From an uncultured Desulfobacteraceae bacterium (GTDB lineage Bacteria > Desulfobacterota > Desulfobacteria > Desulfobacterales > UBA11574): a stretch of DNA of 64,000 nucleotides. Each line of letters begins with the position of its first letter. Position 1 is the first letter of the stretch. The stretch spans positions 7,619 through 71,618 of the forward strand of contig CAZQAF010000009.1 in assembly GCA_964591175.1 (NCBI GenBank), written 5' to 3'. The notes under the pieces were generated by a model. The model worked only from the letters and a program-made list of their open reading frames with translations, ran no database searches and was not told the origin of the DNA. Shown one piece after another: positions 1 through 64,000 of the stretch. Made by a program: the position numbers and the translations under genes.

Positions 1-924
1 AGCGGAGAGGCAACCGCGCTGAGTGCCGGCACCAAATGGAACCAGGTATATGTCGGGAGTAATCCCGCCAACTTGGCAAACAGCGATGTGATTTCCTTTT
101 CAGGGACGACACGTTCAGGAGGCGCTGTTTCAGGGTTATACACCATCAATGATACCAGCACGGATACGGTTCAAGGCCTTCTTTCCGCCATTGAATCCGC
201 TTATGGAAATAGCGTCAGCGCTACCATCAATAGTTCCGGGCAAATTGTTCTGACAGATAAGAATACGGGTAACAGTCAACTTTCCATTACCTTTGATAAT
301 ACGCAGGCCCATGATTTAAGTTTCGGCTCCTCGGTATCCACAGCCAATACCGGTGGACTGGAAGGCCGTTATGCCACGGACATCACTGCAACAGATGACG
401 GAAGTGGCCATTTGGTCCTCACCCATGATAACTATGGCAGCAATTACAGCTTTTCCATTTCTGAAGATGGGGCCAGCAAGCTCTGGAGCGGCGGCGACCA
501 GACCGTCAATAACGGAGTGGACGTTGCCGGCACCATCAATGGAGAAGCGGCCACAGGTTTGGGACAGTTTCTGACGGGTGACAGCGGTGACAACAACGTG
601 GACGGACTGGCGGTAAAATATACCGGCACCGCTGAAAATACGGATGCGGGAAATGTTAAGCTGACGATTGGGGCCGCGGAACTCTTTGACAGAATGTTAT
701 ACAACATTACCGACTCATATGACGGCTATGTGGCGTTTAAAGAAAATTCTCTTCAAGAAAATATCGATAACTTGCAAACGAGAATGGATGACATGGAGGC
801 GCGTTTGAATCAGAAGCAGCAAATTATGATCAATCAGTTTGTGGCCATGGAAACTTTCATTAGTCAGATACAGACCCAGAGCCAATGGCTTACACAACAG
901 ATAAATCAATTGTCCAGCGGATAA
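1..924 (+). CDS. fliD: Flagellar filament cap protein FliD, 3' part (5' end is outside the window)
   Basis: Frame is open from base 1. C-terminus has DVAGTING, then a heptad coiled coil and FVAMETFISQIQTQSQWL, typical of FliD_C. Lies directly upstream of fliS. Confidence 0.87.
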   Translation, partial: SGEATALSAGTKWNQVYVGSNPANLANSDVISFSGTTRSGGAVSGLYTINDTSTDTVQGLLSAIESAYGNSVSATINSSGQIVLTDKNTGNSQLSITFDNTQAHDLSFGSSVSTANTGGLEGRYATDITATDDGSGHLVLTHDNYGSNYSFSISEDGASKLWSGGDQTVNNGVDVAGTINGEAATGLGQFLTGDSGDNNVDGLAVKYTGTAENTDAGNVKLTIGAAELFDRMLYNITDSYDGYVAFKENSLQENIDNLQTRMDDMEARLNQKQQIMINQFVAMETFISQIQTQSQWLTQQINQLSSG

Positions 925-1017
925 AAGCAAAATCGAGAATATAAAATTAATGTGTTTAATGAACAAATAACCATGGCGATTTTAAAGCGACGTTAAACTG
1001 AAAAGGGAGGGTTTTAA

Positions 1018-1464
1018 ATGTATTCCAATGGTATTCAGTCGTATGTAAAAACAGATATATCCACCTCGGATCCTGTGAAGCTGGTGATTATGTGTTACGA
1101 GGGGGCCATTGAGAACCTTAAACTCGCAAAAGAGAAGATAACAGAAAAAGATTATGAGAAAAAAGCAAAAGCCATCATAAAGGCCCAGGATATTATCGAT
1201 GAACTGTTGTGTTCTCTCGATTTTGAAAAAGGAGGCGCTATCGCTTCCAATCTGAGCAGTCTTTATAATTACATGCTCAGAAGAATCCTCCACGGAGATG
1301 TGAATAGAGATATTAGCGCTATTGACGAGGTGATCGGGATGTTGGATGAATTGCTGTCGGCCTGGCAAAGTATTTATTTGCAAAAGGACATTCAAACGCG
1401 ATCCGTTACGGATAATTTCAGTCAAAATAAAACAGCGATGAGCTCGGGATATATCAGCGTATAA
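1018..1464 (+). CDS. fliS: Flagellin export chaperone FliS
   Basis: Motifs DPVKLVIMCYEGAI, KAQDIIDEL, LDFEKGGAIASNLSSLYNYM; GGAGG RBS upstream. Confidence 0.95.
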   Translation: MYSNGIQSYVKTDISTSDPVKLVIMCYEGAIENLKLAKEKITEKDYEKKAKAIIKAQDIIDELLCSLDFEKGGAIASNLSSLYNYMLRRILHGDVNRDISAIDEVIGMLDELLSAWQSIYLQKDIQTRSVTDNFSQNKTAMSSGYISV

Positions 1465-1478
1465 CCATAGGTAATAAA

Positions 1479-1928
1479 ATGGAAAATATGGAACAAGAAT
1501 ATTGTATGTTTTTGGAAAAGAAGCTGGTGCAGTTTAAGCAGTATCAGTCTTTCACGGAAAAGATGAGGCATGTCATGTGTAACAGAGAAAAAAACAAGGA
1601 GATCTCAGGATTGATTTCAAGAAGACAGACCTGCATCGGTGCTATAGAAAAGATCAATGCATCCATGGAGAAGATCGTCAAAAAAGGTTCAGCCGGTTTT
1701 TCAGGTATTCAAAAAAAATACAAGAGCCTTATTGATGGTTATATGTCCAGTATAAAAGATATCATGATGCAAATCGATCTTATGGACAGGGAATTGGTGG
1801 CGATCAGTGCCGAGCAGCGTGACGGTATCAAAACAGAGCTTCTTAAAATACGAAATACGCGACAGGCTGCTAAGGGATATAAATCAAACATGAGATATCC
1901 TGCCAGATTCTTGGATACCAGGAGGTAG
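1479..1928 (+). CDS. Helical hypothetical protein at the fliT position (FliT/FlgN-like chaperone candidate)
   Basis: 149-aa all-helical ORF after fliS ending PARFLDTRR. The product call rests on synteny only. Confidence 0.5.
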   Translation: MENMEQEYCMFLEKKLVQFKQYQSFTEKMRHVMCNREKNKEISGLISRRQTCIGAIEKINASMEKIVKKGSAGFSGIQKKYKSLIDGYMSSIKDIMMQIDLMDRELVAISAEQRDGIKTELLKIRNTRQAAKGYKSNMRYPARFLDTRR

Positions 1929-1952
1929 ACATAAGCGCTTAGACTATTTTTC

Positions 1953-1979
1953 TAAAGTGTTTGATATAAGAACCGATAC
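1953..1979 (+). promoter_or_regulatory. Candidate sigma28 (FliA) promoter for flaG
   Basis: TAAA-N15-ACCGATAC versus consensus TAAA-N15-GCCGATAA. Confidence 0.65.
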
Positions 1980-1985
1980 ATTATC

Positions 1986-2130
1986 TAGTGTTCATCCATA
2001 AATGGTCTTTTTGCCCAATCGCTGTGTTATGCTCAAAAAATAATCCTCGGAATATTACACATATGCCTGTGGTTATTTTTTTCGCATGCCTTGATCTTGA
2101 ACAAAAATCCTCATTTATGGATGGACACTA
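1986..2130. mobile_element. ~145-bp MITE-like element (copy E1) in the flaG 5' UTR
   Basis: 19-bp terminal inverted repeat with 1 mismatch (TAGTGTTCATCCATAAATG / CATTTATGGATGGACACTA); TA at both ends; core blocks shared with copies at 50817 and 63674. Confidence 0.75.
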
Positions 2131-2150
2131 TCTAAGGAGGTGGGATTATT

Positions 2151-2501
2151 ATGTCGGTTGAGCCAATCATCGAGTCTGGAAAGTCGATGCCCTTGTCGTC
2201 TCAGGAAAAGGTTCCTGCCGGTCAGGGCACGGTTCAAAAAAATAATGACGGTCAGAAACCGGTTCAAGTGCCAAATTTGACTGAAGTGTCTAAAATGGCA
2301 TCGGATATCCAGAAAAATTTGAATATCATTCATGATGTTCGTCTCAAATTTTCGGTTCATAAAGATACCGGCCGCATTGTTATCACCGTTACGGATGAAA
2401 CCACCGGCAAGGTGATCAGAGAAATTCCTCCAGCAGAGCTCGTTGAATTTTCATCTAAATTTGACGAGGTCGTCGGTAAGCTATTTAACCGGAAGGGCTA
2501 A
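2151..2501 (+). CDS. flaG: FlaG family flagellar protein
   Basis: LKFSVHKDTGRIVITVTDETTGKVIREIPP motif; TAAGGAGG RBS. Confidence 0.92.
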   Translation: MSVEPIIESGKSMPLSSQEKVPAGQGTVQKNNDGQKPVQVPNLTEVSKMASDIQKNLNIIHDVRLKFSVHKDTGRIVITVTDETTGKVIREIPPAELVEFSSKFDEVVGKLFNRKG

Positions 2502-2532
2502 AATTTGAACCTTTGGAACTGTTGCCTCAAAA

Positions 2533-3201
2533 ATGCCTGAAACGACAAATCAGCAGATAAACATCCTGATTGTGGATGATGAGACATCGGTAGCGGATAT
2601 CCTCAAGGATTGCGTGTCCGACACAGGGAGATCTGTCGATGCTTGTTACAACGGTCTGGATGGTATCGAGTATATACAAAACAATCACTATGACCTAATT
2701 ATTGTTGATCTGGTGATGCCAAAAGTCGGTGGTTTGGATGTATTGAAATATGCTAAAAAAGAAAACCCGGATGTCCTTGTTATTATTATTACCGGTTACG
2801 CATCATTAGAAACTGCTATAACGGCCGTGAAAGAAGGGGCTTATGATTATATCAGAAAACCATGTAAGCTTGAAGAGATAAGGATTGTAGTGGATAATGC
2901 CATCGAGAAAATAAGACTCTACAGAGAAAACAAAAAACTGCTGAAACAAATTCAGGATACTTACAGCGAATTGATGGTTTTAAAGCAGGAGAAAAAGACA
3001 GAAAAAAAAATATCCAGCATCAACTTTTTCTCTTCAAACATGCCGGGACTCCATTATCTTTACAACAACAGTTCATCTCCAAACAACACCGTAGACAAGC
3101 TGCAGGCCCTATCAATGCTCAAAGAAAATGGTAATCTGACTGAAAGTGAGTTCAAAAGTTTCAAACAAAAACTTCTTAAAACGATAAATTCCGAAGAGTA
3201 A
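2533..3201 (+). CDS. Response regulator: REC, coiled coil, C-terminal SHOCT-like motif
   Basis: Intact REC (IVDD, IVDLVMP, ITGY, YIRKP); C-terminal DKLQALSMLKENGNLTESEFKSFKQKLL. Confidence 0.85.
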   Translation: MPETTNQQINILIVDDETSVADILKDCVSDTGRSVDACYNGLDGIEYIQNNHYDLIIVDLVMPKVGGLDVLKYAKKENPDVLVIIITGYASLETAITAVKEGAYDYIRKPCKLEEIRIVVDNAIEKIRLYRENKKLLKQIQDTYSELMVLKQEKKTEKKISSINFFSSNMPGLHYLYNNSSSPNNTVDKLQALSMLKENGNLTESEFKSFKQKLLKTINSEE

Positions 3202-3217
3202 ACAAACAGAACTGTCA

Positions 3218-4726
3218 ATGAATGAAAATTTAAGAATACTTGTTGTTGACGATGAAGAGTGTATCCTGGATATTTTTAAAAGCTATTTCGAGTTTGCCCC
3301 CGACTATACGCTCTTAACGGCAAGCGACGGTCTGGAAGCCCTTGAAATAATCAAGACCGATCAAATCAGCTGTTGTTTTACAGATCTTGCCATGCCCAAA
3401 TTGGACGGCTTGGAACTCGCCAGAAGAATTTATCAATATGACAACACCATTCCAGTGGTTGTTATGACCGGTTATCCTTCCATGGATGTTGCCATAGAAA
3501 CCTTAAAAAACGGCGTCGTTGATTTCATCACAAAACCATTTAACATGGAGCAGATCCTTCCGACGATTTCAAAGGTAATTTCTGCAAGATCAACCTTTGT
3601 CGAAAATATATTACTAAAAGAAGAGATTGAAAAGAGCAAAAAACTTACGAAGATTAATAACGAGCTCACTAGAAAAATAAAAGAAATCGAAACCATAAAT
3701 CTTATTCTTCAGGATCTGGATCAGGCAAAAAGCAGCCGGGATATTTTTAAGAAATTGGTTAACTTGTCAGGCAAAATCACCCAATGTGATGAAGCTCATT
3801 TCTGTTTTTTTACACAAGAGATGAAAAATTATGAGATCATCACATCTTTTTATAAAGATGACTGTATAAAGGCGGGAGATTCCGAAATCATTGAAAAGGA
3901 GATGCTTGGAAAGATTGCCGCGGACGGTATACCTTATCTTATAAAAAGAAAAAATGATGAAGGTAATATTATCGCTATCCCTCTGAAGATTCGGTCCAGA
4001 GTTTTTGGTATACTGGCATCAATCATTAACAGCACGAAAAAAGGTTTTAGTGAGAAAGATATCTATTTTTTAAATTTTCTATTGGAAAAGGCCTCTTTTT
4101 CCATAGAAAATATGGCACTTTATGAAAATATTTACGAAAATCTATTCTCGACCCTTTATGCTTTTGTTGAAACAATCGAAGCGAGAGATCCATATACAAA
4201 GCAGCACTCGGCCAGTGTATCCGGATACGCCATGTCCATCGCAAGAGAAAATGGTTGTTCACAAGAGGAAATCGCAAAACTGGATATTTCCGGCAATCTG
4301 CATGATATCGGGAAAATCGGTATCCCGGACAGCATACTGTTGAAGCAGGGAAAGCTCAACGATGATGAATATGAGATTATAAAAAAACATCCGGTCATTG
4401 GAAGCAATATTATCGGACATCTGGGGATGTGGACAGATGAGCAGGATATTATAAGGCATCACCATGAAAGATTTGATGGAAAAGGATATCCGGACCGGCT
4501 GAAAGGCGAAGAAATTCCACTTCTTGCCCGAATTCTTTCCGTAGCGGATGTTTATGATGCACTGACTACCGATAGATCCTACAGACAAAAAATGTCGAAT
4601 AAAGTTGCTGCCGAGATGATTAAAGAAAATTCAGGAACTCAGTTTGATCCGGAAATTGTGGATATATTTTTTCATCTTTACAGCAAAGGTTTGCTGCCAG
4701 CTCAACATCCGCGATTGAGCGTATGA
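3218..4726 (+). CDS. REC-GAF-HD-GYP c-di-GMP phosphodiesterase
   Basis: REC at the N-terminus; EARDPYT..HS, LHDIGKIGIPD and HHERFDGKGYP motifs. Confidence 0.92.
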   Translation: MNENLRILVVDDEECILDIFKSYFEFAPDYTLLTASDGLEALEIIKTDQISCCFTDLAMPKLDGLELARRIYQYDNTIPVVVMTGYPSMDVAIETLKNGVVDFITKPFNMEQILPTISKVISARSTFVENILLKEEIEKSKKLTKINNELTRKIKEIETINLILQDLDQAKSSRDIFKKLVNLSGKITQCDEAHFCFFTQEMKNYEIITSFYKDDCIKAGDSEIIEKEMLGKIAADGIPYLIKRKNDEGNIIAIPLKIRSRVFGILASIINSTKKGFSEKDIYFLNFLLEKASFSIENMALYENIYENLFSTLYAFVETIEARDPYTKQHSASVSGYAMSIARENGCSQEEIAKLDISGNLHDIGKIGIPDSILLKQGKLNDDEYEIIKKHPVIGSNIIGHLGMWTDEQDIIRHHHERFDGKGYPDRLKGEEIPLLARILSVADVYDALTTDRSYRQKMSNKVAAEMIKENSGTQFDPEIVDIFFHLYSKGLLPAQHPRLSV

Positions 4727-4737
4727 TCAACCATCGA

Positions 4738-6192
4738 TTATACCATGGAATATTTAAGGTTTTGAGAATGCTTTGCGTGATAAAGTCTTACATCGGCCTT
4801 TGAGATTAAATCCTCTTCGGTTTCGTGATTTTTAAGCTCGCCTGCTGTGGAAATGCCACAGCTTATTGTTATGCTTAATTTTTTGGATTCCCATTCAAAA
4901 ACGTGATTTCCAACATCGGACAATACCCTTTTTAATAGCATTTCGGCTTGTTTTATATCCGTATTCGGGAGAAGAATTACGAATTCATCACCGCCATATC
5001 TGGATACGATATCTGACTGCCTTGTTGAACCTATCAAGCATTCTGAAAGTTCACGCAATACAACGTCGCCGGCCTGATGTCCGAAGGAATCATTGATCTT
5101 TTTGAAATTATCAACATCAATCATAATTAAAGAAAGCGGTTTGTGATATCTTGTTGCGCTATGAAATTCTTTTTGAATAAATCCTTGAAAGCCTTTCCGG
5201 TTTAAAATGCCGGTAAGACCGTCTTTGACGGCCATTTCTTTGAGTTTATGATACTCCTGAGCATTTTTTAAAGACATGGCAAGAATATTCGATACGGTTG
5301 AAAGCAGTTCCATTTTCTCATCATTATATTCATCATTGTTTTTGGGTAGGATAGAAATCATGCCCAGCGGGTAGCCGGCAAGGCTTAACGGCAAGACAAC
5401 CTGCTTGGCAAGTGAAATGGCCTCTGCCGACGATATTTTAATGTCGGATGAATATAGATGAACATCGCTGTCCTTTATTGAAATACTTTCTCCTGAAATC
5501 GAAGAAAATGTTTGGATCATCTCTTCTTTCAGCCGATCGAGAATTTTTTTATTGATTTCTTTTTCAGATAGATGAAATGCCAGATTCCACTTGGAACCGA
5601 TCCGGTAAAGCATACCAAACAACGCAGGGTTTAGCACATTTAGAAAACCTGTATTTAGGATCCTGGGAAGGATCATTCCCCAGTTGAGATCATATGCCGC
5701 TTCGGAAGTCAGCCGATTGATAAAATTCAGTTCTTGGTTCTTTTTTCTTAGATCTTCTTTTTCTTTTTCAATGCTTTCATTGATATTTTTGAGGTCATTC
5801 ATCATGCGAAATATTTCGATGAAGGATTTCCGGTTCTCTATCCCGCCCAAAATGGTCTCATAAAGACGTTTTGAAATATTGGACCTGGAGATAAAACCAT
5901 AAACACCTGTTTGAAGAATTTCGGAAATCTTTTCGGCTTTTTTGTCTTCTCCATAAAGAATAACACAGGCTTGGGATCTGTTTTCCTGAAGAAGATTTAT
6001 CCAGTTGGAGGCATGATTTCCGACGTGGTCATAATCGACAAGGATGGCGCTAAACTCGTTGTCCAAGAGTATGTTTTCAACACCCTCCAAAAGCGTTATG
6101 GTCATAACGTCGAAGCCCCTAGATTCAAGAATATGTTTAAAGAGATTTTTGTCCTTGGTTTGATTGCTTATGACCAGTATCTTTTCATTCAT
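4738..6192 (-). CDS. Diguanylate cyclase (degenerate REC, GAF-like region, GGDEF)
   Basis: DGLTGILNR, DVDNFKKINDSFGHQAGD, RQSD I-site and RYGGDEF. Start placed at the ATG at 6192, after a GAGGTG RBS. Confidence 0.92.
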   Translation of the reverse strand: MNEKILVISNQTKDKNLFKHILESRGFDVMTITLLEGVENILLDNEFSAILVDYDHVGNHASNWINLLQENRSQACVILYGEDKKAEKISEILQTGVYGFISRSNISKRLYETILGGIENRKSFIEIFRMMNDLKNINESIEKEKEDLRKKNQELNFINRLTSEAAYDLNWGMILPRILNTGFLNVLNPALFGMLYRIGSKWNLAFHLSEKEINKKILDRLKEEMIQTFSSISGESISIKDSDVHLYSSDIKISSAEAISLAKQVVLPLSLAGYPLGMISILPKNNDEYNDEKMELLSTVSNILAMSLKNAQEYHKLKEMAVKDGLTGILNRKGFQGFIQKEFHSATRYHKPLSLIMIDVDNFKKINDSFGHQAGDVVLRELSECLIGSTRQSDIVSRYGGDEFVILLPNTDIKQAEMLLKRVLSDVGNHVFEWESKKLSITISCGISTAGELKNHETEEDLISKADVRLYHAKHSQNLKYSMV

Positions 6193-6350
6193 ACCGACAC
6201 CTCGCCTATACTCAAAACTATAAAACACGCTTAAATGGTTGACTCCGAAGAAAATCAGGTTTATCAGGGCCGGCTTTCACCAAAGTCTCTTTCAAATAAT
6301 CGCAAGGTCATCCAATGTCCTGGTTATTTTCACTATTCTTAAAAGAATAA

Positions 6351-6367
6351 TGCAAAAACCGTACCAA
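6351..6367 (-). promoter_or_regulatory. sigma54 promoter for the diguanylate cyclase
   Basis: Minus strand reads TTGGTACGGTTTTTGCA (GG-N10-GC). Confidence 0.75.
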
Positions 6368-6479
6368 ACCTTGTTTGCGGGCATTTATGGCAATTAACCA
6401 ATTGATTTTGAAGAATATATACATTATAAATAGATAAAATAACTATCGGTTTCTTGGTTCGTTCTTTTAAGGAAATAAA

Positions 6480-6495
6480 TGTCAAGTTATTGACG
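6480..6495. promoter_or_regulatory. Candidate enhancer (FleQ-box-like) between divergent sigma54 promoters
   Basis: TGTCA-AGTTAT-TGACG; the same motif occurs at 10342 and 26432. Confidence 0.55.
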
Positions 6496-6636
6496 CATTT
6501 GATGATCTTGAAGGCAAACGGAATATTTAACGTGTCGGCTATCAAACGGCAAGTTATCCGTCGGAGCTGTTCTCAGGCATTGTCATTTTCGTCCCGGATC
6601 GTGTAGATGTTGAACAGCATCAGGGATTGAAAGATA

Positions 6637-6652
6637 TGGTACGATAGTTGCA
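6637..6652 (+). promoter_or_regulatory. sigma54 promoter for the PilZ gene
   Basis: TGGTACGATAGTTGCA (GG-N10-GC). Confidence 0.75.
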
Positions 6653-6709
6653 TATTTTTTTTAAAATTTTGTTTTGACTTTCTTCATTTTAGCGACAAGG
6701 GTGACGACT

Positions 6710-7282
6710 ATGCCTCAAGTTGAGAGACGATCTTATGTCAGAGGGAATTTTTCTTTTAAAATTAAATTTAAAACAATGACTTCAGATGAATATGAAGCGC
6801 TATTAAATTCCCGCGAGCCCCATTTTTCACAATTTCAAGAAGAACATGGTTTTACTGCCGTAGACAAGGTTGAAAATGTCGATACATCAGTTGATGCTTC
6901 ATTGATGAATTATATGGTAAAAATTGATGAAAAACTGGATCTCATTTTAGAGTTATTGATAAAGGATAATGAGCCAGAGGATCTTTTTGAGCAAGGGATA
7001 GGGGTAAATATCAGCGGCTCTGGCATGAACATCATGGTGGATGAGCCTGTTGAAACCGGGCAGATCATCCATTCAAAAGTTTATCTTTCAAGAATGCCGA
7101 TTGTATTTTTGGATGTATTTGGGGAAGTTGTCCGTTCATCTGAAATAAGTGAATGCGATAAGAATGTCTATTCTTTGGGGATAAGGTTCTTGGATCTCAG
7201 CGTGAATGACCAAGAAAAAATTATCGCGATGGTATTTAAAAGGCAAAGAGGTGATCTAAGAAAGAGAAAAAAAGGGTCCTGA
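6710..7282 (+). CDS. PilZ-domain c-di-GMP receptor
   Basis: RRSYVR (RxxxR) and NISGSG (D/NxSxxG) motifs; ATG at 6710 after AAGGGTG. Confidence 0.85.
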   Translation: MPQVERRSYVRGNFSFKIKFKTMTSDEYEALLNSREPHFSQFQEEHGFTAVDKVENVDTSVDASLMNYMVKIDEKLDLILELLIKDNEPEDLFEQGIGVNISGSGMNIMVDEPVETGQIIHSKVYLSRMPIVFLDVFGEVVRSSEISECDKNVYSLGIRFLDLSVNDQEKIIAMVFKRQRGDLRKRKKGS

Positions 7283-7450
7283 TTTTGCATGTATTATTGC
7301 ATAACGAGAAACGCTTTTATTCTGAACGAACAAATTGCCTGTTGCCAGGAAAATTTTTCCGTCCTGTTTTGTTGATTTTGTTGTATACCGATTGTTATAA
7401 TGCTTTCAAGATAAAGTGAAGATATCAATAATTGAAGGAGAAAATTAATT

Positions 7451-7828
7451 ATGGATTTAAATATGAAGGTTCTCATTGTCGACGATTTTGCCACCATGAG
7501 AAGAATTGTTAGAAATATCTTAAAGCAGATCGGTTTTAAAAATATCATTGAGGCGGATGACGGAAAAAGCGCCCTTAAGGAGCTAAAAAAAGGAAAGGTC
7601 GACCTGATATTATGTGACTGGAATATGCCGGAGATGCCGGGAATAGAATTATTAAAAGCTGTGAGATCCGATGATGAATTAAAGGATATCCCTTTTATTA
7701 TGGTGACGGCTGAAGCCCAGAAAGATAACATTGTCGAGGCGGTTAAGGCCGGTGTTAGCAATTATGTCGTTAAACCATTTACTGCGGAAACAATCAGTGA
7801 AAAATTATCCAAAGTATTCGGGGGTTGA
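7451..7828 (+). CDS. cheY: Chemotaxis response regulator CheY
   Basis: LIVDDFATMRRIV, DWNMPEMPGIELL, MVTAEAQK, YVVKPFT. Confidence 0.95.
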   Translation: MDLNMKVLIVDDFATMRRIVRNILKQIGFKNIIEADDGKSALKELKKGKVDLILCDWNMPEMPGIELLKAVRSDDELKDIPFIMVTAEAQKDNIVEAVKAGVSNYVVKPFTAETISEKLSKVFGG

Positions 7829-7878
7829 GCCCGGACGTATTGTTTTATTTATGTTTTAACGCAATATTTATAATTTTC

Positions 7879-7906
7879 TAAAGGATTTGTTCGGCGATGC
7901 CGAATA
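7879..7906 (+). promoter_or_regulatory. Candidate sigma28 promoter for ORF 8044
   Basis: TAAA-N16-GCCGAATA; the spacer is one base longer than canonical. Confidence 0.45.
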
Positions 7907-7935
7907 TAAAAGGAAATAGGCGTTAAAAAATGGAC

Positions 7936-8011
7936 AACCGCAAATGGACGCAAATGAACATCAATCAATATTATTATTTTAATTTGTGTTTATTCGTGTT
8001 CATCCGTGGTT
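7936..8011. repeat. Imperfect palindrome built from 9-mer units
   Basis: Arm 7936-7965 AACCGCAAATGGACGCAAATGAACATCAAT versus the reverse complement of 7982-8011, AACCACGGATGAACACGAATAAACACAAAT; the mismatches are almost all transitions. Confidence 0.7.
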
Positions 8012-8043
8012 TCCTGTGCAAAAAATAAAGAAAGGGTCTAAAA

Positions 8044-8442
8044 ATGGATATCAAGAAAATAGACAGTTCATTCCAAGCTGCTTTATCATCCACTAAAAAA
8101 GCAGATTGCGATCATCAATTCAAGCAGATTTTTGATCAAAAGCTGGATGAAATAAATGGAACAGGAAACATTTCTCTTGTGGATGATAAACGCAATGTGA
8201 TGGAGCAAAGTGAAAAAATTCTAAATCTTTTGGATAGTTACTCCGGAGCCTTGGCCGATCCGACAAAATCTTTAAAGGATATCAGGCCGTTAGTGGACAG
8301 CATTGAAAAAGAAGTCGGATCAATCGAATTTGTAAATAAAAATCAGATGCATGATGATAAAACCCTTGACAAAATTGTTAAGGATTTGGCTGTGACTGCA
8401 AAAGTGGCGATGTATAAGTTCCATCGCGGGGATTTTATATAG
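8044..8442 (+). CDS. Hypothetical flagellar-cluster protein
   Basis: 132-aa helical ORF ending AMYKFHRGDFI, with an AAAGGG RBS; function not recognisable. Confidence 0.7.
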   Translation: MDIKKIDSSFQAALSSTKKADCDHQFKQIFDQKLDEINGTGNISLVDDKRNVMEQSEKILNLLDSYSGALADPTKSLKDIRPLVDSIEKEVGSIEFVNKNQMHDDKTLDKIVKDLAVTAKVAMYKFHRGDFI

Positions 8443-8735
8443 AGCCTATCCATAAACGGTCTTTTTGCTACATCTATGCGCGGCCTTGTGACATGGCTGC
8501 CTTCTCAAATGTTTACCCTGTTAGTTGTGCTGCCTATCGGACTGGCGCAACGCATGTTTCATCGGGCAACGCCTGTTTTTCAAAGATTAAGCGCAAAAAA
8601 TCAAACTGTCAAAGTTCGGTCGCGAATATATTATAAAAATACTCAATGTATTCATGCGGTTAATCTCGCTAAAGCAGAAACCCTTCCTTGAGCCTGAATC
8701 CCCATAAGAGCGGGAATCCTTTTTCAAAAGTCTCT
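8440..8735. repeat. Degenerate or composite member of the ~145-bp element family (E2)
   Basis: Starts on the TAG stop with TAGAGCCTATCCATAAACGGTCTTTTTGC, like the E1 left end. AAATACTCAATGTATTCATGCGGTTAA (8637-8663) resembles the E5 core. Ends TTTTTCAAAAGTCTCT, like the E5 terminus. Confidence 0.45.
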
Positions 8736-8761
8736 TTATGCACCTTTAATCTTTTTTCCCC

Positions 8762-8790
8762 TTGATTTGTTTTAAATATTAGCATATTAA
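8762..8790 (+). promoter_or_regulatory. Candidate sigma70 promoter for the first sigma54 activator
   Basis: TTGATT-N17-TATTAA; no GG-N10-GC site upstream of this gene. Confidence 0.4.
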
Positions 8791-8885
8791 ACGAGATTAA
8801 TCTTACAAACAAAAAACGCGCCTTCTATCGAGAATTTCCTCAAAGCATTATTTTTAAGGTTTGATTAAAATCAAGAGAACAGATT

Positions 8886-10274
8886 ATGGCAAAAATTTTA
8901 ATCGTTGATGATAATCCGGAAGTGTTGAAACTAATTGCCAGTATACTGGAGACGAATGAGTATGAGGTAGAAACGGTGTCCATGGGAGAATCGGCGATCA
9001 AAAAACTGGAGAGCAATGATTATGACATGGTGTTAACCGACCTTATGATGCCGGATATAGACGGCATGCAGGTTCTTGAGCATGTGAAATCAAAAGCATC
9101 CAGAACCATGTGCATTATCCTTACGGGCCATGGAACCATTAAAAGTTCAGTCAAAGCCATTAAAAAAGGTGCTTTCGATTATATCACAAAACCGGTTTCC
9201 CCCAGCGAACTTCTTATTATTGTTGAAAAAGCCCTTAAATTTAAAAACCTTGAAGAAGAGAATATAAGGCTTAAAAAAGAATTAAAGGGAAAATATCATT
9301 ATAAAAATATTGTTGGAACCAGTCAGGCCATCAAGAAAATATACGATCTTATCGAAAAAGTATCTGATACGGACGGAACCGTTCTGATCACCGGCGCCAG
9401 TGGCACAGGTAAGGAGTTAATTGCAAGATCGATTCATTACAACAGCCAGAGGAGTGATAAACCGCTTGTTGTTATTAATTGTGGTGCTGTTCCTGAAGCC
9501 TTGTTGGAAAGTGAACTTTTCGGCCACGAAAAAGGTGCGTTCACAGGAGCCTATAAAAAAAGGATCGGTCGATTTGAGATGGCCAATGGCGGAACTGTTT
9601 TTCTCGATGAAATCGGAGAGATGAGCCCTGCATTGCAAATAAAACTGCTGAGAGTATTACAGGAACAGCAATTTGAAAGAGTGGGCGGAACAAAAACCAT
9701 CCATGTGGATCTCAGATTTATCGCGGCTACCAATAAAAATCTGACGACTGCCATTAATATGGAAAAATTCAGAGAGGATCTTTATTATCGATTAAATGTC
9801 ATTCCGATCAAGGTGCCGTCATTAAAACAACGGAGATCGGACATTCCTTTGCTAATCGATTTTTTTCTCAAAAAATTTCAGAAAATAAAAAATAAAAAGA
9901 TAACCGGTTTTTCTCAGCCTGCTATGGATTCAATGTGGGCGTATGACTGGCCCGGAAATGTCAGAGAGCTTGAGAATGTCATAAAAAGGCTTACAATCCT
10001 TTGTGAAAGCCCGGTGGTGAACATGGATGATCTCCCTGAAAATATACGAGATGTCAGCGGAGCGAATCCGTCGGACGAGGAAGTTATCCTCGGGGATGAA
10101 TTAAATCTTAATGAAGCGGTTCAAGATTATGAGAAAAAGATTATCCTTGAAGCCCTGGAAAAGACCAACTGGGTAAAATCTAAGGCCGCAAAGCTTCTGA
10201 ATATTAATCGGACAACCTTGGTGGCAAAGATCAAAAAACAGAATATAGAAATCGATAAAGCCGCTTCTGCTTAA
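8886..10274 (+). CDS. sigma54-dependent response regulator (REC-AAA-HTH), FleQ/FlrA-like master regulator candidate
   Basis: [31 protein letters not shown]; [12 protein letters not shown] resembles FleQ/FlrA RRTTLVEK; REC Asp is intact. Confidence 0.9.
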
Positions 10275-10341
10275 AGGCGTTATCGATAGCTGAAAAATAC
10301 ATATGACATTTCTATCAAACCTGTCACACGAGAAGCTTCAT

Positions 10342-10357
10342 TGTCAAAAAAATGACA
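10342..10357. promoter_or_regulatory. Candidate enhancer (FleQ-box-like)
   Basis: TGTCA-AAAAAA-TGACA, about 205 bp upstream of the sigma54 promoter at 10564. Confidence 0.55.
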
Positions 10358-10563
10358 GTTTGCATTATTTATTTTTCCGTTTTAAACGCTTCTTCTCATC
10401 CAAAGCCCCCCTTCTTTTTTTCAAAATATTATGGATCAAGTCAAATGGATATTTATAAAAAAATAGCTAAAACAGTTGGTTAAAGGTTTAAATCCGTTGA
10501 TTTGATCTTCATGGGAAAGTGATGAATATTCCTTCACTCCGTCTCATCATAATTCCAGTCTCC

Positions 10564-10580
10564 TTGGCATACTAATTGCT
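10564..10580 (+). promoter_or_regulatory. sigma54 promoter
   Basis: TTGGCATACTAATTGCT (GG-N10-GC). Confidence 0.8.
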
Positions 10581-10592
10581 GTAAAATGCAGC

Positions 10593-13271
10593 ATGAAAGG
10601 CAATTTTACAAGATCAATCCTTGTTTTATTATCCTCTCTTCTTTTGATTTGTCATTCCAGTATGATAGGAGCAAGTCCGACTCCTTTGGCAAAAAAAACA
10701 TATCAAGGGGCGATAAGCCGGATTGTTTCAATAAAAACACATCGATCAAAGGACCAAACCACTGTTACGATCGTGGGTGACGGCAACGTTTCCGACCATA
10801 CCATTAAAACCCTTAAAAAGCCCCCTAGAATTCTTGTTGATTTCAATTGTGCGGCGCGATTGCTTGAAGCAAGGTCCATTAATGTGGATGATCCGGATAT
10901 TAAATCAATAAGGATTGGGTATCATTTTGATAAAATAAGAGTAGTAATAGATGTTAAAGGGAGTGTTGTCCCCGCATATAAAGATAAGTTTAAGAATAAT
11001 GCCTTAATCGTCACTTTAAAATTACAAAACAACCAGGACGAAAGAGATCAATACAGATATCCCAGTGAGAAAGAGAAAAGCGAAATCCCGGTAGAGATTA
11101 AAAAATCTGAAAAAAAAAAGACGGATAACATCCAAAAAGCAGCTATCCATTTAAAAGAAAAAAAGCATATCTCGAATTTATCTTCCTCTCTGAATTCCAA
11201 AACTTCGAACAAACAAGTCATTGGTTCCGGGCAAAATTTTGACCCTGTTTTATCCAAACAAACATCCATTAAAAAACAGGAACCGATTAGACCGGGTCCA
11301 GGAGCGAAACTGGTCCAAATGGTGGATAATGACGGTAAAGAAGATACGTTTTTTTACCTGAAATGCCTAAGTTTTTATAGATCCAAAGATTGGGAAAATG
11401 CTGTTCTGAATTTTACGAATTTTATTAAAAAATATCCCAATGGAAGATATACGGAGAAAGCATATTTTATTTTGGCAAAATCATATGATCACTCAAATTC
11501 AAAAAACATCTCAGTTCATTATAAAAAGATCAAAGATCACTATGAGGATGCTGTAAGCCGGTTTCCTGATTCCGAGTTCGTTCCCGACGCGATGTATAGC
11601 ATCGGAACTCTTCTTTTTAAGACTAAAAATTATTCAGAGGCATTGGGATACTATACTCTTGTTTTAAAAGAAGACGAAGATTCCATACTTCGAATTAAGG
11701 CCTTGACACAAAAGGCGAGAATATTGCTTTTAAAAAATAGGAAAACAGAGGCCTTGGCCGATCTGGATCAATTAGAAAAAATCACTGCCAAATATCCTGG
11801 TTTACGTGAAAGAACAGAAGCGAGAAAAGAAAAAGCAAAAGTTTTATATGAAATGAACAAGTTTTATGAGTCGATAAACATTCTCGATGAATTAATAAAA
11901 GAAAATCCTGAAAATCTATATGTGCATCCGGAAATTTCATTGTATCTGGGTTATAACTATTACCAGTTGGGAAATAACAAAAAGGCAAGAGAAAACCTGT
12001 ACCGATTTTATAATACATTTCCTAGTCGAAAAATAAATAATCTGGTTCTTAATCAGATCGGTGATACTTATCGAAATGAAGGATTGATCAAGGACGCTGT
12101 TAAATTTTATCGACTGGTTCTTGATCGCTTTCCGAATACGGACGGCGCAATCATTAGCAAAATTCGGTTGGCCGAGCAGCAAGAAAATACGGATTGGATT
12201 GAAAAAACAAGAAAAGAAGTAGGGTCGCCTCAAAATATTTACGAAGGTATTGTCAATCATTCGGCTGACAAAAAAGACGGAAAGAACCCTTTGATGCAAC
12301 TTTCCATGCTGAAGCTCGGAATCACCTACCAGAAAAAGAAAGAATATCAAAAGAGCCTAAAAGTATTAAAAGAACTGTTTGATCGGTATCCAAAGACATC
12401 TCTAAAGAGAGAATTAACTCATGCCTTAATGGTGACCTTCGAGAGCATACAAAAAAAAGAAATTAAAGATAAAAAATATATCAATATCATAAATTTATAT
12501 CTAAAAGAAAAGAAGCTGTTTTTAATGATCAATGCTCCCGAGTTGTTTTTGCCTGTGGCGAGGTCCTTTGTCTATATTGATCTTAAGGACATGGCTATTG
12601 AAGTTTTTAAGAAGGCTGATATCCTCCTGTCGAACACGGAAAAACCTGATGATCTTCTTTTTTTTATGGGTAAATATTTTTATGAAAAAGACAATATCGG
12701 AGAGTCGTTTAAAAGATTCGAGATTTTGACGAAAAAATATCCCAAATCCAAATATTTGCCGGAAGCATTACGGATGAAGGGGAATATACTTTTAAAAGAA
12801 AAAAAATATGCACTGGCGATAGAATCTTTTGATGCTGCTTTAAAATATCCTGATGAAACGTGTAAAAAATCTTATCTCTTGATAGGAAAAGCGATCGGAC
12901 TAATTGGAAGTAATTCTAAAGATAGAGCATTAAACAATATCAATCAGGCAAATGAAATAAGAAAGAATTGTGATAACCGGGATATCAATATCGATCAGAA
13001 AATCGCAGATGTATATCTTTCCCTGGGAAATGCTAAGAAAGCCCTGGGCATCTTTAACAGTGCCATCAAAAAGGCGAAAGATGACCATGAGAAAGTTCCG
13101 CTTAAGCTAAAATTGGCAAAATGCTATTGGTTATTGAATAAAAAAGAAGATTCTCTTGCAGTATATCACCAGATTTCAAGCCTCAATGATCCATTCTGGA
13201 GCAATCTGGCTAAAGAAAAGATGAATGAGATTCAATTTAACAGGGAGAATAATCCTAAGAGAGCAAATTAG
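10593..13271 (+). CDS. Exported AMIN-domain and TPR-repeat protein
   Basis: Signal-peptide-like N-terminus; AMIN-like segment (PPRILVDF...IRIGYH..KIRVVIDV); Lys-rich linker; long TPR array with repeated YP(xS/G) turns. Confidence 0.85.
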   Translation: MKGNFTRSILVLLSSLLLICHSSMIGASPTPLAKKTYQGAISRIVSIKTHRSKDQTTVTIVGDGNVSDHTIKTLKKPPRILVDFNCAARLLEARSINVDDPDIKSIRIGYHFDKIRVVIDVKGSVVPAYKDKFKNNALIVTLKLQNNQDERDQYRYPSEKEKSEIPVEIKKSEKKKTDNIQKAAIHLKEKKHISNLSSSLNSKTSNKQVIGSGQNFDPVLSKQTSIKKQEPIRPGPGAKLVQMVDNDGKEDTFFYLKCLSFYRSKDWENAVLNFTNFIKKYPNGRYTEKAYFILAKSYDHSNSKNISVHYKKIKDHYEDAVSRFPDSEFVPDAMYSIGTLLFKTKNYSEALGYYTLVLKEDEDSILRIKALTQKARILLLKNRKTEALADLDQLEKITAKYPGLRERTEARKEKAKVLYEMNKFYESINILDELIKENPENLYVHPEISLYLGYNYYQLGNNKKARENLYRFYNTFPSRKINNLVLNQIGDTYRNEGLIKDAVKFYRLVLDRFPNTDGAIISKIRLAEQQENTDWIEKTRKEVGSPQNIYEGIVNHSADKKDGKNPLMQLSMLKLGITYQKKKEYQKSLKVLKELFDRYPKTSLKRELTHALMVTFESIQKKEIKDKKYINIINLYLKEKKLFLMINAPELFLPVARSFVYIDLKDMAIEVFKKADILLSNTEKPDDLLFFMGKYFYEKDNIGESFKRFEILTKKYPKSKYLPEALRMKGNILLKEKKYALAIESFDAALKYPDETCKKSYLLIGKAIGLIGSNSKDRALNNINQANEIRKNCDNRDINIDQKIADVYLSLGNAKKALGIFNSAIKKAKDDHEKVPLKLKLAKCYWLLNKKEDSLAVYHQISSLNDPFWSNLAKEKMNEIQFNRENNPKRAN

Positions 13272-13294
13272 GTTCATAAAATAGGAGACGGCGT

Positions 13295-14644
13295 TTGAAG
13301 ATGATTAGGAAGAAAATATTACTGGCCGACAACAATCTCAACGGCCGGTCGCATGATATCTGCAAGTTATTTTTTGAATCTGGCTATGATGTTAAAACTG
13401 CTGACAACGGCCGATTGGCTTATGAAGAGATCGTCAAAGATCATTATGATCTTGTTCTAACCGACCTTAACTTGGCCCAGATAAACGGAATCAGCCTGTT
13501 AAAGAGAATAAAGGATTTCAATGCAAAGCTTCCTGTCATTCTCATAGCTGATGAAGCCTGTATCAATGATGCGGTTGAAGCAATGAAACTTGGTGCCAAT
13601 GACTTTTTGTTGAAACCCTTATCGTCCAAAATGATAGATTTGATCCATTCTTACATTGAAAACGGATTGAACGTAAAAGAAAAAAATGATGCCAAAAAAC
13701 GATTCAAGATTGTTACGCATAATAAAAATATGAAAAATCTGCTTCAGGTGGCAAGAGATATCGCCGACAGCAAGGCTTCCGTTTTTATTCAGGGAGAATC
13801 GGGAACCGGAAAAGAACTTTTTGCCAGATACATTCATCAGTTCAGTTCAAGGAAGGATCAGCCGTTTGTGGCAGTCAATTGCGCTGCATTGCCGGAAAAC
13901 CTGCTTGAAAGCGAGCTGTTCGGACATGAAAAGGGTGCATTCACCGGCGCGATTTCAAGGAAAAAAGGTAAATTTGAACTGGCCAATCATGGGACGCTTC
14001 TTCTGGATGAGGTCAGCGAAATGGATTATCAGCTTCAATCCAAGCTCTTAAGAGTATTACAAGAAAGAGAGATCGACAGGATAGGTGGCATGCAGCCGGT
14101 TCCCATTGATGTCCGATTTCTTGCCACGACAAACCGGGATATCGAAAAGCGAATCAAAGATGGAAAGTTCAGAGAGGATCTTCATTATCGATTGAATGTT
14201 ATGCCAATTCATTTGCCTCCGTTACGGGAAAGGAGAGATGATATTCCCTTGCTTGCAATGCATTTCGTCGAAAAATGCTGCAAGTTGGAAAATCGATCTG
14301 TCAAAGGGTTGACGGATGAGGCTATGGTTTCTTTGATGGAAATGACGTGGAAGGGAAATGTCAGGGAACTGGAGAACATCATTGAGAGAGCCGTTTTAAT
14401 GTGCAAGGGGGATATATTAGACAAAAAGGACTTGTTTCTTCCTGAAAGTGATCGACAATCTGATGTTACGAAACCATCGACGGTTCCGCCGGTCTCTTTG
14501 AAAGAGATTGAAAAAAGTGTCATTTTAAACACATTGGATCAAACAAATGGGAACAGAACTCATGCGGCTGAAATCCTGGGAATAAGCGTTCGGACATTGA
14601 GAAATAAAATGAATGAGTATCGAAAAAAAATGGAGATGCACTAA
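13295..14644 (+). CDS. sigma54-dependent response regulator, FlrC/FleR/FlbD-like
   Basis: GESGTGKE, GAFTGA, WKGNVREL; HTH LGISVRTLRNKMNEY is typical of FlbD/FlrC; lies directly upstream of flgB. Confidence 0.9.
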   Translation: MKMIRKKILLADNNLNGRSHDICKLFFESGYDVKTADNGRLAYEEIVKDHYDLVLTDLNLAQINGISLLKRIKDFNAKLPVILIADEACINDAVEAMKLGANDFLLKPLSSKMIDLIHSYIENGLNVKEKNDAKKRFKIVTHNKNMKNLLQVARDIADSKASVFIQGESGTGKELFARYIHQFSSRKDQPFVAVNCAALPENLLESELFGHEKGAFTGAISRKKGKFELANHGTLLLDEVSEMDYQLQSKLLRVLQEREIDRIGGMQPVPIDVRFLATTNRDIEKRIKDGKFREDLHYRLNVMPIHLPPLRERRDDIPLLAMHFVEKCCKLENRSVKGLTDEAMVSLMEMTWKGNVRELENIIERAVLMCKGDILDKKDLFLPESDRQSDVTKPSTVPPVSLKEIEKSVILNTLDQTNGNRTHAAEILGISVRTLRNKMNEYRKKMEMH

Positions 14645-14646
14645 AA

Positions 14647-14663
14647 AAGGCATGCAAATTGCT
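14647..14663 (+). promoter_or_regulatory. sigma54 promoter of the flgB operon
   Basis: AAGGCATGCAAATTGCT (GG-N10-GC). Confidence 0.75.
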
Positions 14664-14726
14664 AATATATTTTTATTCTATGAACAAATGCTTAAAAAAT
14701 AGCCCGAATATATAAAGGAAAAGCTC

Positions 14727-15134
14727 ATGCCCGATAAATTGTCTTTTGGGAAAACATTTCGTGCCTTGGAGAAAGCTATCAGTATCGCCCAACAAAGAAA
14801 TTCATATATAAGTAGTAATATCAGTAATGTAGATACCCCGGGCTACAAGCCGAAAGATATAGATTTCAAAAGAGAATTGGCCAGCGCGCTTGAAACAACC
14901 CAAACAGCGGATCTGGAAAAAACAGATCCGAGGCATATCAGCATTAAAAATAACGGCCGTCAAACCATCGAACCTTTCGAAAAACAGGATGAATGGAATG
15001 GCTATAACTGGGTAAATATTGACAAGGAAATGACAAAGCTGACGGAAAACAACTTGACCTACCGGTCGGCCGTTGAAGTCCTTTTAAGGAAAATATCTTT
15101 ATTAAAAGAAGTTATCAAAGAGGGAGGACGATAA
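14727..15134 (+). CDS. flgB: Basal-body rod protein FlgB
   Basis: SNISNVDTPGYKPKDIDF; NWVNIDKEM. Confidence 0.95.
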   Translation: MPDKLSFGKTFRALEKAISIAQQRNSYISSNISNVDTPGYKPKDIDFKRELASALETTQTADLEKTDPRHISIKNNGRQTIEPFEKQDEWNGYNWVNIDKEMTKLTENNLTYRSAVEVLLRKISLLKEVIKEGGR

Positions 15135-15135
15135 A

Positions 15136-15561
15136 ATGAATTTTTTAAAAGCGCTTGAGACCAGCGCCTCAGGACTTTATGCCGAGAGAAAAAGAATGGA
15201 TATCATTGCCGGCAATCTTTCGAACATAGAAACGACGCGCACAAAAGAAGGCGGGCCTTATCGTAGAAAAATGGTGGTCATGAGTACAAAGGAAATGGAT
15301 CAACAATTCGATGATGTGTTTAACAATTCCCTCAAGGGCGTCCAAATTGATGATATCGTTGAAGATAAAACACCGTTTAAAAAAGTCTTTAATCCGGGGC
15401 ACCCTGATGCTGACAAAGATGGATATGTATTAAAACCGAATGTCGATCTCGTTGTGGAAACCACCAACATGATGATGGCCAGGAGAGCATTTGAAGCCAA
15501 TATAGCGGCCATTAAAGCCACAAGGGAGATGGTCATTAAAGCGCTTGAAATCGGGAGATAA
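15136..15561 (+). CDS. flgC: Basal-body rod protein FlgC
   Basis: NIETTRTKEGGPYRRK; FNPGHPDADKDGYVLKPNV. Confidence 0.96.
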   Translation: MNFLKALETSASGLYAERKRMDIIAGNLSNIETTRTKEGGPYRRKMVVMSTKEMDQQFDDVFNNSLKGVQIDDIVEDKTPFKKVFNPGHPDADKDGYVLKPNVDLVVETTNMMMARRAFEANIAAIKATREMVIKALEIGR

Positions 15562-15564
15562 CCT

Positions 15565-15855
15565 ATGAATGATTTAAAGATTGACGGTGGGCAACAAGCC
15601 ACGCTTAAAAAATTCGCAAATGTGGATAAAAAGAACACCGAAGGATTTGATAAAGTTATAAAAGGCGCAATTAACAATGTCAATAAACTTGAGGAGGATT
15701 CAAACAAATCTGTCATGGATCTGTTAAGTGGCAAGGCGGACATTCATGAGACAATGATAAGTCTCCAAAAGGCTGATATATCCATGCGGCTGTTTCTGGC
15801 GATTCGGAATAAGGCGGTGGATGCCTACCGAGAAATCATGCATATGAATTTTTAA
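15565..15855 (+). CDS. fliE: Hook-basal body protein FliE
   Basis: IHETMISLQKADISMRL..AIRNKAVDAYREIM. Confidence 0.95.
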   Translation: MNDLKIDGGQQATLKKFANVDKKNTEGFDKVIKGAINNVNKLEEDSNKSVMDLLSGKADIHETMISLQKADISMRLFLAIRNKAVDAYREIMHMNF

Positions 15856-15884
15856 GTTAGGGATGTGAAAAGGGAACCTTTGGG

Positions 15885-17462
15885 ATGAATGATTCAATTA
15901 GACAATTTTTGAAATTAATAAATTCATTGCCGCTTTCCAAGAAGATCAGCATGATATTTGTAGTTGTTCTTGTAATGACCGGTTTTGCGTTAATGTTTTT
16001 CTGGGCGAATCAGGAAAATTATAAGGTTTTATACAGTAATCTTTCTCAAAAAGACGGTAGTGCCATCCTGGCCGATCTCAAGAAAAAGAATATTCCCTAC
16101 AAGGTCGAAGCCAATGGAACGATCATATTGGTTCCAGCGGAAAAAGTCTATGAGTTGCGTCTTACCATGGCCGGCGAAGGCCTTCCAAACGGCGGGAATG
16201 TTGGCTTTGAAATATTCGACCATTCTGATTTTAAAACAACGAGGTTTGTGCAGGAATTGAACTACCGGAGAGCACTCCAGGGCGAACTGGCAAGGACGAT
16301 TAATCAGTTCAAGGAGGTGAACAATTCACGAGTGTTTATCGTAATACCTGAAGAATCGCTTTTCGTAGAGGACAAAAAACCTGCCTCTGCATCGATACAG
16401 CTCGACTTGAAGTCGAGCTTACCCCCTGAAAGACTCACTGCTATTGTTCATCTTGTCGCAAATGCCGTCGAAGGCTTGGAACCTGAGCATGTTACCGTAG
16501 TGGATACGAAAGGCAGGCTTATTTTCAAGGGCAGGACCGATGATGATTCATCGTCCGCATTAAGCGGTTCTCAATTGGACTATAAAAGAAAGATCGAGAG
16601 CCAGATAAAAGAGAACGTTCAGAGCATGTTGGAACGTATTGTCGGCTTGGGAAAGGCCATTGTTCGGGTGAATGCCGAGATCGATTTTGACAAAATTACG
16701 CAAAATGAGGAAGAATATGACCCGACGACAACGGCGGTCAGAAGTTCGAGAGACATTGAAGAGGACACCCAAAGCGGTGAAAAAAGCAATAAAACCGCTC
16801 AAACACTGATAAATCAAAGAAGGGGAGTGGTTCAGTCTCCAGATGAAACGCAGAACAAAAAAACAAAAAAAGACATCGCCACAAATTATGAAATAAATAA
16901 AATCACCCGAACAATTCTGAAGCCGGCGGGAACAATCACACGTCTTTCCGTTGCCGCGGTGATTGACGGAAAGCATGAGTTGGAGAAATTAAAAGACGGG
17001 ACGACAAAAAGAAAATATATTCCACGGACCGAACAGGAGCTCAAAAAATTTGAAGAAATCGTAAAAAAAGCCATGGGATACAATGAGGACAGAGAGGATC
17101 AGGTTACTGTAAGTTCAATTTCATTTTCAGATACGATGCCAATGGACAATCATATGGCAGCGGAGCCGGGCAAATTGGATTCAATCCTAAACGTTGTAAG
17201 AGACTATAGAAAAACAATCATAAATCTTACATTAATCGCCATGGTTTTTCTATTCATTGTGAGGCCTTTACTCAAGAGTATGAAAGCCGTGACCAAAGAA
17301 ACGCTATTTGCAACCGAAGAATTGACAAGAGTCTCGGAAGAATATGCTCAACTTCCGGAGTCTAGAGGCATGGATATGAAAAATAGAGTTCGTGAGATAA
17401 GTCAAAATAATCCCGAAAAAGCCCAGCAGCTTATTAGAGGATGGCTTGGTGAAAAGGAATAA
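15885..17462 (+). CDS. fliF: MS-ring protein FliF
   Basis: Two TM segments; GNVGFEIFD, NYRRALQGELARTI, ASASIQL. Confidence 0.96.
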   Translation: MNDSIRQFLKLINSLPLSKKISMIFVVVLVMTGFALMFFWANQENYKVLYSNLSQKDGSAILADLKKKNIPYKVEANGTIILVPAEKVYELRLTMAGEGLPNGGNVGFEIFDHSDFKTTRFVQELNYRRALQGELARTINQFKEVNNSRVFIVIPEESLFVEDKKPASASIQLDLKSSLPPERLTAIVHLVANAVEGLEPEHVTVVDTKGRLIFKGRTDDDSSSALSGSQLDYKRKIESQIKENVQSMLERIVGLGKAIVRVNAEIDFDKITQNEEEYDPTTTAVRSSRDIEEDTQSGEKSNKTAQTLINQRRGVVQSPDETQNKKTKKDIATNYEINKITRTILKPAGTITRLSVAAVIDGKHELEKLKDGTTKRKYIPRTEQELKKFEEIVKKAMGYNEDREDQVTVSSISFSDTMPMDNHMAAEPGKLDSILNVVRDYRKTIINLTLIAMVFLFIVRPLLKSMKAVTKETLFATEELTRVSEEYAQLPESRGMDMKNRVREISQNNPEKAQQLIRGWLGEKE

Positions 17463-17471
17463 GCTTCGATA

Positions 17472-18479
17472 ATGAAACTCAATGTCGATAAATTATCAGG
17501 GCCCCAGAAGGCCGCCATTCTTTTTTTGGCCATGGGAGAGGAGTTTTCCGCTAACTTCTTTAAAGAGCTGGACGAAGCAAGCATTAAAAAAATAGGTCGA
17601 TACATGTCGGAAATATCGTATATCCCCTCTGAGGTTTTGAGCACAGTGATGGATGAGTTCCTTATCAACTTTAGATCTGAAAGTGATGTCGTTGTTTCAG
17701 GAGAAAGTTTTCTGAAACAGGTTATCAGTAAATCATTGGATAAAGAAAGCGCTCAAGAAGTGTTCAAGGTTATCGGCGAAAAAGGGAACAAGGCCCCTTT
17801 CAGCGATCTTTCTTATATACCCGTTGAAAAACTGATTAATATCATCCAGGGTGAACATCCTCAAACCATCGCCCTGATATTGTCCTACTTGTCTTATGAA
17901 AAAGCGGCTGAAGTTCTCAAATCTTTCCCGGAAGATATTAAAACCGATGTCGCACTCAGGCTCGTTCAGATCGGACAAGTCGATGTCGAAATAGTAAACG
18001 AGCTCGATAAAGTCATTAAAAGCGAGCTTTCCAAAATAGGAGGCGTAACCCGGAAATGTGACGGGATAGAAACCCTGGCAAATATATTAAACCAGGTAGA
18101 CGGGATTACCGAAGAGTCGGTTTTGAACCACATAGAAAATGAAGACAGCGAGTTAGCGGATATGGTCAGGCAGAAAATGTTTGTTTTTGAAGATCTGCTG
18201 CAGATTGAAAACAGGCATTTCAGAGATATTCTCCAAAATGTGGATAACCAGTTGTTGATAAAGGCACTGAAAACCACTTCAGACGAAATGAAGGATAAGG
18301 TTTTCAGCAATTTGTCGGAAAGAGCTTCGGAAATGCTTAAAGAAGATATGGAAGTTATGGGACCGGTTAAGTTAAGTGAAGTCGAGGACGCGCAACAGGA
18401 GATAATTAAAATAGCAAAGAGGCTCGAGTCAGAGGGACGAATCGTCCTGGCTAAAGGCGGGGATGATGTCTTTGTCTAG
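17472..18479 (+). CDS. fliG: Motor switch protein FliG
   Basis: LSGPQKAAIL, EHPQTIAL, MFVFEDL, GPVKLSEVEDAQ. Confidence 0.97.
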   Translation: MKLNVDKLSGPQKAAILFLAMGEEFSANFFKELDEASIKKIGRYMSEISYIPSEVLSTVMDEFLINFRSESDVVVSGESFLKQVISKSLDKESAQEVFKVIGEKGNKAPFSDLSYIPVEKLINIIQGEHPQTIALILSYLSYEKAAEVLKSFPEDIKTDVALRLVQIGQVDVEIVNELDKVIKSELSKIGGVTRKCDGIETLANILNQVDGITEESVLNHIENEDSELADMVRQKMFVFEDLLQIENRHFRDILQNVDNQLLIKALKTTSDEMKDKVFSNLSERASEMLKEDMEVMGPVKLSEVEDAQQEIIKIAKRLESEGRIVLAKGGDDVFV

Positions 18480-19206
18480 CAACTTAAGAAAAATTACCGA
18501 CAAAATGGAATCGTGGCTGAGATATGAAATGGAGGCTTTTGAGCCATTTGGCACACAGGAAAACACGGCGGATAAAGGGTTTGTGTCCTTGGAAACAAAA
18601 GGAGGCAAAACGCAGGAATTTATCCCTCTTGAAGCCTTGAAGAATACCGGTCTCAACGAAAATGAAGGCGAGGTTCTATTAAAAAAAACAAAAGAAAATA
18701 TCGAACGTCTCGAGCAGGAGGCATATGAAAAGGGCTTTGTCCAGGGCGAAAAGGATGGTTTTGAACTTGGCGAAAAAAAAGCAATTAAAATTATAGCGAA
18801 TATAGAGAAATTGTTCAACGAAATCAATGGCATTAAGCAGGATTTAATAAGAGAGAACGAAAAAGAATTATTTGATTTGATTTTTGCGGTTGCCGAGAAA
18901 ATTGTTCACCATGAAGTCCGACGAGACGATACTGCCATCAAAGAAGCGATCTTGAATTCACTCGATATGGCGGTGGAAAAAAGCAAAATATTTTTCAACG
19001 TCAATCCGGATGATTACGACTTTGTTGAAAAATTACGGCCTGATCTTTTCCGTCAAAACAACGAAATCAAGTCAATTGTCGTGACGTCGGATCCGGCAAT
19101 TTCAAGAGGCGGTTGTTTTTTAGAAACACCTCGTGGAAATATCGATGCGACGATCGAATCGAAATTGGAAAAAATTTATCAAAGCTTTCAAGAAACCATT
19201 CAATAA
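18463..19206 (+). CDS. fliH: Flagellar export protein FliH
   Basis: AYEKGFVQGEKDGFELG GxxxG repeats; DPAISRGGCFLET; lies between fliG and fliI. Confidence 0.92.
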   Translation: MMSLSSNLRKITDKMESWLRYEMEAFEPFGTQENTADKGFVSLETKGGKTQEFIPLEALKNTGLNENEGEVLLKKTKENIERLEQEAYEKGFVQGEKDGFELGEKKAIKIIANIEKLFNEINGIKQDLIRENEKELFDLIFAVAEKIVHHEVRRDDTAIKEAILNSLDMAVEKSKIFFNVNPDDYDFVEKLRPDLFRQNNEIKSIVVTSDPAISRGGCFLETPRGNIDATIESKLEKIYQSFQETIQ

Positions 19207-19215
19207 ATATTTTTA

Positions 19216-20574
19216 TTGAAAAGATCCGGTCCATCAAAAAGGAAGATGAGAAATTTTGAATCAAAAATCGAATTTAATAAATACAAAGAAGCGCTGAAAT
19301 CCTGCCGACCCATTAAAATGGAAGGCAAAATCATTAAAGTGGCGGGCATTGTTGCAGAAGCTGACGGCCCGGGCATGAGCGTCGGAAGCCTTTGTTCAAT
19401 AAAAAATTCTGACGGCCGAAATATGCCGGCGGAAGTTATCGGGTTTAATGATAAAAGCGTTATTGTGATGCCTTTCGGAGAAATGCGGGGAATTGAGCCC
19501 GGAAGCCGGATTGTCGATATAAACAAACAGCCGACGGTTAAAGTCGGGGAGTCATATTTAAATAGAGTCGTTGACGGGCTTGGAACGCCCATTGACGGAA
19601 AAGGAGCCATAAAAGCAAACCTGGATTATCCGATTTACGGAAAAGTCCTTAATCCTATGAAAAGAGAGATTATTCATGAAGTGATCGATGTGGGTATAAG
19701 TTCTATCAATGCAATGCACACGCTGGGGAAAGGACAGCGGATTGCCATCATGGCAGGTTCGGGTGTGGGGAAAAGTGTGTTGATGGGTATGATTGCCCGC
19801 TACACAGTAGCAGACGTCATCGTTATTGCGCTTATTGGCGAACGCGGTAGAGAAGTTAGAGAATTTATTGAACGCAACCTTGGAAAGGAAGGTCTTAAAA
19901 AATCGGTTGTCGTTGCTGCAACGTCCGATTCCCCGGCTCTCGCCAGGATCAGGGGGGCTCATCTCGCAACAACGATAGCGGAATATTTCAGGGATAAAGG
20001 ATTGGACGTCGTTCTGATTATGGATTCAATCACCCGCTTCGCCATGTCATTGAGAGAAGTCGGCCTGGCGGCAGGAGAACCGCCTTCAGCAAAGGGTTAC
20101 ACACCGAGCGTTTTTATTCAAATCCCAAAACTTTTGGAAAGGACCGGAAATCTGGAAAGGAAAGGCAGTATTACGGGAATCTATACGGTCTTGGTCGAAG
20201 GCGACGATATGAACGAGCCCATAGCGGATACCGTTCGTTCCATCGTCGACGGCCACATCATTTTATCCCGGGATCTTGCACACAAAGGACATTATCCCGC
20301 CGTAGATGTTTTGAGCAGCATCAGCCGGGTGATGTCTGACATTGTCGAACGTGGTCATCTCGATATGGCAAGAAAACTTGTAAGAGTCCTGGCCACCTAT
20401 AGAGAAGCGGAAGATTTAATCAATATTGGGGCATATTTAGATGGTAGTGATCCGAACATAGATTTTGCAAAAAAAATGATTCACAAAATCAATTCTTTTC
20501 TTTGTCAGGATATTAATCAAAATATATCATTCAAGGAAAGCCTGTCGCGATTGAAGGATGCATTAACCGAGTGA
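19216..20574 (+). CDS. fliI: Flagellar export ATPase FliI
   Basis: GSGVGKS Walker A, MDSITRFA Walker B, GSITGIYTVLVEGDD. Confidence 0.97.
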   Translation: MKRSGPSKRKMRNFESKIEFNKYKEALKSCRPIKMEGKIIKVAGIVAEADGPGMSVGSLCSIKNSDGRNMPAEVIGFNDKSVIVMPFGEMRGIEPGSRIVDINKQPTVKVGESYLNRVVDGLGTPIDGKGAIKANLDYPIYGKVLNPMKREIIHEVIDVGISSINAMHTLGKGQRIAIMAGSGVGKSVLMGMIARYTVADVIVIALIGERGREVREFIERNLGKEGLKKSVVVAATSDSPALARIRGAHLATTIAEYFRDKGLDVVLIMDSITRFAMSLREVGLAAGEPPSAKGYTPSVFIQIPKLLERTGNLERKGSITGIYTVLVEGDDMNEPIADTVRSIVDGHIILSRDLAHKGHYPAVDVLSSISRVMSDIVERGHLDMARKLVRVLATYREAEDLINIGAYLDGSDPNIDFAKKMIHKINSFLCQDINQNISFKESLSRLKDALTE

Positions 20575-20591
20575 TACAAACTTAGGACTTC

Positions 20592-20647
20592 GCCCCAATT
20601 GGCCTCCGGCCCGTTGGGCCTATGCCCCGGAGGGAACATTGGAATAG
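20592..20647. repeat. Short nested palindrome between fliI and fliJ; dispersed repeat
   Basis: CCTCCGG...CCGGAGG enclosing GGCCC-GTT-GGGCC; 20618-20646 matches 53470-53498 in reverse orientation at 23/29 nt. Confidence 0.6.
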
Positions 20648-21091
20648 ATGAAACCGTTTTCATTTCGACTGGATAAAATACTTAACTATAGAACTTATCT
20701 GAGGAAAAAAGCTCAAATAGAACTTTTTAACGCTAGAAATGAATGTCTGAAGAGAGAAAAAGAAGTTATGAGTTTGATTGAAAAAAGAAACGAGATGTCA
20801 AAACAGTGCAGCGAAGAAGAATCCAGAGGAGTGAGTGTTCCGGTTTACAATACATACCAGACTTATCTGAAACGCATTGGAGAAGATCTAGAGAAGGCAT
20901 ATATTAGGCTCGATCGGGAAAAAGAAGAAGTAATAGCAAAAGAAATTGTATTGAAGCAGGCATCCATAAATAAAAAGACGCTAAAAGTTCTAAAAGGACT
21001 AAAACATAATAGATACATGGAATCTATGGGAAGAGAAGAACAGAAAATATTGGATGAGATAGTGATAACCGGAAAAGGTTGCAACGTATGA
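20648..21091 (+). CDS. fliJ: Flagellar export protein FliJ
   Basis: MKPFSFRLDKILNYR N-terminus, coiled coil, EEQKILDEI C-terminus; follows fliI. Confidence 0.92.
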   Translation: MKPFSFRLDKILNYRTYLRKKAQIELFNARNECLKREKEVMSLIEKRNEMSKQCSEEESRGVSVPVYNTYQTYLKRIGEDLEKAYIRLDREKEEVIAKEIVLKQASINKKTLKVLKGLKHNRYMESMGREEQKILDEIVITGKGCNV

Positions 21092-21648
21092 AAAAACGAA
21101 CACAGATTCTGCTGTCCTTACTGATCGTTGTGAAGATTTCGCTGGGTTCTATTTTATTATATCAGAGCGGTCTGCCTTTGTTTGGAACGTCGAATGCATT
21201 GGCTTCAGAACAAAAAAAAGATACTGTGACAACCCCAGTGAAAAATGAAAAAAAAGATACAAAAGAAACGATCGACTTGAAGTTTCTCATCCAAAGGAAG
21301 GCTCAATTCGAAAAAGAAGAAAAAAGGATCGCTGAAAAGAAATCAGAACTTTTAGTCATTCAGGATGACATCAATAAAAAAATCGCCGAACTCACAAAAT
21401 TAAGGGATGAAATCAAGCAGGAGAAAGCACAAAAGAAGGCTGTCGAGGAGCAGCAGTTCAAGCATCTTATAAAGATTTATTCAGCCATGAAACCGCAGAA
21501 TGCGGCGGACTTGATCGATAAGCTGGACATTAAACTGGCAATAGAACTTCTTTCAAGGATGAAAGGGGATGATGTCGGGAAAATCCTTTCCTTCGTAAAA
21601 ATTGAAAAGGCCGCTAAAATAAGCGAAGGGCTTATAAAACAAAATTAG
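21088..21648 (+). CDS. MotE/FlgY/YlxF-like periplasmic protein (membrane anchor, coiled coil, MgtE_N-like domain)
   Basis: Hydrophobic N-terminus; LIKIYSAMKPQNAADLI...LSRMKGDDVGKILS..AAKIS; ATGA overlap with the fliJ stop. Confidence 0.8.
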   Translation: MKKRTQILLSLLIVVKISLGSILLYQSGLPLFGTSNALASEQKKDTVTTPVKNEKKDTKETIDLKFLIQRKAQFEKEEKRIAEKKSELLVIQDDINKKIAELTKLRDEIKQEKAQKKAVEEQQFKHLIKIYSAMKPQNAADLIDKLDIKLAIELLSRMKGDDVGKILSFVKIEKAAKISEGLIKQN

Positions 21649-21839
21649 ATATAGATATCTATGATCGATCCCTTTTCCCGGAATTTATCCGGGTCTAGTT
21701 CCGGACCGCTACTCAGAACCGACGGGCGTTGGTGATTCCGGGAGAAAATCGGCAGCGTGGATTCATTCTGAATGGCCTTATCCCCGGGCAATGCCGCCAC
21801 CACGATCGGCCAGTTATTTGCAGCATCAATATTCATCAT
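21645..21839 (-). CDS. Small hypothetical protein, oriented against the operon
   Basis: 64-aa ORF with AGAGGG RBS on the minus strand; ends KGSIIDIYI. Confidence 0.55.
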   Translation of the reverse strand: MMNIDAANNWPIVVAALPGDKAIQNESTLPIFSRNHQRPSVLSSGPELDPDKFREKGSIIDIYI

Positions 21840-22182
21840 TACCCTCTTTGTATTATTATTCCATCCTATTATATGAATAATCCTTAAAAATCAACATATT
21901 TCTTTAAGATTTCAACAATCTTAGAATAAAACTCCAAATTGAGATTTGGGAATTGAATTTTCAATAAGTCATTCGCCCGGAAAAGGAAACCCTGTCATCG
22001 CCTTGGGGTAACGAAACTATTTTGTTTCGCCCTGTCGCGAAAATTAAATAGGCAATATTTTCCTTTGGCCGTTTGATTAAGCGGTCAAATATTTCCTCCT
22101 TGCTGTTTTTTGTTTTCGGCGGTTGCGTTTAAAATATACTTAATCCACTGTTATAATATCAAATACAAGTATGTTTTCTATT

Positions 22183-22199
22183 TTGGCACAACCTTTGCT
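22183..22199 (+). promoter_or_regulatory. sigma54 promoter of fliK-flgDE
   Basis: TTGGCACAACCTTTGCT, near-perfect consensus. Confidence 0.85.
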
Positions 22200-22243
22200 G
22201 GTAAAGAGTTGAAAAAATTAAAAGACAGCAAGAGACAAAAACA

Positions 22244-23944
22244 ATGATAAACCCCGTAATTTTAAAATTCGTGTCCTCACTTCTCAATAGCGACGCATCA
22301 AATAGTGCCATGTCATCGGCATCGGGAGACGGCGGCAAGCACTTTTTATCGGATATGCAAAAAGCGCTTCGCACCTTTTCAAACAAATCCGATTTTGCAA
22401 CTCATGAATCGATCAAAGCAAATACCGACTCCTATGGAAAAGGATACAAAAATTATCTTGAATCTTTCAAGAAAGAACTTTTAGCACAGGGAAAGCCGTT
22501 GAATGAGATCTTTTTAAAAGAAAAGGATTTTCCGCTGATCAAAAAATTTCTTCTTCAATGCGGTTTTTCGAACAAAAAGATTGACGGATTTTTAAAGGAT
22601 CTTAAATCTGACAGCCCTGGCGGCCAAATCAATCTGTCCTATTTTTTCCAAAAGGCCTCAGAACTGGAATCACCGAAAGACAAGGCTTATCATGATAAGA
22701 TCATCGCTTCCAACGCCATCCCGCACATCGAGTCCATACTTAGAGATTTTCAATTTACACCAAAAGAGATGGATAATCTCATCAGTTATGCAAAGACCGA
22801 AGGCGGCGGGCTGGATCTTAAACAATTTGTAAATAAATTAAAAGAAATCAGCTCCCGTAAACCATTTGCGGATAACAACGGCGTTGATCGGGATGTGTGT
22901 CAAAAGATTATAAGCAAGATGGAAGCGATCGGTATTTCCGTGAAAAACAAAGAAAAGATCGAACAAATATCTCCGGAGGATTTTATCGCATCTCTGGAGC
23001 AAACATTAGAAAATGTGAATCAAAACGATAAGTCATCGTCAGAAATTAAAAAGACGTTGGACAATCTCGTGAAAAGGGTTACTCGATCGGATCAAAATAT
23101 TACATCGGCATCTTCAGTAAAAGTTGCCTCGAATTATAATTTTACGAATTCGCTGATTGAAGAACAAACAAACAAAAACCACAATCATCTTTTTGATAAA
23201 AAACCGAAATCTTCATCAGAAAATATCACGAATAAAAATGATGTTATATCGTCTTTTCTTAAGCAAGAAGGCGATAAAATCACCCCTCATGCGCAACTTA
23301 TTGCAAACACTTCGAATCCGAAACAGAGGGCCGATATTTTTTCGGACCTGAATAAGAAAATGGGATTAATGAATCCGGTTGAAAGGGATAGCGATCATAT
23401 ACTGATTAAAACCGGGCAAATGGATGCGCCGAGGAATACGGCAACTTTTAACCTTGCAGGCACCGTAAAATCCGCACCGTCAAATAATAATGGTTCCGGC
23501 GGATATTATCTCCAGGCTTCTTTGATCGACCAGGTCGGAAAGCAAATTTCAAGGTCTATTCTCACAGGGGATCGAATCGTGAGGCTCCAGTTAAATCCGC
23601 CTGAGCTGGGAACGGTAAAAATAAAAATGGATATGAAAGACCATTCCCTTAAAATAGGAATTATTACGGAACATCATTCTGTAAAAGAACTGTTGTTAAA
23701 TAATATCCACCAACTCAGGGAAGCGCTTTTACATCAGGGAGTGAAACTCGACAAGGTCGATGTTCAGATCGACTATAATTTCGGTCAATCATTGAACAGC
23801 TCGAAGCAAGGGACAAACAGCGGACCCGGCACAGGAAGAGGTTTCAATGAAAAACAGTTCAATACGAATTCGCTTACCCAAGAAACATCTGCCATTCAGA
23901 TGCATATGATATCAAAAAATAATTTATTGGATTTGGTGGCTTAG
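22244..23944 (+). CDS. fliK: Hook-length control protein FliK
   Basis: C-terminal VRLQLNPPELGTVKIKM...LREALLHQGVKLDKVDV; lies upstream of flgD. Confidence 0.92.
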   Translation: MINPVILKFVSSLLNSDASNSAMSSASGDGGKHFLSDMQKALRTFSNKSDFATHESIKANTDSYGKGYKNYLESFKKELLAQGKPLNEIFLKEKDFPLIKKFLLQCGFSNKKIDGFLKDLKSDSPGGQINLSYFFQKASELESPKDKAYHDKIIASNAIPHIESILRDFQFTPKEMDNLISYAKTEGGGLDLKQFVNKLKEISSRKPFADNNGVDRDVCQKIISKMEAIGISVKNKEKIEQISPEDFIASLEQTLENVNQNDKSSSEIKKTLDNLVKRVTRSDQNITSASSVKVASNYNFTNSLIEEQTNKNHNHLFDKKPKSSSENITNKNDVISSFLKQEGDKITPHAQLIANTSNPKQRADIFSDLNKKMGLMNPVERDSDHILIKTGQMDAPRNTATFNLAGTVKSAPSNNNGSGGYYLQASLIDQVGKQISRSILTGDRIVRLQLNPPELGTVKIKMDMKDHSLKIGIITEHHSVKELLLNNIHQLREALLHQGVKLDKVDVQIDYNFGQSLNSSKQGTNSGPGTGRGFNEKQFNTNSLTQETSAIQMHMISKNNLLDLVA

Positions 23945-23993
23945 CGAAACCATTCGCCAAACGGAAGGGCGGACTTTAAGGAGAAAAATCTCA

Positions 23994-24683
23994 ATGTCAA
24001 TACCATCAGTAAATACAAGTTACGGCACATCATCGACAACCAGTGACCAAACATCTTCAAATTCCGGTACGGACAAGCTGGGCATGGATCAGTTCCTTAA
24101 CATGTTTATTGCCCAGTTGAAGAATCAAGATCCGCTGAACCCCATGGACAGTGCGCAATTCACCGCCCAATTGGCGCAATATTCCAGTGTAGAGCAACTG
24201 TATGGGATGAACAGCAAATTGACGGATATTGAAAATGCGCTGAGCAGTCAGAACCAACAACGCGATGATTTGGGTTATATCGGCAAAACCGTTAAGGCGG
24301 ATGATAACACTATGACCGTTACTAACGGGACGGTTCAAACCGGCAGTTACAGCTTGGATGGCAGCGGAAATGTCACCATCGATGTTTACGACAGTCAGGG
24401 ACAGCAGGTTCGAACGCTTTATCAGGGCGCTGAAGATAAAGGCGAACATGAGTTAAATTGGGACGGAAGGGATGATGCCGGGAACATGGTCGCAGACGGA
24501 ACTTATACTTTCGAGATTACCGCACAGGATGGAATTGGTTTGACTGTCCCTTCAAACACCTACATTTCCGGGGAGGTGACGGGCATCACCTATAAAAACG
24601 GTCAGCCTTATCTCATGATCGGAGATAAACTGCTCGACAGCAGCAAAGTTATCGAAGTCACTCAAACAACGGCAAATAAATAA
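23994..24683 (+). CDS. flgD: Hook capping protein FlgD
   Basis: FLNMFIAQLKNQDPLNPMDSAQFTAQLAQYSSVEQL; WDGRDDAG. Confidence 0.96.
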   Translation: MSIPSVNTSYGTSSTTSDQTSSNSGTDKLGMDQFLNMFIAQLKNQDPLNPMDSAQFTAQLAQYSSVEQLYGMNSKLTDIENALSSQNQQRDDLGYIGKTVKADDNTMTVTNGTVQTGSYSLDGSGNVTIDVYDSQGQQVRTLYQGAEDKGEHELNWDGRDDAGNMVADGTYTFEITAQDGIGLTVPSNTYISGEVTGITYKNGQPYLMIGDKLLDSSKVIEVTQTTANK

Positions 24684-24696
24684 GGAGGGAAATAAA

Positions 24697-26184
24697 ATGT
24701 CTTTATCAAGTTCACTATTTTCAGGGATTAGCGGGCTGAGCACCCTTGGCAACGCCATGCAGATTATCGGAGACAACATCGCAAATGTCAATACGGTAGG
24801 GTTCAAAAGCAGCCGGGTGACCTTTCAGGACGTACTGAGCCAGACCGTGGCCACCACGTCGGGAAGCGCACAGGTCGGCCGCGGGAGCAGCCTGGCGGAT
24901 ATTTCCAGTACGTTTTCCCAGGGCTCTTTCGAGTCCACCGATTCCGCAACGGATCTGGCCATCGGCGGCGAGGGCTTTTTCGTTGTTAGGGACCCGAACA
25001 ATGCAAACAACGAATACTACACTCGTGCCGGTGAATTCCGCTTTGACAAGGACGGCAACTTCGTCAATCCGGCCGGATACATTGTCCGCGGCTGGGCCCT
25101 GGACCCCACCACGGGTCAGGACTACGGCTCGATGACGGACATCACCATGTCGTCATTTACATCGTCGCCATCGGAGACGCAGAAGTTGACGGCCATCACC
25201 AACCTGGATTCCGATGCCACGAGCCAGACGACGAATCTGGAAACCGCATGGGACGCCACCAACCCAACGCCGATTGCCTCTACAGCCTATGAATATCAGA
25301 CCACCGTGAAGGCCTACGATTCGTTGGGAAGCACCCACGATCTCACTGTTTACTATGACCGCACCGACACAGACGGTCAATGGGAATATATCGTCACGTG
25401 CAATCCTGATGAAGATGCCCGCGCCGGCGCCGTAGTATCAGGTACGCCGACAAAGGGTGCGGGGCTTTTGGCCCGGGGGACCATCGATTTCGTGGCTGGT
25501 TCGGGCACCATTTCGGGCATGACTATGGAGCGTTTCGATCCGAACAATCCGGACAATATCGGTACCGGCACCGATGGCTCGGCCGCGGACAACGCGGCAA
25601 CATGGGACTCGGTGGTGGACCCCGACAGTTGGCAAACGGCTGAAACTCCCGATGCAAATGGTTATCTGGCCTTTCAGCCGGAGTTCATCAATGGTTCCCC
25701 GATGTCCGTAGAACTGAACATCGGAGCCCGCAATGACGGGACGAACTGGGTTCCTGATTCCTTGTCTTCGAGCCAGTATTCCTCGGCATCCACCACCGTT
25801 TTTCAGTCCGCTGACGGCTACGGCGCCGGGGATCTGCAATCGGTTTCCGTGGATACGGACGGCGTTATCACCGGGCAGTATTCCAACGGGCAGGTCCTCC
25901 CGTTGTATCGCGTTGCCTTGGCCAAGTTTCAGAACAACGACGGCCTTTTTAAGGTAGGCGGCAACCTCTGGCGGGAGACCCGGCTCAGCGGTGATCCGAT
26001 TACGGGTACGCCGGGATCCAACGGCACGGGAAACATTTCGGCAAACTCCCTCGAGCAGTCAAACGTCGATATCGCCAACGAGTTCGTCAAAATGATTACC
26101 ACCCAGAGAGGATTCCAGGCCAATTCAAAAATCATTACCGTAACGGATCAAATGCTTGCGGACCTCATCAATATCAAACGATAA
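24697..26184 (+). CDS. flgE: Hook protein FlgE
   Basis: GDNIANVNTVGFK, DLAIGGEGFF, YTRAGEF, SLEQSNVDIANEFVKMITTQRGFQANS. Confidence 0.97.
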   Translation: MSLSSSLFSGISGLSTLGNAMQIIGDNIANVNTVGFKSSRVTFQDVLSQTVATTSGSAQVGRGSSLADISSTFSQGSFESTDSATDLAIGGEGFFVVRDPNNANNEYYTRAGEFRFDKDGNFVNPAGYIVRGWALDPTTGQDYGSMTDITMSSFTSSPSETQKLTAITNLDSDATSQTTNLETAWDATNPTPIASTAYEYQTTVKAYDSLGSTHDLTVYYDRTDTDGQWEYIVTCNPDEDARAGAVVSGTPTKGAGLLARGTIDFVAGSGTISGMTMERFDPNNPDNIGTGTDGSAADNAATWDSVVDPDSWQTAETPDANGYLAFQPEFINGSPMSVELNIGARNDGTNWVPDSLSSSQYSSASTTVFQSADGYGAGDLQSVSVDTDGVITGQYSNGQVLPLYRVALAKFQNNDGLFKVGGNLWRETRLSGDPITGTPGSNGTGNISANSLEQSNVDIANEFVKMITTQRGFQANSKIITVTDQMLADLINIKR

Positions 26185-26196
26185 TGTTTAAACCGA

Positions 26197-26417
26197 GAGG
26201 TTCAGGGTTCAAAGTTCACGGTTCCTGGTCTTAAAAGATGAGAAGGTTAGAACGTTAGAAGGTTAGGCTTAGCTTTAAGCTTCGACCCAATAAATCGGAG
26301 CGTCTGAGAAAAGCCAACCTTCTTACCTTCTGATCTTCTCACTTTCCGGTCTTTTTCCCTATATTACACCCCTGAACCTCTGAACCCAAAACCCCAGAAC
26401 TCAGAATTCCGGAACCT
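26197..26417. repeat. Nested palindrome of 7-8-mer tandem units downstream of flgE
   Basis: Outer arms: (A/G)GGTTCA units at 26198-26225 versus TGAACC units at 26373-26417. Inner arms: AAGGTTAG units at 26235-26266 versus C(C/T)AACCTT units at 26314-26345. Confidence 0.75.
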
Positions 26418-26420
26418 CTT

Positions 26421-26458
26421 ATCGAGGCAAATGTCAGGATTTTGACATTTGCCTCGAT
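26421..26458. promoter_or_regulatory. Perfect 16-bp inverted repeat containing a FleQ-box-like TGTCA-N6-TGACA site
   Basis: ATCGAGGCAAATGTCA-GGATTT-TGACATTTGCCTCGAT, about 125 bp upstream of the sigma54 promoter at 26574; could also act as a terminator hairpin. Confidence 0.6.
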
Positions 26459-26573
26459 CCTTGACGCAATTCCACTCAAAAGGGCTTCATCGACAAAATT
26501 TAACTATTCATATCTATTTGTAATATCATTATAATATTCCCTCTAGAAAAAATATTCCCCTTAAAAATCGATA

Positions 26574-26589
26574 TGGCATAAAGGTTGCT
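26574..26589 (+). promoter_or_regulatory. sigma54 promoter of the mot-fli-flh operon
   Basis: TGGCATAAAGGTTGCT (GG-N10-GC). Confidence 0.8.
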
Positions 26590-26672
26590 GTATATCAGGA
26601 AAAAAAGATTTTTCAGGATAATTATCGGCACCGCCGGACAACCGGCGGCAGTCGTAAGTTTAAGGAGAAGTT

Positions 26673-27431
26673 ATGGACATTGCAACCGTTCTGGGCATTG
26701 TCTCTGCATTCGGACTCGTATTGTCCGCCATTTTCATGGGCGGCGGACTCAATATTTTCGTCAATGTGCCCTCATTATTGATTGTCGTGGGCGGAACCGT
26801 CGGCGTAACGTTGATCGCTTATCCGTTGAAAGATTTCCTTGGCGTATTAAAAGTGGTTCAGAAGGCGCTTTTTACCCAAAATATTTCCGTTGATGAACTG
26901 ATCAAAAGATTTGCGGGTTTTGCAAGTAAAACGCGGAAAGAAGGCATCCTCGCTTTAGAGAGCGAGTTAAAGACCGTCAAGGATGAATTTTTAAAAAAAG
27001 GTGTCCAGCTATCGATCGACGGGCTGGAACCTCAAGAAATCAGGGATATCTTGGACACGGAAATTGATTATGTCAGAAACAGGCATCAGTTGGGGGCCGA
27101 GATATTCACTACCATGGGCACTTATGCGCCGGCCATGGGAATGATCGGAACATTGATTGGGTTAGTACAGATGCTGCAAAATATGAGCGATCCGAGCAGT
27201 ATCGGACCGGCGATGGCCGTAGCGCTGCTGACCACATTTTATGGTTCGATCATGGCAAACATCTGTTGTATGCCGGTTGCAGGAAAACTAAGAGCCCGAA
27301 GCAAAGAAGAAATGATGGTCAAGGAAATGACCATCCAGGGAATTATCTCTCTTTCCAATGGAGACAACCCCAGGATACTTGAACAAAAACTGCTGGCCTT
27401 TATGCCCAACAACAAGAAGAAAGAATCTTAG
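26673..27431 (+). CDS. motA: Stator A subunit (MotA/PomA/MotP type)
   Basis: PSLLIVVGGT, RKEGILALE, APAMGMIGTLIGLVQML, AVALLTTFYG, GDNPRILE. Confidence 0.95.
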   Translation: MDIATVLGIVSAFGLVLSAIFMGGGLNIFVNVPSLLIVVGGTVGVTLIAYPLKDFLGVLKVVQKALFTQNISVDELIKRFAGFASKTRKEGILALESELKTVKDEFLKKGVQLSIDGLEPQEIRDILDTEIDYVRNRHQLGAEIFTTMGTYAPAMGMIGTLIGLVQMLQNMSDPSSIGPAMAVALLTTFYGSIMANICCMPVAGKLRARSKEEMMVKEMTIQGIISLSNGDNPRILEQKLLAFMPNNKKKES

Positions 27432-27435
27432 GTAA

Positions 27436-28215
27436 ATGGGTAAAAGAAAGAAAAGCAATGGCGATGTTGAATCGGGTACGGATATTGGAATTGTGATGAC
27501 GGTGTCTCTTTTTCTTATACTGTTGACCTTTTTTATTTTGCTGAATTCCATTGCGGTTATCGACGAGCACAGAAGCCGTGTGGCAATCGGTTCGTTGATC
27601 GGTGCATTTGGAGGGCTGCCCGGCGGACTGTCACCCATGGATTCGGGCAAATCGGTGTTGCCGCCTTCAGCGCCGATGATCGATGAAGATTTGACCATTG
27701 AACAGTTGATGTCATATGTTCAAAGAGATGTTCACGGGATTCCCGGTGAGATAAAAATTGTAGCCGATGGAGATGAAAAAAAAATCATCATCAACGAAAG
27801 CGCCTTGTATAATGAAAAAGAACACAAACTCAAACCCTCCATACGCGCTTTTTTGTATAAAGTCAGTCGAATTATAAGGCAGGGCGATTTCCCGGTTGAA
27901 ATTGCGGGCTTTACGGACAATGTCGAAGATGTGAGAAATGGATATCGATCGAACTGGGAGCTGTCCACCATCATGGCGCTGAAAGTGTTAAAATATTTTG
28001 TTTCAGATTGCGGGGTTCTTCCCGGAAGACTTACGGCATATGGAAATGGAAGCAATCATCCCATCGGTTCCAATGATACAAGAAAATCCAGAGCCCGGAA
28101 CAAACGTGTTGAAATATGCCTGAAATACAATCCGCCGGCCTACATTAAACGGATTTTTGAAAAGAAACCGCACGGATTTTTTACATACAAGAAGTTTGAT
28201 TTTAAAATCTTTTAA
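27436..28215 (+). CDS. MotB-like stator B subunit lacking the conserved TM Asp
   Basis: TM MTVSLFLILLTFFILL; OmpA-like domain EIAGFTDN, SNWELS, NKRVEI. Confidence 0.85.
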   Translation: MGKRKKSNGDVESGTDIGIVMTVSLFLILLTFFILLNSIAVIDEHRSRVAIGSLIGAFGGLPGGLSPMDSGKSVLPPSAPMIDEDLTIEQLMSYVQRDVHGIPGEIKIVADGDEKKIIINESALYNEKEHKLKPSIRAFLYKVSRIIRQGDFPVEIAGFTDNVEDVRNGYRSNWELSTIMALKVLKYFVSDCGVLPGRLTAYGNGSNHPIGSNDTRKSRARNKRVEICLKYNPPAYIKRIFEKKPHGFFTYKKFDFKIF

Positions 28216-28280
28216 CCTCGATATTTTTCTATTTTGGTTATGATCAATCGGGGTTTTAAATAAAGACAGAGGATAAAAAA

Positions 28281-28994
28281 GTGAGTGAAGAGAAAAAACT
28301 CGATCCAAATGGATGGATGCTGACATTTGCCGATCTGGTGATGCTTTTGCTGACTTTTTTTGTCATGTTGCTGACGATGTCTTCAATGGATGCTAAAAAA
28401 TTGCGGAATATAATGACGCATTTCAGAGCTTCGACGGGTGTTCTCGAATTTGCAGGGCCCAGTAAGGTTTACAACTTGGGAAACTTCATCAATCAATACA
28501 ATGATACCGACAGCTTATTGGTTGTCGATCAAAAACATTTTTTAGCGAAAATAAAATTCGTGACCAATATAAAGAAAAAGTTAACCGGTATCAACAACCA
28601 AATCACCTTATCCGAAGATGAGCGAGGTGTTGCCCTGGCATTTCATGGTGACATTCTTTTTGCTCCTGGAAAAACCACTCTTCGAAAAGAGGTATATCCC
28701 GTTCTTAATGTCATTGCTGACGCTATAAAGACATGTCCCAATAATATTTTGATAATGGGACAGACAGACAATATACCGGTTAGAAGTAAGATATATCCAT
28801 CCAACTGGGAGCTTTCCGCATACCGAGGTCTTTCTGTCCTGGATTATTTTATAAATAAAAAAGGGCTTTCACCATCGAGATTTTCCGTCGGTGGTTCCGG
28901 GTCCTCGAGACCCTTATATCCGAATACCACTCCTAAAAACCGAGCCCTGAATCGAAGAGTAGAGATAATATTTAAACATATAAAGGAGATATAA
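28281..28994 (+). CDS. motB: Stator B subunit MotB (canonical)
   Basis: WMLTFADLVMLLLTFFVML; GQTDNIP, SNWELSAYR, NRRVEI. Confidence 0.95.
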   Translation: MSEEKKLDPNGWMLTFADLVMLLLTFFVMLLTMSSMDAKKLRNIMTHFRASTGVLEFAGPSKVYNLGNFINQYNDTDSLLVVDQKHFLAKIKFVTNIKKKLTGINNQITLSEDERGVALAFHGDILFAPGKTTLRKEVYPVLNVIADAIKTCPNNILIMGQTDNIPVRSKIYPSNWELSAYRGLSVLDYFINKKGLSPSRFSVGGSGSSRPLYPNTTPKNRALNRRVEIIFKHIKEI

Positions 28995-29483
28995 ATGGCT
29001 GAGGAAAAAGAAAAGGCTAAAGACGCTCCAGAAGAAAAAACATCCAAGAAGTTAAGTCTTAAATTGATCATCATCGCGAGCATTGTTTTGTTCATCGGAG
29101 CAGGCGGTTTTTTCGGATATAGTAAATTTAAAAAAAGTTCAGAAGCATCTGCCGCAACCAAGAAAAAACAAAAAGTCAGCATCATCTGTCCATTGAAATC
29201 ATTTGTCGTCAATCTTCTGGATAAAAGAGGGGTCGGCAAAAGATACTTGAAAGTTACCGTTGAAGTCGAGGTGGGGAGAGACGAGGACAAGCAGCTCATA
29301 GACAGTCATAATCCCCAGCTCAGAGATAGCATATTACTGCTGCTTTCAAGTCAAACTTTAGAAGAGATTAACACCATGGATGGTAAACTCGCATTAAAAC
29401 AAGAGCTTTTGTCAAGGATGAAGCAGATTCTCGGTAATGGTGTAGTCCGCAGAATTTATTTTACCGAGTTCGTCGTGCAATAG
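28995..29483 (+). CDS. fliL: Flagellar basal-body protein FliL
   Basis: Single TM; FVVNL, RYLKV, QLRDSILLLLSS, IYFTEFVVQ. Confidence 0.95.
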   Translation: MAEEKEKAKDAPEEKTSKKLSLKLIIIASIVLFIGAGGFFGYSKFKKSSEASAATKKKQKVSIICPLKSFVVNLLDKRGVGKRYLKVTVEVEVGRDEDKQLIDSHNPQLRDSILLLLSSQTLEEINTMDGKLALKQELLSRMKQILGNGVVRRIYFTEFVVQ

Positions 29484-29490
29484 GTGAGCA

Positions 29491-30462
29491 ATGGGAAATA
29501 TTCTATCACAGGATGAAGTAGATTCCCTTCTTGACGGTATTACCGATGGGAAGGTTGAAACCGAAACCAGTACTTCCAAAGAAAGCCAAGCTGTAGAAGT
29601 ATATGATTTCAGCAAGCCGGCGGGTCCGGTTCATCTTAGATTGCCTGCACTGGGAATCATCAACGAAAGACTTGCAGGTCTTTTGAGAACCGACCTCCAG
29701 GCCGCAAGTCGATCCGTGATCGATGTAAATATAAGCTCTACAGAAACCGTCAAGTTTAGCGATTTTTGTCTTTCGCTTCCGATGCCGTCGAGTCTAAATA
29801 TATTCGGCATCAAACCACTGAGAGGATATTCAATGATTGTCCTTGAAGGAAGCCTCGTATTTTCATTTGTTGATAGTCTATTCGGAGGTAAAGGCGTCAG
29901 CCACGTGAGACTTGAAGGTCGAGGGTTTACTACGATTGAAACCCGGATTGTTGAAAAAGTCGTTAATATCATTTTGAGTGACTTTCAGAAAGCCTGGTCG
30001 GATGTTTATGAGGTAGAAGCAGTATTTGTCCGTTCTGAAATGGACCCGCAATTTGTAGGAATCGGAGCGCCTGATGATCAGGTTATTGTTAATAAATATG
30101 AAGTGCAGCTTGAGAACGGAAACGGAATAATTACGATATGTATTCCATACGAGAGTATTAAACCGATAAAAGAAAAACTTAAAAATAAATTCAAACGCGA
30201 AAAAATGGAAATCGACAGCACATGGAAAAAATATTTTCAAGATAAAATACTTGAGACGACGGTAGAGTTGAGTTGCACCATGGGTAAAGCAACCATTAGC
30301 GGTGGAGAACTTTTGAATATGAAGATTGACGATGTCATATTGCTCGATCCTAAAATAGGAAATATTGTCACCGTCAATGTGGAAAATCTCCCAAAATTTA
30401 GAGGATGTCCGGGAGCATGTAATAAGAAAAAGGCCGTAAAAATAATAGAAAAAATCGAATAG
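29491..30462 (+). CDS. fliM: Motor switch protein FliM
   Basis: ILSQDEVDSLL CheY-binding motif, YDFSKP, SEMDPQFV. Confidence 0.95.
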   Translation: MGNILSQDEVDSLLDGITDGKVETETSTSKESQAVEVYDFSKPAGPVHLRLPALGIINERLAGLLRTDLQAASRSVIDVNISSTETVKFSDFCLSLPMPSSLNIFGIKPLRGYSMIVLEGSLVFSFVDSLFGGKGVSHVRLEGRGFTTIETRIVEKVVNIILSDFQKAWSDVYEVEAVFVRSEMDPQFVGIGAPDDQVIVNKYEVQLENGNGIITICIPYESIKPIKEKLKNKFKREKMEIDSTWKKYFQDKILETTVELSCTMGKATISGGELLNMKIDDVILLDPKIGNIVTVNVENLPKFRGCPGACNKKKAVKIIEKIE

Positions 30463-30471
30463 GGGTGTAAA

Positions 30472-30810
30472 ATGGCTGATGTAAGCAACCAAATAAATAG
30501 TGAAAATGATGAAACCGAATCCACGAATGGAGAGCCTTGCAGTAATGGGAAGTGTGATCTGGATATTATTCTCGATATCCCTTTGAATGTTACCGTTGAA
30601 TTGGGAAACGTCAAGATGCCTGTCAATGAACTGCTTCAACTCGGTCAAGGGTCCATCATCGAATTGTCAAAACAGGTTGGTGAACCGCTGGATATATATG
30701 TAAACAATAAACTGGTTGCCAAGGGTGAGGTAGTTATTCTGGATGAAAAATTCGGAATCAGGGTTGCCGATATTATCAATCCTGCCGAAAGAGTTAAATC
30801 ATTGGGTTAA
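30472..30810 (+). CDS. fliN: Motor switch protein FliN
   Basis: ILDIPLNVTVELG; GEPLDIYVNNKLVAKGEVV. Confidence 0.96.
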   Translation: MADVSNQINSENDETESTNGEPCSNGKCDLDIILDIPLNVTVELGNVKMPVNELLQLGQGSIIELSKQVGEPLDIYVNNKLVAKGEVVILDEKFGIRVADIINPAERVKSLG

Positions 30811-30827
30811 AAAACTTGGTGTAAAGG

Positions 30828-31145
30828 ATGTTGGAGCCGGAATTAATAAACACAGGAGTTAAGACAGTCGCAATGCTTTGTATTGTGCTTGGTGTCTTGG
30901 TTTTGCTTCTGTATGTTATGAAAAGATTCATGTCGCCAAAAGGTAAATATAAAGGCGATCTATTAATAAAAGCCGTCTCATCTTTATATCTATCGCCAAA
31001 GGAAAGAATCGAGGTCATCGAAATATCAGGCGAAAGGATCGTTATCGGCGTCACACCGGGAAAGATTAATTTTTTGACCAAACTTCACCGGGATAAAGCA
31101 TTTAATGGTAAAGATTTCATCGGAAAAGATCATGACAAGGGGTGA
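30828..31145 (+). CDS. fliO: Flagellar biosynthesis protein FliO
   Basis: N-terminal TM; LYLSPKERIEVIEISGERIVIGVTP; lies between fliN and fliP. Confidence 0.9.
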   Translation: MLEPELINTGVKTVAMLCIVLGVLVLLLYVMKRFMSPKGKYKGDLLIKAVSSLYLSPKERIEVIEISGERIVIGVTPGKINFLTKLHRDKAFNGKDFIGKDHDKG

Positions 31146-31914
31146 TAAAAAAACGAAAAAAAAATTATTGATCCTGCTATTTCTGATCGGAGCCTGTTTA
31201 ATGCTGGCAAAAACAGCTTTTTCAGCGGACGTTCTATTGCCGTCATTTCGGTTTGGGTTAGAAAAAGGAAGTGATCCCGGTGATGTTTCCGTGCTGCTTC
31301 AGATCATTTTTTTATTGACCGTCCTTACCCTTGCACCGGCCATATTGATTTTGATGACATCTTTTACACGCCTGGCTGTTGTGTTTTCTTTTTTGAGACA
31401 GGCTGTCGGTACGCAACAAACACCGTCCAATCAGATTATTGCAGGACTTGCCTTGTTTCTGACTTTCTTTATCATGATGCCGATCTGGCAAAAAATCAAC
31501 AACACCGCGCTGCAACCCTACCTTCACGACGAAATCTCCCAGCAAAGCGCTTTGAAGGCGGCAATAACTCCTATTCGCAAGTTTATGTTCAAGCAGACGC
31601 GGAAAAAAGACCTGGCCTTATTCATTAATATGTCGAAGATGAGCAAACCAAAAAATGAAAATGATATTCCTACGTCGATTCTAATTCCCGCTTTTGTGAT
31701 CAGCGAACTGAAGACCGCGTTTATCATCGGATTTGTTTTATTCGTTCCATTTTTGATTATTGATATGGTTGTCGCAAGTGTGTTGCTCAGCATGGGAATG
31801 ATGATGCTTCCGCCAATTATGGTATCTCTGCCCTTTAAGCTGATGCTTTTTGTTTTGGTTGACGGCTGGAATTTAATCGTGGGCTCACTGGTAAAGAGTT
31901 TTATAGGCGGATAG
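31105..31914 (+). CDS. fliP: Export gate protein FliP (start uncertain)
   Basis: LMTSFTRL, TQQTPSNQII, PAFVISELKTAF, MMMLPP..SLPFKLMLFVLVDGW. Confidence 0.97.
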   Translation: MVKISSEKIMTRGDKKTKKKLLILLFLIGACLMLAKTAFSADVLLPSFRFGLEKGSDPGDVSVLLQIIFLLTVLTLAPAILILMTSFTRLAVVFSFLRQAVGTQQTPSNQIIAGLALFLTFFIMMPIWQKINNTALQPYLHDEISQQSALKAAITPIRKFMFKQTRKKDLALFINMSKMSKPKNENDIPTSILIPAFVISELKTAFIIGFVLFVPFLIIDMVVASVLLSMGMMMLPPIMVSLPFKLMLFVLVDGWNLIVGSLVKSFIGG

Positions 31915-31917
31915 CAT

Positions 31918-32187
31918 ATGACACCTGAATTTGTTGTAAGTTTTGCTCAGGAAGCCATTAAAGTTACCATCTTGGTATCCATGCCCATGCTTGTTCTGGG
32001 GCTTATCGTGGGGCTGGCCATCAGTATTTTTCAGGCGGTTACTCAAATTCAGGAGATGACGCTGACTTTTGTGCCGAAAATTTTAATCGTTTTAATCGCG
32101 CTCTTGGTTTTTTCCAATTGGATGCTTGAGCAGTTGATGCATTTTACAATCAACGTCATTCATCAGATACCCTATTATATCAGATAG
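31918..32187 (+). CDS. fliQ: Export gate protein FliQ
   Basis: SIFQAVTQIQEMTLTFVPK. Confidence 0.97.
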   Translation: MTPEFVVSFAQEAIKVTILVSMPMLVLGLIVGLAISIFQAVTQIQEMTLTFVPKILIVLIALLVFSNWMLEQLMHFTINVIHQIPYYIR

Positions 32188-32198
32188 GAAAGGGATCC

Positions 32199-32981
32199 GT
32201 GGATATGATATCCATTCCTTTTAGAGAACTTAAAGCCTTTTATCTTATTCTGATAAGAATCAGTATTATTTTCCAGATGCTGCCATTTTTTAATGCCAGG
32301 GTAGTTCCGGTATTGGTAAAAGCAGGACTCTCGGTGGTAATGGCCATTATTTTGTTTCCTGTGATCAATACTTCAATGGTAAAATTTCCAAATACGGGCT
32401 TCGGATTAATACAGCTGATACTGTCGGAATTTATTATCGGCATCATATTGGGGCTCTTGGTGATGATATTTTTTGAAGGCGTGAGAATGATGGGACAAAT
32501 GGTTGGTTTTCAGACCGGATTTGCAATTACAAACATTATCGACCCTCAAAGCGGTTCCCAGATTTCAATCCTTTCAAATATGGCCTATCTTGTGGCGATG
32601 ATGTTTTTTTTGTTGTTGAACGGCCATTATATATTATTGAACGCCGTGAGAGAGAGCTTTGAAGTTATACCTGTCGGTTCGTTAAGATTAAACACCGACA
32701 TGTTTGGTAAAATGGTAGCTCTGTATGGACAGATGTTTGTTATTGCCGTAAAAATAGGAGCACCGGCCATAGCGGCACTTTTGTTTACGAATTTAGCGTT
32801 CGGACTGATTACGAAGTTCATTCCGCAAATGAATATTATGATTGTCGCTTTTCCGATTCAAATTGTTATCGGACTTTTCTTTTTTGGCGTGTCATTAAAT
32901 GTTCTTTTGGATTTCATGCAAAAATATCTCAAAGATCTCGGTCCGATGCTGATTAATACCATGCAGTGGTTAAGGATGTAA
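32199..32981 (+). CDS. fliR: Export gate protein FliR
   Basis: GQMVGFQTGF, IIDPQSG, PQMNIMIVAFP. Confidence 0.96.
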   Translation: MDMISIPFRELKAFYLILIRISIIFQMLPFFNARVVPVLVKAGLSVVMAIILFPVINTSMVKFPNTGFGLIQLILSEFIIGIILGLLVMIFFEGVRMMGQMVGFQTGFAITNIIDPQSGSQISILSNMAYLVAMMFFLLLNGHYILLNAVRESFEVIPVGSLRLNTDMFGKMVALYGQMFVIAVKIGAPAIAALLFTNLAFGLITKFIPQMNIMIVAFPIQIVIGLFFFGVSLNVLLDFMQKYLKDLGPMLINTMQWLRM

Positions 32982-32984
32982 GAC

Positions 32985-34055
32985 ATGGCTGAAGAGAGTT
33001 TTGAAGAAAAAACTGAACAACCTACCCCTAAAAAAAGAAAAGAACTCAAAGAAAAAGGGGAAGTGGCGAAGAGCAGGGAGTTGCCATCGGTGGCGGTACT
33101 CCTTTCCGCCCTGATGGTGTTATCCTTTTTGGGGTCTTATATGTACAGCCATGTTCAGATCATTATGAAGGACGCATTTTCTCTGCCGACAATGAATGAT
33201 CTGAATATATCTGAATTCATGAAATATGCTCACGATATTATCAGCCGCTTTATCATACTGCTCCTTCCTCTTTTTGGTGCCATTTTTGTTACCGCGATCG
33301 TTTCGAATATCATGCAGGTCGGATTTATCATATCCGGAGAATCGATAACACCCAAATTTTCGAAAATAGATCCCATCAAGGGTGTTGGAAGGATGTTTTC
33401 CAAACAGGCCCTGATGGAATTGTTTAAATCCCTGTTAAAACTAATCATAGTGGGTGGCATCGCGTTTTGGACAGTAAAAGCCGAGATGAAGAACTTTTAT
33501 CTTTTGGGAGATATGGAAACGAACGCGATCTTTATTTATATCCTTAAGATCTTTTTTAAAATCTTTATCCGGTGCTCAATGGCAATGATTGTTTTGGTGG
33601 TTATCGATTATATTTTTCAAAAATGGGAATTTGAGAACCGTATCAAGATGACCAAACAAGAAGTAAAAGATGAGTTTAAAAAGTCTGAAGGCGATCCTTT
33701 GATAAAATCAAGAATAAGAAGCATTCAGATGGAGATGGCCAGAAAGCGGATGATGCAGGCGGTCCCCGATGCCGATGTGGTGATTACCAATCCGACACAT
33801 CTTGCAGTTGCTTTGAAATATGACAGTTTGACCATGAAGGCGCCGAAAGTACTTGCAAAAGGTCCTGGAAAAATTGCCGAAAGGATTAAAGAAATGGCTT
33901 CAGAACATGATATCCCGATTATGGAGAATAAAGAACTTGCTCGAAACTTGTATGCTGCGGTCGAGGTCGGCCATGAGATACCGACAGAACTCTACCAGGC
34001 GGTAGCGGAAATTTTGGCTTATATATACCGGCTGAAGTCAAATTACAGGGGTTAG
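32985..34055 (+). CDS. flhB: Export switch protein FlhB
   Basis: EKTEQPTPKK, KMTKQEVKDEFKKSEGDP, VVITNPTH autocleavage site. Confidence 0.97.
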   Translation: MAEESFEEKTEQPTPKKRKELKEKGEVAKSRELPSVAVLLSALMVLSFLGSYMYSHVQIIMKDAFSLPTMNDLNISEFMKYAHDIISRFIILLLPLFGAIFVTAIVSNIMQVGFIISGESITPKFSKIDPIKGVGRMFSKQALMELFKSLLKLIIVGGIAFWTVKAEMKNFYLLGDMETNAIFIYILKIFFKIFIRCSMAMIVLVVIDYIFQKWEFENRIKMTKQEVKDEFKKSEGDPLIKSRIRSIQMEMARKRMMQAVPDADVVITNPTHLAVALKYDSLTMKAPKVLAKGPGKIAERIKEMASEHDIPIMENKELARNLYAAVEVGHEIPTELYQAVAEILAYIYRLKSNYRG

Positions 34056-34065
34056 GGAAATAAAA

Positions 34066-36153
34066 ATGGAACAAGTTGTAACATCTAGAGGGGATTTAAC
34101 ATCTTTCAGCGAGATCATGACGGTCATCGGTGTGGTCACCATTCTCGTTGTGATGATCATCCCATTGCCTTCGGTGCTTCTGGATTTTCTTCTGGCGCTG
34201 AACATCACCCTTGCAATTACGATTCTTTTAATTGCGATGTATACGCTTAAGCCTTTGGACTTTTTTATATTTCCTCCGCTGCTTCTTATAACGACACTCT
34301 TCAGGCTGTCTTTGAATGTGGCATCGACAAGATTGATTCTTTTACACGGCAACGAAGGTCCTCTGGCTGCCGGAAAAGTCATCAAATCATTCGGCAGTTT
34401 TGTGGTCGGCGGTAACTACGTTGTCGGCATGATTGTCTTTGTTATCCTGGTTATTGTCAATTTTGTCGTTATCACAAAGGGTGCTACCAGGATCGCTGAG
34501 GTTGCAGCCCGGTTCACATTGGATGGAATGCCCGGAAAGCAGATGAGTATCGATGCCGACCTCAATGCGGGCTTGATCGACGAAAACGAGGCGAAACAAC
34601 GCAGGATTAACATTGCCAGAGAGGCTGAATTCCACGGATCGATGGACGGTGCGGCCAAATTTGTCAGGGGTGATGCCATCGCGGGAATTATCATTACCGT
34701 TATTAATATATTAGGCGGATTTGTTATCGGCGTCTTTCAACAGCATATGTCAATTATCGACGCTGCGCAAAATTACACACTTTTAACCGTAGGCGATGGC
34801 CTGGTATCGCAGATCCCTGCGCTCACCATATCGACAGCCGCCGGCATCGTCGTCAGTAGGGCGGCTTCTGAGGGTACCCTTGGAAAGGATCTCGGCAAAC
34901 AATTTTCTCAATATCCAAAAGCCATCTATATGGCCGCGTTAACCGTATTTTTTTTCGGTCTCATTCCGGGATTGCCGCACATCCCCTTTATCCTTTTGTC
35001 GTCGATCATCGGGACAAGCGTTTTTATTTTTGGAAAAAGAAAAGAGGAATTAGAAGAAAAAAGAGTTGATATCAATAAAAAAGAAGATGTTGATGATGGT
35101 CCGGAGCCTGTAGAGCATTTGCTAGTGATCGATCCGTTGGAGTTGGAAGTAGGGTATGGTCTTATACCATTGGTGGATAGAGACCAGGGGGGAAAATTTC
35201 TTGATCGCGTTCGTTCTATAAGGCGTCAGTTCGCTATGGAAATGGGAATGGTTATTCCACCGATTCATATCAGAGATAATCTGCAGTTGAGTCCATCCGA
35301 GTATCAGATTGTTCTCAAGGGGGTAAAAATTGCCGGAGCTGAGTTAATGGTCAATCATTATTTGGCTATGAATCCCGGAGACGCCGCCAGGAAAATTGAA
35401 GGAGTGGAAACAAAGGAGCCCGCATTTAACATACCGGCCATCTGGATACCAGAAAACAAAAAAGAAGAGGCAAAACTTTCAGGGTATACGGTTGTTGATG
35501 ATGCAACGATAATGGCAACTCATTTGACGGAGGTTCTTCGGAAACATTCTTCCGAACTTTTAGGAAGACAAGAGGTGCAACATTTACTGGATAACTTAAG
35601 GAAAACATATCCAAAGGCAGTAGAAGAGCTTGTTCCGAATCTTCTTAGTTTAGGTGCCGTTCAAAAAGTGTTGCAAAATCTGATAGATGAACGAATATCG
35701 ATTAGGGATTTACTGACAATCGTTGAAACGCTCGCAGACTGTGCTGTATTGACCAAGGACGCCGATCTGTTGACCGAATATGTGAGAAACAGGCTATCAA
35801 GGTCCATTATCAGTCCGCATATAGATGAAGACGGCTATTTAAAGCTCATAACCATGTCCCAAGATGTTGAGGAGATTCTCCTGAAAGGAATACAAAAAAC
35901 AGAACACGGATCATATCTTTCCGTTGATCCGGGAATTGCTGATTCAATTATTACATCCATAAAAGCAGAGGCAGAAAAGGCAATGTCTAAAAATATCCAG
36001 CCTATTCTTTTGACGTCACCTATAGTTAGAAGGCATCTTAGAAAAATGGTTGAATACTTTGTTCCTTCTCTAATGGTATTATCGCAAAGTGAGCTATTAA
36101 CGGATATAGGGTTTAAATCTATCGGAAAGGTTACGCTAAGTCATGCAGGTTAA
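34066..36153 (+). CDS. flhA: Export apparatus protein FlhA
   Basis: TTLFRLSLNVASTRLIL, EVAARFTLDGMPGKQMSIDADL, FHGSMDGAAKFVRGDA. Confidence 0.98.
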   Translation: MEQVVTSRGDLTSFSEIMTVIGVVTILVVMIIPLPSVLLDFLLALNITLAITILLIAMYTLKPLDFFIFPPLLLITTLFRLSLNVASTRLILLHGNEGPLAAGKVIKSFGSFVVGGNYVVGMIVFVILVIVNFVVITKGATRIAEVAARFTLDGMPGKQMSIDADLNAGLIDENEAKQRRINIAREAEFHGSMDGAAKFVRGDAIAGIIITVINILGGFVIGVFQQHMSIIDAAQNYTLLTVGDGLVSQIPALTISTAAGIVVSRAASEGTLGKDLGKQFSQYPKAIYMAALTVFFFGLIPGLPHIPFILLSSIIGTSVFIFGKRKEELEEKRVDINKKEDVDDGPEPVEHLLVIDPLELEVGYGLIPLVDRDQGGKFLDRVRSIRRQFAMEMGMVIPPIHIRDNLQLSPSEYQIVLKGVKIAGAELMVNHYLAMNPGDAARKIEGVETKEPAFNIPAIWIPENKKEEAKLSGYTVVDDATIMATHLTEVLRKHSSELLGRQEVQHLLDNLRKTYPKAVEELVPNLLSLGAVQKVLQNLIDERISIRDLLTIVETLADCAVLTKDADLLTEYVRNRLSRSIISPHIDEDGYLKLITMSQDVEEILLKGIQKTEHGSYLSVDPGIADSIITSIKAEAEKAMSKNIQPILLTSPIVRRHLRKMVEYFVPSLMVLSQSELLTDIGFKSIGKVTLSHAG

Positions 36154-37195
36154 AAAATATCGAGCAAAAACTATTAAAGAAGCGATTGCAAAAGTAAGAA
36201 ATATTTTGGGAACGGATGCAATGATTCTATCCACAAAGAAGATATCAGCTAACGATGGCGACGATATTTTTGAAATAGCCGCCTTGGGCGGTGTAGATGG
36301 CGGAGTAGGTGAAAATTCGAATACTCTCGGAGAAGTTAAAAAAGAGTTGATGAGCATAAAAGAAATGCTTTTTCTTTTAAACAATTCCGGTGGTTTTTTG
36401 GAGAAATTGATAGCATATCCGGGTCTTTTGACGCTTTATTCAAAACTTATAAAAAATGGTGTTGATGAGCGTTATATCCGATATTTTTTTGAAAGATCAG
36501 GTGCGTTTAACGGTCAAATTGAAGACAAAAAAAATATTGTTGAAAAAAGAGCCCTTAAAGAGGTCATGAAAACTATTACAGTGAATGATGCTTTTTGCAT
36601 GTCCAAAAACCACCCGACAATATCCGCGTTTATCGGTACAACCGGTGTCGGTAAAACAACGACAATTGCAAAGCTCGCTGCAATGCTCATGTTTGAAAAG
36701 AAAAAAAAGGTTGGATTAATATCAATAGATGCATACAGAATAGGTGCGATGGAGCAACTGAAGACCTATGCGAATATATTGGGTGCACCCAGCTTCCAAG
36801 CGTTCAAAAAGAAAGATTTGCTCTTTGCACTTCGAAGACTGGAAGGAAAAGATGTCATTCTTATCGATACTGCCGGTCAAAGCCAGTACGACCTGAAAAG
36901 AATAGAAGAGCTCAGAAAAATGATTCCGACCGATTTATCCATAGATGTCCATCTTTTGTTGAGTATTTCGACAACAGCATCCGAGATGAATAAAACGGCT
37001 GTTAACTTCAATGCTTTAAAATATCAGAGCTACATATTTACAAAAAGAGATGAAGCCCGGTCGTGCGGTTCAATTTTGAATCAAATTATGAAACAAAATT
37101 TACCGATCTCATATATTACTACGGGACAAAGCGTTCCTGAAGATATTGAGCAGGCAGATAGAGAAAAAATATTAAATATGATTTTATCCAAATAA
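36143..37195 (+). CDS. flhF: SRP-family GTPase FlhF
   Basis: MQVKKYRA N-terminus, GTTGVGKTT, DAYRIGA, DTAG, TTGQSVPEDI. Confidence 0.95.
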   Translation: MQVKKYRAKTIKEAIAKVRNILGTDAMILSTKKISANDGDDIFEIAALGGVDGGVGENSNTLGEVKKELMSIKEMLFLLNNSGGFLEKLIAYPGLLTLYSKLIKNGVDERYIRYFFERSGAFNGQIEDKKNIVEKRALKEVMKTITVNDAFCMSKNHPTISAFIGTTGVGKTTTIAKLAAMLMFEKKKKVGLISIDAYRIGAMEQLKTYANILGAPSFQAFKKKDLLFALRRLEGKDVILIDTAGQSQYDLKRIEELRKMIPTDLSIDVHLLLSISTTASEMNKTAVNFNALKYQSYIFTKRDEARSCGSILNQIMKQNLPISYITTGQSVPEDIEQADREKILNMILSK

Positions 37196-37235
37196 ATCAG
37201 ACTTCTTATAATGTTTTTTATCGGAGACTAAATAA

Positions 37236-38141
37236 ATGGATCAGGCAACAAATCTAAGGAGAATTGTAAAAAAAGAATCCGGCAGGGTACATAAACTCAG
37301 AGCCAGCGACACATCAATTCCCCGAATAACAAGTCCCATGGTATTTGCCGTTACCAGCGGTAAAGGTGGTGTGGGAAAGACGAATATCGTGGGCAATCTG
37401 GCGATCACATATCAGAGAATGAAAAAAAAGGTTCTCATTTTCGATGCGGATCTCGGGCTAGCAAACATCGATATTATTTTCGGCATTAATCCCAAATACA
37501 CCATCGAAGATGTCATAAAAGGTGAAAAAGAGCTGTCTCAGATCATCGCCAAAGGACCCGAAGGTGTGGCGATTATACCTGCAAGTTCAGGAGTACAGGA
37601 ATTATCTAATCTTACGGAAGGACACAAGATCAATCTTTTAAATGAATTTGATTTATTGAACAAACGGTATGACATATTGCTGATTGACACCGGCGCCGGT
37701 ATTTCTTCCAATGTTCTATATTTTAATTTGGCGGCTCAAGAGAGGATCGTTGTAGTGACACCTGAACCCACATCCATTACAGATGCTTATGCCTTGATAA
37801 AGGTGATGTTTAAGCAACATGGAATTAAGAATTTTATACTATTGATGAATATGGTTAAAAATGAGTCTGAAGCCGTATCGGTATATAAACACCTGAGCAG
37901 GGTGATAGAAAAGTTTATGGGGAGTATCTCCTTGGGCTACGCCGGTCATATTCCATATGACAGTCGTATTCATGAATCGGTAAGCAGAAGGGAGCCGGTT
38001 ACGTGTTGTTACCCCCAATCCGCTTCGAGTCAAAGCTTTCAACAACTGGCCGAATATCTTTTAAATCAATCGGATGGAAAGCATCATGACGGGAGCATTA
38101 AATTTTTCTTAAAAAAAATAATGGTTGGTGCAACGGGTTAA
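37236..38141 (+). CDS. flhG: MinD-like ATPase FlhG/FleN
   Basis: MDQATNLR, SGKGGVGKTN, DADLGLANID, DTGAG, PEPTSITDAYA. Confidence 0.95.
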   Translation: MDQATNLRRIVKKESGRVHKLRASDTSIPRITSPMVFAVTSGKGGVGKTNIVGNLAITYQRMKKKVLIFDADLGLANIDIIFGINPKYTIEDVIKGEKELSQIIAKGPEGVAIIPASSGVQELSNLTEGHKINLLNEFDLLNKRYDILLIDTGAGISSNVLYFNLAAQERIVVVTPEPTSITDAYALIKVMFKQHGIKNFILLMNMVKNESEAVSVYKHLSRVIEKFMGSISLGYAGHIPYDSRIHESVSRREPVTCCYPQSASSQSFQQLAEYLLNQSDGKHHDGSIKFFLKKIMVGATG

Positions 38142-38904
38142 TGAAATGAAAGCAGGGATTAAAAAATATCAAGAGGTCACCCCCGTCGCCACGGAAGATA
38201 CAGATTTTAAACGCCGGGAAGATCTTATCCTCAAATACGCGCCTCTTGTAAAGAAAATTGCCGAAAGAATGGCAATGAGACTTCCTCCTCAAATATCCAA
38301 GGAGGAACTCATCGGTCCCGGAATACTCGGATTGTTCGATGCAATTGAAAAGTTCGATTCGACAAAAGGAATTAAATTCAGGACATATGCGAATCTGAGG
38401 ATAAAAGGAGCCATTTTAGATGAATTAAGAAAAATGGATTGGATTTCAAGATCCGTTCGGAGAAATATCAATAGAATTGAAGACACGATAAGAACGCTTG
38501 AACTCAAACTCGACAGGGCGCCCAAAGATGACGAGATCGCTGATGAGATGGGGCTTGACATCGAATCCTATTACAAGATGATCAGCAGATCCTGCGGCGT
38601 CAATCTCTTGAGCCTCGATGAATTGATGCTCGACGGCTCAACACCCAAGATTTCCAAACAAGTTTCGGATGTTTCTTCTCCATTTGATGATCTAAAAATA
38701 AAGGAAATCAAAGGTGTTATATCCAAAGCGCTTTCAACACTTTCAAAAAAAGAACAACTGGTAATGTCCCTATATTATTATGAAGAGTTGACATTAAAAG
38801 AAATAGCGAATGTCTTGAGTCTGACGGAGTCGAGAATATCTCAAATCCATTCTAAAGCGATAATAAGACTGAGAGTTAAAATGAGAACTTATTATGAAGG
38901 CTGA
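38125..38904 (+). CDS. fliA: Flagellar sigma factor sigma28 FliA (ATG at 38146 is a possible start)
   Basis: RIKGAILDELRKMDW, YYYEELTLKEIANVLSLTESRISQIH. Confidence 0.97.
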   Translation: MVQRVNEMKAGIKKYQEVTPVATEDTDFKRREDLILKYAPLVKKIAERMAMRLPPQISKEELIGPGILGLFDAIEKFDSTKGIKFRTYANLRIKGAILDELRKMDWISRSVRRNINRIEDTIRTLELKLDRAPKDDEIADEMGLDIESYYKMISRSCGVNLLSLDELMLDGSTPKISKQVSDVSSPFDDLKIKEIKGVISKALSTLSKKEQLVMSLYYYEELTLKEIANVLSLTESRISQIHSKAIIRLRVKMRTYYEG

Positions 38905-38906
38905 AT

Positions 38907-39494
38907 ATGACTACGGTGCATAAGGAAAAAAATACCGGTCAACTTGCCGATGATGTTAACGAACCGAAAAATGATAAAAACAAGGTGTTTTCAAAAAAGA
39001 AAAGACAAGGCAGAACATCGTGGAAATATCGGTGGAAACGGAAACTTTTTCTTCTTTTTATTTGGGGAATTTTTATTTTTGCCGGGTTTTTATCGTATCC
39101 TTTGTTAAAAAATCTGCAAGTTAGTCCGGTGAACCCAACAAAGAGTCGGCAGGTAAGTTCGGTGATGCCCCGAGTGAAGCTTTTTCCAGTCCAAAGTGAC
39201 CGATCCGTCAATTTTGACTCTTTTATTATTCCTTTTGAAGAACATGGCAAGTTTACGTATATATCCTTAAGTATTTCTTTTGAATTGCCGAATAAAGATC
39301 TAAAGGATGAAATGTATAAAAAAAATACTCTAATCAGAGGTATTATTTATAGAATATTGAGTGAAAATATAAAGATATTGACCACTGTGTCATCGTTGGA
39401 AGAATTAAAGGAGCTTATTATCCACAGAGTTAATGGCGTGCTGGCAGCCGGTAAGGTTAGTGAAGTAATTATAACTGATTTTTCGATGGTATGA
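38907..39494 (+). CDS. Second FliL-like single-pass membrane protein
   Basis: Basic N-terminus, one TM, C-terminal IRGIIYRIL...EELKELII..VN..GKVSEVIITDF resembling FliL. Confidence 0.7.
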   Translation: MTTVHKEKNTGQLADDVNEPKNDKNKVFSKKKRQGRTSWKYRWKRKLFLLFIWGIFIFAGFLSYPLLKNLQVSPVNPTKSRQVSSVMPRVKLFPVQSDRSVNFDSFIIPFEEHGKFTYISLSISFELPNKDLKDEMYKKNTLIRGIIYRILSENIKILTTVSSLEELKELIIHRVNGVLAAGKVSEVIITDFSMV

Positions 39495-39575
39495 GCATAG
39501 AAAAATTCGTGTTCAGGGGATGTGAACTTTCGTTCCAACGGGGCGTACTCCTTGAACACGTACCAGGTAATAGTT

Positions 39576-39875
39576 ATGTCAACCACGAGCGATATGAATA
39601 TTATTCTCGGGCAAGGGAATGCCATTAAAGAGGTGCATAATGTAAAAAAGCAAAACCTTGAAATGAATCAGCAGTTTGTTGCACAGCAAACGGATGATTT
39701 AAAAAAAGAGGATAAATCAAAAGTACAAGAATTTGAAACAAACAACAGAATTGAGATTAAGAAAGACAAAGAAAGAAAAAAAGATCATAAAAAACGCAAA
39801 AAGAATAAGGATGCGGAAGAAGAGGAAGATACCTTAAATTTACCGGAAGGTAATGTGATCGATATCAGAGTCTGA
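39576..39875 (+). CDS. Small highly charged hypothetical protein
   Basis: ATG at 39576 after AGGT; Lys/Glu-rich; ends EGNVIDIRV. Confidence 0.65.
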   Translation: MSTTSDMNIILGQGNAIKEVHNVKKQNLEMNQQFVAQQTDDLKKEDKSKVQEFETNNRIEIKKDKERKKDHKKRKKNKDAEEEEDTLNLPEGNVIDIRV

Positions 39876-39877
39876 TT

Positions 39878-40372
39878 ATGAATTTATTGGCGTTAAAATA
39901 CCTGATCATTTTACAAATAGCTATTGATTTTGCAATTTTTGTCGTGTTTATTTTATTAATGATACGACTGAAATCTTTTAACAAGAATTCATCATTGAAT
40001 GAAAAGTTGGAACGATACGAATCTCTATTGACAGATGCGGCTGACATGTCCGAGAGATTCAATAAGATGTTGCAAGAAAAAAAAGATATTGTAATAAAAG
40101 TTAACGAACATCTTGACAACAGAATTAAAAGCCTGCATGCGATGTTGAACAGAACAGATGCATTGCTTTTTAATCACAGATCCGGCAATCAAGATGATTC
40201 CGGTGAGAATAGCCTCAGAAACCATAATAAAGAGATCATTAAATTGGCGCGAGAAGGATTTGATTCGGACTATATCGCCGACAGTCTTTTAATCTCCAAA
40301 GAAGAGGTGATGCTGGTATTGGATTTAAAGAAAAAGATTTCAAAGAAAGATCGTAAAGAGGATATTTCTTGA
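39878..40372 (+). CDS. Membrane-anchored coiled-coil protein with a DUF2802-like C-terminal helical domain
   Basis: N-terminal TM, coiled coil, C-terminal IIKLAREGFDSDYIADSLLISKEEVMLVL. Confidence 0.65.
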   Translation: MNLLALKYLIILQIAIDFAIFVVFILLMIRLKSFNKNSSLNEKLERYESLLTDAADMSERFNKMLQEKKDIVIKVNEHLDNRIKSLHAMLNRTDALLFNHRSGNQDDSGENSLRNHNKEIIKLAREGFDSDYIADSLLISKEEVMLVLDLKKKISKKDRKEDIS

Positions 40373-41451
40373 CGCAGATCAGCCATTCACCGATTCGAGC
40401 ATCACGGCTATCACTTCAATCCATCGACAAGGACACTTCTCGGCCACCTTTTGTCAAAGACGAAATTGTTAGAGGGCTGGTTTTAAAGTCAATTTCATCA
40501 AAAAGCGCCATGCTTATGATTAAGGGTAAGCGGGTAATAGCAAATACCCATGTACCTTTGAGTGAAGGCGGCGTCGTCACCTTAAAAGTTGAAAAAACCT
40601 ATCCAAACCCAATCCTTAAACTGATAAAAATGGAAAGTAAAGGTGTTCATACCATCAATACTTCCATGATACTCGATGGGGTAAAGAAGAATCTATGGAA
40701 AGCGATCATTGAAGATATGGATCAATTCCCCCTTTCAATTAAGGACAAAGAACTATTAAACGAGTTGGTAGTAAATCTATCGAAAAAATTATTTCCAAAC
40801 CCGACTCCGGATACGTTAATGGAATCAATAGATAAATCCGGGCTCGGGTGGGAAAGCAAAATAAGAGAATTGCTTGCCTCAAAAACACAACAACCGGTGG
40901 ATATCCAAAAGCTTTTAGCCGGTGATTTAAAAGGGTTGATATCAAAACTTATTATTTCTACAGAGGGAAAAAGTGAACATCTTAACAGATTGTTTTCCAT
41001 GATACAAAATGTTCAGCTCCTCAATCATTTCGGGTTCGAACAGGATGGAAAAATATTTATCCCTTTGCCGTTGCAATTCCCCGACGGATATTTTACCGTC
41101 GGTCAATTATTGATCCAGTCAGATCAGTATCGCGATGACCGGTCCGAGAAAAAAGAAAAAGAGGCCGCTTTCTTCAGAATAAGTTTTTTACTGGAGTTGT
41201 CCAATCTCGGACCGCTAAGAGCAGACCTTGCCGTTCAGGGTAGACAGATATCCGGCCGGTTTTTAACGGTTAAAGAAGAAACGAAATATATCCTCGAAAA
41301 AAATCTTCCGGATTTTATTGCCGCGTTCAACAGTAGAGGTTTTTCCATTTTTCACTTGGAATGCCATGTCAAAGAGCCCAAGCAGGTCAACGATACCCTT
41401 GTTAAAGAAATTATTCAAAAAGAATCATGTAGTATCAGCTTGGTTGCTTAA
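40369..41451 (+). CDS. FliK-like protein (second hook-length-control-type C domain)
   Basis: C-terminal FLLELSNLGPLRADL...NLPDFIAAFNSRGF; adjacent to flhX. Confidence 0.7.
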   Translation: MTQISHSPIRASRLSLQSIDKDTSRPPFVKDEIVRGLVLKSISSKSAMLMIKGKRVIANTHVPLSEGGVVTLKVEKTYPNPILKLIKMESKGVHTINTSMILDGVKKNLWKAIIEDMDQFPLSIKDKELLNELVVNLSKKLFPNPTPDTLMESIDKSGLGWESKIRELLASKTQQPVDIQKLLAGDLKGLISKLIISTEGKSEHLNRLFSMIQNVQLLNHFGFEQDGKIFIPLPLQFPDGYFTVGQLLIQSDQYRDDRSEKKEKEAAFFRISFLLELSNLGPLRADLAVQGRQISGRFLTVKEETKYILEKNLPDFIAAFNSRGFSIFHLECHVKEPKQVNDTLVKEIIQKESCSISLVA

Positions 41452-41736
41452 ATGAAAAAAAAGATGAAAAAAAACAGTGCGGTCGCATTAAAGTACCGGA
41501 CTGCAACGGATCGCGCGCCAAAAGTGACGGCACGTGGCATGGGGAAGATTGCTGAGAAAATCATCGAAATTGCGAAAGAACATCATATTTATATCCACGA
41601 GGATCCTGATCTGGTAGAGATTTTATCTACGCTTGACATCAATGAGGAAATCCCGCCGGATCTTTATGTTGTTGTTGCGGAGCTTCTGGCATTTGTGTAT
41701 TCCCTCAATAAGAATTTTTCAAACAAAAAAAGATAA
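41452..41736 (+). CDS. FlhB C-terminal-domain homologue (FlhX/YlqH type)
   Basis: AVALKY...APKVTARGMGKIAEKIIEIA...EEIPPDLYVVVAELLAFVY; no NPTH motif or TM region. Confidence 0.92.
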   Translation: MKKKMKKNSAVALKYRTATDRAPKVTARGMGKIAEKIIEIAKEHHIYIHEDPDLVEILSTLDINEEIPPDLYVVVAELLAFVYSLNKNFSNKKR

Positions 41737-41882
41737 GTAAACTGCAAAAGCATTTCAAAGCGGTAAAATATTCCAATCGGCATTTTTTTCCGCTTTTTCC
41801 CCCTTCATGAAAATATCCTGTCAATAGAATATAATTATAGCAAAAACAATATGTTAAATCTTGATTTGCTTCATATAAAATC

Positions 41883-41899
41883 TTGGCATTAATATTGCT
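41883..41899 (+). promoter_or_regulatory. sigma54 promoter of the flgF operon
   Basis: TTGGCATTAATATTGCT (GG-N10-GC). Confidence 0.8.
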
Positions 41900-41937
41900 A
41901 TTAAAAGTGGAAACAAAACACAGTACAGGAGAAAAAA

Positions 41938-42624
41938 ATGATTTCCGGTATCTATAATTTAATGGACGGCTCTTTGACTCAGGATATGAGATTCGAAACC
42001 ATTGCAAACAATATCGCAAACAGCAATACCAACGGATTTAAAAAAGATATTATCTCCTTTAATGAGACCCTCGACATGCAAAGCGTTTCTAAAACAGACT
42101 TTTCTCAAGGGCCGGTAAGATACACGGGAAATGAGCTTGACATTGCATTGGGCGCAGAAGGGTTTCTCAAGATCCAGACACCGAAGGGAATACGATATAC
42201 CAGAGACGGCGCATTATCCATCAATGCGGAAGGCTTTTTAGTAACCGGGAATGGAGATCAAGTCTTGGGGGAAAACGGGCCGATATCTGTTGAGGGCGGG
42301 ACAGTATCCATAGCGCAGGATGGTCAAGTTTCCGTGGATAATGCACCGGCGGATAAATTACTGGTCGTCAATTTTGATAAACCCGAACTTTTGAGAAAAG
42401 AGGGTGCATCATATTATTCCTACCAGGGCGACAATAAGGAAATATCGGCAAAAACCGATGCTGTGATTAAACAGCGATATTTAGAAGGCTCCAATGTGAA
42501 TCCAACACAGGAAATGATTGAAATGATTGAAACTTTCAGGGCGTTTGAATCGGTCGAAAAGGCAATTCAATCCATCGACGGATCTACCGGCAAAATAATT
42601 AATGATTATGGCCAAGTTCCGTAA
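41938..42624 (+). CDS. flgF: Basal-body rod protein FlgF
   Basis: IANNIANSNTNGFKK, YTRDG, LEGSNVNPTQEMIEMI; first of the flgF-flgG pair. Confidence 0.9.
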   Translation: MISGIYNLMDGSLTQDMRFETIANNIANSNTNGFKKDIISFNETLDMQSVSKTDFSQGPVRYTGNELDIALGAEGFLKIQTPKGIRYTRDGALSINAEGFLVTGNGDQVLGENGPISVEGGTVSIAQDGQVSVDNAPADKLLVVNFDKPELLRKEGASYYSYQGDNKEISAKTDAVIKQRYLEGSNVNPTQEMIEMIETFRAFESVEKAIQSIDGSTGKIINDYGQVP

Positions 42625-42638
42625 TAAAGGAGATCATC

Positions 42639-43421
42639 ATGTTAAGAGGATTATGGTCTGCGGCATCAGGTATGGCCGCTCAGAAATTGAACATTGATGT
42701 TATTGCCAATAACCTGGCAAATGTGAACACTGCGGGTTTTAAAAAGAGCCGAACGGATTTCCAGGACCTCATGTATCAGACAGTAAATGAAGCAGGATCT
42801 GAGACATCCACCGGAGAGCAGGTGCCTGTCGGCATACAGGTCGGCATGGGTACAATGCCTGTAGACGTTCACAAGGTATTCATTCAGGGGGATTTTCAAG
42901 AAACCAAAAACGAGTTGGATATGGCCATTGAAGGAAAAGGCTTTTTTAAAGTGCTCAGCGGTACGGACGAGCGTTATACCCGGGCCGGTAATTTTAAATT
43001 GGATTCAAATGGAAATATTGTTACCCCTAGTGGAGATAAATTACAGCCAGAAATGACGGTCCCGGCAGATACCGTTTCGATTAAGATCGATTCTGATGGA
43101 ACCGTCACGGCCTTCGATCCCCAAGGTTCAGGTTCAGCCCTCGGGACCATAGAAATGTATTCTTTCCCCAACCCCGCGGGTCTTTACAGTTGCGGTCATA
43201 ATTTATACCAGTCCACGGATGCTTCGGGAGATGCTGTTTCCGGCACAGCGGGTTCAGAAGGCATGGGGACCATTACTCAGGGATCTCTTGAAGTGTCCAA
43301 TGTGGATGTTGTCCAGGAAATGGTGGACATGATTATGGCTCAAAGAGCTTATGAGATCAACAGTAAAGCCATCAAAACAGCGGATGACATGATGTCTATC
43401 GTAAACAATATTTCGAGGTAA
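42639..43421 (+). CDS. flgG: Distal rod protein FlgG
   Basis: MLRGLWSAASGMAAQ, FQDLMYQT, QRAYEINSKAIKTADDM. Confidence 0.96.
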   Translation: MLRGLWSAASGMAAQKLNIDVIANNLANVNTAGFKKSRTDFQDLMYQTVNEAGSETSTGEQVPVGIQVGMGTMPVDVHKVFIQGDFQETKNELDMAIEGKGFFKVLSGTDERYTRAGNFKLDSNGNIVTPSGDKLQPEMTVPADTVSIKIDSDGTVTAFDPQGSGSALGTIEMYSFPNPAGLYSCGHNLYQSTDASGDAVSGTAGSEGMGTITQGSLEVSNVDVVQEMVDMIMAQRAYEINSKAIKTADDMMSIVNNISR

Positions 43422-43428
43422 TTCAAAG

Positions 43429-44184
43429 ATGGCCAAAAACGTAGCTGTCATATTTTGTCTGGTATTCATTCTGGGATATTTTGTGCCCTCATCGGGTGCG
43501 ATGACCGGTAGAAGCGATCGTCAGAACGTCGTCCGTCAGGGCTTTCAACAAATACCCAAAAGCAAATTCAGAGAAATCTTTCAGGCCTATTTCTGCCGTA
43601 ATTTAAATATTAAAAAATCAGATGTCATGATATCAAAAATGAACGTGATCGGCAATACCCCTGTTCCTTCCGGAAAAATCAGCTATCGGCTGTTTCAAAG
43701 GGGGCAAAGAAAATTTGAAGGGTATGTGAGCACAATTGCCGTTATTAAGGTCAATGGCATCGTGAGAAATAAGGTCAAAGTATCCGGCTGGGTCGATATA
43801 TTTAAATATGTCGTTTGCGCTTCCCGTGACCTTGAAAGAGGGGAGAAGATAAACGAAGAAGATCTTTATATGGTCAAACGTAATTTATCTCATTTGTCGT
43901 CAAAAATACTGACCGATAAGAAGGAGATCATTGGGTTGATTGCAAAGCATAACATCAAAGCCGATACTTGCCTAAAGGAATGGATGATTGAGAAAGCGCC
44001 TGTTGTAAACAAAGGGGACATCGTTACCATCATGGCGGAATCCGGCGATTTATTGGTGACTGTTCCCGGGAAAGTTTTGATGAAAGGTTTTTCAGGCGAG
44101 CTTGTAAAGGTTCAGAATTTGATGAGTAAAAAAGAGATTTATGCCAAGGTCGTGAACCATTCAACGGTGGCAGTTGCTTTTTAG
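43429..44184 (+). CDS. flgA: P-ring assembly chaperone FlgA
   Basis: Signal peptide; SAF-like VCASRDLERGEKI; VNKGDIVTI...VKVQNLMSKK. Confidence 0.92.
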   Translation: MAKNVAVIFCLVFILGYFVPSSGAMTGRSDRQNVVRQGFQQIPKSKFREIFQAYFCRNLNIKKSDVMISKMNVIGNTPVPSGKISYRLFQRGQRKFEGYVSTIAVIKVNGIVRNKVKVSGWVDIFKYVVCASRDLERGEKINEEDLYMVKRNLSHLSSKILTDKKEIIGLIAKHNIKADTCLKEWMIEKAPVVNKGDIVTIMAESGDLLVTVPGKVLMKGFSGELVKVQNLMSKKEIYAKVVNHSTVAVAF

Positions 44185-44200
44185 TAAATAGGAGAGAACC

Positions 44201-44917
44201 ATGGTCCAGAGCAGATACTTTATGTTGTGTATGGCGCTTATACTGATGGCCGGTTGTGCGGGTTTGCCGAAAAATGCTTCCAAAATGACCGGAACAACGA
44301 TGATGCGACAACCGAAATTTGAAACATATATGCCGCCGAAACCCGACGAAGGGTCATTGTGGTCGGAAGCGTCGGTCAGCAATCTGTTTAATGATATTAA
44401 GGCAAGAAAAATTGGGGATGTCATTACGGTGAGGATCGTAGAGGATCCGGAGGCCAAACTGGATGCCAATACCAAAACGAGTCGCGCTTCGAGCATCGGT
44501 GCGGCCAGACTCAAGTTTTTGGGCTACATGAAAGCGCTTGCCAACAAGAATCCCAATCTTGCGCAGAATCCTGGAACAGATGATTTGATCTCAGCCTCTT
44601 TGGCCTCGAAATTTGACGGTCAGGGTTCGAGCGACAGAGATGGACATGTCAAGGCATATATTTCAGCCGTCGTCGAAAAAGTCCTCTATAACGGCAACCT
44701 GTATATTCGCGGGAATAGGAAAATCAGGGTCAATAATGAAACACAATATATAACATTATCAGGAATTGTGAGACCCGAAGATATCAGCTCTTCCAATGAA
44801 GTCTCTTCTACGTATGTTGCTGATGCAAATATCTCATATTCCGGAATCGGTCCCTTGGCGGACAAACAACAACCTGGATGGCTGGGGAGGATATTGGATC
44901 ATGTATGGCCGTTTTAA
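44201..44917 (+). CDS. flgH: L-ring lipoprotein FlgH
   Basis: Lipobox LMAGC; LFNDIKARKIGDVITVRI; LSGIVRPEDI; QPGWLGRILD. Confidence 0.96.
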   Translation: MVQSRYFMLCMALILMAGCAGLPKNASKMTGTTMMRQPKFETYMPPKPDEGSLWSEASVSNLFNDIKARKIGDVITVRIVEDPEAKLDANTKTSRASSIGAARLKFLGYMKALANKNPNLAQNPGTDDLISASLASKFDGQGSSDRDGHVKAYISAVVEKVLYNGNLYIRGNRKIRVNNETQYITLSGIVRPEDISSSNEVSSTYVADANISYSGIGPLADKQQPGWLGRILDHVWPF

Positions 44918-46067
44918 GAATCTATTGATCATTGCGTTGGTTTTTGTTTTTATCGGGCCCCTGACAGGATATTCGGCCAGGCTGAAAGATATATCCACCA
45001 TCAAGGGGATTCGACAAAATCAGCTTTTAGGATATGGCCTGGTTGTCGGCCTCAACGGCAGCGGGGATAAAAGCAGCACGGGTTTTACCATTCAGGCCCT
45101 GGCGAACCTGCTGGAACATATCGGTGTTCACGTCAATCCGAATGATGTGAAGGTCAAAAATGTCGCGGCGGTCATGGTCAGCGCAAAACTGCCGCCTTTT
45201 GCCAGAATCGGCAAAAAAATCGATGTGACGCTGTCATCCATCGGTGATGCGAAAAGTCTCCAGGGGGGTACGCTGTTATTGACACCGTTAAAAGGGGTTG
45301 ACGGCAAGGTGTATGCACTTGCACAAGGTCCTATTTCCATCGGCGGTTACAGTGCCGGAGGTGCCGCAGGAGGAGGGGTCACGAAAAACCATCCTACCGT
45401 GGGAAGAATCAGCGGCGGCGCGAGTATCGAAAAAGAGTTGCCATTATCCATAATCAGCAAAAAGGAATTCACCATTATTTTGGATAATCCGGATTTTAAT
45501 ACCGCTGCCCGAGCCGCTAATGCAATCAATTCGAAAATTGGGCAGAACCTGGCGACGCCTATAGACTCCGGTACAGTGAAATTTAATGTCCCCGAAAGAT
45601 ATGACGGCAGTGTCGTTAATTTGATTGCCCGGATTGAAGACGTCGTAATAGAGCCGGATAGCGTAGCCAAAGTTATCGTCAATGAAAGAACCGGGACCGT
45701 CGTGGTCGGAGAAAACGTCAGGATCCAAAAAGTTGCCGTTGCTCACGGGAATTTGAGCATTCATATAAAAGAGAACAAAGAAGTGTCACAACCGCTTCCG
45801 TTTTCACCTTCCGGCGGAGGCGTTCTCCCGCAGCAAATGAAAGGGGGCACCATCGTCGCTCCGGGTGGAAGCACGGTGGTGACTCCCCAGAGCGACGTGT
45901 CTGTTGCTGAAGAAAACAGCCGTCTGCTTTTAATTCCAAAGGGCAGAACCATCGGCGAATTGGTGAATGCATTAAACGCCATCGGTGTCACGCCGAGGGA
46001 TCTCATAACGATATTACAGGCCATCAACGCAGCGGGTGCGCTCGAGGGTGAGCTTGAAATTATATAA
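44901..46067 (+). CDS. flgI: P-ring protein FlgI
   Basis: Start placed at the ATG at 44901; ARLKDI, NQLLGYGLVVGLNGSGD, DAKSLQGGTLL, INERTGTVV-like motif. Confidence 0.97.
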   Translation: MYGRFKNLLIIALVFVFIGPLTGYSARLKDISTIKGIRQNQLLGYGLVVGLNGSGDKSSTGFTIQALANLLEHIGVHVNPNDVKVKNVAAVMVSAKLPPFARIGKKIDVTLSSIGDAKSLQGGTLLLTPLKGVDGKVYALAQGPISIGGYSAGGAAGGGVTKNHPTVGRISGGASIEKELPLSIISKKEFTIILDNPDFNTAARAANAINSKIGQNLATPIDSGTVKFNVPERYDGSVVNLIARIEDVVIEPDSVAKVIVNERTGTVVVGENVRIQKVAVAHGNLSIHIKENKEVSQPLPFSPSGGGVLPQQMKGGTIVAPGGSTVVTPQSDVSVAEENSRLLLIPKGRTIGELVNALNAIGVTPRDLITILQAINAAGALEGELEII

Positions 46068-46083
46068 AGGAGAATTGTAAAAA

Positions 46084-46356
46084 GTGATACAAACGGTAAC
46101 AACCGCACCGACGGTAACCCATGAACAAACTAACGGTTCTCAGGAAAAACTCAAAAAAGCCTGTTCCGATTTTGAATCCATTTTTATCAATTACATGCTG
46201 AAATCGATGAGAACGGCTTTTTCAGAGGACGGTATTTTGGAAAACAATAATGAAAGCCAGATTGTTCAATCGATGTTTGATGAAAATCTTTCCGCTTCAA
46301 TGGCAAAAGGCACCGGAATGGGACTTGGCAAGATGCTTTTTAAAAGTTTTTCGTAA
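46084..46356 (+). CDS. flgJ: FlgJ, rod-binding domain only
   Basis: LKKACSDFESIFINYMLKSMR...MFDENLSASM..GMGLGKML; 90 aa with no muramidase domain. Confidence 0.9.
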   Translation: MIQTVTTAPTVTHEQTNGSQEKLKKACSDFESIFINYMLKSMRTAFSEDGILENNNESQIVQSMFDENLSASMAKGTGMGLGKMLFKSFS

Positions 46357-46384
46357 AAGGTTGAAAAAGCGATCTTTTTTCGAG

Positions 46385-46512
46385 AGTGTTTCGTATTTAG
46401 TGTTCAGTATCTGAAAGTCCAACAATTCGGTATTACAGCATATGTTTTAAGTTAAATACTAAACGCTAAACACTAAAAATTTGATGAACTCTATGTTTTA
46501 CGAATTCATCAA
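46385..46512. repeat. Heptamer palindrome plus a collapsed inverted-repeat remnant between flgJ and flgN
   Basis: AGTGTTT-like units at 46385-46412 versus AAACACT-like units at 46454-46474; TTGATGAA (46481) / TTCATCAA (46505-46512). Confidence 0.6.
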
Positions 46513-46514
46513 CT

Positions 46515-46541
46515 TTAGAAAATAAACCATACAGCCGATGG
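46515..46541 (+). promoter_or_regulatory. Candidate sigma28 promoter for flgN-flgK-flgL-csrA-fliW
   Basis: TTAG-N15-GCCGATGG. Confidence 0.5.
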
Positions 46542-46561
46542 TAAAAGAGGGGAGCTTTTTT

Positions 46562-47047
46562 ATGGACACGCTTGTCATGGATATGATTGAAAAGTTTTTT
46601 TACAAAAAAATCATGCTTTACAATGACCTTCTGCATTGTTTCGAAGCGGAAAGAAAAGCCTTAATCAATATAGAAATCAATGAATTATGGGAGTTGTCCA
46701 AAGAAAAAGATGAACTTTGTGAAAAGATAAAATCTATCCGAATGGCGATTATGGAGGCTGTCCAACCGTCAGATGATCAAAAATCGTTTCATCTGAATCG
46801 GATCATGGACGCCATTCCCAAAAAACAAAAGGATAAATTTGAAAAATTATATTTAAGGATTTTAAAAATAAAAGGCGAGATTGAGATCTTAAGGAAACAA
46901 AACATCCTATATATCGACGATTCTCTTAAATTCATGGATGAGATGATATCCATTTTAACCGGAGAAACCGAATCCGATTCTGTCTACAATGATAGATGCC
47001 ATTTTAAATCATCAGGCCCTCATCTATTCTTAAACAGGGAGGTGTGA
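46562..47047 (+). CDS. flgN: FlgN-like export chaperone
   Basis: Helical; ERKALINIEINELWELSKEKDEL; lies directly upstream of flgK; GAGGGGAG RBS. Confidence 0.75.
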   Translation: MDTLVMDMIEKFFYKKIMLYNDLLHCFEAERKALINIEINELWELSKEKDELCEKIKSIRMAIMEAVQPSDDQKSFHLNRIMDAIPKKQKDKFEKLYLRILKIKGEIEILRKQNILYIDDSLKFMDEMISILTGETESDSVYNDRCHFKSSGPHLFLNREV

Positions 47048-47049
47048 GC

Positions 47050-48819
47050 ATGGCCGGCATCGGAATGGTATTAGATATTGCGACCACTGCTTTAAGCGCT
47101 CAGCAGCAGAGCATAAATGTTACGGCCCACAACATCGCGAACGTCAATACAGAAGGGTATTCGCGGCAAAGTCCGGATCTTGAAACAAAACAGCCGATGA
47201 TGACGAATGGATTGATCATGGGTAGAGGGGTCAATGTCGATCAGGTGACTCAGGCCGGTGACCGGTTTATCGAAAACAGGCTGATGCAGGAAAAATCGAA
47301 CCTGTCGTCCTCATCGGAAATGGAAAAATACATGCAGGTCCTGGAAGGGTACTTTAATGAAAATTCCGATACCGGACTCAGCACCATGCTGACCGATTTC
47401 TGGAATGGATGGTATGATATTTCCAACAACCCGTCCGGTGCGGCAGAAAGGAGTTCGCTTTATGAACACAGCGCGCTCCTTGCAGAAAAATTTAATGAAT
47501 CGGGAAATGATTTAACCCAGGTTGAATCGGATTTAACCAATGCCGTGAGTTCCGGAATAGAAACGATTAATCAAATCACCAATCAGATCGCCCAGCTCAA
47601 TAATCAGATCGTGGGCATGGAGGCAGATAACACCGCGAATGATCTCAGAGACAAACGCAATGCGCTTGTTTCGAAACTCAATGAATACCTCGATGTCAAA
47701 ACCTTTAATCAGAGCAATGGCTCTTTGACCATTATCACTGCAAAGGGCTGTACCCTGGTTCAAGACAGCAGCAGCTATGAGCTGGAAATGGGCGGTTCCA
47801 ACGGAGACAGGGTCATCTGGCAGGATTCCAGCGGCAGAGATGTCGATATCACAGACGATGTCAACAATGGAAAACTTGGCGGCTGGCTCGACATGCGGGA
47901 CGAGGCTGTCGGTAAATATCAACTGGATCTCGATGCGCTGGCCAAAGAATTTATCTGGTCCGTGAACCAGCAACACAGTCAGGGGGTGGGGTTGGAAGGA
48001 TTCAGCAGCGTCACGGGAAGCAATGTGGTATCGGACACAGGAAAAGGACTCGGAACCTTTGATTCCGGCCTCGACTACTCTGACAAAATGATTGACGGCG
48101 CTTTTAATCTCTGGATATATGATGCCAACGGCGACGTCGTTGGCGGATCCGCCAATCCGATCACGATTGATGCAGGTACAACCACCCTTACCGACCTTCG
48201 TAATAAAATAAATACGGCGGCAACAAATATTAGCGCTCCAATCACTGCTTCCATTAGCGATGGAAAATTAACGATCGATGCCGGCAGCGGATATACATTT
48301 GCCTTTTCCGATGACACCAGCAATGTTCTGGCAGCCCTTGGGATCAATACTTTTTTCACCGGTTCCAGTGCCGGCAACATGGGAGTCAACGATGCTATTG
48401 GTTTGAATCTTAATAATATTGCCGCAGGCCAGGTCGGAGATGATGGCGCGATCGCCGCAGGAAGCAATGTCAATGCGTTGGCCGTCACCGATCTTCAAAA
48501 CACGAAGATTAGTATTTCTCAATGGACCTGTGACAGGATCAACGGAAACACGGAAGGGAGAACCACATCAACAATCGAAGACTATTATCATTCCATGGTG
48601 GGTGCCATCGGCATTGCTTCTGCAAGTGTCTCCAGAGACAAAACCTTTAGCGAAACAATGGTCAATGAGATAAGCAGTATCAGAGACAGTATATCGGGTG
48701 TTTCGCTTGACGAGGAGTTGACAAACCTTATAAAATACCAGCATGCCTATGCGGCGGCGACCAAGCTTATCAGTACCTCGGACGAGATGCTCAGCACGCT
48801 GCTCGAGGTGAAGAAATAG
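47050..48819 (+). CDS. flgK: Hook-associated protein FlgK
   Basis: TAHNIANVNTEGYSRQ, NDLRDKR, ISGVSLDEELTNLIKYQHAYAAA. Confidence 0.96.
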   Translation: MAGIGMVLDIATTALSAQQQSINVTAHNIANVNTEGYSRQSPDLETKQPMMTNGLIMGRGVNVDQVTQAGDRFIENRLMQEKSNLSSSSEMEKYMQVLEGYFNENSDTGLSTMLTDFWNGWYDISNNPSGAAERSSLYEHSALLAEKFNESGNDLTQVESDLTNAVSSGIETINQITNQIAQLNNQIVGMEADNTANDLRDKRNALVSKLNEYLDVKTFNQSNGSLTIITAKGCTLVQDSSSYELEMGGSNGDRVIWQDSSGRDVDITDDVNNGKLGGWLDMRDEAVGKYQLDLDALAKEFIWSVNQQHSQGVGLEGFSSVTGSNVVSDTGKGLGTFDSGLDYSDKMIDGAFNLWIYDANGDVVGGSANPITIDAGTTTLTDLRNKINTAATNISAPITASISDGKLTIDAGSGYTFAFSDDTSNVLAALGINTFFTGSSAGNMGVNDAIGLNLNNIAAGQVGDDGAIAAGSNVNALAVTDLQNTKISISQWTCDRINGNTEGRTTSTIEDYYHSMVGAIGIASASVSRDKTFSETMVNEISSIRDSISGVSLDEELTNLIKYQHAYAAATKLISTSDEMLSTLLEVKK

Positions 48820-48856
48820 ATTATTAAAAATACTTGGTTAAAAGGAATTGACTGAT

Positions 48857-49723
48857 ATGCGCGTCACAAATAGATCCATTTTTGAATCGATAAAGTATAA
48901 CCTCGGCAATATCAGCGAGGAACTAAACAAGGCCAATGAGATTGCCAGCACCGGAAAACGGATCAACAATCTTTCCGATGACCCCGTGGGCCTCACGCAG
49001 TCGCTGCGAATCCAGTCGAGTCTTGCGAACATCGAACAGATGCAGCGAAATATCGATTATGGTAAATCATGGCTCAATGCATCTGAAAGCGCCCTGACAA
49101 ATGTAGATAATATCCTGTCTAATACCAAGGCGCTGTGTGTGCAGATGGCCAGCGGAACTGCCGGCGCCGATGAGCGGTCCGCGGCCGCCGAGACCGCGCA
49201 AAACAATCTTGAGGAGATTGTTTCTTTGGCCAATACAAATGTGGCCGGGAATTATATTTTTTCAGGTACCAAAACCGATACCAAATCATTTGATCAGGAC
49301 GGCACTTACAACGGTGATAATAATCCGTTCTCGATAAAGATCAGCAAAAATGCCAGTATTGAAATCGGCAGTGACGGTCAAGCGGTGTTCGGCGCGCTTT
49401 TCAACACATTGGCGGATTTGAAGACCGCGCTTTTGAGCAATGATGTCAGCGGCATTCAAGATGCAATGGGCAACCTGGATGCGCACATGAAGGATATCTC
49501 GGGCAAGATTTCAGATATCGGTTCGAAAATGGACCGTATGGATATTAAGAAAAACATATTTCAGGATTTGAACCTATCCGATACGGAACGGCGCTCAAAC
49601 ATAGAAGATGCAGATATGGCCGAGGCCGTCATGAATGTATCGGCAGCACAGCTTACCTACCAGGCGGCTCTGTCCTCTTCTTCCAAGGTGATGTCATTGT
49701 CCCTGGTGGATTATTTATCATAA
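48857..49723 (+). CDS. flgL: Hook-associated protein FlgL
   Basis: [41 protein letters not shown]. Confidence 0.95.
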
Positions 49724-49742
49724 CGAATGCCAAGGATTGGCC

Positions 49743-49988
49743 ATGCTTATACTAACACGGAAGTTGGGCGAAAAAATCGCTATCGGCGATGATATTACGA
49801 TCACCGTTGTTGAGATAAGAGGAACGCAGATCAAGCTGGGAATTGAAGCTCCCAAACACATAGAAATTCATCGCCAGGAAGTTTATGAAAGAATCAGAGA
49901 AGAAAATTTGAGCTCATCTGATATCAATGATTCAGATCTTTCCAGCGCGTTTGCTATTTACAGGTCCTCAGGGGGTGATAAACCATAA
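49743..49988 (+). CDS. csrA: Carbon storage regulator CsrA
   Basis: [33 protein letters not shown]. Confidence 0.97.
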
Positions 49989-50104
49989 ACCGATGTTAAA
50001 AACCATTGATTTCTATTTCCCGTTCAACGTTTAGCGTTGCCGGACCGTGAATCTGAACCCTTTAATCTGGGCTATAAAGCAACTGAATCCTTAAAAATTC
50101 GATA

Positions 50105-50551
50105 GTGAGCAAATTGAAAATCGACACTCCGAGATTCGGCCCCATCCGAATAAATAAAGAAAAGATTATTCACATGCCCCACGGCATGCTAGGCTTTTCA
50201 GATAAAAAGCAATATCTTATTCTTCGGCATCAGGAAAATTCGCCTTTTTTCTGGTACCAATCGCTTGATGATCCGGGTCTTGCCTTTGTCATCACAAGCC
50301 CTTTTTTGTTTATACCGGACTACAAGATCGATCTCAAAGCCATACCAAAAGAGATGGCCTGGGATACGAACGGGAAAAACAATGCTTTGGCGGTGTACAT
50401 TGTCGTTAATATCCCTAAAGGTATGCCTCATAAGATGACCGGAAATTTTATCGGCCCAATTTTGATCAATACCGACCTGAATCAGGCGGTTCAGGTCGTT
50501 CTTTCCAACAGCCCTTACACCCATAAAGTTCCTCTGCTAAAAAAGAACTAG
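50105..50551 (+). CDS. fliW: Flagellar assembly factor FliW
   Basis: FFWYQSLDDPGLAFVITSPF, MTGNFIGPILIN. Confidence 0.95.
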   Translation: MSKLKIDTPRFGPIRINKEKIIHMPHGMLGFSDKKQYLILRHQENSPFFWYQSLDDPGLAFVITSPFLFIPDYKIDLKAIPKEMAWDTNGKNNALAVYIVVNIPKGMPHKMTGNFIGPILINTDLNQAVQVVLSNSPYTHKVPLLKKN

Positions 50552-50746
50552 AAGTGGTTTCAAAACCTCCTCTCGAGCTCAATCTCTGTGTTGGACTGAG
50601 ACGTCCAATCCTCGAAATATTCCCGATATGGATGCTTGTCCCGATTTTTTTAATCGGGGCGGTTGGCCGTTTCAGTCCGCCTTTTTATCCCGCTGGCTTT
50701 TAGCGGGGGACCTTGAGCCCGATTGAAGGTTTTGAAACCACTTCTA
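50549..50746. mobile_element. 198-bp MITE-like element (E3) starting on the fliW stop codon
   Basis: Perfect 20-bp terminal inverted repeat TAGAAGTGGTTTCAAAACCT / AGGTTTTGAAACCACTTCTA; core AATCCTCGAAATA and CAATCTCTG shared with other copies. Confidence 0.75.
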
Positions 50747-50785
50747 AGCCCGACGCTTGCGATTTTTTCATCTATCATCCTAGAG

Positions 50786-50802
50786 TTGGCATGAACTTTG
50801 TA
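50786..50802 (+). promoter_or_regulatory. Variant sigma54 promoter candidate for the lytic transglycosylase
   Basis: TTGGCATGAACTTTGTA (GG-N10-GT rather than GC). Confidence 0.4.
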
Positions 50803-50816
50803 TTCACCTAAAATAC

Positions 50817-50963
50817 TAGAAGCCATCTCAAAATTAGGATTTTCAGTCGAGATCAAGGCGAGGCCGAGGATCAACCCAAAGGCATACTCAAGTATGTCGA
50901 GGACTTGAGACGAGGGCTCAACGCCGATATCGGGTGAAAAGAATTTTTTGAGATGCCTTTCTA
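50817..50963. mobile_element. 147-bp MITE-like element (E4), core in reverse orientation
   Basis: Termini TAGAAGCCATCTCAAAA / TTTTGAGATGCCTTTCTA; reverse-complement core has TCCTCG, TATGCCT, GCCTTGATCT and AAAATCCT as in E1. Confidence 0.75.
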
Positions 50964-50983
50964 TATTCATATGGAGATTACAG

Positions 50984-51820
50984 ATGAAAGATCCGTTAAA
51001 TACCGGTATGTGCCTTGAGCCCTTGCTATTCCCACAACGCCGCAGCTTTCACGGTCTTCCTCCAAAAAGTTTGGACAAGGCCGGGACTTCTGGAACGTTT
51101 ATTTCATTGATGGCGGATATCCTTGAAAAAGGCAAAAATGCAGACACTGCATTATCATCTTTAGACAAAAATTGTTTGCAGCGTCTGATAAATGCAGTAA
51201 GGCTTCAAATGAACGAATATTTGTTGACTGAACTCAGTGATTTTGATGAATGCGGTCAGGACGCCGGCGCTTTCAATCTGCAGCGAAGATGGCTGAATGA
51301 TTATGGAACGGGCAACGATACAGTGTCGGTTGAATCAAAAATTAAGCAAGAACCCCAGAAGACAAATGCGCCCATATCGCCGTTTCACCACAAAAGCGCG
51401 CTCCCAGCCCAAAGGGCTTCCAAGCCGGAGGGGGGACAAGCTGAAATCGACGAAATCATTAAACATGCATCAACCATTTACGGTGTCGATCCGGAATTGA
51501 TTACATCGGTGATCAAGGCTGAAAGCGATTTTGATGCCGGTGCGACTTCATCCAAAGGGGCCATGGGGTTGATGCAGCTGATGCCTGGGACAGCCAGGGA
51601 ATTGGGCGTCAAAAACTGCTACAATCCGGTTGAAAATATCATGGCCGGAACCCGTTATTTAAAAAGCCTGTTAAACAGGTACGACGGCAATATAGAGCTT
51701 ACGCTTGCCGCTTATAATTGGGGGATGGGAAACGTAGAAAAACATCCTGACCGGCTGCCGCAAGAAACTCGGACCTATATCGCCCGTGTCAGTCGATTGT
51801 TGCAAAAAAGCACCTCATAA
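50984..51820 (+). CDS. Lytic transglycosylase (SLT domain)
   Basis: VIKAESDF (catalytic Glu), GAMGLMQLMP, ENIMAGTRYL, LAAYNWG; start placed at the ATG at 50984 after GGAG. Confidence 0.92.
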   Translation: MKDPLNTGMCLEPLLFPQRRSFHGLPPKSLDKAGTSGTFISLMADILEKGKNADTALSSLDKNCLQRLINAVRLQMNEYLLTELSDFDECGQDAGAFNLQRRWLNDYGTGNDTVSVESKIKQEPQKTNAPISPFHHKSALPAQRASKPEGGQAEIDEIIKHASTIYGVDPELITSVIKAESDFDAGATSSKGAMGLMQLMPGTARELGVKNCYNPVENIMAGTRYLKSLLNRYDGNIELTLAAYNWGMGNVEKHPDRLPQETRTYIARVSRLLQKSTS

Positions 51821-51822
51821 TA

Positions 51823-53454
51823 CTATCTTTTCCTGCGAACTACCCGACGTCTGACGACTCTCCTGCGAGGCTTTTGAGGCAAAGACGCGGTTGTGTTTGT
51901 GTTTTGAGTTGCCGAATCTGTCTGCTCTTTTCGATTCTCCGATTTGTCCGGGCGTATTTTTTCCCAATAACGGCATGTTGCCCTCGGGCATTTCAAACTC
52001 GATATCCCAGCCTTGTTCGACGTTTCAATTAAAAATGGATTGTTGCATTTGGGGCATTGAATATGATGGGGTTTGCCCCAGCTGATGAAGCTGCATTCTT
52101 TGTTTGAGCACTTGTAATACGGTTTTCCAGTCGCCGTATTTTTGACCTTTAGCTTCGATCGCCTGCATATGGGGCATTCTAATGCCAGATCTTCTTCAAA
52201 AGCCGTAATACGTTTTTCAATGTCATCGTCATTTTCCGTCGGGAGAGTGGCGGAGTTTATAATGGAATCTTCCTTTTGAAATGGTGTTTCCGGATTATCT
52301 TCGATGATTTCTTTCACGGATTCGCTTTTCTCTTGGTGTAAAACTGTATTTGGAAAAGCAATTGGGTCATCGTAAAATTTGCTTTTGTCCTGTTCAATCG
52401 ATTTCAGATCCTGTGAAGTATCTTCTGCAAAAGAAATAGAATCATGGCCGGGTATATTTGATGTGGATGCGTCAAACCTATCGATAGGATCATCTGAATC
52501 AGTCTTTATTGGTTCTTCCAAAGATATTGTTAAGTCAGTATCGAGCTTTTGTGATTCATCGGCATTATGAGGCGATGTTTCTATTGATTGATCAGATGTT
52601 TGTGGTTTCTCAATTTCAATATGTTCATGTCTGTCCGAGGAGGTTTTATCGGGTTTGATTTCTTTTAATCCGGATTCACCAAAATTGAGTTTTGTGATTT
52701 TTGTTTTTCCATTGTAGGCATCGGAAGATAGCACTTTAGGTTCATTGGACGAACCTTTGGCGTGATCGAGAAGAATATCTCGCGATTTCCGACCAAGAAT
52801 CGAAGTCGTTTTCAATTCTGTGTTCAAAGATATTTTTTTGTTATTTTGCGTGGCGTTCTTAAACCTTCGGGTAGGGACGCTTTTATCAGGAAGTTGACGG
52901 GAAATCTTTGGGGGGGTATGTGCCCGTGGATCTTTTTCCAAAGGAATGCCTTGCATTTGTAAAATTTGGTCAAATTGATCCGCCGCCGAATCGATATCTT
53001 TTCGGCCGGATTTTACTTCATCCAGTGTTTGGACAAAATAGGCGATCAGGTTCATACCGGGCATTTTCGGGAAGACCAGATCCATAAGACGGGCCATACT
53101 TACCGTGGGTTTTTGAGGGATAAGTCTGTCGCCTTCGGCCCGGATATAGTTTTTTTGAATCATGTTTTCGATAACGACATTCATATCCTGATCGTCTCTA
53201 AGTCCCATGTCTTCAACATCTTCTATTAATGTTTCATGAGTATAACGATCATTTTCATCGGGAACAAAACCTTCTATCCCGTTTTCTCGTTCCATGAGCA
53301 GCGTAATGATAGAGATGGTTAAGGGATTCAAGATCAGTTCTCCAATCCCAAACCGGCTTCCGATCAAACGTTCCAAATGGTTAAAGAAAATCTCATTGAA
53401 TTGATCGATCACGTCAGGTTTTTTGTTTGCATCATCTATTTGCATTTTTTCCAA
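51823..53454 (-). CDS. Hypothetical protein with an acidic linker and C-terminal topoisomerase-type C4 zinc ribbons
   Basis: CPIC..YYKCSNKEC, CPKC...LKCPRATC, then an Arg-rich tail RRRVVRRRVVRRKR; no TOPRIM or catalytic topoisomerase domain seen. Confidence 0.8.
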   Translation of the reverse strand: MEKMQIDDANKKPDVIDQFNEIFFNHLERLIGSRFGIGELILNPLTISIITLLMERENGIEGFVPDENDRYTHETLIEDVEDMGLRDDQDMNVVIENMIQKNYIRAEGDRLIPQKPTVSMARLMDLVFPKMPGMNLIAYFVQTLDEVKSGRKDIDSAADQFDQILQMQGIPLEKDPRAHTPPKISRQLPDKSVPTRRFKNATQNNKKISLNTELKTTSILGRKSRDILLDHAKGSSNEPKVLSSDAYNGKTKITKLNFGESGLKEIKPDKTSSDRHEHIEIEKPQTSDQSIETSPHNADESQKLDTDLTISLEEPIKTDSDDPIDRFDASTSNIPGHDSISFAEDTSQDLKSIEQDKSKFYDDPIAFPNTVLHQEKSESVKEIIEDNPETPFQKEDSIINSATLPTENDDDIEKRITAFEEDLALECPICRRSKLKVKNTATGKPYYKCSNKECSFISWGKPHHIQCPKCNNPFLIETSNKAGISSLKCPRATCRYWEKIRPDKSENRKEQTDSATQNTNTTASLPQKPRRRVVRRRVVRRKR

Positions 53455-53469
53455 AACCCCTTACTCCAT

Positions 53470-53498
53470 TATTTCAACATTCCCTCCGGTACATAAGC
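53470..53498. repeat. Second, inverted copy of the fliI-fliJ spacer repeat, followed by a CTGTAATC/GATTACAG hairpin
   Basis: 23/29 identity to the reverse complement of 20618-20646. Confidence 0.5.
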
Positions 53499-53992
53499 TT
53501 TACCCTCCGGCCTGTAATCCCTAAGGCTTCCGGCTCGTAGCGATTACAGTTCAAAGAGGCTGGAAAGCGGGCCCTGATGCCAATTATGAGCAAATCGAGC
53601 GATCCTCGCCGGTCAGACTCGCCTGTATAAAATATCTCTGATCATCCCCTGAGCGCTGTTGAAAGATTGACGGTCTTTGGTTATTCCGAGCAATGATCCT
53701 TACGATTGATAAACCTTTTAAAGGTAAGCTTGCCCGAAAATCTCATAATAATTTCCGAGGCAGGGATGATTTTGATTTATCCGAGCTGCAACGGCGCTCT
53801 CATTGCTTTTACGAAAGGTACAACTATGCAAAATTTATACCATTTAAGATATTCCTGCGGGTGCTTCTTTTTAACGGTTAGAGATTTCGACATCTCTATA
53901 TTTCATAATTCGTATGTGTTCATGGGGTGTGGTTTCCTGATTCACGCTATTATGCTCTGAAAATTGAAGACAGAGAAAACGTGCCAGGTTTA

Positions 53993-54008
53993 TGGAACGA
54001 GTTTTGCA
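53993..54008 (+). promoter_or_regulatory. sigma54 promoter
   Basis: TGGAACGAGTTTTGCA (GG-N10-GC). Confidence 0.7.
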
Positions 54009-54080
54009 AATGACTTTTTTCACATCGGTTTAGCGGTCCGCTGAACGTGGAACCCGAAACCTTTAAATGAGGAGAGTATA

Positions 54081-56006
54081 ATGGCATCTGTTATAACATT
54101 GACAGGCATCGACCAGGCCTTATCGCAACTAAAATACGCCAGCGAGATGACCTTGAAATATAGATTCGTAAAGACCGTAAGAGATTACTATGTCGATGAT
54201 AATTCTCTGGCCTCGCTGAGAAAGATCGAACATGCATCGTTGATAAAGCTGTTGTGGGATACGCAGGACGATCCCGAAATTATCAAAAATAAACGAAAAA
54301 ACTTGACTGGATTAAGATCATCGGTCAATGCGGATTTAAAAAAACTTTATGAAAACGGTTTAAATCCCGAAGGGATAAAAATCGGTCCGGACAATATATT
54401 TGTCATGTCCGAAAATGCAAAGGATAATATTCTTAATCAGTTCGGATATGAGTTGCAGCCGGATGGAACACTTAAATTAGACCAGATAATGGATATCCTG
54501 AAGGTGGCCAATGAAACCGTATCCGGTGCATTGAGTGTTGAAGATGCAACAACAAAGGACGATTTAAGTAAAAAAGATCAGTTAAAGGACCTAATTAAAC
54601 GATTATCGGAAAAGTTGGGTTTGGGTAATCCGGAATTTCCAAAGGCAGGTATCGATCCTGAAAATAAACCATCTGAATCACGGGTTTCGGTTGATGGTGT
54701 TGACAAGACGGTCGATATTGGAGCTGTCGATGAGGATGAAGATTTATTTGAGGTGCAGGATGATGAAGATGGGGAGGCTGTTGAAGAAATTGGAGATGTC
54801 ATAGAAGATGAGGTCTTGGATGAGATTGTGGATGTTGCTGAAGAAGACATGTCGGATATTGCTAATGAAGAAATATTAGATGATGTTGAAGATGTCGTAA
54901 CGGACGAAATTGAAGATCTATATACGGAAACGATTTCCGGCGAGGAGGAAATAGATGATATTCTCGAAAATGCAGCCGGTGATGAGGATTCGGAACCTGA
55001 GTACATTGAAGTTGATGAAGGTGATGGTTTAGGCGATGGTTTAGGCGATGGTATCGCAGGAGCGACGGCAGATGAATTCGGAGACGGAGGGAATGAAAAA
55101 GAAGCTGAACAACTGGGACTTCCCGCTGACTCTTTAGGTCAGGAATATGGATCTGAAAAAGAGACGAAATTAAAAAAAGACAAACTTCTTGCTGAAGCGT
55201 TCGACGGATATTTGGGATCCATGGACCGATATTATAATCATTATATCTTGATCGACGGCGGCCAATATTTAATTGGCAGCAGGCATCCAAAAAAGGGTGA
55301 AGAACTTGAAAAGATGATAATTTTGGAACCTTTTTATTTCGGCCGATTTCCGGTCACCAATGGACTTTTTGAAATATTTGTAGAAAAAACAGGATACAAA
55401 ACCACCGCAGAAAAGGTTGGATATGGAACCGTGTATTATGGAAGGTTTGAAAAGAGAAAAGATGATCAAACAGGATTGCTCACTTCCAGATGGAATTCTT
55501 CCCTTTATTGCAGTGAGGTTAAAGGCGCGTGCTGGTATCGTCCATCCGGCCCGGAAAGCACGCTCCACAACAAAAGAGATCATCCCGTGGTCCAAATCAG
55601 CCTGGAAGATGCCTCAGCATTTGCAGCTTGGACCGGAAAACGGTTGCCCACCGAAAGCGAGTGGGAGGCGGCATCCAGAACCGCAAAGGGATGGACATTT
55701 CCGTGGGGGCATGAATGGATAAATGATGCCGGTAATATTGAAGATAGCGGTATCGCGGACACGACGCCTGTGGATAAGTATGCTGAATTTGAAAATGACT
55801 TCGGAATCGTTGACGTCTTGGGAAATGTTCTGGAATGGACGGACAACGGTTTTGAAACGACGTCTCAAGAAAACAATGCGTCAAACTATCGAATTGCCAA
55901 GGGCGGAAGCTGGGTGTCCGGAAATGATATCCGCCTTTTCAGTCGCTTTAAACTTAAGCCGGATTCACATTCAAATATTCTCGGTTTCAGATGCGTTGCA
56001 TATTAA
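54081..56006 (+). CDS. FGE-sulfatase (SUMF1/PvdO/GldK-like) fold protein with an N-terminal domain and a long acidic linker
   Basis: FYFGRFPVTN, HPVVQISLEDA..FAAW.GKRLPTESEWEAA, LGNVLEWT, GGSW, LGFRC. Confidence 0.88.
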   Translation: MASVITLTGIDQALSQLKYASEMTLKYRFVKTVRDYYVDDNSLASLRKIEHASLIKLLWDTQDDPEIIKNKRKNLTGLRSSVNADLKKLYENGLNPEGIKIGPDNIFVMSENAKDNILNQFGYELQPDGTLKLDQIMDILKVANETVSGALSVEDATTKDDLSKKDQLKDLIKRLSEKLGLGNPEFPKAGIDPENKPSESRVSVDGVDKTVDIGAVDEDEDLFEVQDDEDGEAVEEIGDVIEDEVLDEIVDVAEEDMSDIANEEILDDVEDVVTDEIEDLYTETISGEEEIDDILENAAGDEDSEPEYIEVDEGDGLGDGLGDGIAGATADEFGDGGNEKEAEQLGLPADSLGQEYGSEKETKLKKDKLLAEAFDGYLGSMDRYYNHYILIDGGQYLIGSRHPKKGEELEKMIILEPFYFGRFPVTNGLFEIFVEKTGYKTTAEKVGYGTVYYGRFEKRKDDQTGLLTSRWNSSLYCSEVKGACWYRPSGPESTLHNKRDHPVVQISLEDASAFAAWTGKRLPTESEWEAASRTAKGWTFPWGHEWINDAGNIEDSGIADTTPVDKYAEFENDFGIVDVLGNVLEWTDNGFETTSQENNASNYRIAKGGSWVSGNDIRLFSRFKLKPDSHSNILGFRCVAY

Positions 56007-56049
56007 GCAAACACTCTTTTGTGAAATGTTTGGCGGTTTTCTCCATATC

Positions 56050-56065
56050 TGTCAATAATTTGTCA
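56050..56065. promoter_or_regulatory. Variant FleQ-box-like site upstream of pilB
   Basis: TGTCA-ATAATT-TGTCA (1 mismatch), about 110 bp upstream of the sigma54 promoter. Confidence 0.35.
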
Positions 56066-56175
56066 TGGTTGATATCGCATAGCCGATCTCAACAGGCGAT
56101 TAAAACCAATTTATCTAACTGATATCATGCACAATTGGAAACTTTCATTGAACTTTACCCAAGTCCGTAAAAAAG

Positions 56176-56192
56176 TCGGCACATAAGTTGCA
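56176..56192 (+). promoter_or_regulatory. sigma54 promoter of pilB-HDOD
   Basis: TCGGCACATAAGTTGCA (GG-N10-GC). Confidence 0.75.
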
Positions 56193-56340
56193 AAAGCTGC
56201 ACAATGATCCAACCCTATTTGAACGTTTGTGAAAAAATTTCGTAACATTTCTACTGGTAAGGGTTATTAAAGTACCTAATTAGCATATTCGTATGTATCT
56301 AAATACATACCGGACTTGAAAGGCTTCGCAAAAAAAAGAA

Positions 56341-58578
56341 ATGGCCAAACCAATACCTATGAAACGTGATACCTCGACAAGTTCCAGGAGATCGAGCTTA
56401 AAATCGACGATTATGGATCAATCCGGGGCCGGGAAAACCAAGATCGGCGAACTTTTATGTAAAGAAGGCTACATCACCGGTACCCATCTCGAAGACGCGC
56501 TGAACTATCAGAAAAAAAATAACGGACGTTTGGGTCATATCCTTATCAAACTCGGATACATTGATGATGAGACCATTGTAAATGTTCTGAGCCGTATCCA
56601 CAACTATCCAGCCGTTAAAATATCCAACACAACTCCGGAGCCGGAAGTTTTAAAAATCATGCCGTATGAAACGGCCAAAAAGTACATGGCTTTTCCTCTG
56701 AGATTTAAAGGAGAAGAGCTTGTCGTTACAATGGCGGAACCTACGGATACTACCGCACTGGATAGTTTGCAGAACGAGGTCCATAAAAGTATCAGTGTTT
56801 GTGTCTCTACCGAAAAAGATATTGTCGATGCCTATAAATCCCACTATGAAGTAAGTGATGAAGAATATAATAGCTTCTTCGGCATAAAAGATGATGTTAG
56901 TGAGGAAGAACAGACGGTTTCAGTCGTCGACGACTTCGGTTCGCTGGTTTCCGAAGCCGTGGTTGATATGGAACTGGTAGGAGATGAGGATGAAAAGGGC
57001 GTTGTCGATGAGTATACGGCTTCTGATGCGCCGATTATCAAACTGGTGAACGGTATTCTCGTTAAGGCGATTAATGAGGGGGTCAGCGATATTCATATCG
57101 AACCCTTTGAAAAAATGCTCCAGGTGAGATATCGTCTGGATGGATACTTGTTTAAATCCATGAACCTGCCGACCAGCATCAAAAATGCGGTAAATTCCAG
57201 GTTGAAAATTTTAGCCGGACTCAATATCGCCGAGCGTCGTGTGCCCCAGGACGGCAGAATCAAGATGGCTTTTGGTAAAAGAAAAACCATTGATTTTCGT
57301 GTGTCGACATTGCCGACCCTGTTTGGTGAAAGCATCGTCATGCGTGTTCTCGACCAGTCATCGCTGAGAGTAGATCTTACTCAGATGGGTCTGGATGTTG
57401 AAGCATTAAAATCACTTGAACGGTGCGTATATCGTCCCTATGGACTGCTGCTTGTTACCGGTCCGACAGGCAGTGGTAAAACAACGACATTGTACTCGAT
57501 TCTGAATAAGCTGAATAAAGAAGACTGCAAAATACTGACCGTGGAAGATCCCGTGGAATTCAACTTCAAGGGAATCAATCAAGTCCATGTCAAGGATGAA
57601 GTGGGCATGACGTTTGCCGCCGCTCTGAGATCGTTTTTGCGGCAGGATCCGGATATCATCATGGTGGGTGAAATTCGAGACCACGAAACAGCGGAGATTG
57701 CCATCAAAGCGGCCATGACAGGACATCTCGTCTTCAGCACCTTACACACCAATGACTGTCCCTCTACAATAGGGCGTATGGTAGATATCGGCATACCGTC
57801 TTATCTTTTGGCTTCCGCGGTGACGATGGTCCTTTCCCAACGATTGGTTCGAAGGCTTTGCCCGCAATGCAAGACTTTGGAGCAAAGTCTCAATCCGGCG
57901 GAACTTGTGGAATTGGGATTTTCTCCCCACGAAATTTCGGATCTTAAAATATACGGTCCCAAAGGCTGCCCGGAATGCATGGGATCGGGTTATAGGGGCC
58001 GAGTGGGTTTATTTGAACTGATGGAAGTTACGGAGAATGTCGCCAATATCATCAGCGCCAATGTTACGGAGGATCAATTGAGGAAGGCGGCGCTGCAGGA
58101 AGGCATGATGACCTTAAGGGAAGCGGGTTTGGAAAAAATTCGCCAGGGACTGACCTCGGTCGAAGAAGTTTTGAGAAGAACCAATTTAACCAAGGGCGCC
58201 ATTCCTGCATACATTGCCAGTCCGGAAGTTGAGGAATATGACAGTAAAGCTGTAATTTTCCGGGAAGGGAATAGAGGGGCTGATTTTTTTAAGCTGGTCA
58301 AAGGTGAGCTGGTTGTCGTAAGAGAAGGGAAAAAAATTGCCGAAATCGTTCAACCCGGTGACTATTTTGGAGAAGTTGCCGCCATAACCGGAAAAGAAAG
58401 ATCAGAGACCGTGATTTCAAGGGGAAAGTCCATTGTCGAGCGGTACCCCGGCGACAAATTGAATGAAATTGTCGACAAATATCCTAAAATTACCTCAAAG
58501 ATACTTGAACAAATGGCCGGCCGTATAGATGCCTCAACAAAAATCATTGTCAACCTAATGAATCAACAAGTACGATGA
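56341..58578 (+). CDS. pilB: PilB/GspE-family assembly ATPase with N-terminal MshEN and C-terminal cNMP-binding domains
   Basis: AERRVPQDGR, GPTGSGKTT, LRQDPDIIMVGEIRD, HLVFSTLHTND, CPQC/CPEC; C-terminal IFREG...YFGEVAAI...RSETV. Confidence 0.9.
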   Translation: MAKPIPMKRDTSTSSRRSSLKSTIMDQSGAGKTKIGELLCKEGYITGTHLEDALNYQKKNNGRLGHILIKLGYIDDETIVNVLSRIHNYPAVKISNTTPEPEVLKIMPYETAKKYMAFPLRFKGEELVVTMAEPTDTTALDSLQNEVHKSISVCVSTEKDIVDAYKSHYEVSDEEYNSFFGIKDDVSEEEQTVSVVDDFGSLVSEAVVDMELVGDEDEKGVVDEYTASDAPIIKLVNGILVKAINEGVSDIHIEPFEKMLQVRYRLDGYLFKSMNLPTSIKNAVNSRLKILAGLNIAERRVPQDGRIKMAFGKRKTIDFRVSTLPTLFGESIVMRVLDQSSLRVDLTQMGLDVEALKSLERCVYRPYGLLLVTGPTGSGKTTTLYSILNKLNKEDCKILTVEDPVEFNFKGINQVHVKDEVGMTFAAALRSFLRQDPDIIMVGEIRDHETAEIAIKAAMTGHLVFSTLHTNDCPSTIGRMVDIGIPSYLLASAVTMVLSQRLVRRLCPQCKTLEQSLNPAELVELGFSPHEISDLKIYGPKGCPECMGSGYRGRVGLFELMEVTENVANIISANVTEDQLRKAALQEGMMTLREAGLEKIRQGLTSVEEVLRRTNLTKGAIPAYIASPEVEEYDSKAVIFREGNRGADFFKLVKGELVVVREGKKIAEIVQPGDYFGEVAAITGKERSETVISRGKSIVERYPGDKLNEIVDKYPKITSKILEQMAGRIDASTKIIVNLMNQQVR

Positions 58579-59660
58579 AAATAGACTGTCCAGTTTGCCA
58601 GAAGGCGTATAAAATTCCAGACGATAAACTCCCGTTCGGTAAAAAATTTTCAGTGCAGTGTTCGTCTTGTAAAAAAAAGATTGTCATCGATTTGCGCGCT
58701 ATAGCAAAACCGAATAAACCGGATAAATCGAAACCGGTCCCTGACGCCAAGAAAAAAACACCGATCGCCCCGCCTGCTCCTGATGCGTCTTTCGGGAAAA
58801 AACAACCCTCCGGCATGACATTGAAATACGGCATCCTTCGAACCATGGACGATTTGCCGGCAATGCCGCACGTGGTTCAAAAAGCGCAGGAAATCATGGC
58901 AAGATCTGATTCAAACGTCAAGGAGCTTGCCAAGATCATTGAAATAGAACAGGCTATCTCGACCCGGGTATTGAAAATGGCCAATTCAGCATATTACGGT
59001 TTGAGCGGGAAAGTTTCTTCCGTTCATCATGCCTCGGTGCTGCTTGGGTTTAAAACGCTTGGAGAACTGGTTTCAGTTGCCGGCATTTCAAATCTGATGA
59101 GCAAGGATTTGAGCGGATACGGACTCGATTCCGGGGATCTCTGGCGTCATTCCATTGCTGTTGCTTTTGGATCAAGAATCATTGCAAATCGAAAGGATGC
59201 TGATTTCGGGAACCAGGCCTTTTTTGCCGGTCTTATTCATGATGCCGGCAAGCTGGTCCTCAATCCATATGTTTATGAAAGAAAAGATGCTTTTGATGAA
59301 TTCATGGCGAACGGTGGCCAGACTTATTTAGTTGCCGAAAAAACGATTCTTGGATTCGATCACTCTGAAATCGCCTTTGAGTTATGCCAGAAATGGAAAA
59401 TTCCTACTGACCAAAGCCAAGCCATAAAGTACCATCATACGCCTTCGCGATCAGACGGCAATGAACTGGCTTTTATCCTTCACATAGCGGATTACATTGC
59501 CATGATAAATGGTTATCATTCGGAAACAGACGGTGCGGATTATCCGGCGGAGGATGGGGCCATGGATTTTTTAGATCTTAGAGAAGAAGATGTCGAAAAT
59601 ATAAAGAATGACGTTCATGAATCCGTAGAAAAGATCTTGCAAGAGGTGCATGCCGATTAA
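58575..59660 (+). CDS. Zinc-ribbon and HDOD domain protein
   Basis: CPVC..CSSC N-terminus; LPAMP, VLKMANSAYYG, LWRHS, GLIHDAGKL, GFDHSEIA; ATGA overlap with pilB. Confidence 0.92.
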   Translation: MKIDCPVCQKAYKIPDDKLPFGKKFSVQCSSCKKKIVIDLRAIAKPNKPDKSKPVPDAKKKTPIAPPAPDASFGKKQPSGMTLKYGILRTMDDLPAMPHVVQKAQEIMARSDSNVKELAKIIEIEQAISTRVLKMANSAYYGLSGKVSSVHHASVLLGFKTLGELVSVAGISNLMSKDLSGYGLDSGDLWRHSIAVAFGSRIIANRKDADFGNQAFFAGLIHDAGKLVLNPYVYERKDAFDEFMANGGQTYLVAEKTILGFDHSEIAFELCQKWKIPTDQSQAIKYHHTPSRSDGNELAFILHIADYIAMINGYHSETDGADYPAEDGAMDFLDLREEDVENIKNDVHESVEKILQEVHAD

Positions 59661-59779
59661 TCTGAAAGACCAAGCATTCTTCGCAGCTTTGATCTTTCAG
59701 TCATCAATCGATATTTCCCGGAATATGAGAAGCCGATTCGCGACATGCTGGAATAGCTATATTAAATGATTTTCGGATA

Positions 59780-60238
59780 TTAGTTTTTCAAATAAAATCC
59801 CAAATCTTTTTCGAGCGATTTCGGATTGTCAAACTGTGCGCCGATATTGCGATCGATGATCCATTTTATTTTGACGATTGTTCGGATTTGCGTTTTCTGT
59901 GGATTGTCCAGAATAAACTTCAATTCAAGGATATCTTTTCTGGAAATCTGGTGTGGTTTAAGACTGGCAAATCGGATTCCGGTTGCTGAAATGTCTTCGA
60001 TAAAGATCTCTCCTGTTTCATCCTTTCCCTGAACAAAGTATTCACCGGCCAGCCGGACATTTTTGCGGTAATACTTTCTGAAATCCAAGGTGAACCGGAA
60101 AACCTCGCCACATTTACATTTGGCTTTCAGCCGCTTTGACGTATCCTTAAATTTAAATACATTTTTAATTGTTTGGAATCCGCATTTGGGACAGCTTAAC
60201 TTTACCTGGTTGGTATAGTCTACATAAATTTTTTTCAT
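59780..60238 (-). CDS. Zinc-ribbon and PilZ domain protein
   Basis: CPKC..CKC N-terminus; RKYYR (RxxxR) and DISATG motifs. Confidence 0.85.
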   Translation of the reverse strand: MKKIYVDYTNQVKLSCPKCGFQTIKNVFKFKDTSKRLKAKCKCGEVFRFTLDFRKYYRKNVRLAGEYFVQGKDETGEIFIEDISATGIRFASLKPHQISRKDILELKFILDNPQKTQIRTIVKIKWIIDRNIGAQFDNPKSLEKDLGFYLKN

Positions 60239-60545
60239 CTATTTCCTCGTTAATCAACATAAACGCAAGACCCACCCCTATAGGAAATGAGGTCTTTATC
60301 GATCGATAGCCGGATTTTCAGCTTCTTTTTGAGGGTCATTATCAATATGGGCCCCATGTGTTTTCATGCCGTAATGATGAATTATAATATTCTTATGTTT
60401 TTAAATCAATATAAAAGGATGATGAAATATTTATGTAAATAAAAAAATCGGGACACAAGCATTTGAATAAGTTTTGCTTTTTTGATGACATGATTAAATC
60501 CGGATGGGGGCTTTGAGAAATAATTTAAAATATGCGTTAAAGAAA

Positions 60546-62063
60546 TTAATGATCAATGTTTTCATAATAACCGATGGCACCCTTGCTGATCTTTTTGATT
60601 GAAAACAACGCTTGATCGGCTGCGTCTAAAAGGGAATCGGTATCGACAGCATGTTCGGGAAAAGTGGCGATTCCACAACTGGCTTGAAGCCGTACTGCTT
60701 TACCTTTACTGCGAAGATAAACCGACGTTTTTATCTGATATTGAATTTGTGATGCTTTGCTTGCAGCTTGGTGCTGGTTAGACCCTGGAAGAACCACGAC
60801 AAATTCATCACCGGCATAAGCGACGGCATAGGCCGGTGATTCAAGGGTACCTCGGATAGTGGCAGCAACTTCCTGAATCACGTAGCTGCCGTTTAAATGG
60901 CCATGGGCATCCACCACCTCCTTGAAATTGTCCAGATCCATGAAAAGAAGCGATAACGGGGTTTGTTGGTTTTTGGCGGCTTGGATCAATCCGGTCAAAG
61001 ACTGATAAAGAAATCGCCGGTTATAGAGGGAGGTTAAATTGTCTCTTAGCGACTGATCACGAAATTTGCGTTCGCTGGTCCGTAATGCTTCTTCGGCTTC
61101 TTTTCGCAGGGTAATATCCACCAAAGAAATTACGATCCTCGATAATGTATCTTCATGACCTGCAAGCACCAGGGCTCGAATAAGGACGATTTTCCGGTTT
61201 CCTTTTAACGTTTGAATCGTTAGTTCTCTTTCGCGTCGAATAGATCCCTGGGCCACCATCAGAATAATTTCTTCCGCCAATTGTTGGAATTCGTCGCCCA
61301 GCGCCGCCATGGGAAAATTACCCATAAAAACGTCTTTATTCGCAGCCTCCAGAAGTTCACAAAAAGCAGCATTGCAGTCAACTGTTTTAATAAGCGACAT
61401 ACAGTGCGGCACTTCTTCGGGATGCTGCTGCAGGTACTGCTTTAAATTTAAATCATCCGATTGATGAAGCTGTGCAATATAGACCTTGAGTTCAGAGGCA
61501 TCCCGTTCTATCATGGCAATTGGTGCGGACTGGAATAACAAGCGATATCGCTCTTCGCTTTGTTCGGCGGCCGCCTGGGCCAGTTTCAGGTTTGTAGCGT
61601 TTTCCACAAATGCCAAAACACCCGATGCATCACCTGCAGCATCTATGACAGGACTGATGTGAAAGCGCAACGCCAAACAATTCCCGTCATCGTTAATGCA
61701 GGAATAATCGCGAATAACGGATTGTCTGGTTTGCCAGCATCGGCGAATATCCTCACTAACGCCTGAATCAACCAGCGGTTGAAACTCAAAAATGTTCATC
61801 GATTCAGGATGTTGATCGGCAAGCCAAGGGAGCATCTTTTGTATTTTGCTATTCAGCCCGGTGATGTCCCCTTTCAGGTCAGCCGTGAAGATGCCGAACG
61901 GCGCACTCTCACCAAACAGCTGGTTCCTCTCTTCAATTGCCTTCAAGGCGGCTTCCGCCCGCTGGCAACGTTTTTGGAGTGCTTCCATTTCTGCCTTTTG
62001 GCCGTGCAATTCACTCGGTTCTGTTAGCAGATCATTCTGTGAACTTGATATAATTTCTGCCAT
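60546..62063 (-). CDS. PAS-PAS-GGDEF (AGDEF variant) diguanylate cyclase
   Basis: Two PAS-like blocks; DNLTSLYNRR, DLDNFKEVVDAHGHLNGS, YAGDEF. Confidence 0.88.
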   Translation of the reverse strand: MAEIISSSQNDLLTEPSELHGQKAEMEALQKRCQRAEAALKAIEERNQLFGESAPFGIFTADLKGDITGLNSKIQKMLPWLADQHPESMNIFEFQPLVDSGVSEDIRRCWQTRQSVIRDYSCINDDGNCLALRFHISPVIDAAGDASGVLAFVENATNLKLAQAAAEQSEERYRLLFQSAPIAMIERDASELKVYIAQLHQSDDLNLKQYLQQHPEEVPHCMSLIKTVDCNAAFCELLEAANKDVFMGNFPMAALGDEFQQLAEEIILMVAQGSIRRERELTIQTLKGNRKIVLIRALVLAGHEDTLSRIVISLVDITLRKEAEEALRTSERKFRDQSLRDNLTSLYNRRFLYQSLTGLIQAAKNQQTPLSLLFMDLDNFKEVVDAHGHLNGSYVIQEVAATIRGTLESPAYAVAYAGDEFVVVLPGSNQHQAASKASQIQYQIKTSVYLRSKGKAVRLQASCGIATFPEHAVDTDSLLDAADQALFSIKKISKGAIGYYENIDH

Positions 62064-62151
62064 TGTTCCAAACCTTTAAAATTTAAGACCTGCAAAAAAT
62101 CATGCTGTCTTGATATGTATGCGAGAATAAAATCGTTAGACGATTTTATCT

Positions 62152-62922
62152 TTAATTTTTCAGTTTATCCGAAAGGAATTCCTGAAAACGTTTCCAGGAT
62201 TTTCTGTTCGCATTTTCTTGATAGCGGGTTGAACCAAAAACAGTAAAACCATGGTGCGCGCCACCGTAGGTTATCATTTCGTGTGCAACACCGGCTGATT
62301 CCAATTCTTTCGCCAAATCAGCGAACTGGTCCATGGTAATGTTCGTATCCGCCGAACCATGCATGATCAAAATTTCGCCTTTAGTCTTGGTATAATCTTG
62401 TCCTTCCGGTGTCTTCAGTCCGCCGTGAAACGTCGCAAAGCCCTTAAGATCCGCCCCTGATCTTGCCAATTCAAGCACTGCCGCACCGCCGAAACAATAC
62501 CCCATCGCCACGGCATTTTTGATATCAGCGCCTCTTTCTTTTGCCGCATCCAAGGCGCCGTTCATCAATGCGCGCATTTTTCCCCTGTCTTTATAGAGTT
62601 CTCCGGTATGCTGGCGTTTGTCCGTCACAGTGGTGGGCCGTACGCCTTTACCGAACAGATCCGCGGCAAAGACAGCATAGCCCAATCCAGCGAGCATGTC
62701 AGCGCGCCTGATTTCGTAACCGGTAAGCCCATCCCAATCATGAATCAGTAAGACGAAGGGTGCCTGTTTAGAAGGCGCAATGTAATATCCTTCATAAGAT
62801 TGCCCATTAACCTGATACGTCACCAAAGCACCTTTGGCGCCAAATGCAGCAGCCGGCATCGTCAAAAACAAAGCCAGTGAGGCCGCGAAAAATAATTTAG
62901 GAATGAGTTTCAATGTGTTCAT
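62152..62922 (-). CDS. Exported dienelactone hydrolase family protein
   Basis: Signal peptide; IHDWDG, GYCFGG nucleophile motif, FHGGL, YGGAHHGF; start placed at the ATG at 62922. Confidence 0.92.
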   Translation of the reverse strand: MNTLKLIPKLFFAASLALFLTMPAAAFGAKGALVTYQVNGQSYEGYYIAPSKQAPFVLLIHDWDGLTGYEIRRADMLAGLGYAVFAADLFGKGVRPTTVTDKRQHTGELYKDRGKMRALMNGALDAAKERGADIKNAVAMGYCFGGAAVLELARSGADLKGFATFHGGLKTPEGQDYTKTKGEILIMHGSADTNITMDQFADLAKELESAGVAHEMITYGGAHHGFTVFGSTRYQENANRKSWKRFQEFLSDKLKN

Positions 62923-63274
62923 TTTTATTACGCCTTTTGTTATTTGTCTATAAAGAAAGTTAACTTCGCATTGCAGATAGCCATAGAAATAACAAACGAA
63001 GTATCCGAACGCATACCTATGCTTGCGTGGTCTCCGAAACAAATTCGAATCCGACTGAATGTTATCTGTAAGTCAGTGGAAGATTCGGCATGGTTTTCGG
63101 AACCTCGGTTATCGCGTACCGGAAGGTGTTTTAGAAAATATTTGCGAAATATGACCGAAATAATACTGCAGCTATTTAATTTGAGAGGTGAAATTTGAAC
63201 ACTTAAGAGCACATGGCTGCCTATTTATTATCAATAACGACACATTGTGGTGCTGTCAACATTGATTTTAGAAA

Positions 63275-63325
63275 AACTACAACCCAAAAGGCCGGATTTT
63301 TAATCCGGCCTTTTGGGTTGTAGTT
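63275..63325. terminator. Perfect 24-bp hairpin at the 3' end of tRNA-Pro
   Basis: AACTACAACCCAAAAGGCCGGATT-TTT-AATCCGGCCTTTTGGGTTGTAGTT. Confidence 0.75.
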
Positions 63326-63401
63326 GGTCGGGACGGCGCGATTTGAACGCGCGACCCCAGCGTCCCGAACGCTGTGCTCTACCAGGCTGAGCCACGTCCC
63401 G
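63325..63401 (-). tRNA. tRNA-Pro(CGG)
   Basis: CGGGACGTGGCTCAGCCTGGTAGAGCACAGCGTT-CGG-GACGCTGGGGTCGCGCGTTCAAATCGCGCCGTCCCGACCA; 77 nt, folds as a cloverleaf, encoded CCA. Confidence 0.97.
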
Positions 63402-63412
63402 ACTGATTTTTT

Positions 63413-63441
63413 CTTTTATGTGCTCATTCACAAAATGTCAA
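63413..63441 (-). promoter_or_regulatory. sigma70 promoter of tRNA-Pro
   Basis: TTGACA-N17-TAAAAG on the minus strand, 11 bp before the tRNA 5' end. Confidence 0.6.
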
Positions 63442-63587
63442 TAGTTTCCATACAGAAATGGCCCTTTTCCGCAATCTCTGCGTCAATTTACGGAATTAGT
63501 TGTGCGGCGCACCACTTGTACGCCTCCGCCTAATTCCTTGATTTTCTTAACCTTGCGAAAAATTGCCGATTTCTGCCTTGAAAACTA
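63442..63587. mobile_element. ~146-bp MITE-like element (E6)
   Basis: Imperfect termini TAGTTT..CAGAAAT / ATTTCTG..AAACTA; GCAATCTCTGCGT and CCTTG..AAAAAT blocks; central GCGGCG..CGCCTCCGC hairpin. Confidence 0.65.
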
Positions 63588-63673
63588 TTTTTAAAAATAT
63601 AAAGCAATATAATCCACTAAAAATAAAAGAAATTTCACTTCTTTAAAATTCATCATTCATTGGAACTAAACCC

Positions 63674-63817
63674 TGAGACCTTTGAAAAATGTTCAATTTT
63701 GTTCAAAGCCAAGGCAGATGAAAATTTTAACCACAGGAATATATTGAGTATTTCGAGGATTGAAATTTGAGTCTAACGCCGGAATTGGGCAAAAGAGGAC
63801 GTTTTTCAAAGGTCTCA
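63674..63817. mobile_element. 144-bp MITE-like element (E5) overlapping the purA stop codon
   Basis: Perfect 16-bp terminal inverted repeat TGAGACCTTTGAAAAA / TTTTTCAAAGGTCTCA; reverse-complement core closely matches E1. Confidence 0.75.
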
Positions 63818-64000
63818 CTTGAAGGGGTTATTGATGACTATCGTTTCCTCCCTTGCAGGTCCCACGGAAACAATATCGATGGGCGTCTCCGTGAGCTGTT
63901 GGATGCGGCTGAGGTACATTTTTGCATTTTCAGGAAGATCCTTAAATTTTCGAATACCGGATATATCCTCCTGCCATCCCGGCAAAACATCATAAACCGG
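63815..64000 (-). CDS. purA: Adenylosuccinate synthetase, 3' end (not in the ORF track)
   Basis: Manual translation: PVYDVLPGWQEDISGIRKFKDLPENAKMYLSRIQQLTETPIDIVSVGPAREETIVINNPFK-stop. Confidence 0.93.
   Translation of the reverse strand, partial: PVYDVLPGWQEDISGIRKFKDLPENAKMYLSRIQQLTETPIDIVSVGPAREETIVINNPFK

What the first reader, a model, noticed from the sequence alone, without database searches (positions are those of the whole stretch)
27436..28994. Tandem MotB pair in which the first copy lacks the essential ion-binding Asp: possible asymmetric stator
Seen: one motA is followed by two full-length MotB paralogues. The second has the canonical TFAD18LVMLLLTFF. The first aligns on LLTFF as TVS24LFLILLTFF, so Ser (TCT, 27505-27507) replaces the Asp, and the upstream Trp is also lost. 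Its plug region and OmpA-like peptidoglycan-binding domain look intact. Established: stators are MotA5MotB2, and the Asp equivalent to E. coli MotB D32 is essential for ion flow. Inference: either a MotA5-B-B' heterostator with a single conducting Asp, or a non-conducting anchor, brake or clutch subunit. I know of no described flagellar system like this.
Basis: partly seen in the sequence, partly recalled or inferred. Interest (0 to 1): 0.8.

Follow-up and report, generated by a model that had tools for sequence, protein, structure and literature searches.

The report
Conserved aspartate-less MotB paralogue in stator operon
Between the flagellar stator genes motA and motB lies a second, well-conserved MotB-like gene that has lost the ion-binding aspartate. 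The same three-gene arrangement recurs across several anaerobic bacterial phyla, so it points to an undescribed third stator component, possibly a stator with a single ion-binding site.

Summary
motA (26673-27431) is followed by a 259-aa MotB-like gene, here MotB' (27436-28215), then a canonical motB (28281-28994) and fliL. Ser24 of MotB' (TCT 27505-27507) sits on the column of the essential Asp (Asp18 of MotB). Asp16 is not conserved and lies outside the predicted helix.

MotB' is neither sporadic nor decaying.
- In 73 species-level genome loci the column is Ser 71 / Ala 2, while the partner MotB always has Asp.
- The order motA-motB'-motB-fliL-fliM holds throughout, including Tectomicrobia and a Thermosulfidibacter-like contig.
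- dN/dS is 0.12-0.28, the same as motB.
- The membrane helix is the best-conserved part of the protein.
- A Gly-containing subfamily occupies the same genomic position.

The likeliest reading, not shown, is that MotB' takes one of the two axle positions inside the MotA pentamer, giving MotA5-MotB-MotB'. The rivals are a non-conducting MotA5-MotB'2 unit and a scaffold outside the ring.

No description was found in the searchable literature. The closest known case, Aquifex motA/motB1/motB2, keeps the Asp in both copies.

The parts
26673..27431 (+). motA, the stator A subunit (252 aa) and the only MotA homologue in the window
   Evidence: PF01618 at 4e-34; nearest NCBIfam models are PomA, MotP and MotA. 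tblastn finds no second copy in the window.
27436..28215 (+). motB' (B1): Asp-less MotB paralogue, 259 aa
   Evidence: OmpA PF00691 at 1.6e-13, weak MotB_plug. 27% identical to MotB. 520 homologues, and a 100% match named 'OmpA family protein [Desulfobacterales bacterium]'. dN/dS 0.12-0.28.
27436..27483 (+). Cytoplasmic N-terminal tail of MotB' with a basic cluster (MGKRKK...)
   Evidence: Median 4 Lys/Arg in 73 orthologues. Asp16 is not conserved.
27484..27555 (+). Membrane helix of MotB' (residues 17-40, ...MTVSLFLILLTFFILLNSIA)
   Evidence: AlphaFold helix 17-40, pLDDT above 90. Most conserved segment of the protein: mean major-residue frequency 0.78.
27505..27507 (+). Ser24 codon (TCT) at the column of the ion-binding Asp
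   Evidence: Read. Column is Ser 71 / Ala 2 in 73 loci, Ser 49 / Ala 26 / Asp 0 in 75 diverse representatives, and Ser 50 / Gly 36 / Ala 12 / Asp 1 in a further 99 relatives. It aligns to the Asp of solved C. sporogenes MotB.
27544..27546 (+). Asn37 codon (AAT): conserved polar residue near the periplasmic end of the helix, where MotB has Leu
   Evidence: Asn in 68/73 loci and 65/75 representatives. The column aligns to Tyr in C. sporogenes MotB.
27565..27609 (+). Plug-like helix of MotB' (residues 44-58, within D43..GSL.G.FG)
   Evidence: AlphaFold helix 44-58. Ser53 and Phe58 are invariant and Asp43 is 72/73. Segment 43-66 scores 0.68 for conservation, against 0.42 in MotB.
27751..28125 (+). 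OmpA-like domain of MotB' (residues about 106-230)
   Evidence: PF00691. Foldseek hits to MotS, PomB and H. pylori MotB periplasmic domains at E 1e-11 to 1e-13.
27973..27975 (+). Met180 codon (ATG) in place of the Arg of the LSxxRA peptidoglycan-binding motif
   Evidence: Read. Column is Met 31 / Arg 28 / Lys 7 in 73 loci, against Arg 68/68 in MotB. The role of the Asp/Arg pair in diaminopimelate binding is from PMC5974059.
28132..28212 (+). C-terminal extension specific to MotB' (residues 233-259, ...KPHGFFTYKKFDFKIF)
   Evidence: Absent from MotB. Phe254 is 72/73 and Phe256 is 71/73. AlphaFold gives helix 235-241 plus hairpin 247-258. The tail is kept even where the OmpA motifs have degenerated (L077).
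28281..28994 (+). motB (B2): canonical stator B subunit, GTG start, 237 aa
   Evidence: MotB_plug 57 bits plus OmpA. Trp12 67/67, Asp18 68/68, Arg182 68/68.
28332..28334 (+). Asp18 codon (GAT) of MotB, the ion-binding residue
   Evidence: Read; invariant in 68 loci.
28995..29483 (+). fliL, starting immediately after the motB stop codon
   Evidence: PF03748 at 7e-27. The median gap from motB to fliL is 13 nt across loci.

Best explanation
MotB' is a functional third gene of the flagellar stator operon. It arose by an old duplication of motB.

**What it keeps:** the parts of MotB that fit into the MotA pentamer. These are the cytoplasmic basic tail, the LLTFF packing half of the membrane helix and the plug helix.

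**What it has replaced:** the ion-binding Asp, now a small uncharged residue (Ser, Ala or Gly), and in most lineages the Trp that contacts MotA.

**Most likely arrangement:** MotB' takes one of the two central axle positions next to one MotB, giving MotA5-MotB-MotB'. In that complex MotB supplies the single ion-binding carboxylate and the peptidoglycan anchor. MotB' supplies the second axle helix, a plug and a C-terminal hairpin for a periplasmic contact. Such a stator would have one conducting site instead of two alternating ones.

**Shown:** gene structure, loss of the Asp, conservation, synteny, purifying selection and fold.

**Inferred:** insertion into MotA5, pairing with MotB, and any effect on ion use or torque.
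For: 1. **Maintained, not decaying.**
   - dN/dS is 0.12-0.28, equal to motB (0.12-0.30) and fliL.
   - There are 520 homologues, all about 258 aa.
2. **Always in the same operon position.**
   - It lies between motA and an Asp-bearing motB in about 73 genome loci. The same holds in distant members from Tectomicrobia, a Thermosulfidibacter-like contig and others.
   - Median gaps are motA-to-B' 3 nt and B'-to-B 12 nt, often overlapping. That fits co-translation in similar amounts.
3. **The membrane helix is the most conserved segment** (0.78), and the plug-like segment is more conserved than in MotB (0.68 against 0.42). A simple membrane anchor would not be constrained in this way.
4. **Features that contact the inside of MotA5 are kept.**
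   - The helix retains LLTFF(I/V)(L/M)L, identical to MotB.
   - The tail keeps a basic cluster. [quoted passage not shown]
5. **Complementary retention in the window's own clade.**
   - MotB has lost the basic N-terminal cluster (MSEEKKLDPNG) while MotB' keeps it.
   - MotB' has lost Asp, Trp and the peptidoglycan-binding Arg while MotB keeps all three.
6. **The replacement is always a small residue** (Ser, Ala or Gly; one Thr), never a bulky or charged one.
7. **The pair travels together.** A basal relative that still has the Asp also sits in a tandem MotB pair away from motA.
8. **Weak co-evolution signal.** The distance-matrix partial correlation is highest for B'-B (0.43, against 0.10-0.26 for other stator pairs).
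Against: - There is no direct evidence of any physical association. Multimer modelling could not be run.
- In E. coli, MotB W26A abolishes motility. Asp32 is essential and its mutants are dominant-negative (my knowledge of Zhou et al. 1998, not checked here). A helix lacking both might therefore poison a stator rather than complete it.
- The current alternating-site model needs an Asp on both axle helices for continuous 36-degree steps.
- The co-evolution signal is weak and confounded by paralogy and phylogeny.
- Complementary loss of the basic tail is seen only in the window's clade.
Confidence: 0.4

Rival explanations
1. MotB' works outside the MotA ring. It would be an inner-membrane-anchored periplasmic scaffold or activator next to the stator, comparable in role to MotY/T-ring, FliL, or MotK/MotE. 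It would help recruit, hold or unplug MotA5-MotB2 units through its OmpA-like domain and C-terminal hairpin.
For: - Accessory periplasmic proteins that bind MotB and are needed for rotation are common. MotK and MotE are one example (PMC10954123). A FliL paralogue called MotF in S. meliloti is another (title and abstract only).
- MotB' has a family-specific C-terminal hairpin that is conserved even where the OmpA motifs decay. That fits a protein-protein contact in the periplasm.
- Loss of Asp and Trp is expected if the helix no longer sits in the ion path.
Against: - The membrane helix, the plug-like helix and the basic tail are the most constrained parts, and they keep the MotB-type packing motif.
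- The helix has no TolA/TonB-type SHLS/His motif for docking on the outside of a pentamer (sequence; motif as described in PMC12204202).
- Pfam finds no MotY-like or other extra domain.
Confidence: 0.28
2. MotB' forms its own MotA5-MotB'2 complexes that cannot conduct ions. These units would dock on the rotor and the cell wall as a brake, lock or placeholder. They would compete with active MotA5-MotB2 units and so set torque or hold the flagellum still.
For: - MotB' keeps everything needed to enter MotA5 and to plug it but has no ion-binding residue.
- One motA serves both B genes.
- In Aquifex, one MotA is thought to pair with either of two MotBs (PMC4525482).
Against: - A brake co-transcribed and tightly coupled with the active subunits would be made constitutively and would waste rotor sites.
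- In the window's lineage MotB' lacks the peptidoglycan-binding Arg, which a wall-anchored brake would need.
- In the window's clade MotB lacks the basic N-terminal cluster. That argues MotB homodimers are not the intended product there.
Confidence: 0.17
3. MotB' still takes part in ion transfer without a carboxylate. It would use Ser/Thr hydroxyls and the conserved Asn37 to line a water or Na+ path, so both axle positions remain active.
For: Conserved polar residues lie in the helix: Thr22, Ser24, Asn37 and Ser38. motA is nearest to the PomA/MotP-type NCBIfam models, though below their cut-offs.
Against: - The Asp column is Ala or Gly in about a third to a half of the wider family, so no side-chain chemistry is conserved there.
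- Every characterised member of the MotB/ExbD/TolR group needs the Asp (PMC12204202; Deme et al.).
Confidence: 0.05
4. MotB' is a recent, degenerating duplicate of motB, or an annotation artefact, with no function.
For: It has lost three residues that matter in MotB: Asp, Trp and, in this window, Arg.
Against: - Full-length orthologues exist down to about 30% identity in several phyla, with the same synteny.
- dN/dS is well below 1.
- The Asp-less proteins form essentially one clade (116 of 117 in one split).
- The helix is nearly invariant.
Confidence: 0.01

Closest known systems
Canonical flagellar MotB/PomB/MotS stator B subunit (MotA5-MotB2; for example C. sporogenes 6YSF/8UCS and B. subtilis 6YSL)
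   Same: - Same layout: short basic cytoplasmic tail, one membrane helix with the LLTFF motif, plug helix, flexible linker, OmpA-like domain.
- Encoded directly after motA.
- These are the best full-length matches among solved structures (E 3e-58), and the periplasmic domain has the same fold.
   Different: - The ion-binding Asp is replaced by Ser, Ala or Gly, and the MotA-contacting Trp is lost in most lineages.
- Asn37 is conserved in the helix.
- There is an extra C-terminal hairpin.
- The peptidoglycan-binding Arg is dispensable.
- It always co-occurs with a true MotB.
Aquifex aeolicus motA/motB1/motB2 operon (Takekawa et al. 2015, PMC4525482)
   Same: One motA is followed by two tandem motB genes in one operon. 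The periplasmic parts of the two B proteins differ strongly (23% identity).
   Different: - In Aquifex the two N-terminal and membrane regions are 97% identical, so both copies are equivalent there. I infer from this that both keep the Asp.
- Each works with MotA in E. coli as a chimera.
- Here the helices differ and only one carries the Asp.
Heteromeric axle subunits in other 5:2 motors (Myxococcus AglR-AglQ/AglS; paired TPH-vWA proteins with TolQ-like pentamers)
   Same: Two different B-type genes lie beside one A-type gene, which raises the possibility of a heterodimeric axle (PMC9389320; PMC12204202).
   Different: - Those paired vWA proteins each keep the conserved Asp.
- The stoichiometry of AglQ/AglS is unknown.
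- None of these is a flagellar stator.
Accessory stator-associated proteins (MotY/T-ring, FliL, MotK/MotE, MotC)
   Same: They are encoded in flagellar clusters, and some carry OmpA-like or other wall-binding domains. MotK and MotE are needed for rotation and interact with MotB. The statements about MotY, FliL and MotC are from my own knowledge.
   Different: - MotK and MotE are periplasmic proteins with signal peptides. From my own knowledge, MotY is likewise exported and FliL's anchor is unrelated to MotB's.
- MotB' has a MotB-type helix, plug and basic tail, and Pfam finds no other domain.

Membership tests
Flagellar stator B subunit (MotB/PomB/MotS) | Invariant Asp in the membrane helix that binds the coupling ion (E. 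coli Asp32) | tested here: not met
   Ser24 occupies the column. The column is Ser, Ala or Gly in the whole family. There is no other conserved acidic residue in helix 17-40.
Flagellar stator B subunit (MotB/PomB/MotS) | Conserved Trp one and a half turns before the Asp, contacting the MotA Pro173/Tyr217 ring (E. coli Trp26) | tested here: not met
   Gly18 in the window. The column is Gly 33 / Ile 14 / other in 72 orthologues, against Trp 67/67 in MotB. The Gly subfamily does keep the Trp.
Flagellar stator B subunit (MotB/PomB/MotS) | Single N-terminal membrane helix with the LLxFF packing motif, followed by a plug helix | tested here: met
   AlphaFold helices 17-40 and 44-58. LLTFF is identical to MotB. 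Pfam MotB_plug is below its cut-off in the window (18.5 against 24 bits) but is recorded for many distant members.
Flagellar stator B subunit (MotB/PomB/MotS) | C-terminal OmpA-like peptidoglycan-binding domain with the Asp/Arg pair that binds diaminopimelate | tested here: inconclusive
   The fold and PF00691 are met and Asp161 is present. The Arg is Met180 in the window and Arg in only 28/73 close orthologues, though 58/75 in the wider family. Binding itself is not testable here.
Flagellar stator B subunit (MotB/PomB/MotS) | Encoded next to motA in a flagellar operon | tested here: met
   It starts 4 nt after the motA stop in the window. The same order is found in about 73 loci and in distant members.
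Flagellar stator B subunit (MotB/PomB/MotS) | Forms a dimer inside a MotA pentamer | not testable with these tools
   Only single-chain prediction was available.
OmpA family (Pfam PF00691) | Match to the family model above its curated cut-off | tested here: met
   51.3 bits against a cut-off of 27.2.
Aquifex-type dual MotB (motA/motB1/motB2) | Two MotBs with near-identical, Asp-bearing membrane regions that each work with the one MotA | tested here: not met
   The helices differ and only MotB has the Asp. The Aquifex description is from PMC4525482.
TolA/TonB-type transducers that dock on the outside of the pentamer | SHLS motif with an essential His in the membrane helix | tested here: not met
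   There is no His in residues 17-42 of MotB' (sequence). The motif is as described in PMC12204202.
MotY / T-ring type accessory protein | Exported periplasmic protein with a MotY N-terminal domain before the OmpA-like domain | tested here: not met
   Pfam reports only OmpA and weak MotB_plug. The N-terminus is a MotB-type membrane helix, not a signal peptide plus domain.

The most novel reading that the evidence does not exclude
Many anaerobic bacteria (Desulfobacterales, Desulfatiglandales, Tectomicrobia, Nitrospirota, a Thermosulfidibacter relative and Bacteriovoracaceae-labelled genomes) would run their flagella with a naturally asymmetric MotA5-MotB-MotB' stator. Such a stator has one ion-binding carboxylate, not two. 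That would mean the MotA ring can be driven from a single site, either in 72-degree steps or with one powered and one passive step. It would be a natural experiment on the alternating-site model of 5:2 motors, possibly tuned for low ion cost in energy-limited anaerobes.
Probability: 0.35. Interest if true: 0.88.

Novelty: new variant of a known kind. Interest (0 to 1): 0.72.

Why it matters
**For the stator field.** The flagellar stator is treated as a two-gene, MotA5-MotB2 machine with two equivalent Asp sites that fire in turn. Here a third gene is fixed inside the stator operon across several phyla and is as constrained as motB itself. It has lost exactly the residues on which the mechanism is thought to depend.

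- If MotB' pairs with MotB, it gives a natural single-site stator with which to test the alternating-site rotation model.
- If it does not, it is a new class of stator regulator or scaffold built from a MotB chassis.

**For annotation.** These proteins are currently named 'OmpA family protein' or 'chemotaxis protein MotB'. A motA-motB'-motB locus can therefore be misread as having a redundant or duplicated motB.

Tried and rejected
- **Asp16 as a shifted ion-binding residue.** Rejected. It is only 27/73 conserved and lies outside the helix.
- **One-residue deletion versus substitution at the Asp.** BLASTP gaps the Asp. MAFFT and HMMER align Ser to Asp ungapped, and distant members (F.VLFTSL against W.VTFSDL) support the ungapped reading. 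The conclusion is the same either way.
- **First genome-collection scan with the 75-sequence alignment.** It failed for lack of a conserved stretch. It was repeated with 29 closer sequences. The pattern used biases the loci towards Desulfobacterales-like helices.
- **Profile searches for cultured, named hosts** and a cluster look-up. These returned almost only metagenome-assembled genomes. No genetically tractable host was identified, apart from a Thermosulfidibacter takaii entry.
- **N-terminal charge comparison.** A first count suggested MotB generally lacks the basic cluster. That was an artefact of my trimming. With proper start codons, most MotBs keep it, and only the window's clade has lost it.
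- **Exact monophyly of the Asp-less group.** The split has low bootstrap support (5/100) because two Asp-bearing relatives and one Ser-bearing sequence sit at the boundary. The near-monophyly is stable (mean Jaccard 0.97).
- **Mirror-tree co-evolution**. It is suggestive only.
- **flbD between flgE and motA.** None was found.
- **Promoter and terminator scans.** They gave no more hits than shuffled sequence.
- **Literature searches**. They found no description. My recollection that Desulfovibrio vulgaris has an 'OmpA family protein' between motA-1 and motB-1 could not be verified.
Full report
**1. What is in the window**

The region is part of a large flagellar cluster on the + strand. The gene order is:
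- flgD (23994-24683)
- flgE (24697-26184)
- a 488-nt gap without a gene
- motA (26673-27431)
- a MotB-like ORF that I call motB' or B1 (27436-28215)
- motB or B2 (28281-28994, GTG start)
- fliL (28995-29483)
- fliM, fliN, fliO, fliP, fliQ and onwards

Pfam results:
- MotA: PF01618 at 4e-34.
- B1: OmpA at 1.6e-13, and a MotB_plug match below cut-off (18.5 against 24 bits).
- B2: MotB_plug at 57 bits and OmpA at 2.6e-17.
- FliL: PF03748.

No NCBIfam model reaches its cut-off for B1. Its best matches cover only the periplasmic domain. B1 and B2 are 27% identical over nearly their full length. There is no other motA or motB homologue in the 64 kb. The window protein is identical to a database entry named 'OmpA family protein [Desulfobacterales bacterium]'.

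**2. The Asp is really missing**

Codon 24 of B1 is TCT (27505-27507). Codon 18 of B2 is GAT (28332-28334).
- In a MAFFT alignment of B1, B2 and 126 full-length relatives, Ser24 and Asp18 fall in one ungapped column.
- A profile of 75 B1-type proteins, aligned by HMMER to the solved C. sporogenes MotB (6YSF/8UCS), puts the same column on the Asp of TFSD.
- BLASTP prefers a one-residue gap at the Asp. The helix has no acidic residue in either reading.
- The Trp that precedes the Asp is Gly18 in B1, against Trp in 67/67 partner MotBs.
It lies just before the predicted helix 17-40.

**3. Not sporadic and not decaying**

*Homologues.* A sequence search found 520 homologues. The best 120 are 62-100% identical and almost all 257-261 aa long. 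Every one carries ...(M/L)T(V/I)SLF(L/I)ILL(T/A)FF... with the Ser, except one that reads MAVS and one that starts within the motif.

*Wider family.* An exhaustive HMMER search of 1.8 billion cluster representatives found 16,551 OmpA/MotB-type hits. Among the best 150:
- 128 full-length sequences (126 representatives plus B1 and B2) were aligned.
- At the Asp column, 56 have Ser, 27 Ala and 39 Asp, with a few Gly, Pro or Asn.

A further profile search gave Ser 50, Gly 36, Ala 12 and Asp 1 at that column.

*Genome loci.* A scan of one genome per species returned 78 loci. In about 73 of them the order flgD-flgE-motA-B1-B2-fliL-fliM-fliN-fliP is the same as in the window. In those loci:
- B1 has Ser (71) or Ala (2).
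- B2 always has Asp (68/68), Trp (67/67) and the peptidoglycan-binding Arg (68/68).

The hosts are labelled Desulfobacterales, Desulfatiglandales, Desulfatibacillum, Desulfotignum, Desulforapulum, Thermodesulfobacteriota and Bacteriovoracaceae.

*Distant members* (about 30-35% identical) lie in the same position:
- a Tectomicrobia genome
- a contig whose protein is shared with Thermosulfidibacter takaii
- three metagenome contigs of unassigned origin
- in addition, some members carry Nitrospirota and Desulfofervidaceae labels

*Gly subfamily.* A subfamily with Gly at the column that keeps the Trp (GWEIVYSGFVLILLCFF) also lies between motA and an Asp-bearing motB.

*Spacing and selection.* Median gaps are 3 nt (motA to B1), 12 nt (B1 to B2) and 13 nt (B2 to fliL), with frequent overlaps. 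Pairwise dN/dS is 0.12-0.28 for B1. That compares with 0.12-0.30 for B2, 0.03-0.16 for motA and 0.12-0.34 for fliL.

*Single origin.* In a neighbour-joining tree, 116 of 117 Asp-less proteins fall on one side of a single split together with two Asp-bearing sequences. The exact split has low bootstrap support, but the grouping is stable (mean Jaccard 0.97). This fits one old duplication followed by loss of the Asp.

**4. Anatomy of MotB'**

Column conservation over 73 orthologues:

| Segment | B1 | B2 |
|---|---|---|
| Membrane helix (B1 residues 18-42) | 0.78 | 0.83 |
| Segment after the helix (43-66, DE.R.R.A.GSL.G.FG.LPGG) | 0.68 | 0.42 |
| Linker | 0.37 | 0.37 |
| OmpA-like domain | 0.56 | 0.62 |

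The AlphaFold model was built on 75 sequences and has a mean pLDDT of 84. It shows:
- a helix at 17-40
- a second helix at 44-58
- a disordered linker
- an OmpA-like domain at about 106-230
- a helix at 235-241 and a beta hairpin at 247-258

Foldseek matches the domain to the periplasmic domains of B. subtilis MotS, Vibrio PomB, H. pylori MotB and a Desulfovibrio 'MotB-like' protein, at E 1e-11 to 1e-13.

Features specific to B1 (unless stated):
- A small residue at the Asp column.
- Asn37, conserved in 68/73, where B2 has Leu and C. sporogenes MotB has Tyr.
- Invariant Ser53, Phe58 and Arg224.
- The aromatic C-terminal tail (Phe254 72/73, Phe256 71/73), which B2 lacks.
- A relaxed peptidoglycan pocket. 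In OmpA-like domains an Asp and an Arg bind diaminopimelate (PMC5974059). That this Arg is the one in the LSxxRA motif is my own mapping. In B1 this Arg is Met180 in the window and Arg in only 28/73 close orthologues, although 58/75 in the wider family.

In a Desulfobotulus genome the OmpA motifs of B1 are almost gone. The helix (Thr at the column) and the tail are still kept. So the helix, the plug segment and the tail carry the conserved function. Wall binding does not.

**5. How it most likely works**

*Background from solved stators* (Deme et al.):
- The two MotB helices sit inside the MotA pentamer.
- The basic N-termini contact the inside of the pentamer.
- The plug helices pack between MotA loops.
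- Trp26 contacts a MotA Pro/Tyr ring, and W26A kills motility.
- The two Asp32 are proposed to bind ions in turn, with 36 degrees of rotation per ion.

*What B1 keeps and loses.* B1 keeps the basic tail (median 4 Lys/Arg), the LLTFF half of the helix and a strongly conserved plug-like helix. It loses only the two residues tied to ion-coupled contact with MotA. This pattern is what one expects of a subunit that still enters the pentamer but is passive in ion transfer.

*Why a heterodimer is favoured.* B1 never occurs without an Asp-bearing partner next to it, and it is tightly coupled to that partner in the operon. The simplest reading is therefore MotA5-MotB-MotB'. Three observations lean the same way:
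- In the window's own clade, MotB has lost the basic N-terminal cluster (MSEEKKLDPNG) while MotB' keeps it. MotB' has lost Asp, Trp and Arg while MotB keeps them. This is the pattern of two paralogues dividing one ancestral job.
- A basal relative that still has its Asp also sits in a tandem MotB pair, far from any motA.
- The residual distance correlation is highest for the B1-B2 pair (0.43 against 0.10-0.26). This is weak evidence.

I put this reading at about 0.4.

*What is not shown.* Any physical contact, the stoichiometry, and the effect on stepping, ion cost or torque all remain untested.

*Points against.*
- Asp32 and Trp26 are essential in E. coli.
- The alternating-site model needs two Asp.

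*Rivals.*

| Reading | Confidence |
|---|---|
| Scaffold or activator outside the ring | 0.28 |
| Non-conducting MotA5-MotB'2 brake or placeholder | 0.17 |
| Carboxylate-free ion path | 0.05 |
| Decaying duplicate (refuted) | 0.01 |

**6. Comparison with what is known**

B1 works like, and descends from, MotB. But it fails two defining tests of a stator B subunit: the Asp and the Trp. I therefore do not file it as a MotB.

The closest described arrangement is Aquifex aeolicus motA/motB1/motB2. There the two membrane regions are 97% identical, and each MotB functions with MotA as a chimera (PMC4525482).

Heterologous pairs of axle subunits have been proposed for other 5:2 motors:
- AglQ/AglS, of unknown stoichiometry.
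- Paired vWA proteins, each of which keeps the Asp.

Two recent surveys of stator diversity do not mention an Asp-less paralogue. Five full-text searches found no description. The library omits most subscription-journal papers, so absence there is not proof.

**7. Verdict**

The gene is a conserved, selected, operon-fixed stator-associated paralogue. The heterostator idea is the leading hypothesis but is untested.
- It is a new variant of a known kind, and it can be tested directly by multimer modelling, co-purification and deletion.
- Interest is 0.72.

Noticed in passing
window 38907-39494 (+): A second FliL-family gene (195 aa, PF03748 at 4.6e-9) lies just after the sigma-28-like gene (38125-38904). 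The cluster therefore has two FliL paralogues as well as two MotB-type genes. A FliL paralogue (MotF) has a separate stator role in Sinorhizobium meliloti (PMC9541039, title and abstract only).
   Followed up: no
window 40369-41451 (+) and 22244-23944 (+): A 360-aa ORF carries a FliK-type Flg_hook domain (6e-10), downstream of a DUF6115 ORF (39878-40372). The 566-aa ORF before flgD is in the usual fliK position but was not scanned. There may be two hook-length-control-like proteins.
   Followed up: no
window 26185-26672, hairpin 26421-26458: The 488-nt gap between flgE and motA has no flbD or any other ORF of 60 aa or more. A relative with the Gly-type MotB' has flbD in this position (L087). 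The gap holds a perfect 16-bp inverted repeat (26421-26436 / 26443-26458, 6-nt loop) with no T-run after it.
   Followed up: partly
window 28995-29483 compared with L001 6560-7048: Against the closest genome (L001), motA, motB' and motB have dS of 0.07-0.12, but fliL has dS 0.75 and is only 82% identical at the protein level. flgD is also only 85% identical while part of flgE is 99% identical. This suggests recombination breakpoints at the motB/fliL boundary and near flgD.
   Followed up: no
L087 5001-5744 and proteins P0429-P0473: A large subfamily has Gly at the Asp column but keeps the Trp (GWEIVYSGFVLILLCFFIMLSSF). It occupies the same place between motA and motB and is often annotated 'flagellar motor protein MotB'. 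It is either a deep branch of MotB' or an independent loss of the Asp.
   Followed up: partly
L084 4478-5996 (same in L085): A tandem pair of MotB-type genes, both with the Asp (TYTD and TFSD), lies outside any flagellar cluster and has no adjacent motA. The first copy has the MotB'-type periplasmic region and C-terminal tail (ILDFKGFFFR) and degenerate OmpA motifs.
   Followed up: partly
L075 4959-6396 and L076 (Alphaproteobacteria MAGs): After fliL, fliM and two further ORFs (157 and 220 aa, not scanned against Pfam) comes a 220-aa protein. It has a MotB'-like Asp-less helix (NTVVFLSLFLILLAFFIMLNS) and no clear OmpA motifs. Directly after it is a MotB-like gene with the Asp (QGWLITFADLMALLLSFFV) and then a 1114-aa ORF. 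A similar Asp-less partner may therefore exist in alphaproteobacterial flagellar clusters.
   Followed up: no
L077 4917-6283 (Desulfobotulus sp. MAG): MotB' has Thr at the Asp column, and both MotB' and MotB have strongly degenerate OmpA motifs. The MotB' C-terminal tail (LLFRDFIFRIF) is kept.
   Followed up: no
L001, L005, L073: Several flagellar genes (flgE, fliM, motB, the N-terminus of motB') are split into adjacent ORFs in these MAG contigs. These are probably assembly indels, not real pseudogenes.
   Followed up: no

Follow-up and report, generated by a model that had tools for sequence, protein, structure and literature searches.

Control of type IV pili by cAMP is textbook biology, described as transcriptional and exerted via Vfr/CRP. 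A 2024 review of PilB regulation lists c-di-GMP (through MshEN, FimX and PilZ) as the messenger with a direct effect on the motor, and cAMP as one that works only through gene expression. The PilB motors of Myxococcus xanthus and Geobacter metallireducens (PDB 3jc8, 5tsg/5tsh and 5zfr) are encoded in a pilB-pilT-pilC cluster and consist of an N1 domain of the MshEN/GSPII type, an N2 domain and a CTD, with catalytic boxes and a tetracysteine site. In Pseudomonas, cAMP acts on pili transcriptionally via Vfr (PMC11656802). FimX and PilZ of Xanthomonas and Pseudomonas are reported as separate c-di-GMP adaptor proteins that regulate PilB (PMC8389850, PMC5595344).

We analysed a gene, here termed pilB-cNMP, within a window of 64,000 nucleotides (the whole stretch of DNA under analysis) from a sulfate-reducer-type bacterium of salt-marsh sediment. 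Its product has all the parts listed above for the solved PilBs, and is longer than they are at both ends, by 33 residues at the N-terminus and by a C-terminal domain of the cyclic-nucleotide-binding (CNB) type that accounts for 131 residues. By contrast with the clustered genes of the solved PilBs, pilB-cNMP is an orphan. As in the FimX and PilZ systems, second-messenger control would fall on the extension motor; but whereas those systems use separate adaptors and c-di-GMP only, here the sensors are on the ATPase chain itself, one of them is of the cNMP type, and there is a conserved HDOD partner. The best overall explanation, to which we give a probability of about 0.6, is that pilB-cNMP encodes a PilB motor gated by a C-terminal cNMP sensor and made in a flagellar sigma54 programme.

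Architecture and occurrence of the fusion

The open reading frame described in the earlier note was recovered with exactly the same boundaries (Table 1), and the peptides quoted from it were all found: KIGELLCKEGYITGTHLEDALNYQ (residues 34-57), RLGHILIKLGYI (63-74), IFREG, YFGEVAAI and RSETV. Judging by domain and motif searches, the protein belongs with the hexameric motor ATPases of the PilB type (type IVa pilus assembly) and carries a signalling module at either end. In the NCBIfam search it passed the cut-off of the PilB equivalog TIGR02538 (734.1 bits vs 675.65), and stayed under that of the GspE model (580.9 bits vs 630.25). The Walker, Asp and His boxes and the Zn cysteines, which had been called intact, were all located by regular expression: Walker A (GPTGSGKT at 374), Asp box (EDPVE at 402), Walker B (RQDPDIIMVGEIRD at 434), His box (TGHLVFSTLHTN at 460) and the tetracysteine Zn site (CPQC at 507, CPEC at 543). 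Each of these motifs is invariant in the family alignment.

Table 1. Features of the pilB-cNMP locus; coordinates are positions in the 64,000-nucleotide window, residues are those of the pilB-cNMP protein
Feature	Coordinates	Strand	Residues or length	Basis or remark
Inverted repeat TGTCAATAATTTGTCA (TGTCAA-N4-TTGNCA), candidate upstream activator site	56050..56065	+		127 bp upstream of -24 element
AT-rich conserved block TTTATCTAACTGATATCATG (consensus ..ATATCTTATTGATATCATA)	56110..56129	+		Between inverted repeat and -24/-12; conserved alignment columns
Sigma54-type -24/-12 element CGGCACATAAGTTGCA	56177..56192	+		GG at 56178-79, GC at 56190-91
pilB-cNMP CDS	56341..58578	+	745 aa	
Ser/Lys/Arg-rich N-terminal extension (…SRRSSLKSTIMDQSGAGKT)	56341..56439	+	33 residues	Absent from solved PilBs
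MshEN-type tandem 24-residue c-di-GMP motif	56440..56598	+	34-57, 5-residue spacer, 63-86	NF053729
MshEN/GSPII N1 domain, C-terminal subdomain	56599..56856	+	87-172	PF05157
T2SSE ATPase core (N2D + CTD)	57019..58176	+	227-612	PF00437, 460 bits
CRP-like CNB domain, beta-barrel and long C-helix	58198..58575	+	620-745	PF00027
Phosphate-binding cassette FGEVAAITGKERSETV	58366..58413	+	676-691	Aligns to CRP GELGLF..ERSAWV
MJ0042-type zinc-ribbon and HDOD protein, downstream operon partner	58575..59660	+	361 aa	Pfam HDOD 168 bits, Zn_ribbon_4
Convergent PilZ-domain protein (RKYYR … DISATG motifs), Cys-rich N-terminal region	59780..60238	-		Pfam PilZ and translation
PAS-GGDEF diguanylate cyclase	60546..62063	-		Conserved only in L001

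The best solved relatives were M. xanthus PilB (3jc8) and Geobacter PilB (5tsg), at E of about 1e-159. Residues 4-561 of the 566-aa M. xanthus protein align to residues 34-614 here; the alignment begins past the N-terminal extension and leaves 131 C-terminal residues over. The solved PilBs stop after the ATPase domain, as the earlier note had said of ordinary PilBs. Residues 15-33 of the N-terminal extension are kept across the family, Desulfobulbaceae-type members included, and the AF2 pLDDT of the extension was below 50. The full-length AF2 model had a pLDDT of 62 and a pTM of 0.41, a quality at which the docking of the CNB domain on the ATPase cannot be read.

The three-part architecture of MshEN, T2SSE and cNMP domains is real, conserved and expressed. 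All of the 120 best database clusters (120/120) carry the fusion as a continuous open reading frame, at 69-95% identity, and it was found at about 30 GTDB species loci with identity down to 59%. Nearly all of these loci bear the label Thermodesulfobacteriota or a delta-proteobacterial one (Desulfobacterales, Desulfobulbaceae); locus L025 belongs to the isolate 'Thermodesulfobacteriota bacterium B35' (JBKIWM010000001.1), and L001, L002 and L029 to MFD long-read MAGs. In three independent salt-marsh metagenomes, single DNA contigs run across the entire gene and cover at least 55900-59100 with 0-1 differences. Four metatranscriptomes contain RNA contigs of pilB-cNMP, one of which bridges the ATPase/CNB junction (57818-58232), and among relatives the linker and the CNB domain are conserved in frame. 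The earlier note had allowed that the fusion might be an assembly artefact absent from relatives. Given the clusters, the species loci and the independent spanning contigs, we rejected an artefact or chimera: we give a negligible probability to a joining of pilB with a separate Crp-family gene, be it by contig chimerism or by loss of a stop codon, and nothing was found in its favour.

Current annotations call the proteins of this family just 'PilB', which hides the extra domain. In the literature searched, a coverage that left subscription-only papers outside, we found no description of a PilB-cNMP fusion.

The two predicted sensor domains

The C-terminal surplus, estimated earlier as about 120 residues forming a CRP-type cNMP domain, measures 131 residues, and Pfam and fold agree on its nature. 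The Pfam model cNMP_binding (PF00027) matched residues 631-714 with 49.5 bits vs a cut-off of 27.5, over profile positions 2-89 of 89. An AF2 model of the CNB domain reached a pLDDT of 79.5, and its top Foldseek matches were E. coli CRP-cAMP (TM 0.68, rmsd 2.5 Å, 124 columns, probability 1.00). With the CNB domain as query, phmmer matched PKG, PKA-R and CRP, with E between 1e-15 and 1e-7. The domain shares its fold, including the long C-helix, with E. coli CRP (1g6n) and P. aeruginosa Vfr (7ff9), at an identity of only about 25%. The helix-turn-helix DNA-binding domain of CRP and Vfr is missing, and a motor ATPase, part of the same polypeptide, takes its place as output.

CRP residues E72, R82, S83, T127 and S128 all find an aligned counterpart. 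The first three correspond to E678, R687 and S688 of the phosphate-binding cassette, and the adenine-reading T127/S128 to S732/T733, a Ser/Thr pair of the C-helix that is not conserved in the family. In 141 family members, G677 and R687 were each present in 141/141, E678 in 138/141 and S/T688 in 132/141. The cassette is thus almost invariant, yet the CNB domains of the family are only about 50% identical. These comparisons give the C-terminal domain a CRP fold, with the canonical cassette intact and under purifying selection. The ligand is probably a 3',5'-cyclic mononucleotide, cAMP above all; by sequence comparison the cassette is compatible with both cAMP- and cGMP-type domains.

The CRP/FNR fold serves many non-cNMP ligands, and sensor domains of that family often bind them. 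An alternative, which we judge quite unlikely, is that the CRP-like domain senses no cyclic nucleotide and is either a constitutive dimerisation or partner-docking module (e.g., for the HDOD protein) or a receptor for some other small ligand. The long C-helix is the counterpart of the CRP dimerisation helix, which would fit this alternative, as would the variation at positions 732/733 and the two members, L024 and L030, whose cassette has RF in place of RS. This alternative has against it the near-invariance of the cassette, a pattern kept by cNMP-binding members, and the best sequence matches, which are the cNMP-binding domains of PKG, PKA-R and CRP.

At the other end of the protein, the match to the tandem MshEN pattern reported in the earlier note held in part. 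Both domain models passed their cut-offs: Pfam PF05157 (MshEN) at residues 87-172 with 53.3 bits vs 23.1, and the NCBIfam c-di-GMP motif domain NF053729 at residues 34-85 with 60.8 bits vs 38. The motif columns are highly conserved in the family alignment. The published pattern is two copies of RLGxx(L/V/I)(L/V/I)xxG(L/V/I)(L/V/I)xxxxLxxxLxxQ with a 5-residue spacer (PMC5013675). The same two 24-residue motifs and 5-residue spacer as in Vibrio cholerae MshE and Thermus PilF GSPII-B are present here, but neither the strict nor the relaxed regular expression for the pattern matches the pilB-cNMP protein.

The deviations fall in both motifs. G3, G10, L17 and L21 are conserved. In motif I, the Gln is retained; K34 and I35 give K-I for R-L, and C40 (Cys at position 7, a difference from MshE and PilF) and Y44 also depart from the pattern. 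Lys at position 1 of motif I is found as well in the high-affinity PilF GSPII-B domain (PMC11731258). In motif II, the terminal position is taken by I86 in place of the ligand-contacting Gln, the hydrogen-bond donor to c-di-GMP in MshE (Q61) and PilF (Q218) (PMC11731258). M. xanthus PilB keeps a Gln at the end of motif II, whereas in nearly all members of the present family this second ligand-contacting Gln is I/V/L/M. Spacing and most key residues are present, and the motif itself is imperfect. With this hydrogen-bonding Gln missing from motif II, c-di-GMP may act only weakly on the protein or no longer at all; this half of the proposal is, on the motif residues, weaker than the earlier note assumed.

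Promoter and gene neighbourhood

The gene had been credited with its own sigma54 promoter. The predicted -24/-12 element CGGCACATAAGTTGCA lies about 150 nt upstream of the ATG, with one mismatch to TGGCAC-N5-TTGCW. Sigma54-type sites are overrepresented in the window (8 vs 1.5 expected), and seven of them are on the + strand just 5' of open reading frames. The promoter assignment is strengthened by conservation: the element CGGCACATATGTTGCA is identical upstream of pilB in 11 relatives (L001-L009, L011 and L029), and a twelfth, L013, has a variant with one base different, AGGCACATATGTTGCA. Together with the blocks upstream of it, the element is retained in 11-12 relatives, also in those that have another gene on the upstream side. 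Among metatranscriptome contigs, which are unstranded and of depth 1-6, two begin 3' of the promoter (at 56246 and 56278) and one crosses it (55931-56243).

Two further elements precede the promoter. The core of the inverted repeat, TGTCAATAATTTG, is invariant across 11 aligned pilB upstream regions. The window holds 8 loci with its pattern (13 strand hits vs 1.7 expected), and each of the four intergenic copies (4/4) is found 127-223 bp ahead of a sigma54-like site (permutation p about 5e-5). The sites sharing it are those before the PilZ gene, the AMIN-TPR/FlbD-like/flgB operon, motA and pilB. The AT-rich block could be a DNA-bending (IHF-type) site or the site of a second regulator. Two genes for sigma54 activators (bEBPs) are found in the window, at 8886-10274 and 13295-14644, one of them best matched by FlbD at a score under that model's cut-off.

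The earlier note had suggested that the motor may be wired to the flagellar regulon. Since the inverted repeat is shared with sigma54-type sites of the flagellar cluster, this suggestion has sequence support within one clade. Only relatives at least 76% identical possess the sigma54 promoter and the flagellar linkage. Members at most 70% identical are without them, and so are the Desulfobulbaceae-type members. For the clade that has both, the pilB-cNMP motor is probably made within a flagellar, bEBP-controlled programme, as the presence of the promoter's inverted repeat before flagellar-cluster sigma54-type sites would indicate. We infer that pilB and the flagellar operons may have an activator in common.

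Immediately downstream, the start of the HDOD gene overlaps the pilB stop by 4 bp (ATGA). An HDOD gene is likewise 3' of pilB in L001-3, L006, L008, L009, L013-15, L029, L031 and L084. The PilZ-domain gene is conserved beside the module only in L001. We rejected a family-wide conserved neighbourhood: the order flagellar genes-FGE-pilB-HDOD was found only in the Desulfobacteraceae-like clade, and in Desulfobulbaceae-type members the gene is placed between formate-THF ligase and glycosyltransferases.

Proposed gating of the motor and more distant fusions

In the mechanism that we propose, a CNB domain was acquired at the PilB C-terminus, after a short flexible linker. A cyclic mononucleotide, most probably cAMP, would bind this domain and shift the position or pairing of the long C-helix, and the change in the helix would have an allosteric effect on the conformation of the hexamer, on ATPase turnover or on how the motor docks to the pilus platform. 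The cNMP level would in this way act as a post-translational gate on pilus extension, in addition to any effect of c-di-GMP at the N-terminus. In the Desulfobacteraceae-like clade, of which the window is a member, pilB-cNMP would be co-transcribed with the zinc-ribbon-HDOD gene from its own sigma54 promoter. If true, a pilus or secretion motor would here, for the first time, take a cyclic mononucleotide as direct input, and two messengers would be integrated on a single enzyme. Through the conserved sigma54 promoter, which it has in common with flagellar operons, the gene would offer a handle on the coordination of flagella and pili in anaerobic sediment bacteria.

A more far-reaching proposal, which we regard as tentative, is that C-terminal CNB fusions constitute an unrecognised class of cNMP-gated type IV filament motors, comprising both PilB and GspE types. 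The present protein would be a dual c-di-GMP/cNMP coincidence detector, and through sigma54/FlbD-like co-expression with flagella and its HDOD partner it might serve as a post-translational switch between swimming and attachment.

Rarer, more distant fusions of T2SSE with a cNMP domain also exist. One, P0127 at locus L083, is a GspE sibling with the same C-terminal module, encoded within a complete T2SS operon (gspC-D-E-F-G-H-I-J-K-L-M). Like pilB-cNMP it has cNMP_binding 3' of the T2SSE core, and the two are 41% identical over the last 186 residues. It differs in having a GspE-type N1E domain rather than MshEN, and in being a secretion motor rather than a PilB. At locus L081, a pilB-cNMP gene is followed by pilM. 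These fusions stand in genuine machine contexts, and therefore a C-terminal CNB module is compatible with working motors.

As the earlier note had observed, no pil or gsp genes adjoin pilB-cNMP itself: tblastn with GspF, secretin (GspD), GspG, PilM and the PilB ATPase core returned nothing else in the 64-kb window. At L001-L032, no pilC, pilT, pilM-Q or pilin gene was found within 10 kb, except one GspG-like gene in L028. Because pil genes are missing near pilB-cNMP, both in the window and at the 32 relatives' loci, its pilus role is argued from orthology scores, and by orthology the ATPase would actually drive a pilus. The orphan setting, together with the GspE fusion in a T2SS operon, would also suit a motor of some other type IV filament machine (T2SS-like, MSHA-like or undescribed), or one that mainly signals while a separate canonical PilB assembles pili. 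A signalling role in EPS regulation is reported for M. xanthus PilB (PMC5544727). We consider this alternative unlikely, and prefer a PilB that drives pilus extension: the protein exceeds the PilB equivalog cut-off and misses the GspE one, among solved proteins it comes nearest to the T4aP PilBs of Myxococcus and Geobacter, with alignment from end to end, and the more distant fusion at L081 adjoins pilM.

Architecture and putative ligand sites of PilB-cNMP

The pilB-cNMP open reading frame is real and encodes 745 residues (see the table). The protein exceeds the cut-off of the curated PilB equivalog TIGR02538 (734 vs 675.65) and does not reach that of GspE (both NCBIfam). Among solved structures, the type IVa PilBs from Myxococcus xanthus and Geobacter come nearest and align end to end with residues 34-614; compared with a canonical PilB, the protein thus carries an N-terminal extension of 33 residues and a further 131 residues at its C-terminus. 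The earlier note had judged the ATPase boxes and zinc cysteines intact and assigned ~120 extra C-terminal residues to a CRP-type cNMP domain. Both claims held: Walker A, Asp box, Walker B, His box and both CxxC pairs were located, and PF00027 scored well above its gathering score. Residues 15-33 of the extension, ahead of the MshEN motif, are conserved and predicted disordered (S-R-[RK]-S-S-L-K-S-T-I-x-D-Q-S-G-A-G-K); DQSGAGK is almost invariant, most distant family members included, and RRSS looks like a basophilic kinase site.

Sequence matches to the C-terminal domain, at E 1e-15 to 1e-7, come from the cNMP-binding domains of PKG, PKA regulatory subunits and CRP. AF2 modelled residues 601-745 with confidence (pLDDT 79.5), and the model's top structural matches are E. 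coli CRP-cAMP (TM 0.68, rmsd 2.5 A, 124 columns), long C-helix included. BLASTP alignment equates CRP contacts E72, R82, S83, T127 and S128 with E678, R687, S688, S732 and T733. In an alignment of 141 family sequences, G677 and R687 never vary, while E678 is kept in 138 and S/T688 in 132; the remotest members, of Desulfobulbaceae type, still have the phosphate-binding cassette. Such conservation is what a working cNMP site would show. The C-helix pair S732/T733 varies across the same sequences. Set beside the retained cassette, the idea that the domain acts without a ligand or in some way not involving cNMP seems quite improbable.

The N-terminus had been read as a tandem MshEN match. Both 24-residue repeats occur with their 5-residue spacer and are very highly conserved in the family, but motif I departs from the published motif (PMC5013675) in its K-I start and Cys at position 7, and motif II ends in Ile instead of Gln. 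That end is I, V or L in most family members; the remotest ones have M or, at two loci, Q. PilF GSPII-B, a domain of very high affinity, accepts Lys at position 1. The terminal Gln of motif II hydrogen-bonds the ribose-phosphate of c-di-GMP, and the terminal Gln residues were those picked to abolish GSPII-B binding (PMC11731258). [quoted passage not shown]

Reality and spread of the fusion

The fusion had been allowed to be an assembly artefact absent from relatives. Instead, PF00027 is present in 120 of the 120 best protein clusters (69-95% identity), and in ~30 genome loci of GTDB species representatives the match extends to residue ~740. With few exceptions these loci bear the label Desulfobacterales, Desulfobacteraceae, Desulfobulbaceae, Thermodesulfobacteriota or delta-proteobacterial; carriers include one isolate with a 2.95-Mb contig. 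The pilB-cNMP stretch occurs in at least 20 salt-marsh metagenome runs, three of which hold the whole gene on single contigs (0-1 differences), and contigs cross it in four salt-marsh metatranscriptomes, one bridging the ATPase/CNB junction. Clusters, loci, spanning DNA contigs and the junction-bridging RNA contig together refute an artefact, to which we give practically no credence. One MAG, binchicken_co89_303, has two different copies on separate contigs (L010 and L011; identity with the window protein 76% and 79%), which could be paralogues or mixed strains.

No account of a T2SSE/PilB-cNMP fusion turned up in full-text literature searches. In a 2024 review on the regulation of PilB, cAMP figures solely as an input to transcription via Vfr (PMC11656802); database entries for these proteins exist, named plain 'PilB'.

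Querying 1.84 billion cluster representatives with residues 560-745 returned ~10 clusters that match both the ATPase end and the CNB domain, five with T2SSE+cNMP_binding confirmed by Pfam. Cluster P0127 (L083:10001-11938) is a GspE (GSPE_N1E + T2SSE, C-terminal cNMP_binding) within a complete gspC-D-E-F-G-H-I-J-K-L-M type II secretion operon (L083 7009-17849), so the fusion exists on a secretion motor too. P0131 is a MshEN-PilB-CNB protein followed by pilM, and a third distant fusion is an orphan gene in sulfate-reducer context. The C-terminal CNB module is therefore rare, yet turns up repeatedly on true ATPases of filament machines. Neighbours of the L083 operon are a sigma54 two-component pair and a PEP-CTERM protein. 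The pilM-linked, more distant MshEN-PilB-cNMP gene (L081:10001-13490, 774 aa) has pilM 86 bp downstream on the same strand; pilN, pilO, pilP and pilQ were not found after that pilM.

Gene neighbourhood and probable flagellar-type control

A large flagellar gene cluster makes up the window and encodes FliD, FliS, FlgB, FliK, MotA, FlgF, FlgN, FlgK, FlgL, CsrA, FliW and a lytic transglycosylase; genes for c-di-GMP signalling are plentiful in it as well. The FGE-sulfatase-domain gene, pilB-cNMP, the zinc-ribbon-HDOD gene (its start overlapping the pilB stop), a PilZ gene in convergent orientation and a PAS-GGDEF gene follow in order. Relatives at least 76% identical have the flagellar-FGE-pilB-HDOD order in common; in Desulfobulbaceae-type members the gene lies between formate-THF ligase and glycosyltransferases. 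The FGE gene and the 543-aa gene beside it are conserved upstream neighbours in close relatives. L014:591-19168 has four HDOD-domain genes around pilB-cNMP, not one. Genes of c-di-GMP signalling are unusually dense around the flagellar cluster (3218-7282, 58575-62063).

Extending the earlier report of no adjacent pil or gsp genes, a search of the whole 64-kb window for genes of PilC/GspF, secretin, PilM, pseudopilin and PilT-like type found none. For a protein that scores and aligns as PilB, it is an unlikely alternative that it works in some machine apart from the T4a pilus and that a canonical PilB is encoded at another place in the genome.

Features of the window and of the pilB-cNMP protein
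Feature	Position	Remarks
REC-type response regulator	3218-4726	best match NosR-family c-di-GMP phosphodiesterase model, below its cut-off
GGDEF	4738-6228 (-)	
PilZ gene	6674-7282	own predicted sigma54 promoter
TGTCAA-N4-TTGACA	6480-6495, 10342-10357, 14299-14314, 26432-26447, 48468-48483, 56050-56065	across flagellar cluster, 127-350 bp upstream of sigma54-like -24/-12 elements
AMIN + multi-TPR	10593-13271	892 aa; predicted sigma54 promoter, upstream inverted repeat
G+C spike	24001-26000	0.535 vs about 0.40 around; coincides with ORF 24697-26184 (495 aa), flagellar cluster
543-aa protein	51823-53454 (-)	no family match
Sigma54-like site of FGE gene	53993-54008	
FGE gene	54081-56006	641 aa; C-terminal FGE-sulfatase domain, unassigned 380-residue N-terminal part
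Inverted repeat TGTCAATAATTTGyCA	56050-56065	alignment of pilB upstream regions
Sigma54 -24/-12 element CGGCACATAAGTTGCA	56177-56192	one mismatch
Hairpin GTATGTAT-CTAA-ATACATAC	56291-56310	perfect, 8-bp; predicted 5' leader of pilB
pilB-cNMP	56341-58578 (+)	
N-terminal extension, conserved part	56383-56439	residues 15-33
MshE-type c-di-GMP motif domain	residues 34-85	NCBIfam, 60.8 bits vs cut-off 38
MshEN	residues 87-172	Pfam
T2SSE ATPase core	residues 227-612	Pfam, 460 bits
cNMP_binding (PF00027)	residues 631-714	Pfam, 49.5 bits; gathering score 27.5
HDOD	58575-59660	
PilZ	59780-60238 (-)	
PAS-GGDEF	60546-62063 (-)	

The sigma54 promoter proposed for pilB is supported by its -24/-12 element, identical in 11 relatives, one base different in a twelfth and kept even with a different upstream gene. 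Such sites number 8 in the window vs 1.5 expected; 7 of the 8, all on the + strand, stand immediately before ORFs, namely the PilZ gene, the AMIN-TPR gene (directly upstream of an FlbD-like activator and flgB), fliK, motA, flgF, the FGE gene and pilB. PilQ and AmiC are the more familiar carriers of AMIN domains.

Aligned pilB upstream regions contain two further conserved non-coding blocks, one of them the inverted repeat at 56050-56065. The inverted-repeat pattern occurs at 8 window loci (13 strand hits vs 1.7 expected), and all 4 intergenic copies, preceding the PilZ gene, the AMIN-TPR operon, motA and pilB, lie 127-223 bp upstream of sigma54-like sites (permutation p about 5e-5). This arrangement conforms to the classic enhancer-plus-sigma54 layout; the repeat may be where one of the window's two sigma54 activators (encoded at 8886-10274 and 13295-14644) binds. 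That pilB and flagellar operons have the layout in common argues for a shared activator. The suggested wiring to the flagellar regulon thus gains a repeat common to pilB, motA and the AMIN-TPR operon, but we infer it for this clade only.

Our best reading, at a probability of about 0.6, is that pilB-cNMP is an extension motor of the PilB class whose hexamer would be gated allosterically by a cyclic mononucleotide at the CRP-like domain. The variant MshEN site may contribute a c-di-GMP input, and in this clade the motor would be expressed with its HDOD partner under flagellar-type sigma54 control.

The leader hairpin falls within a ~60-nt insertion common only to the window and relative L001. 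In some metagenome and RNA contigs its loop carries one extra nucleotide after 56300; the genes csrA and fliW lie 6 kb upstream.
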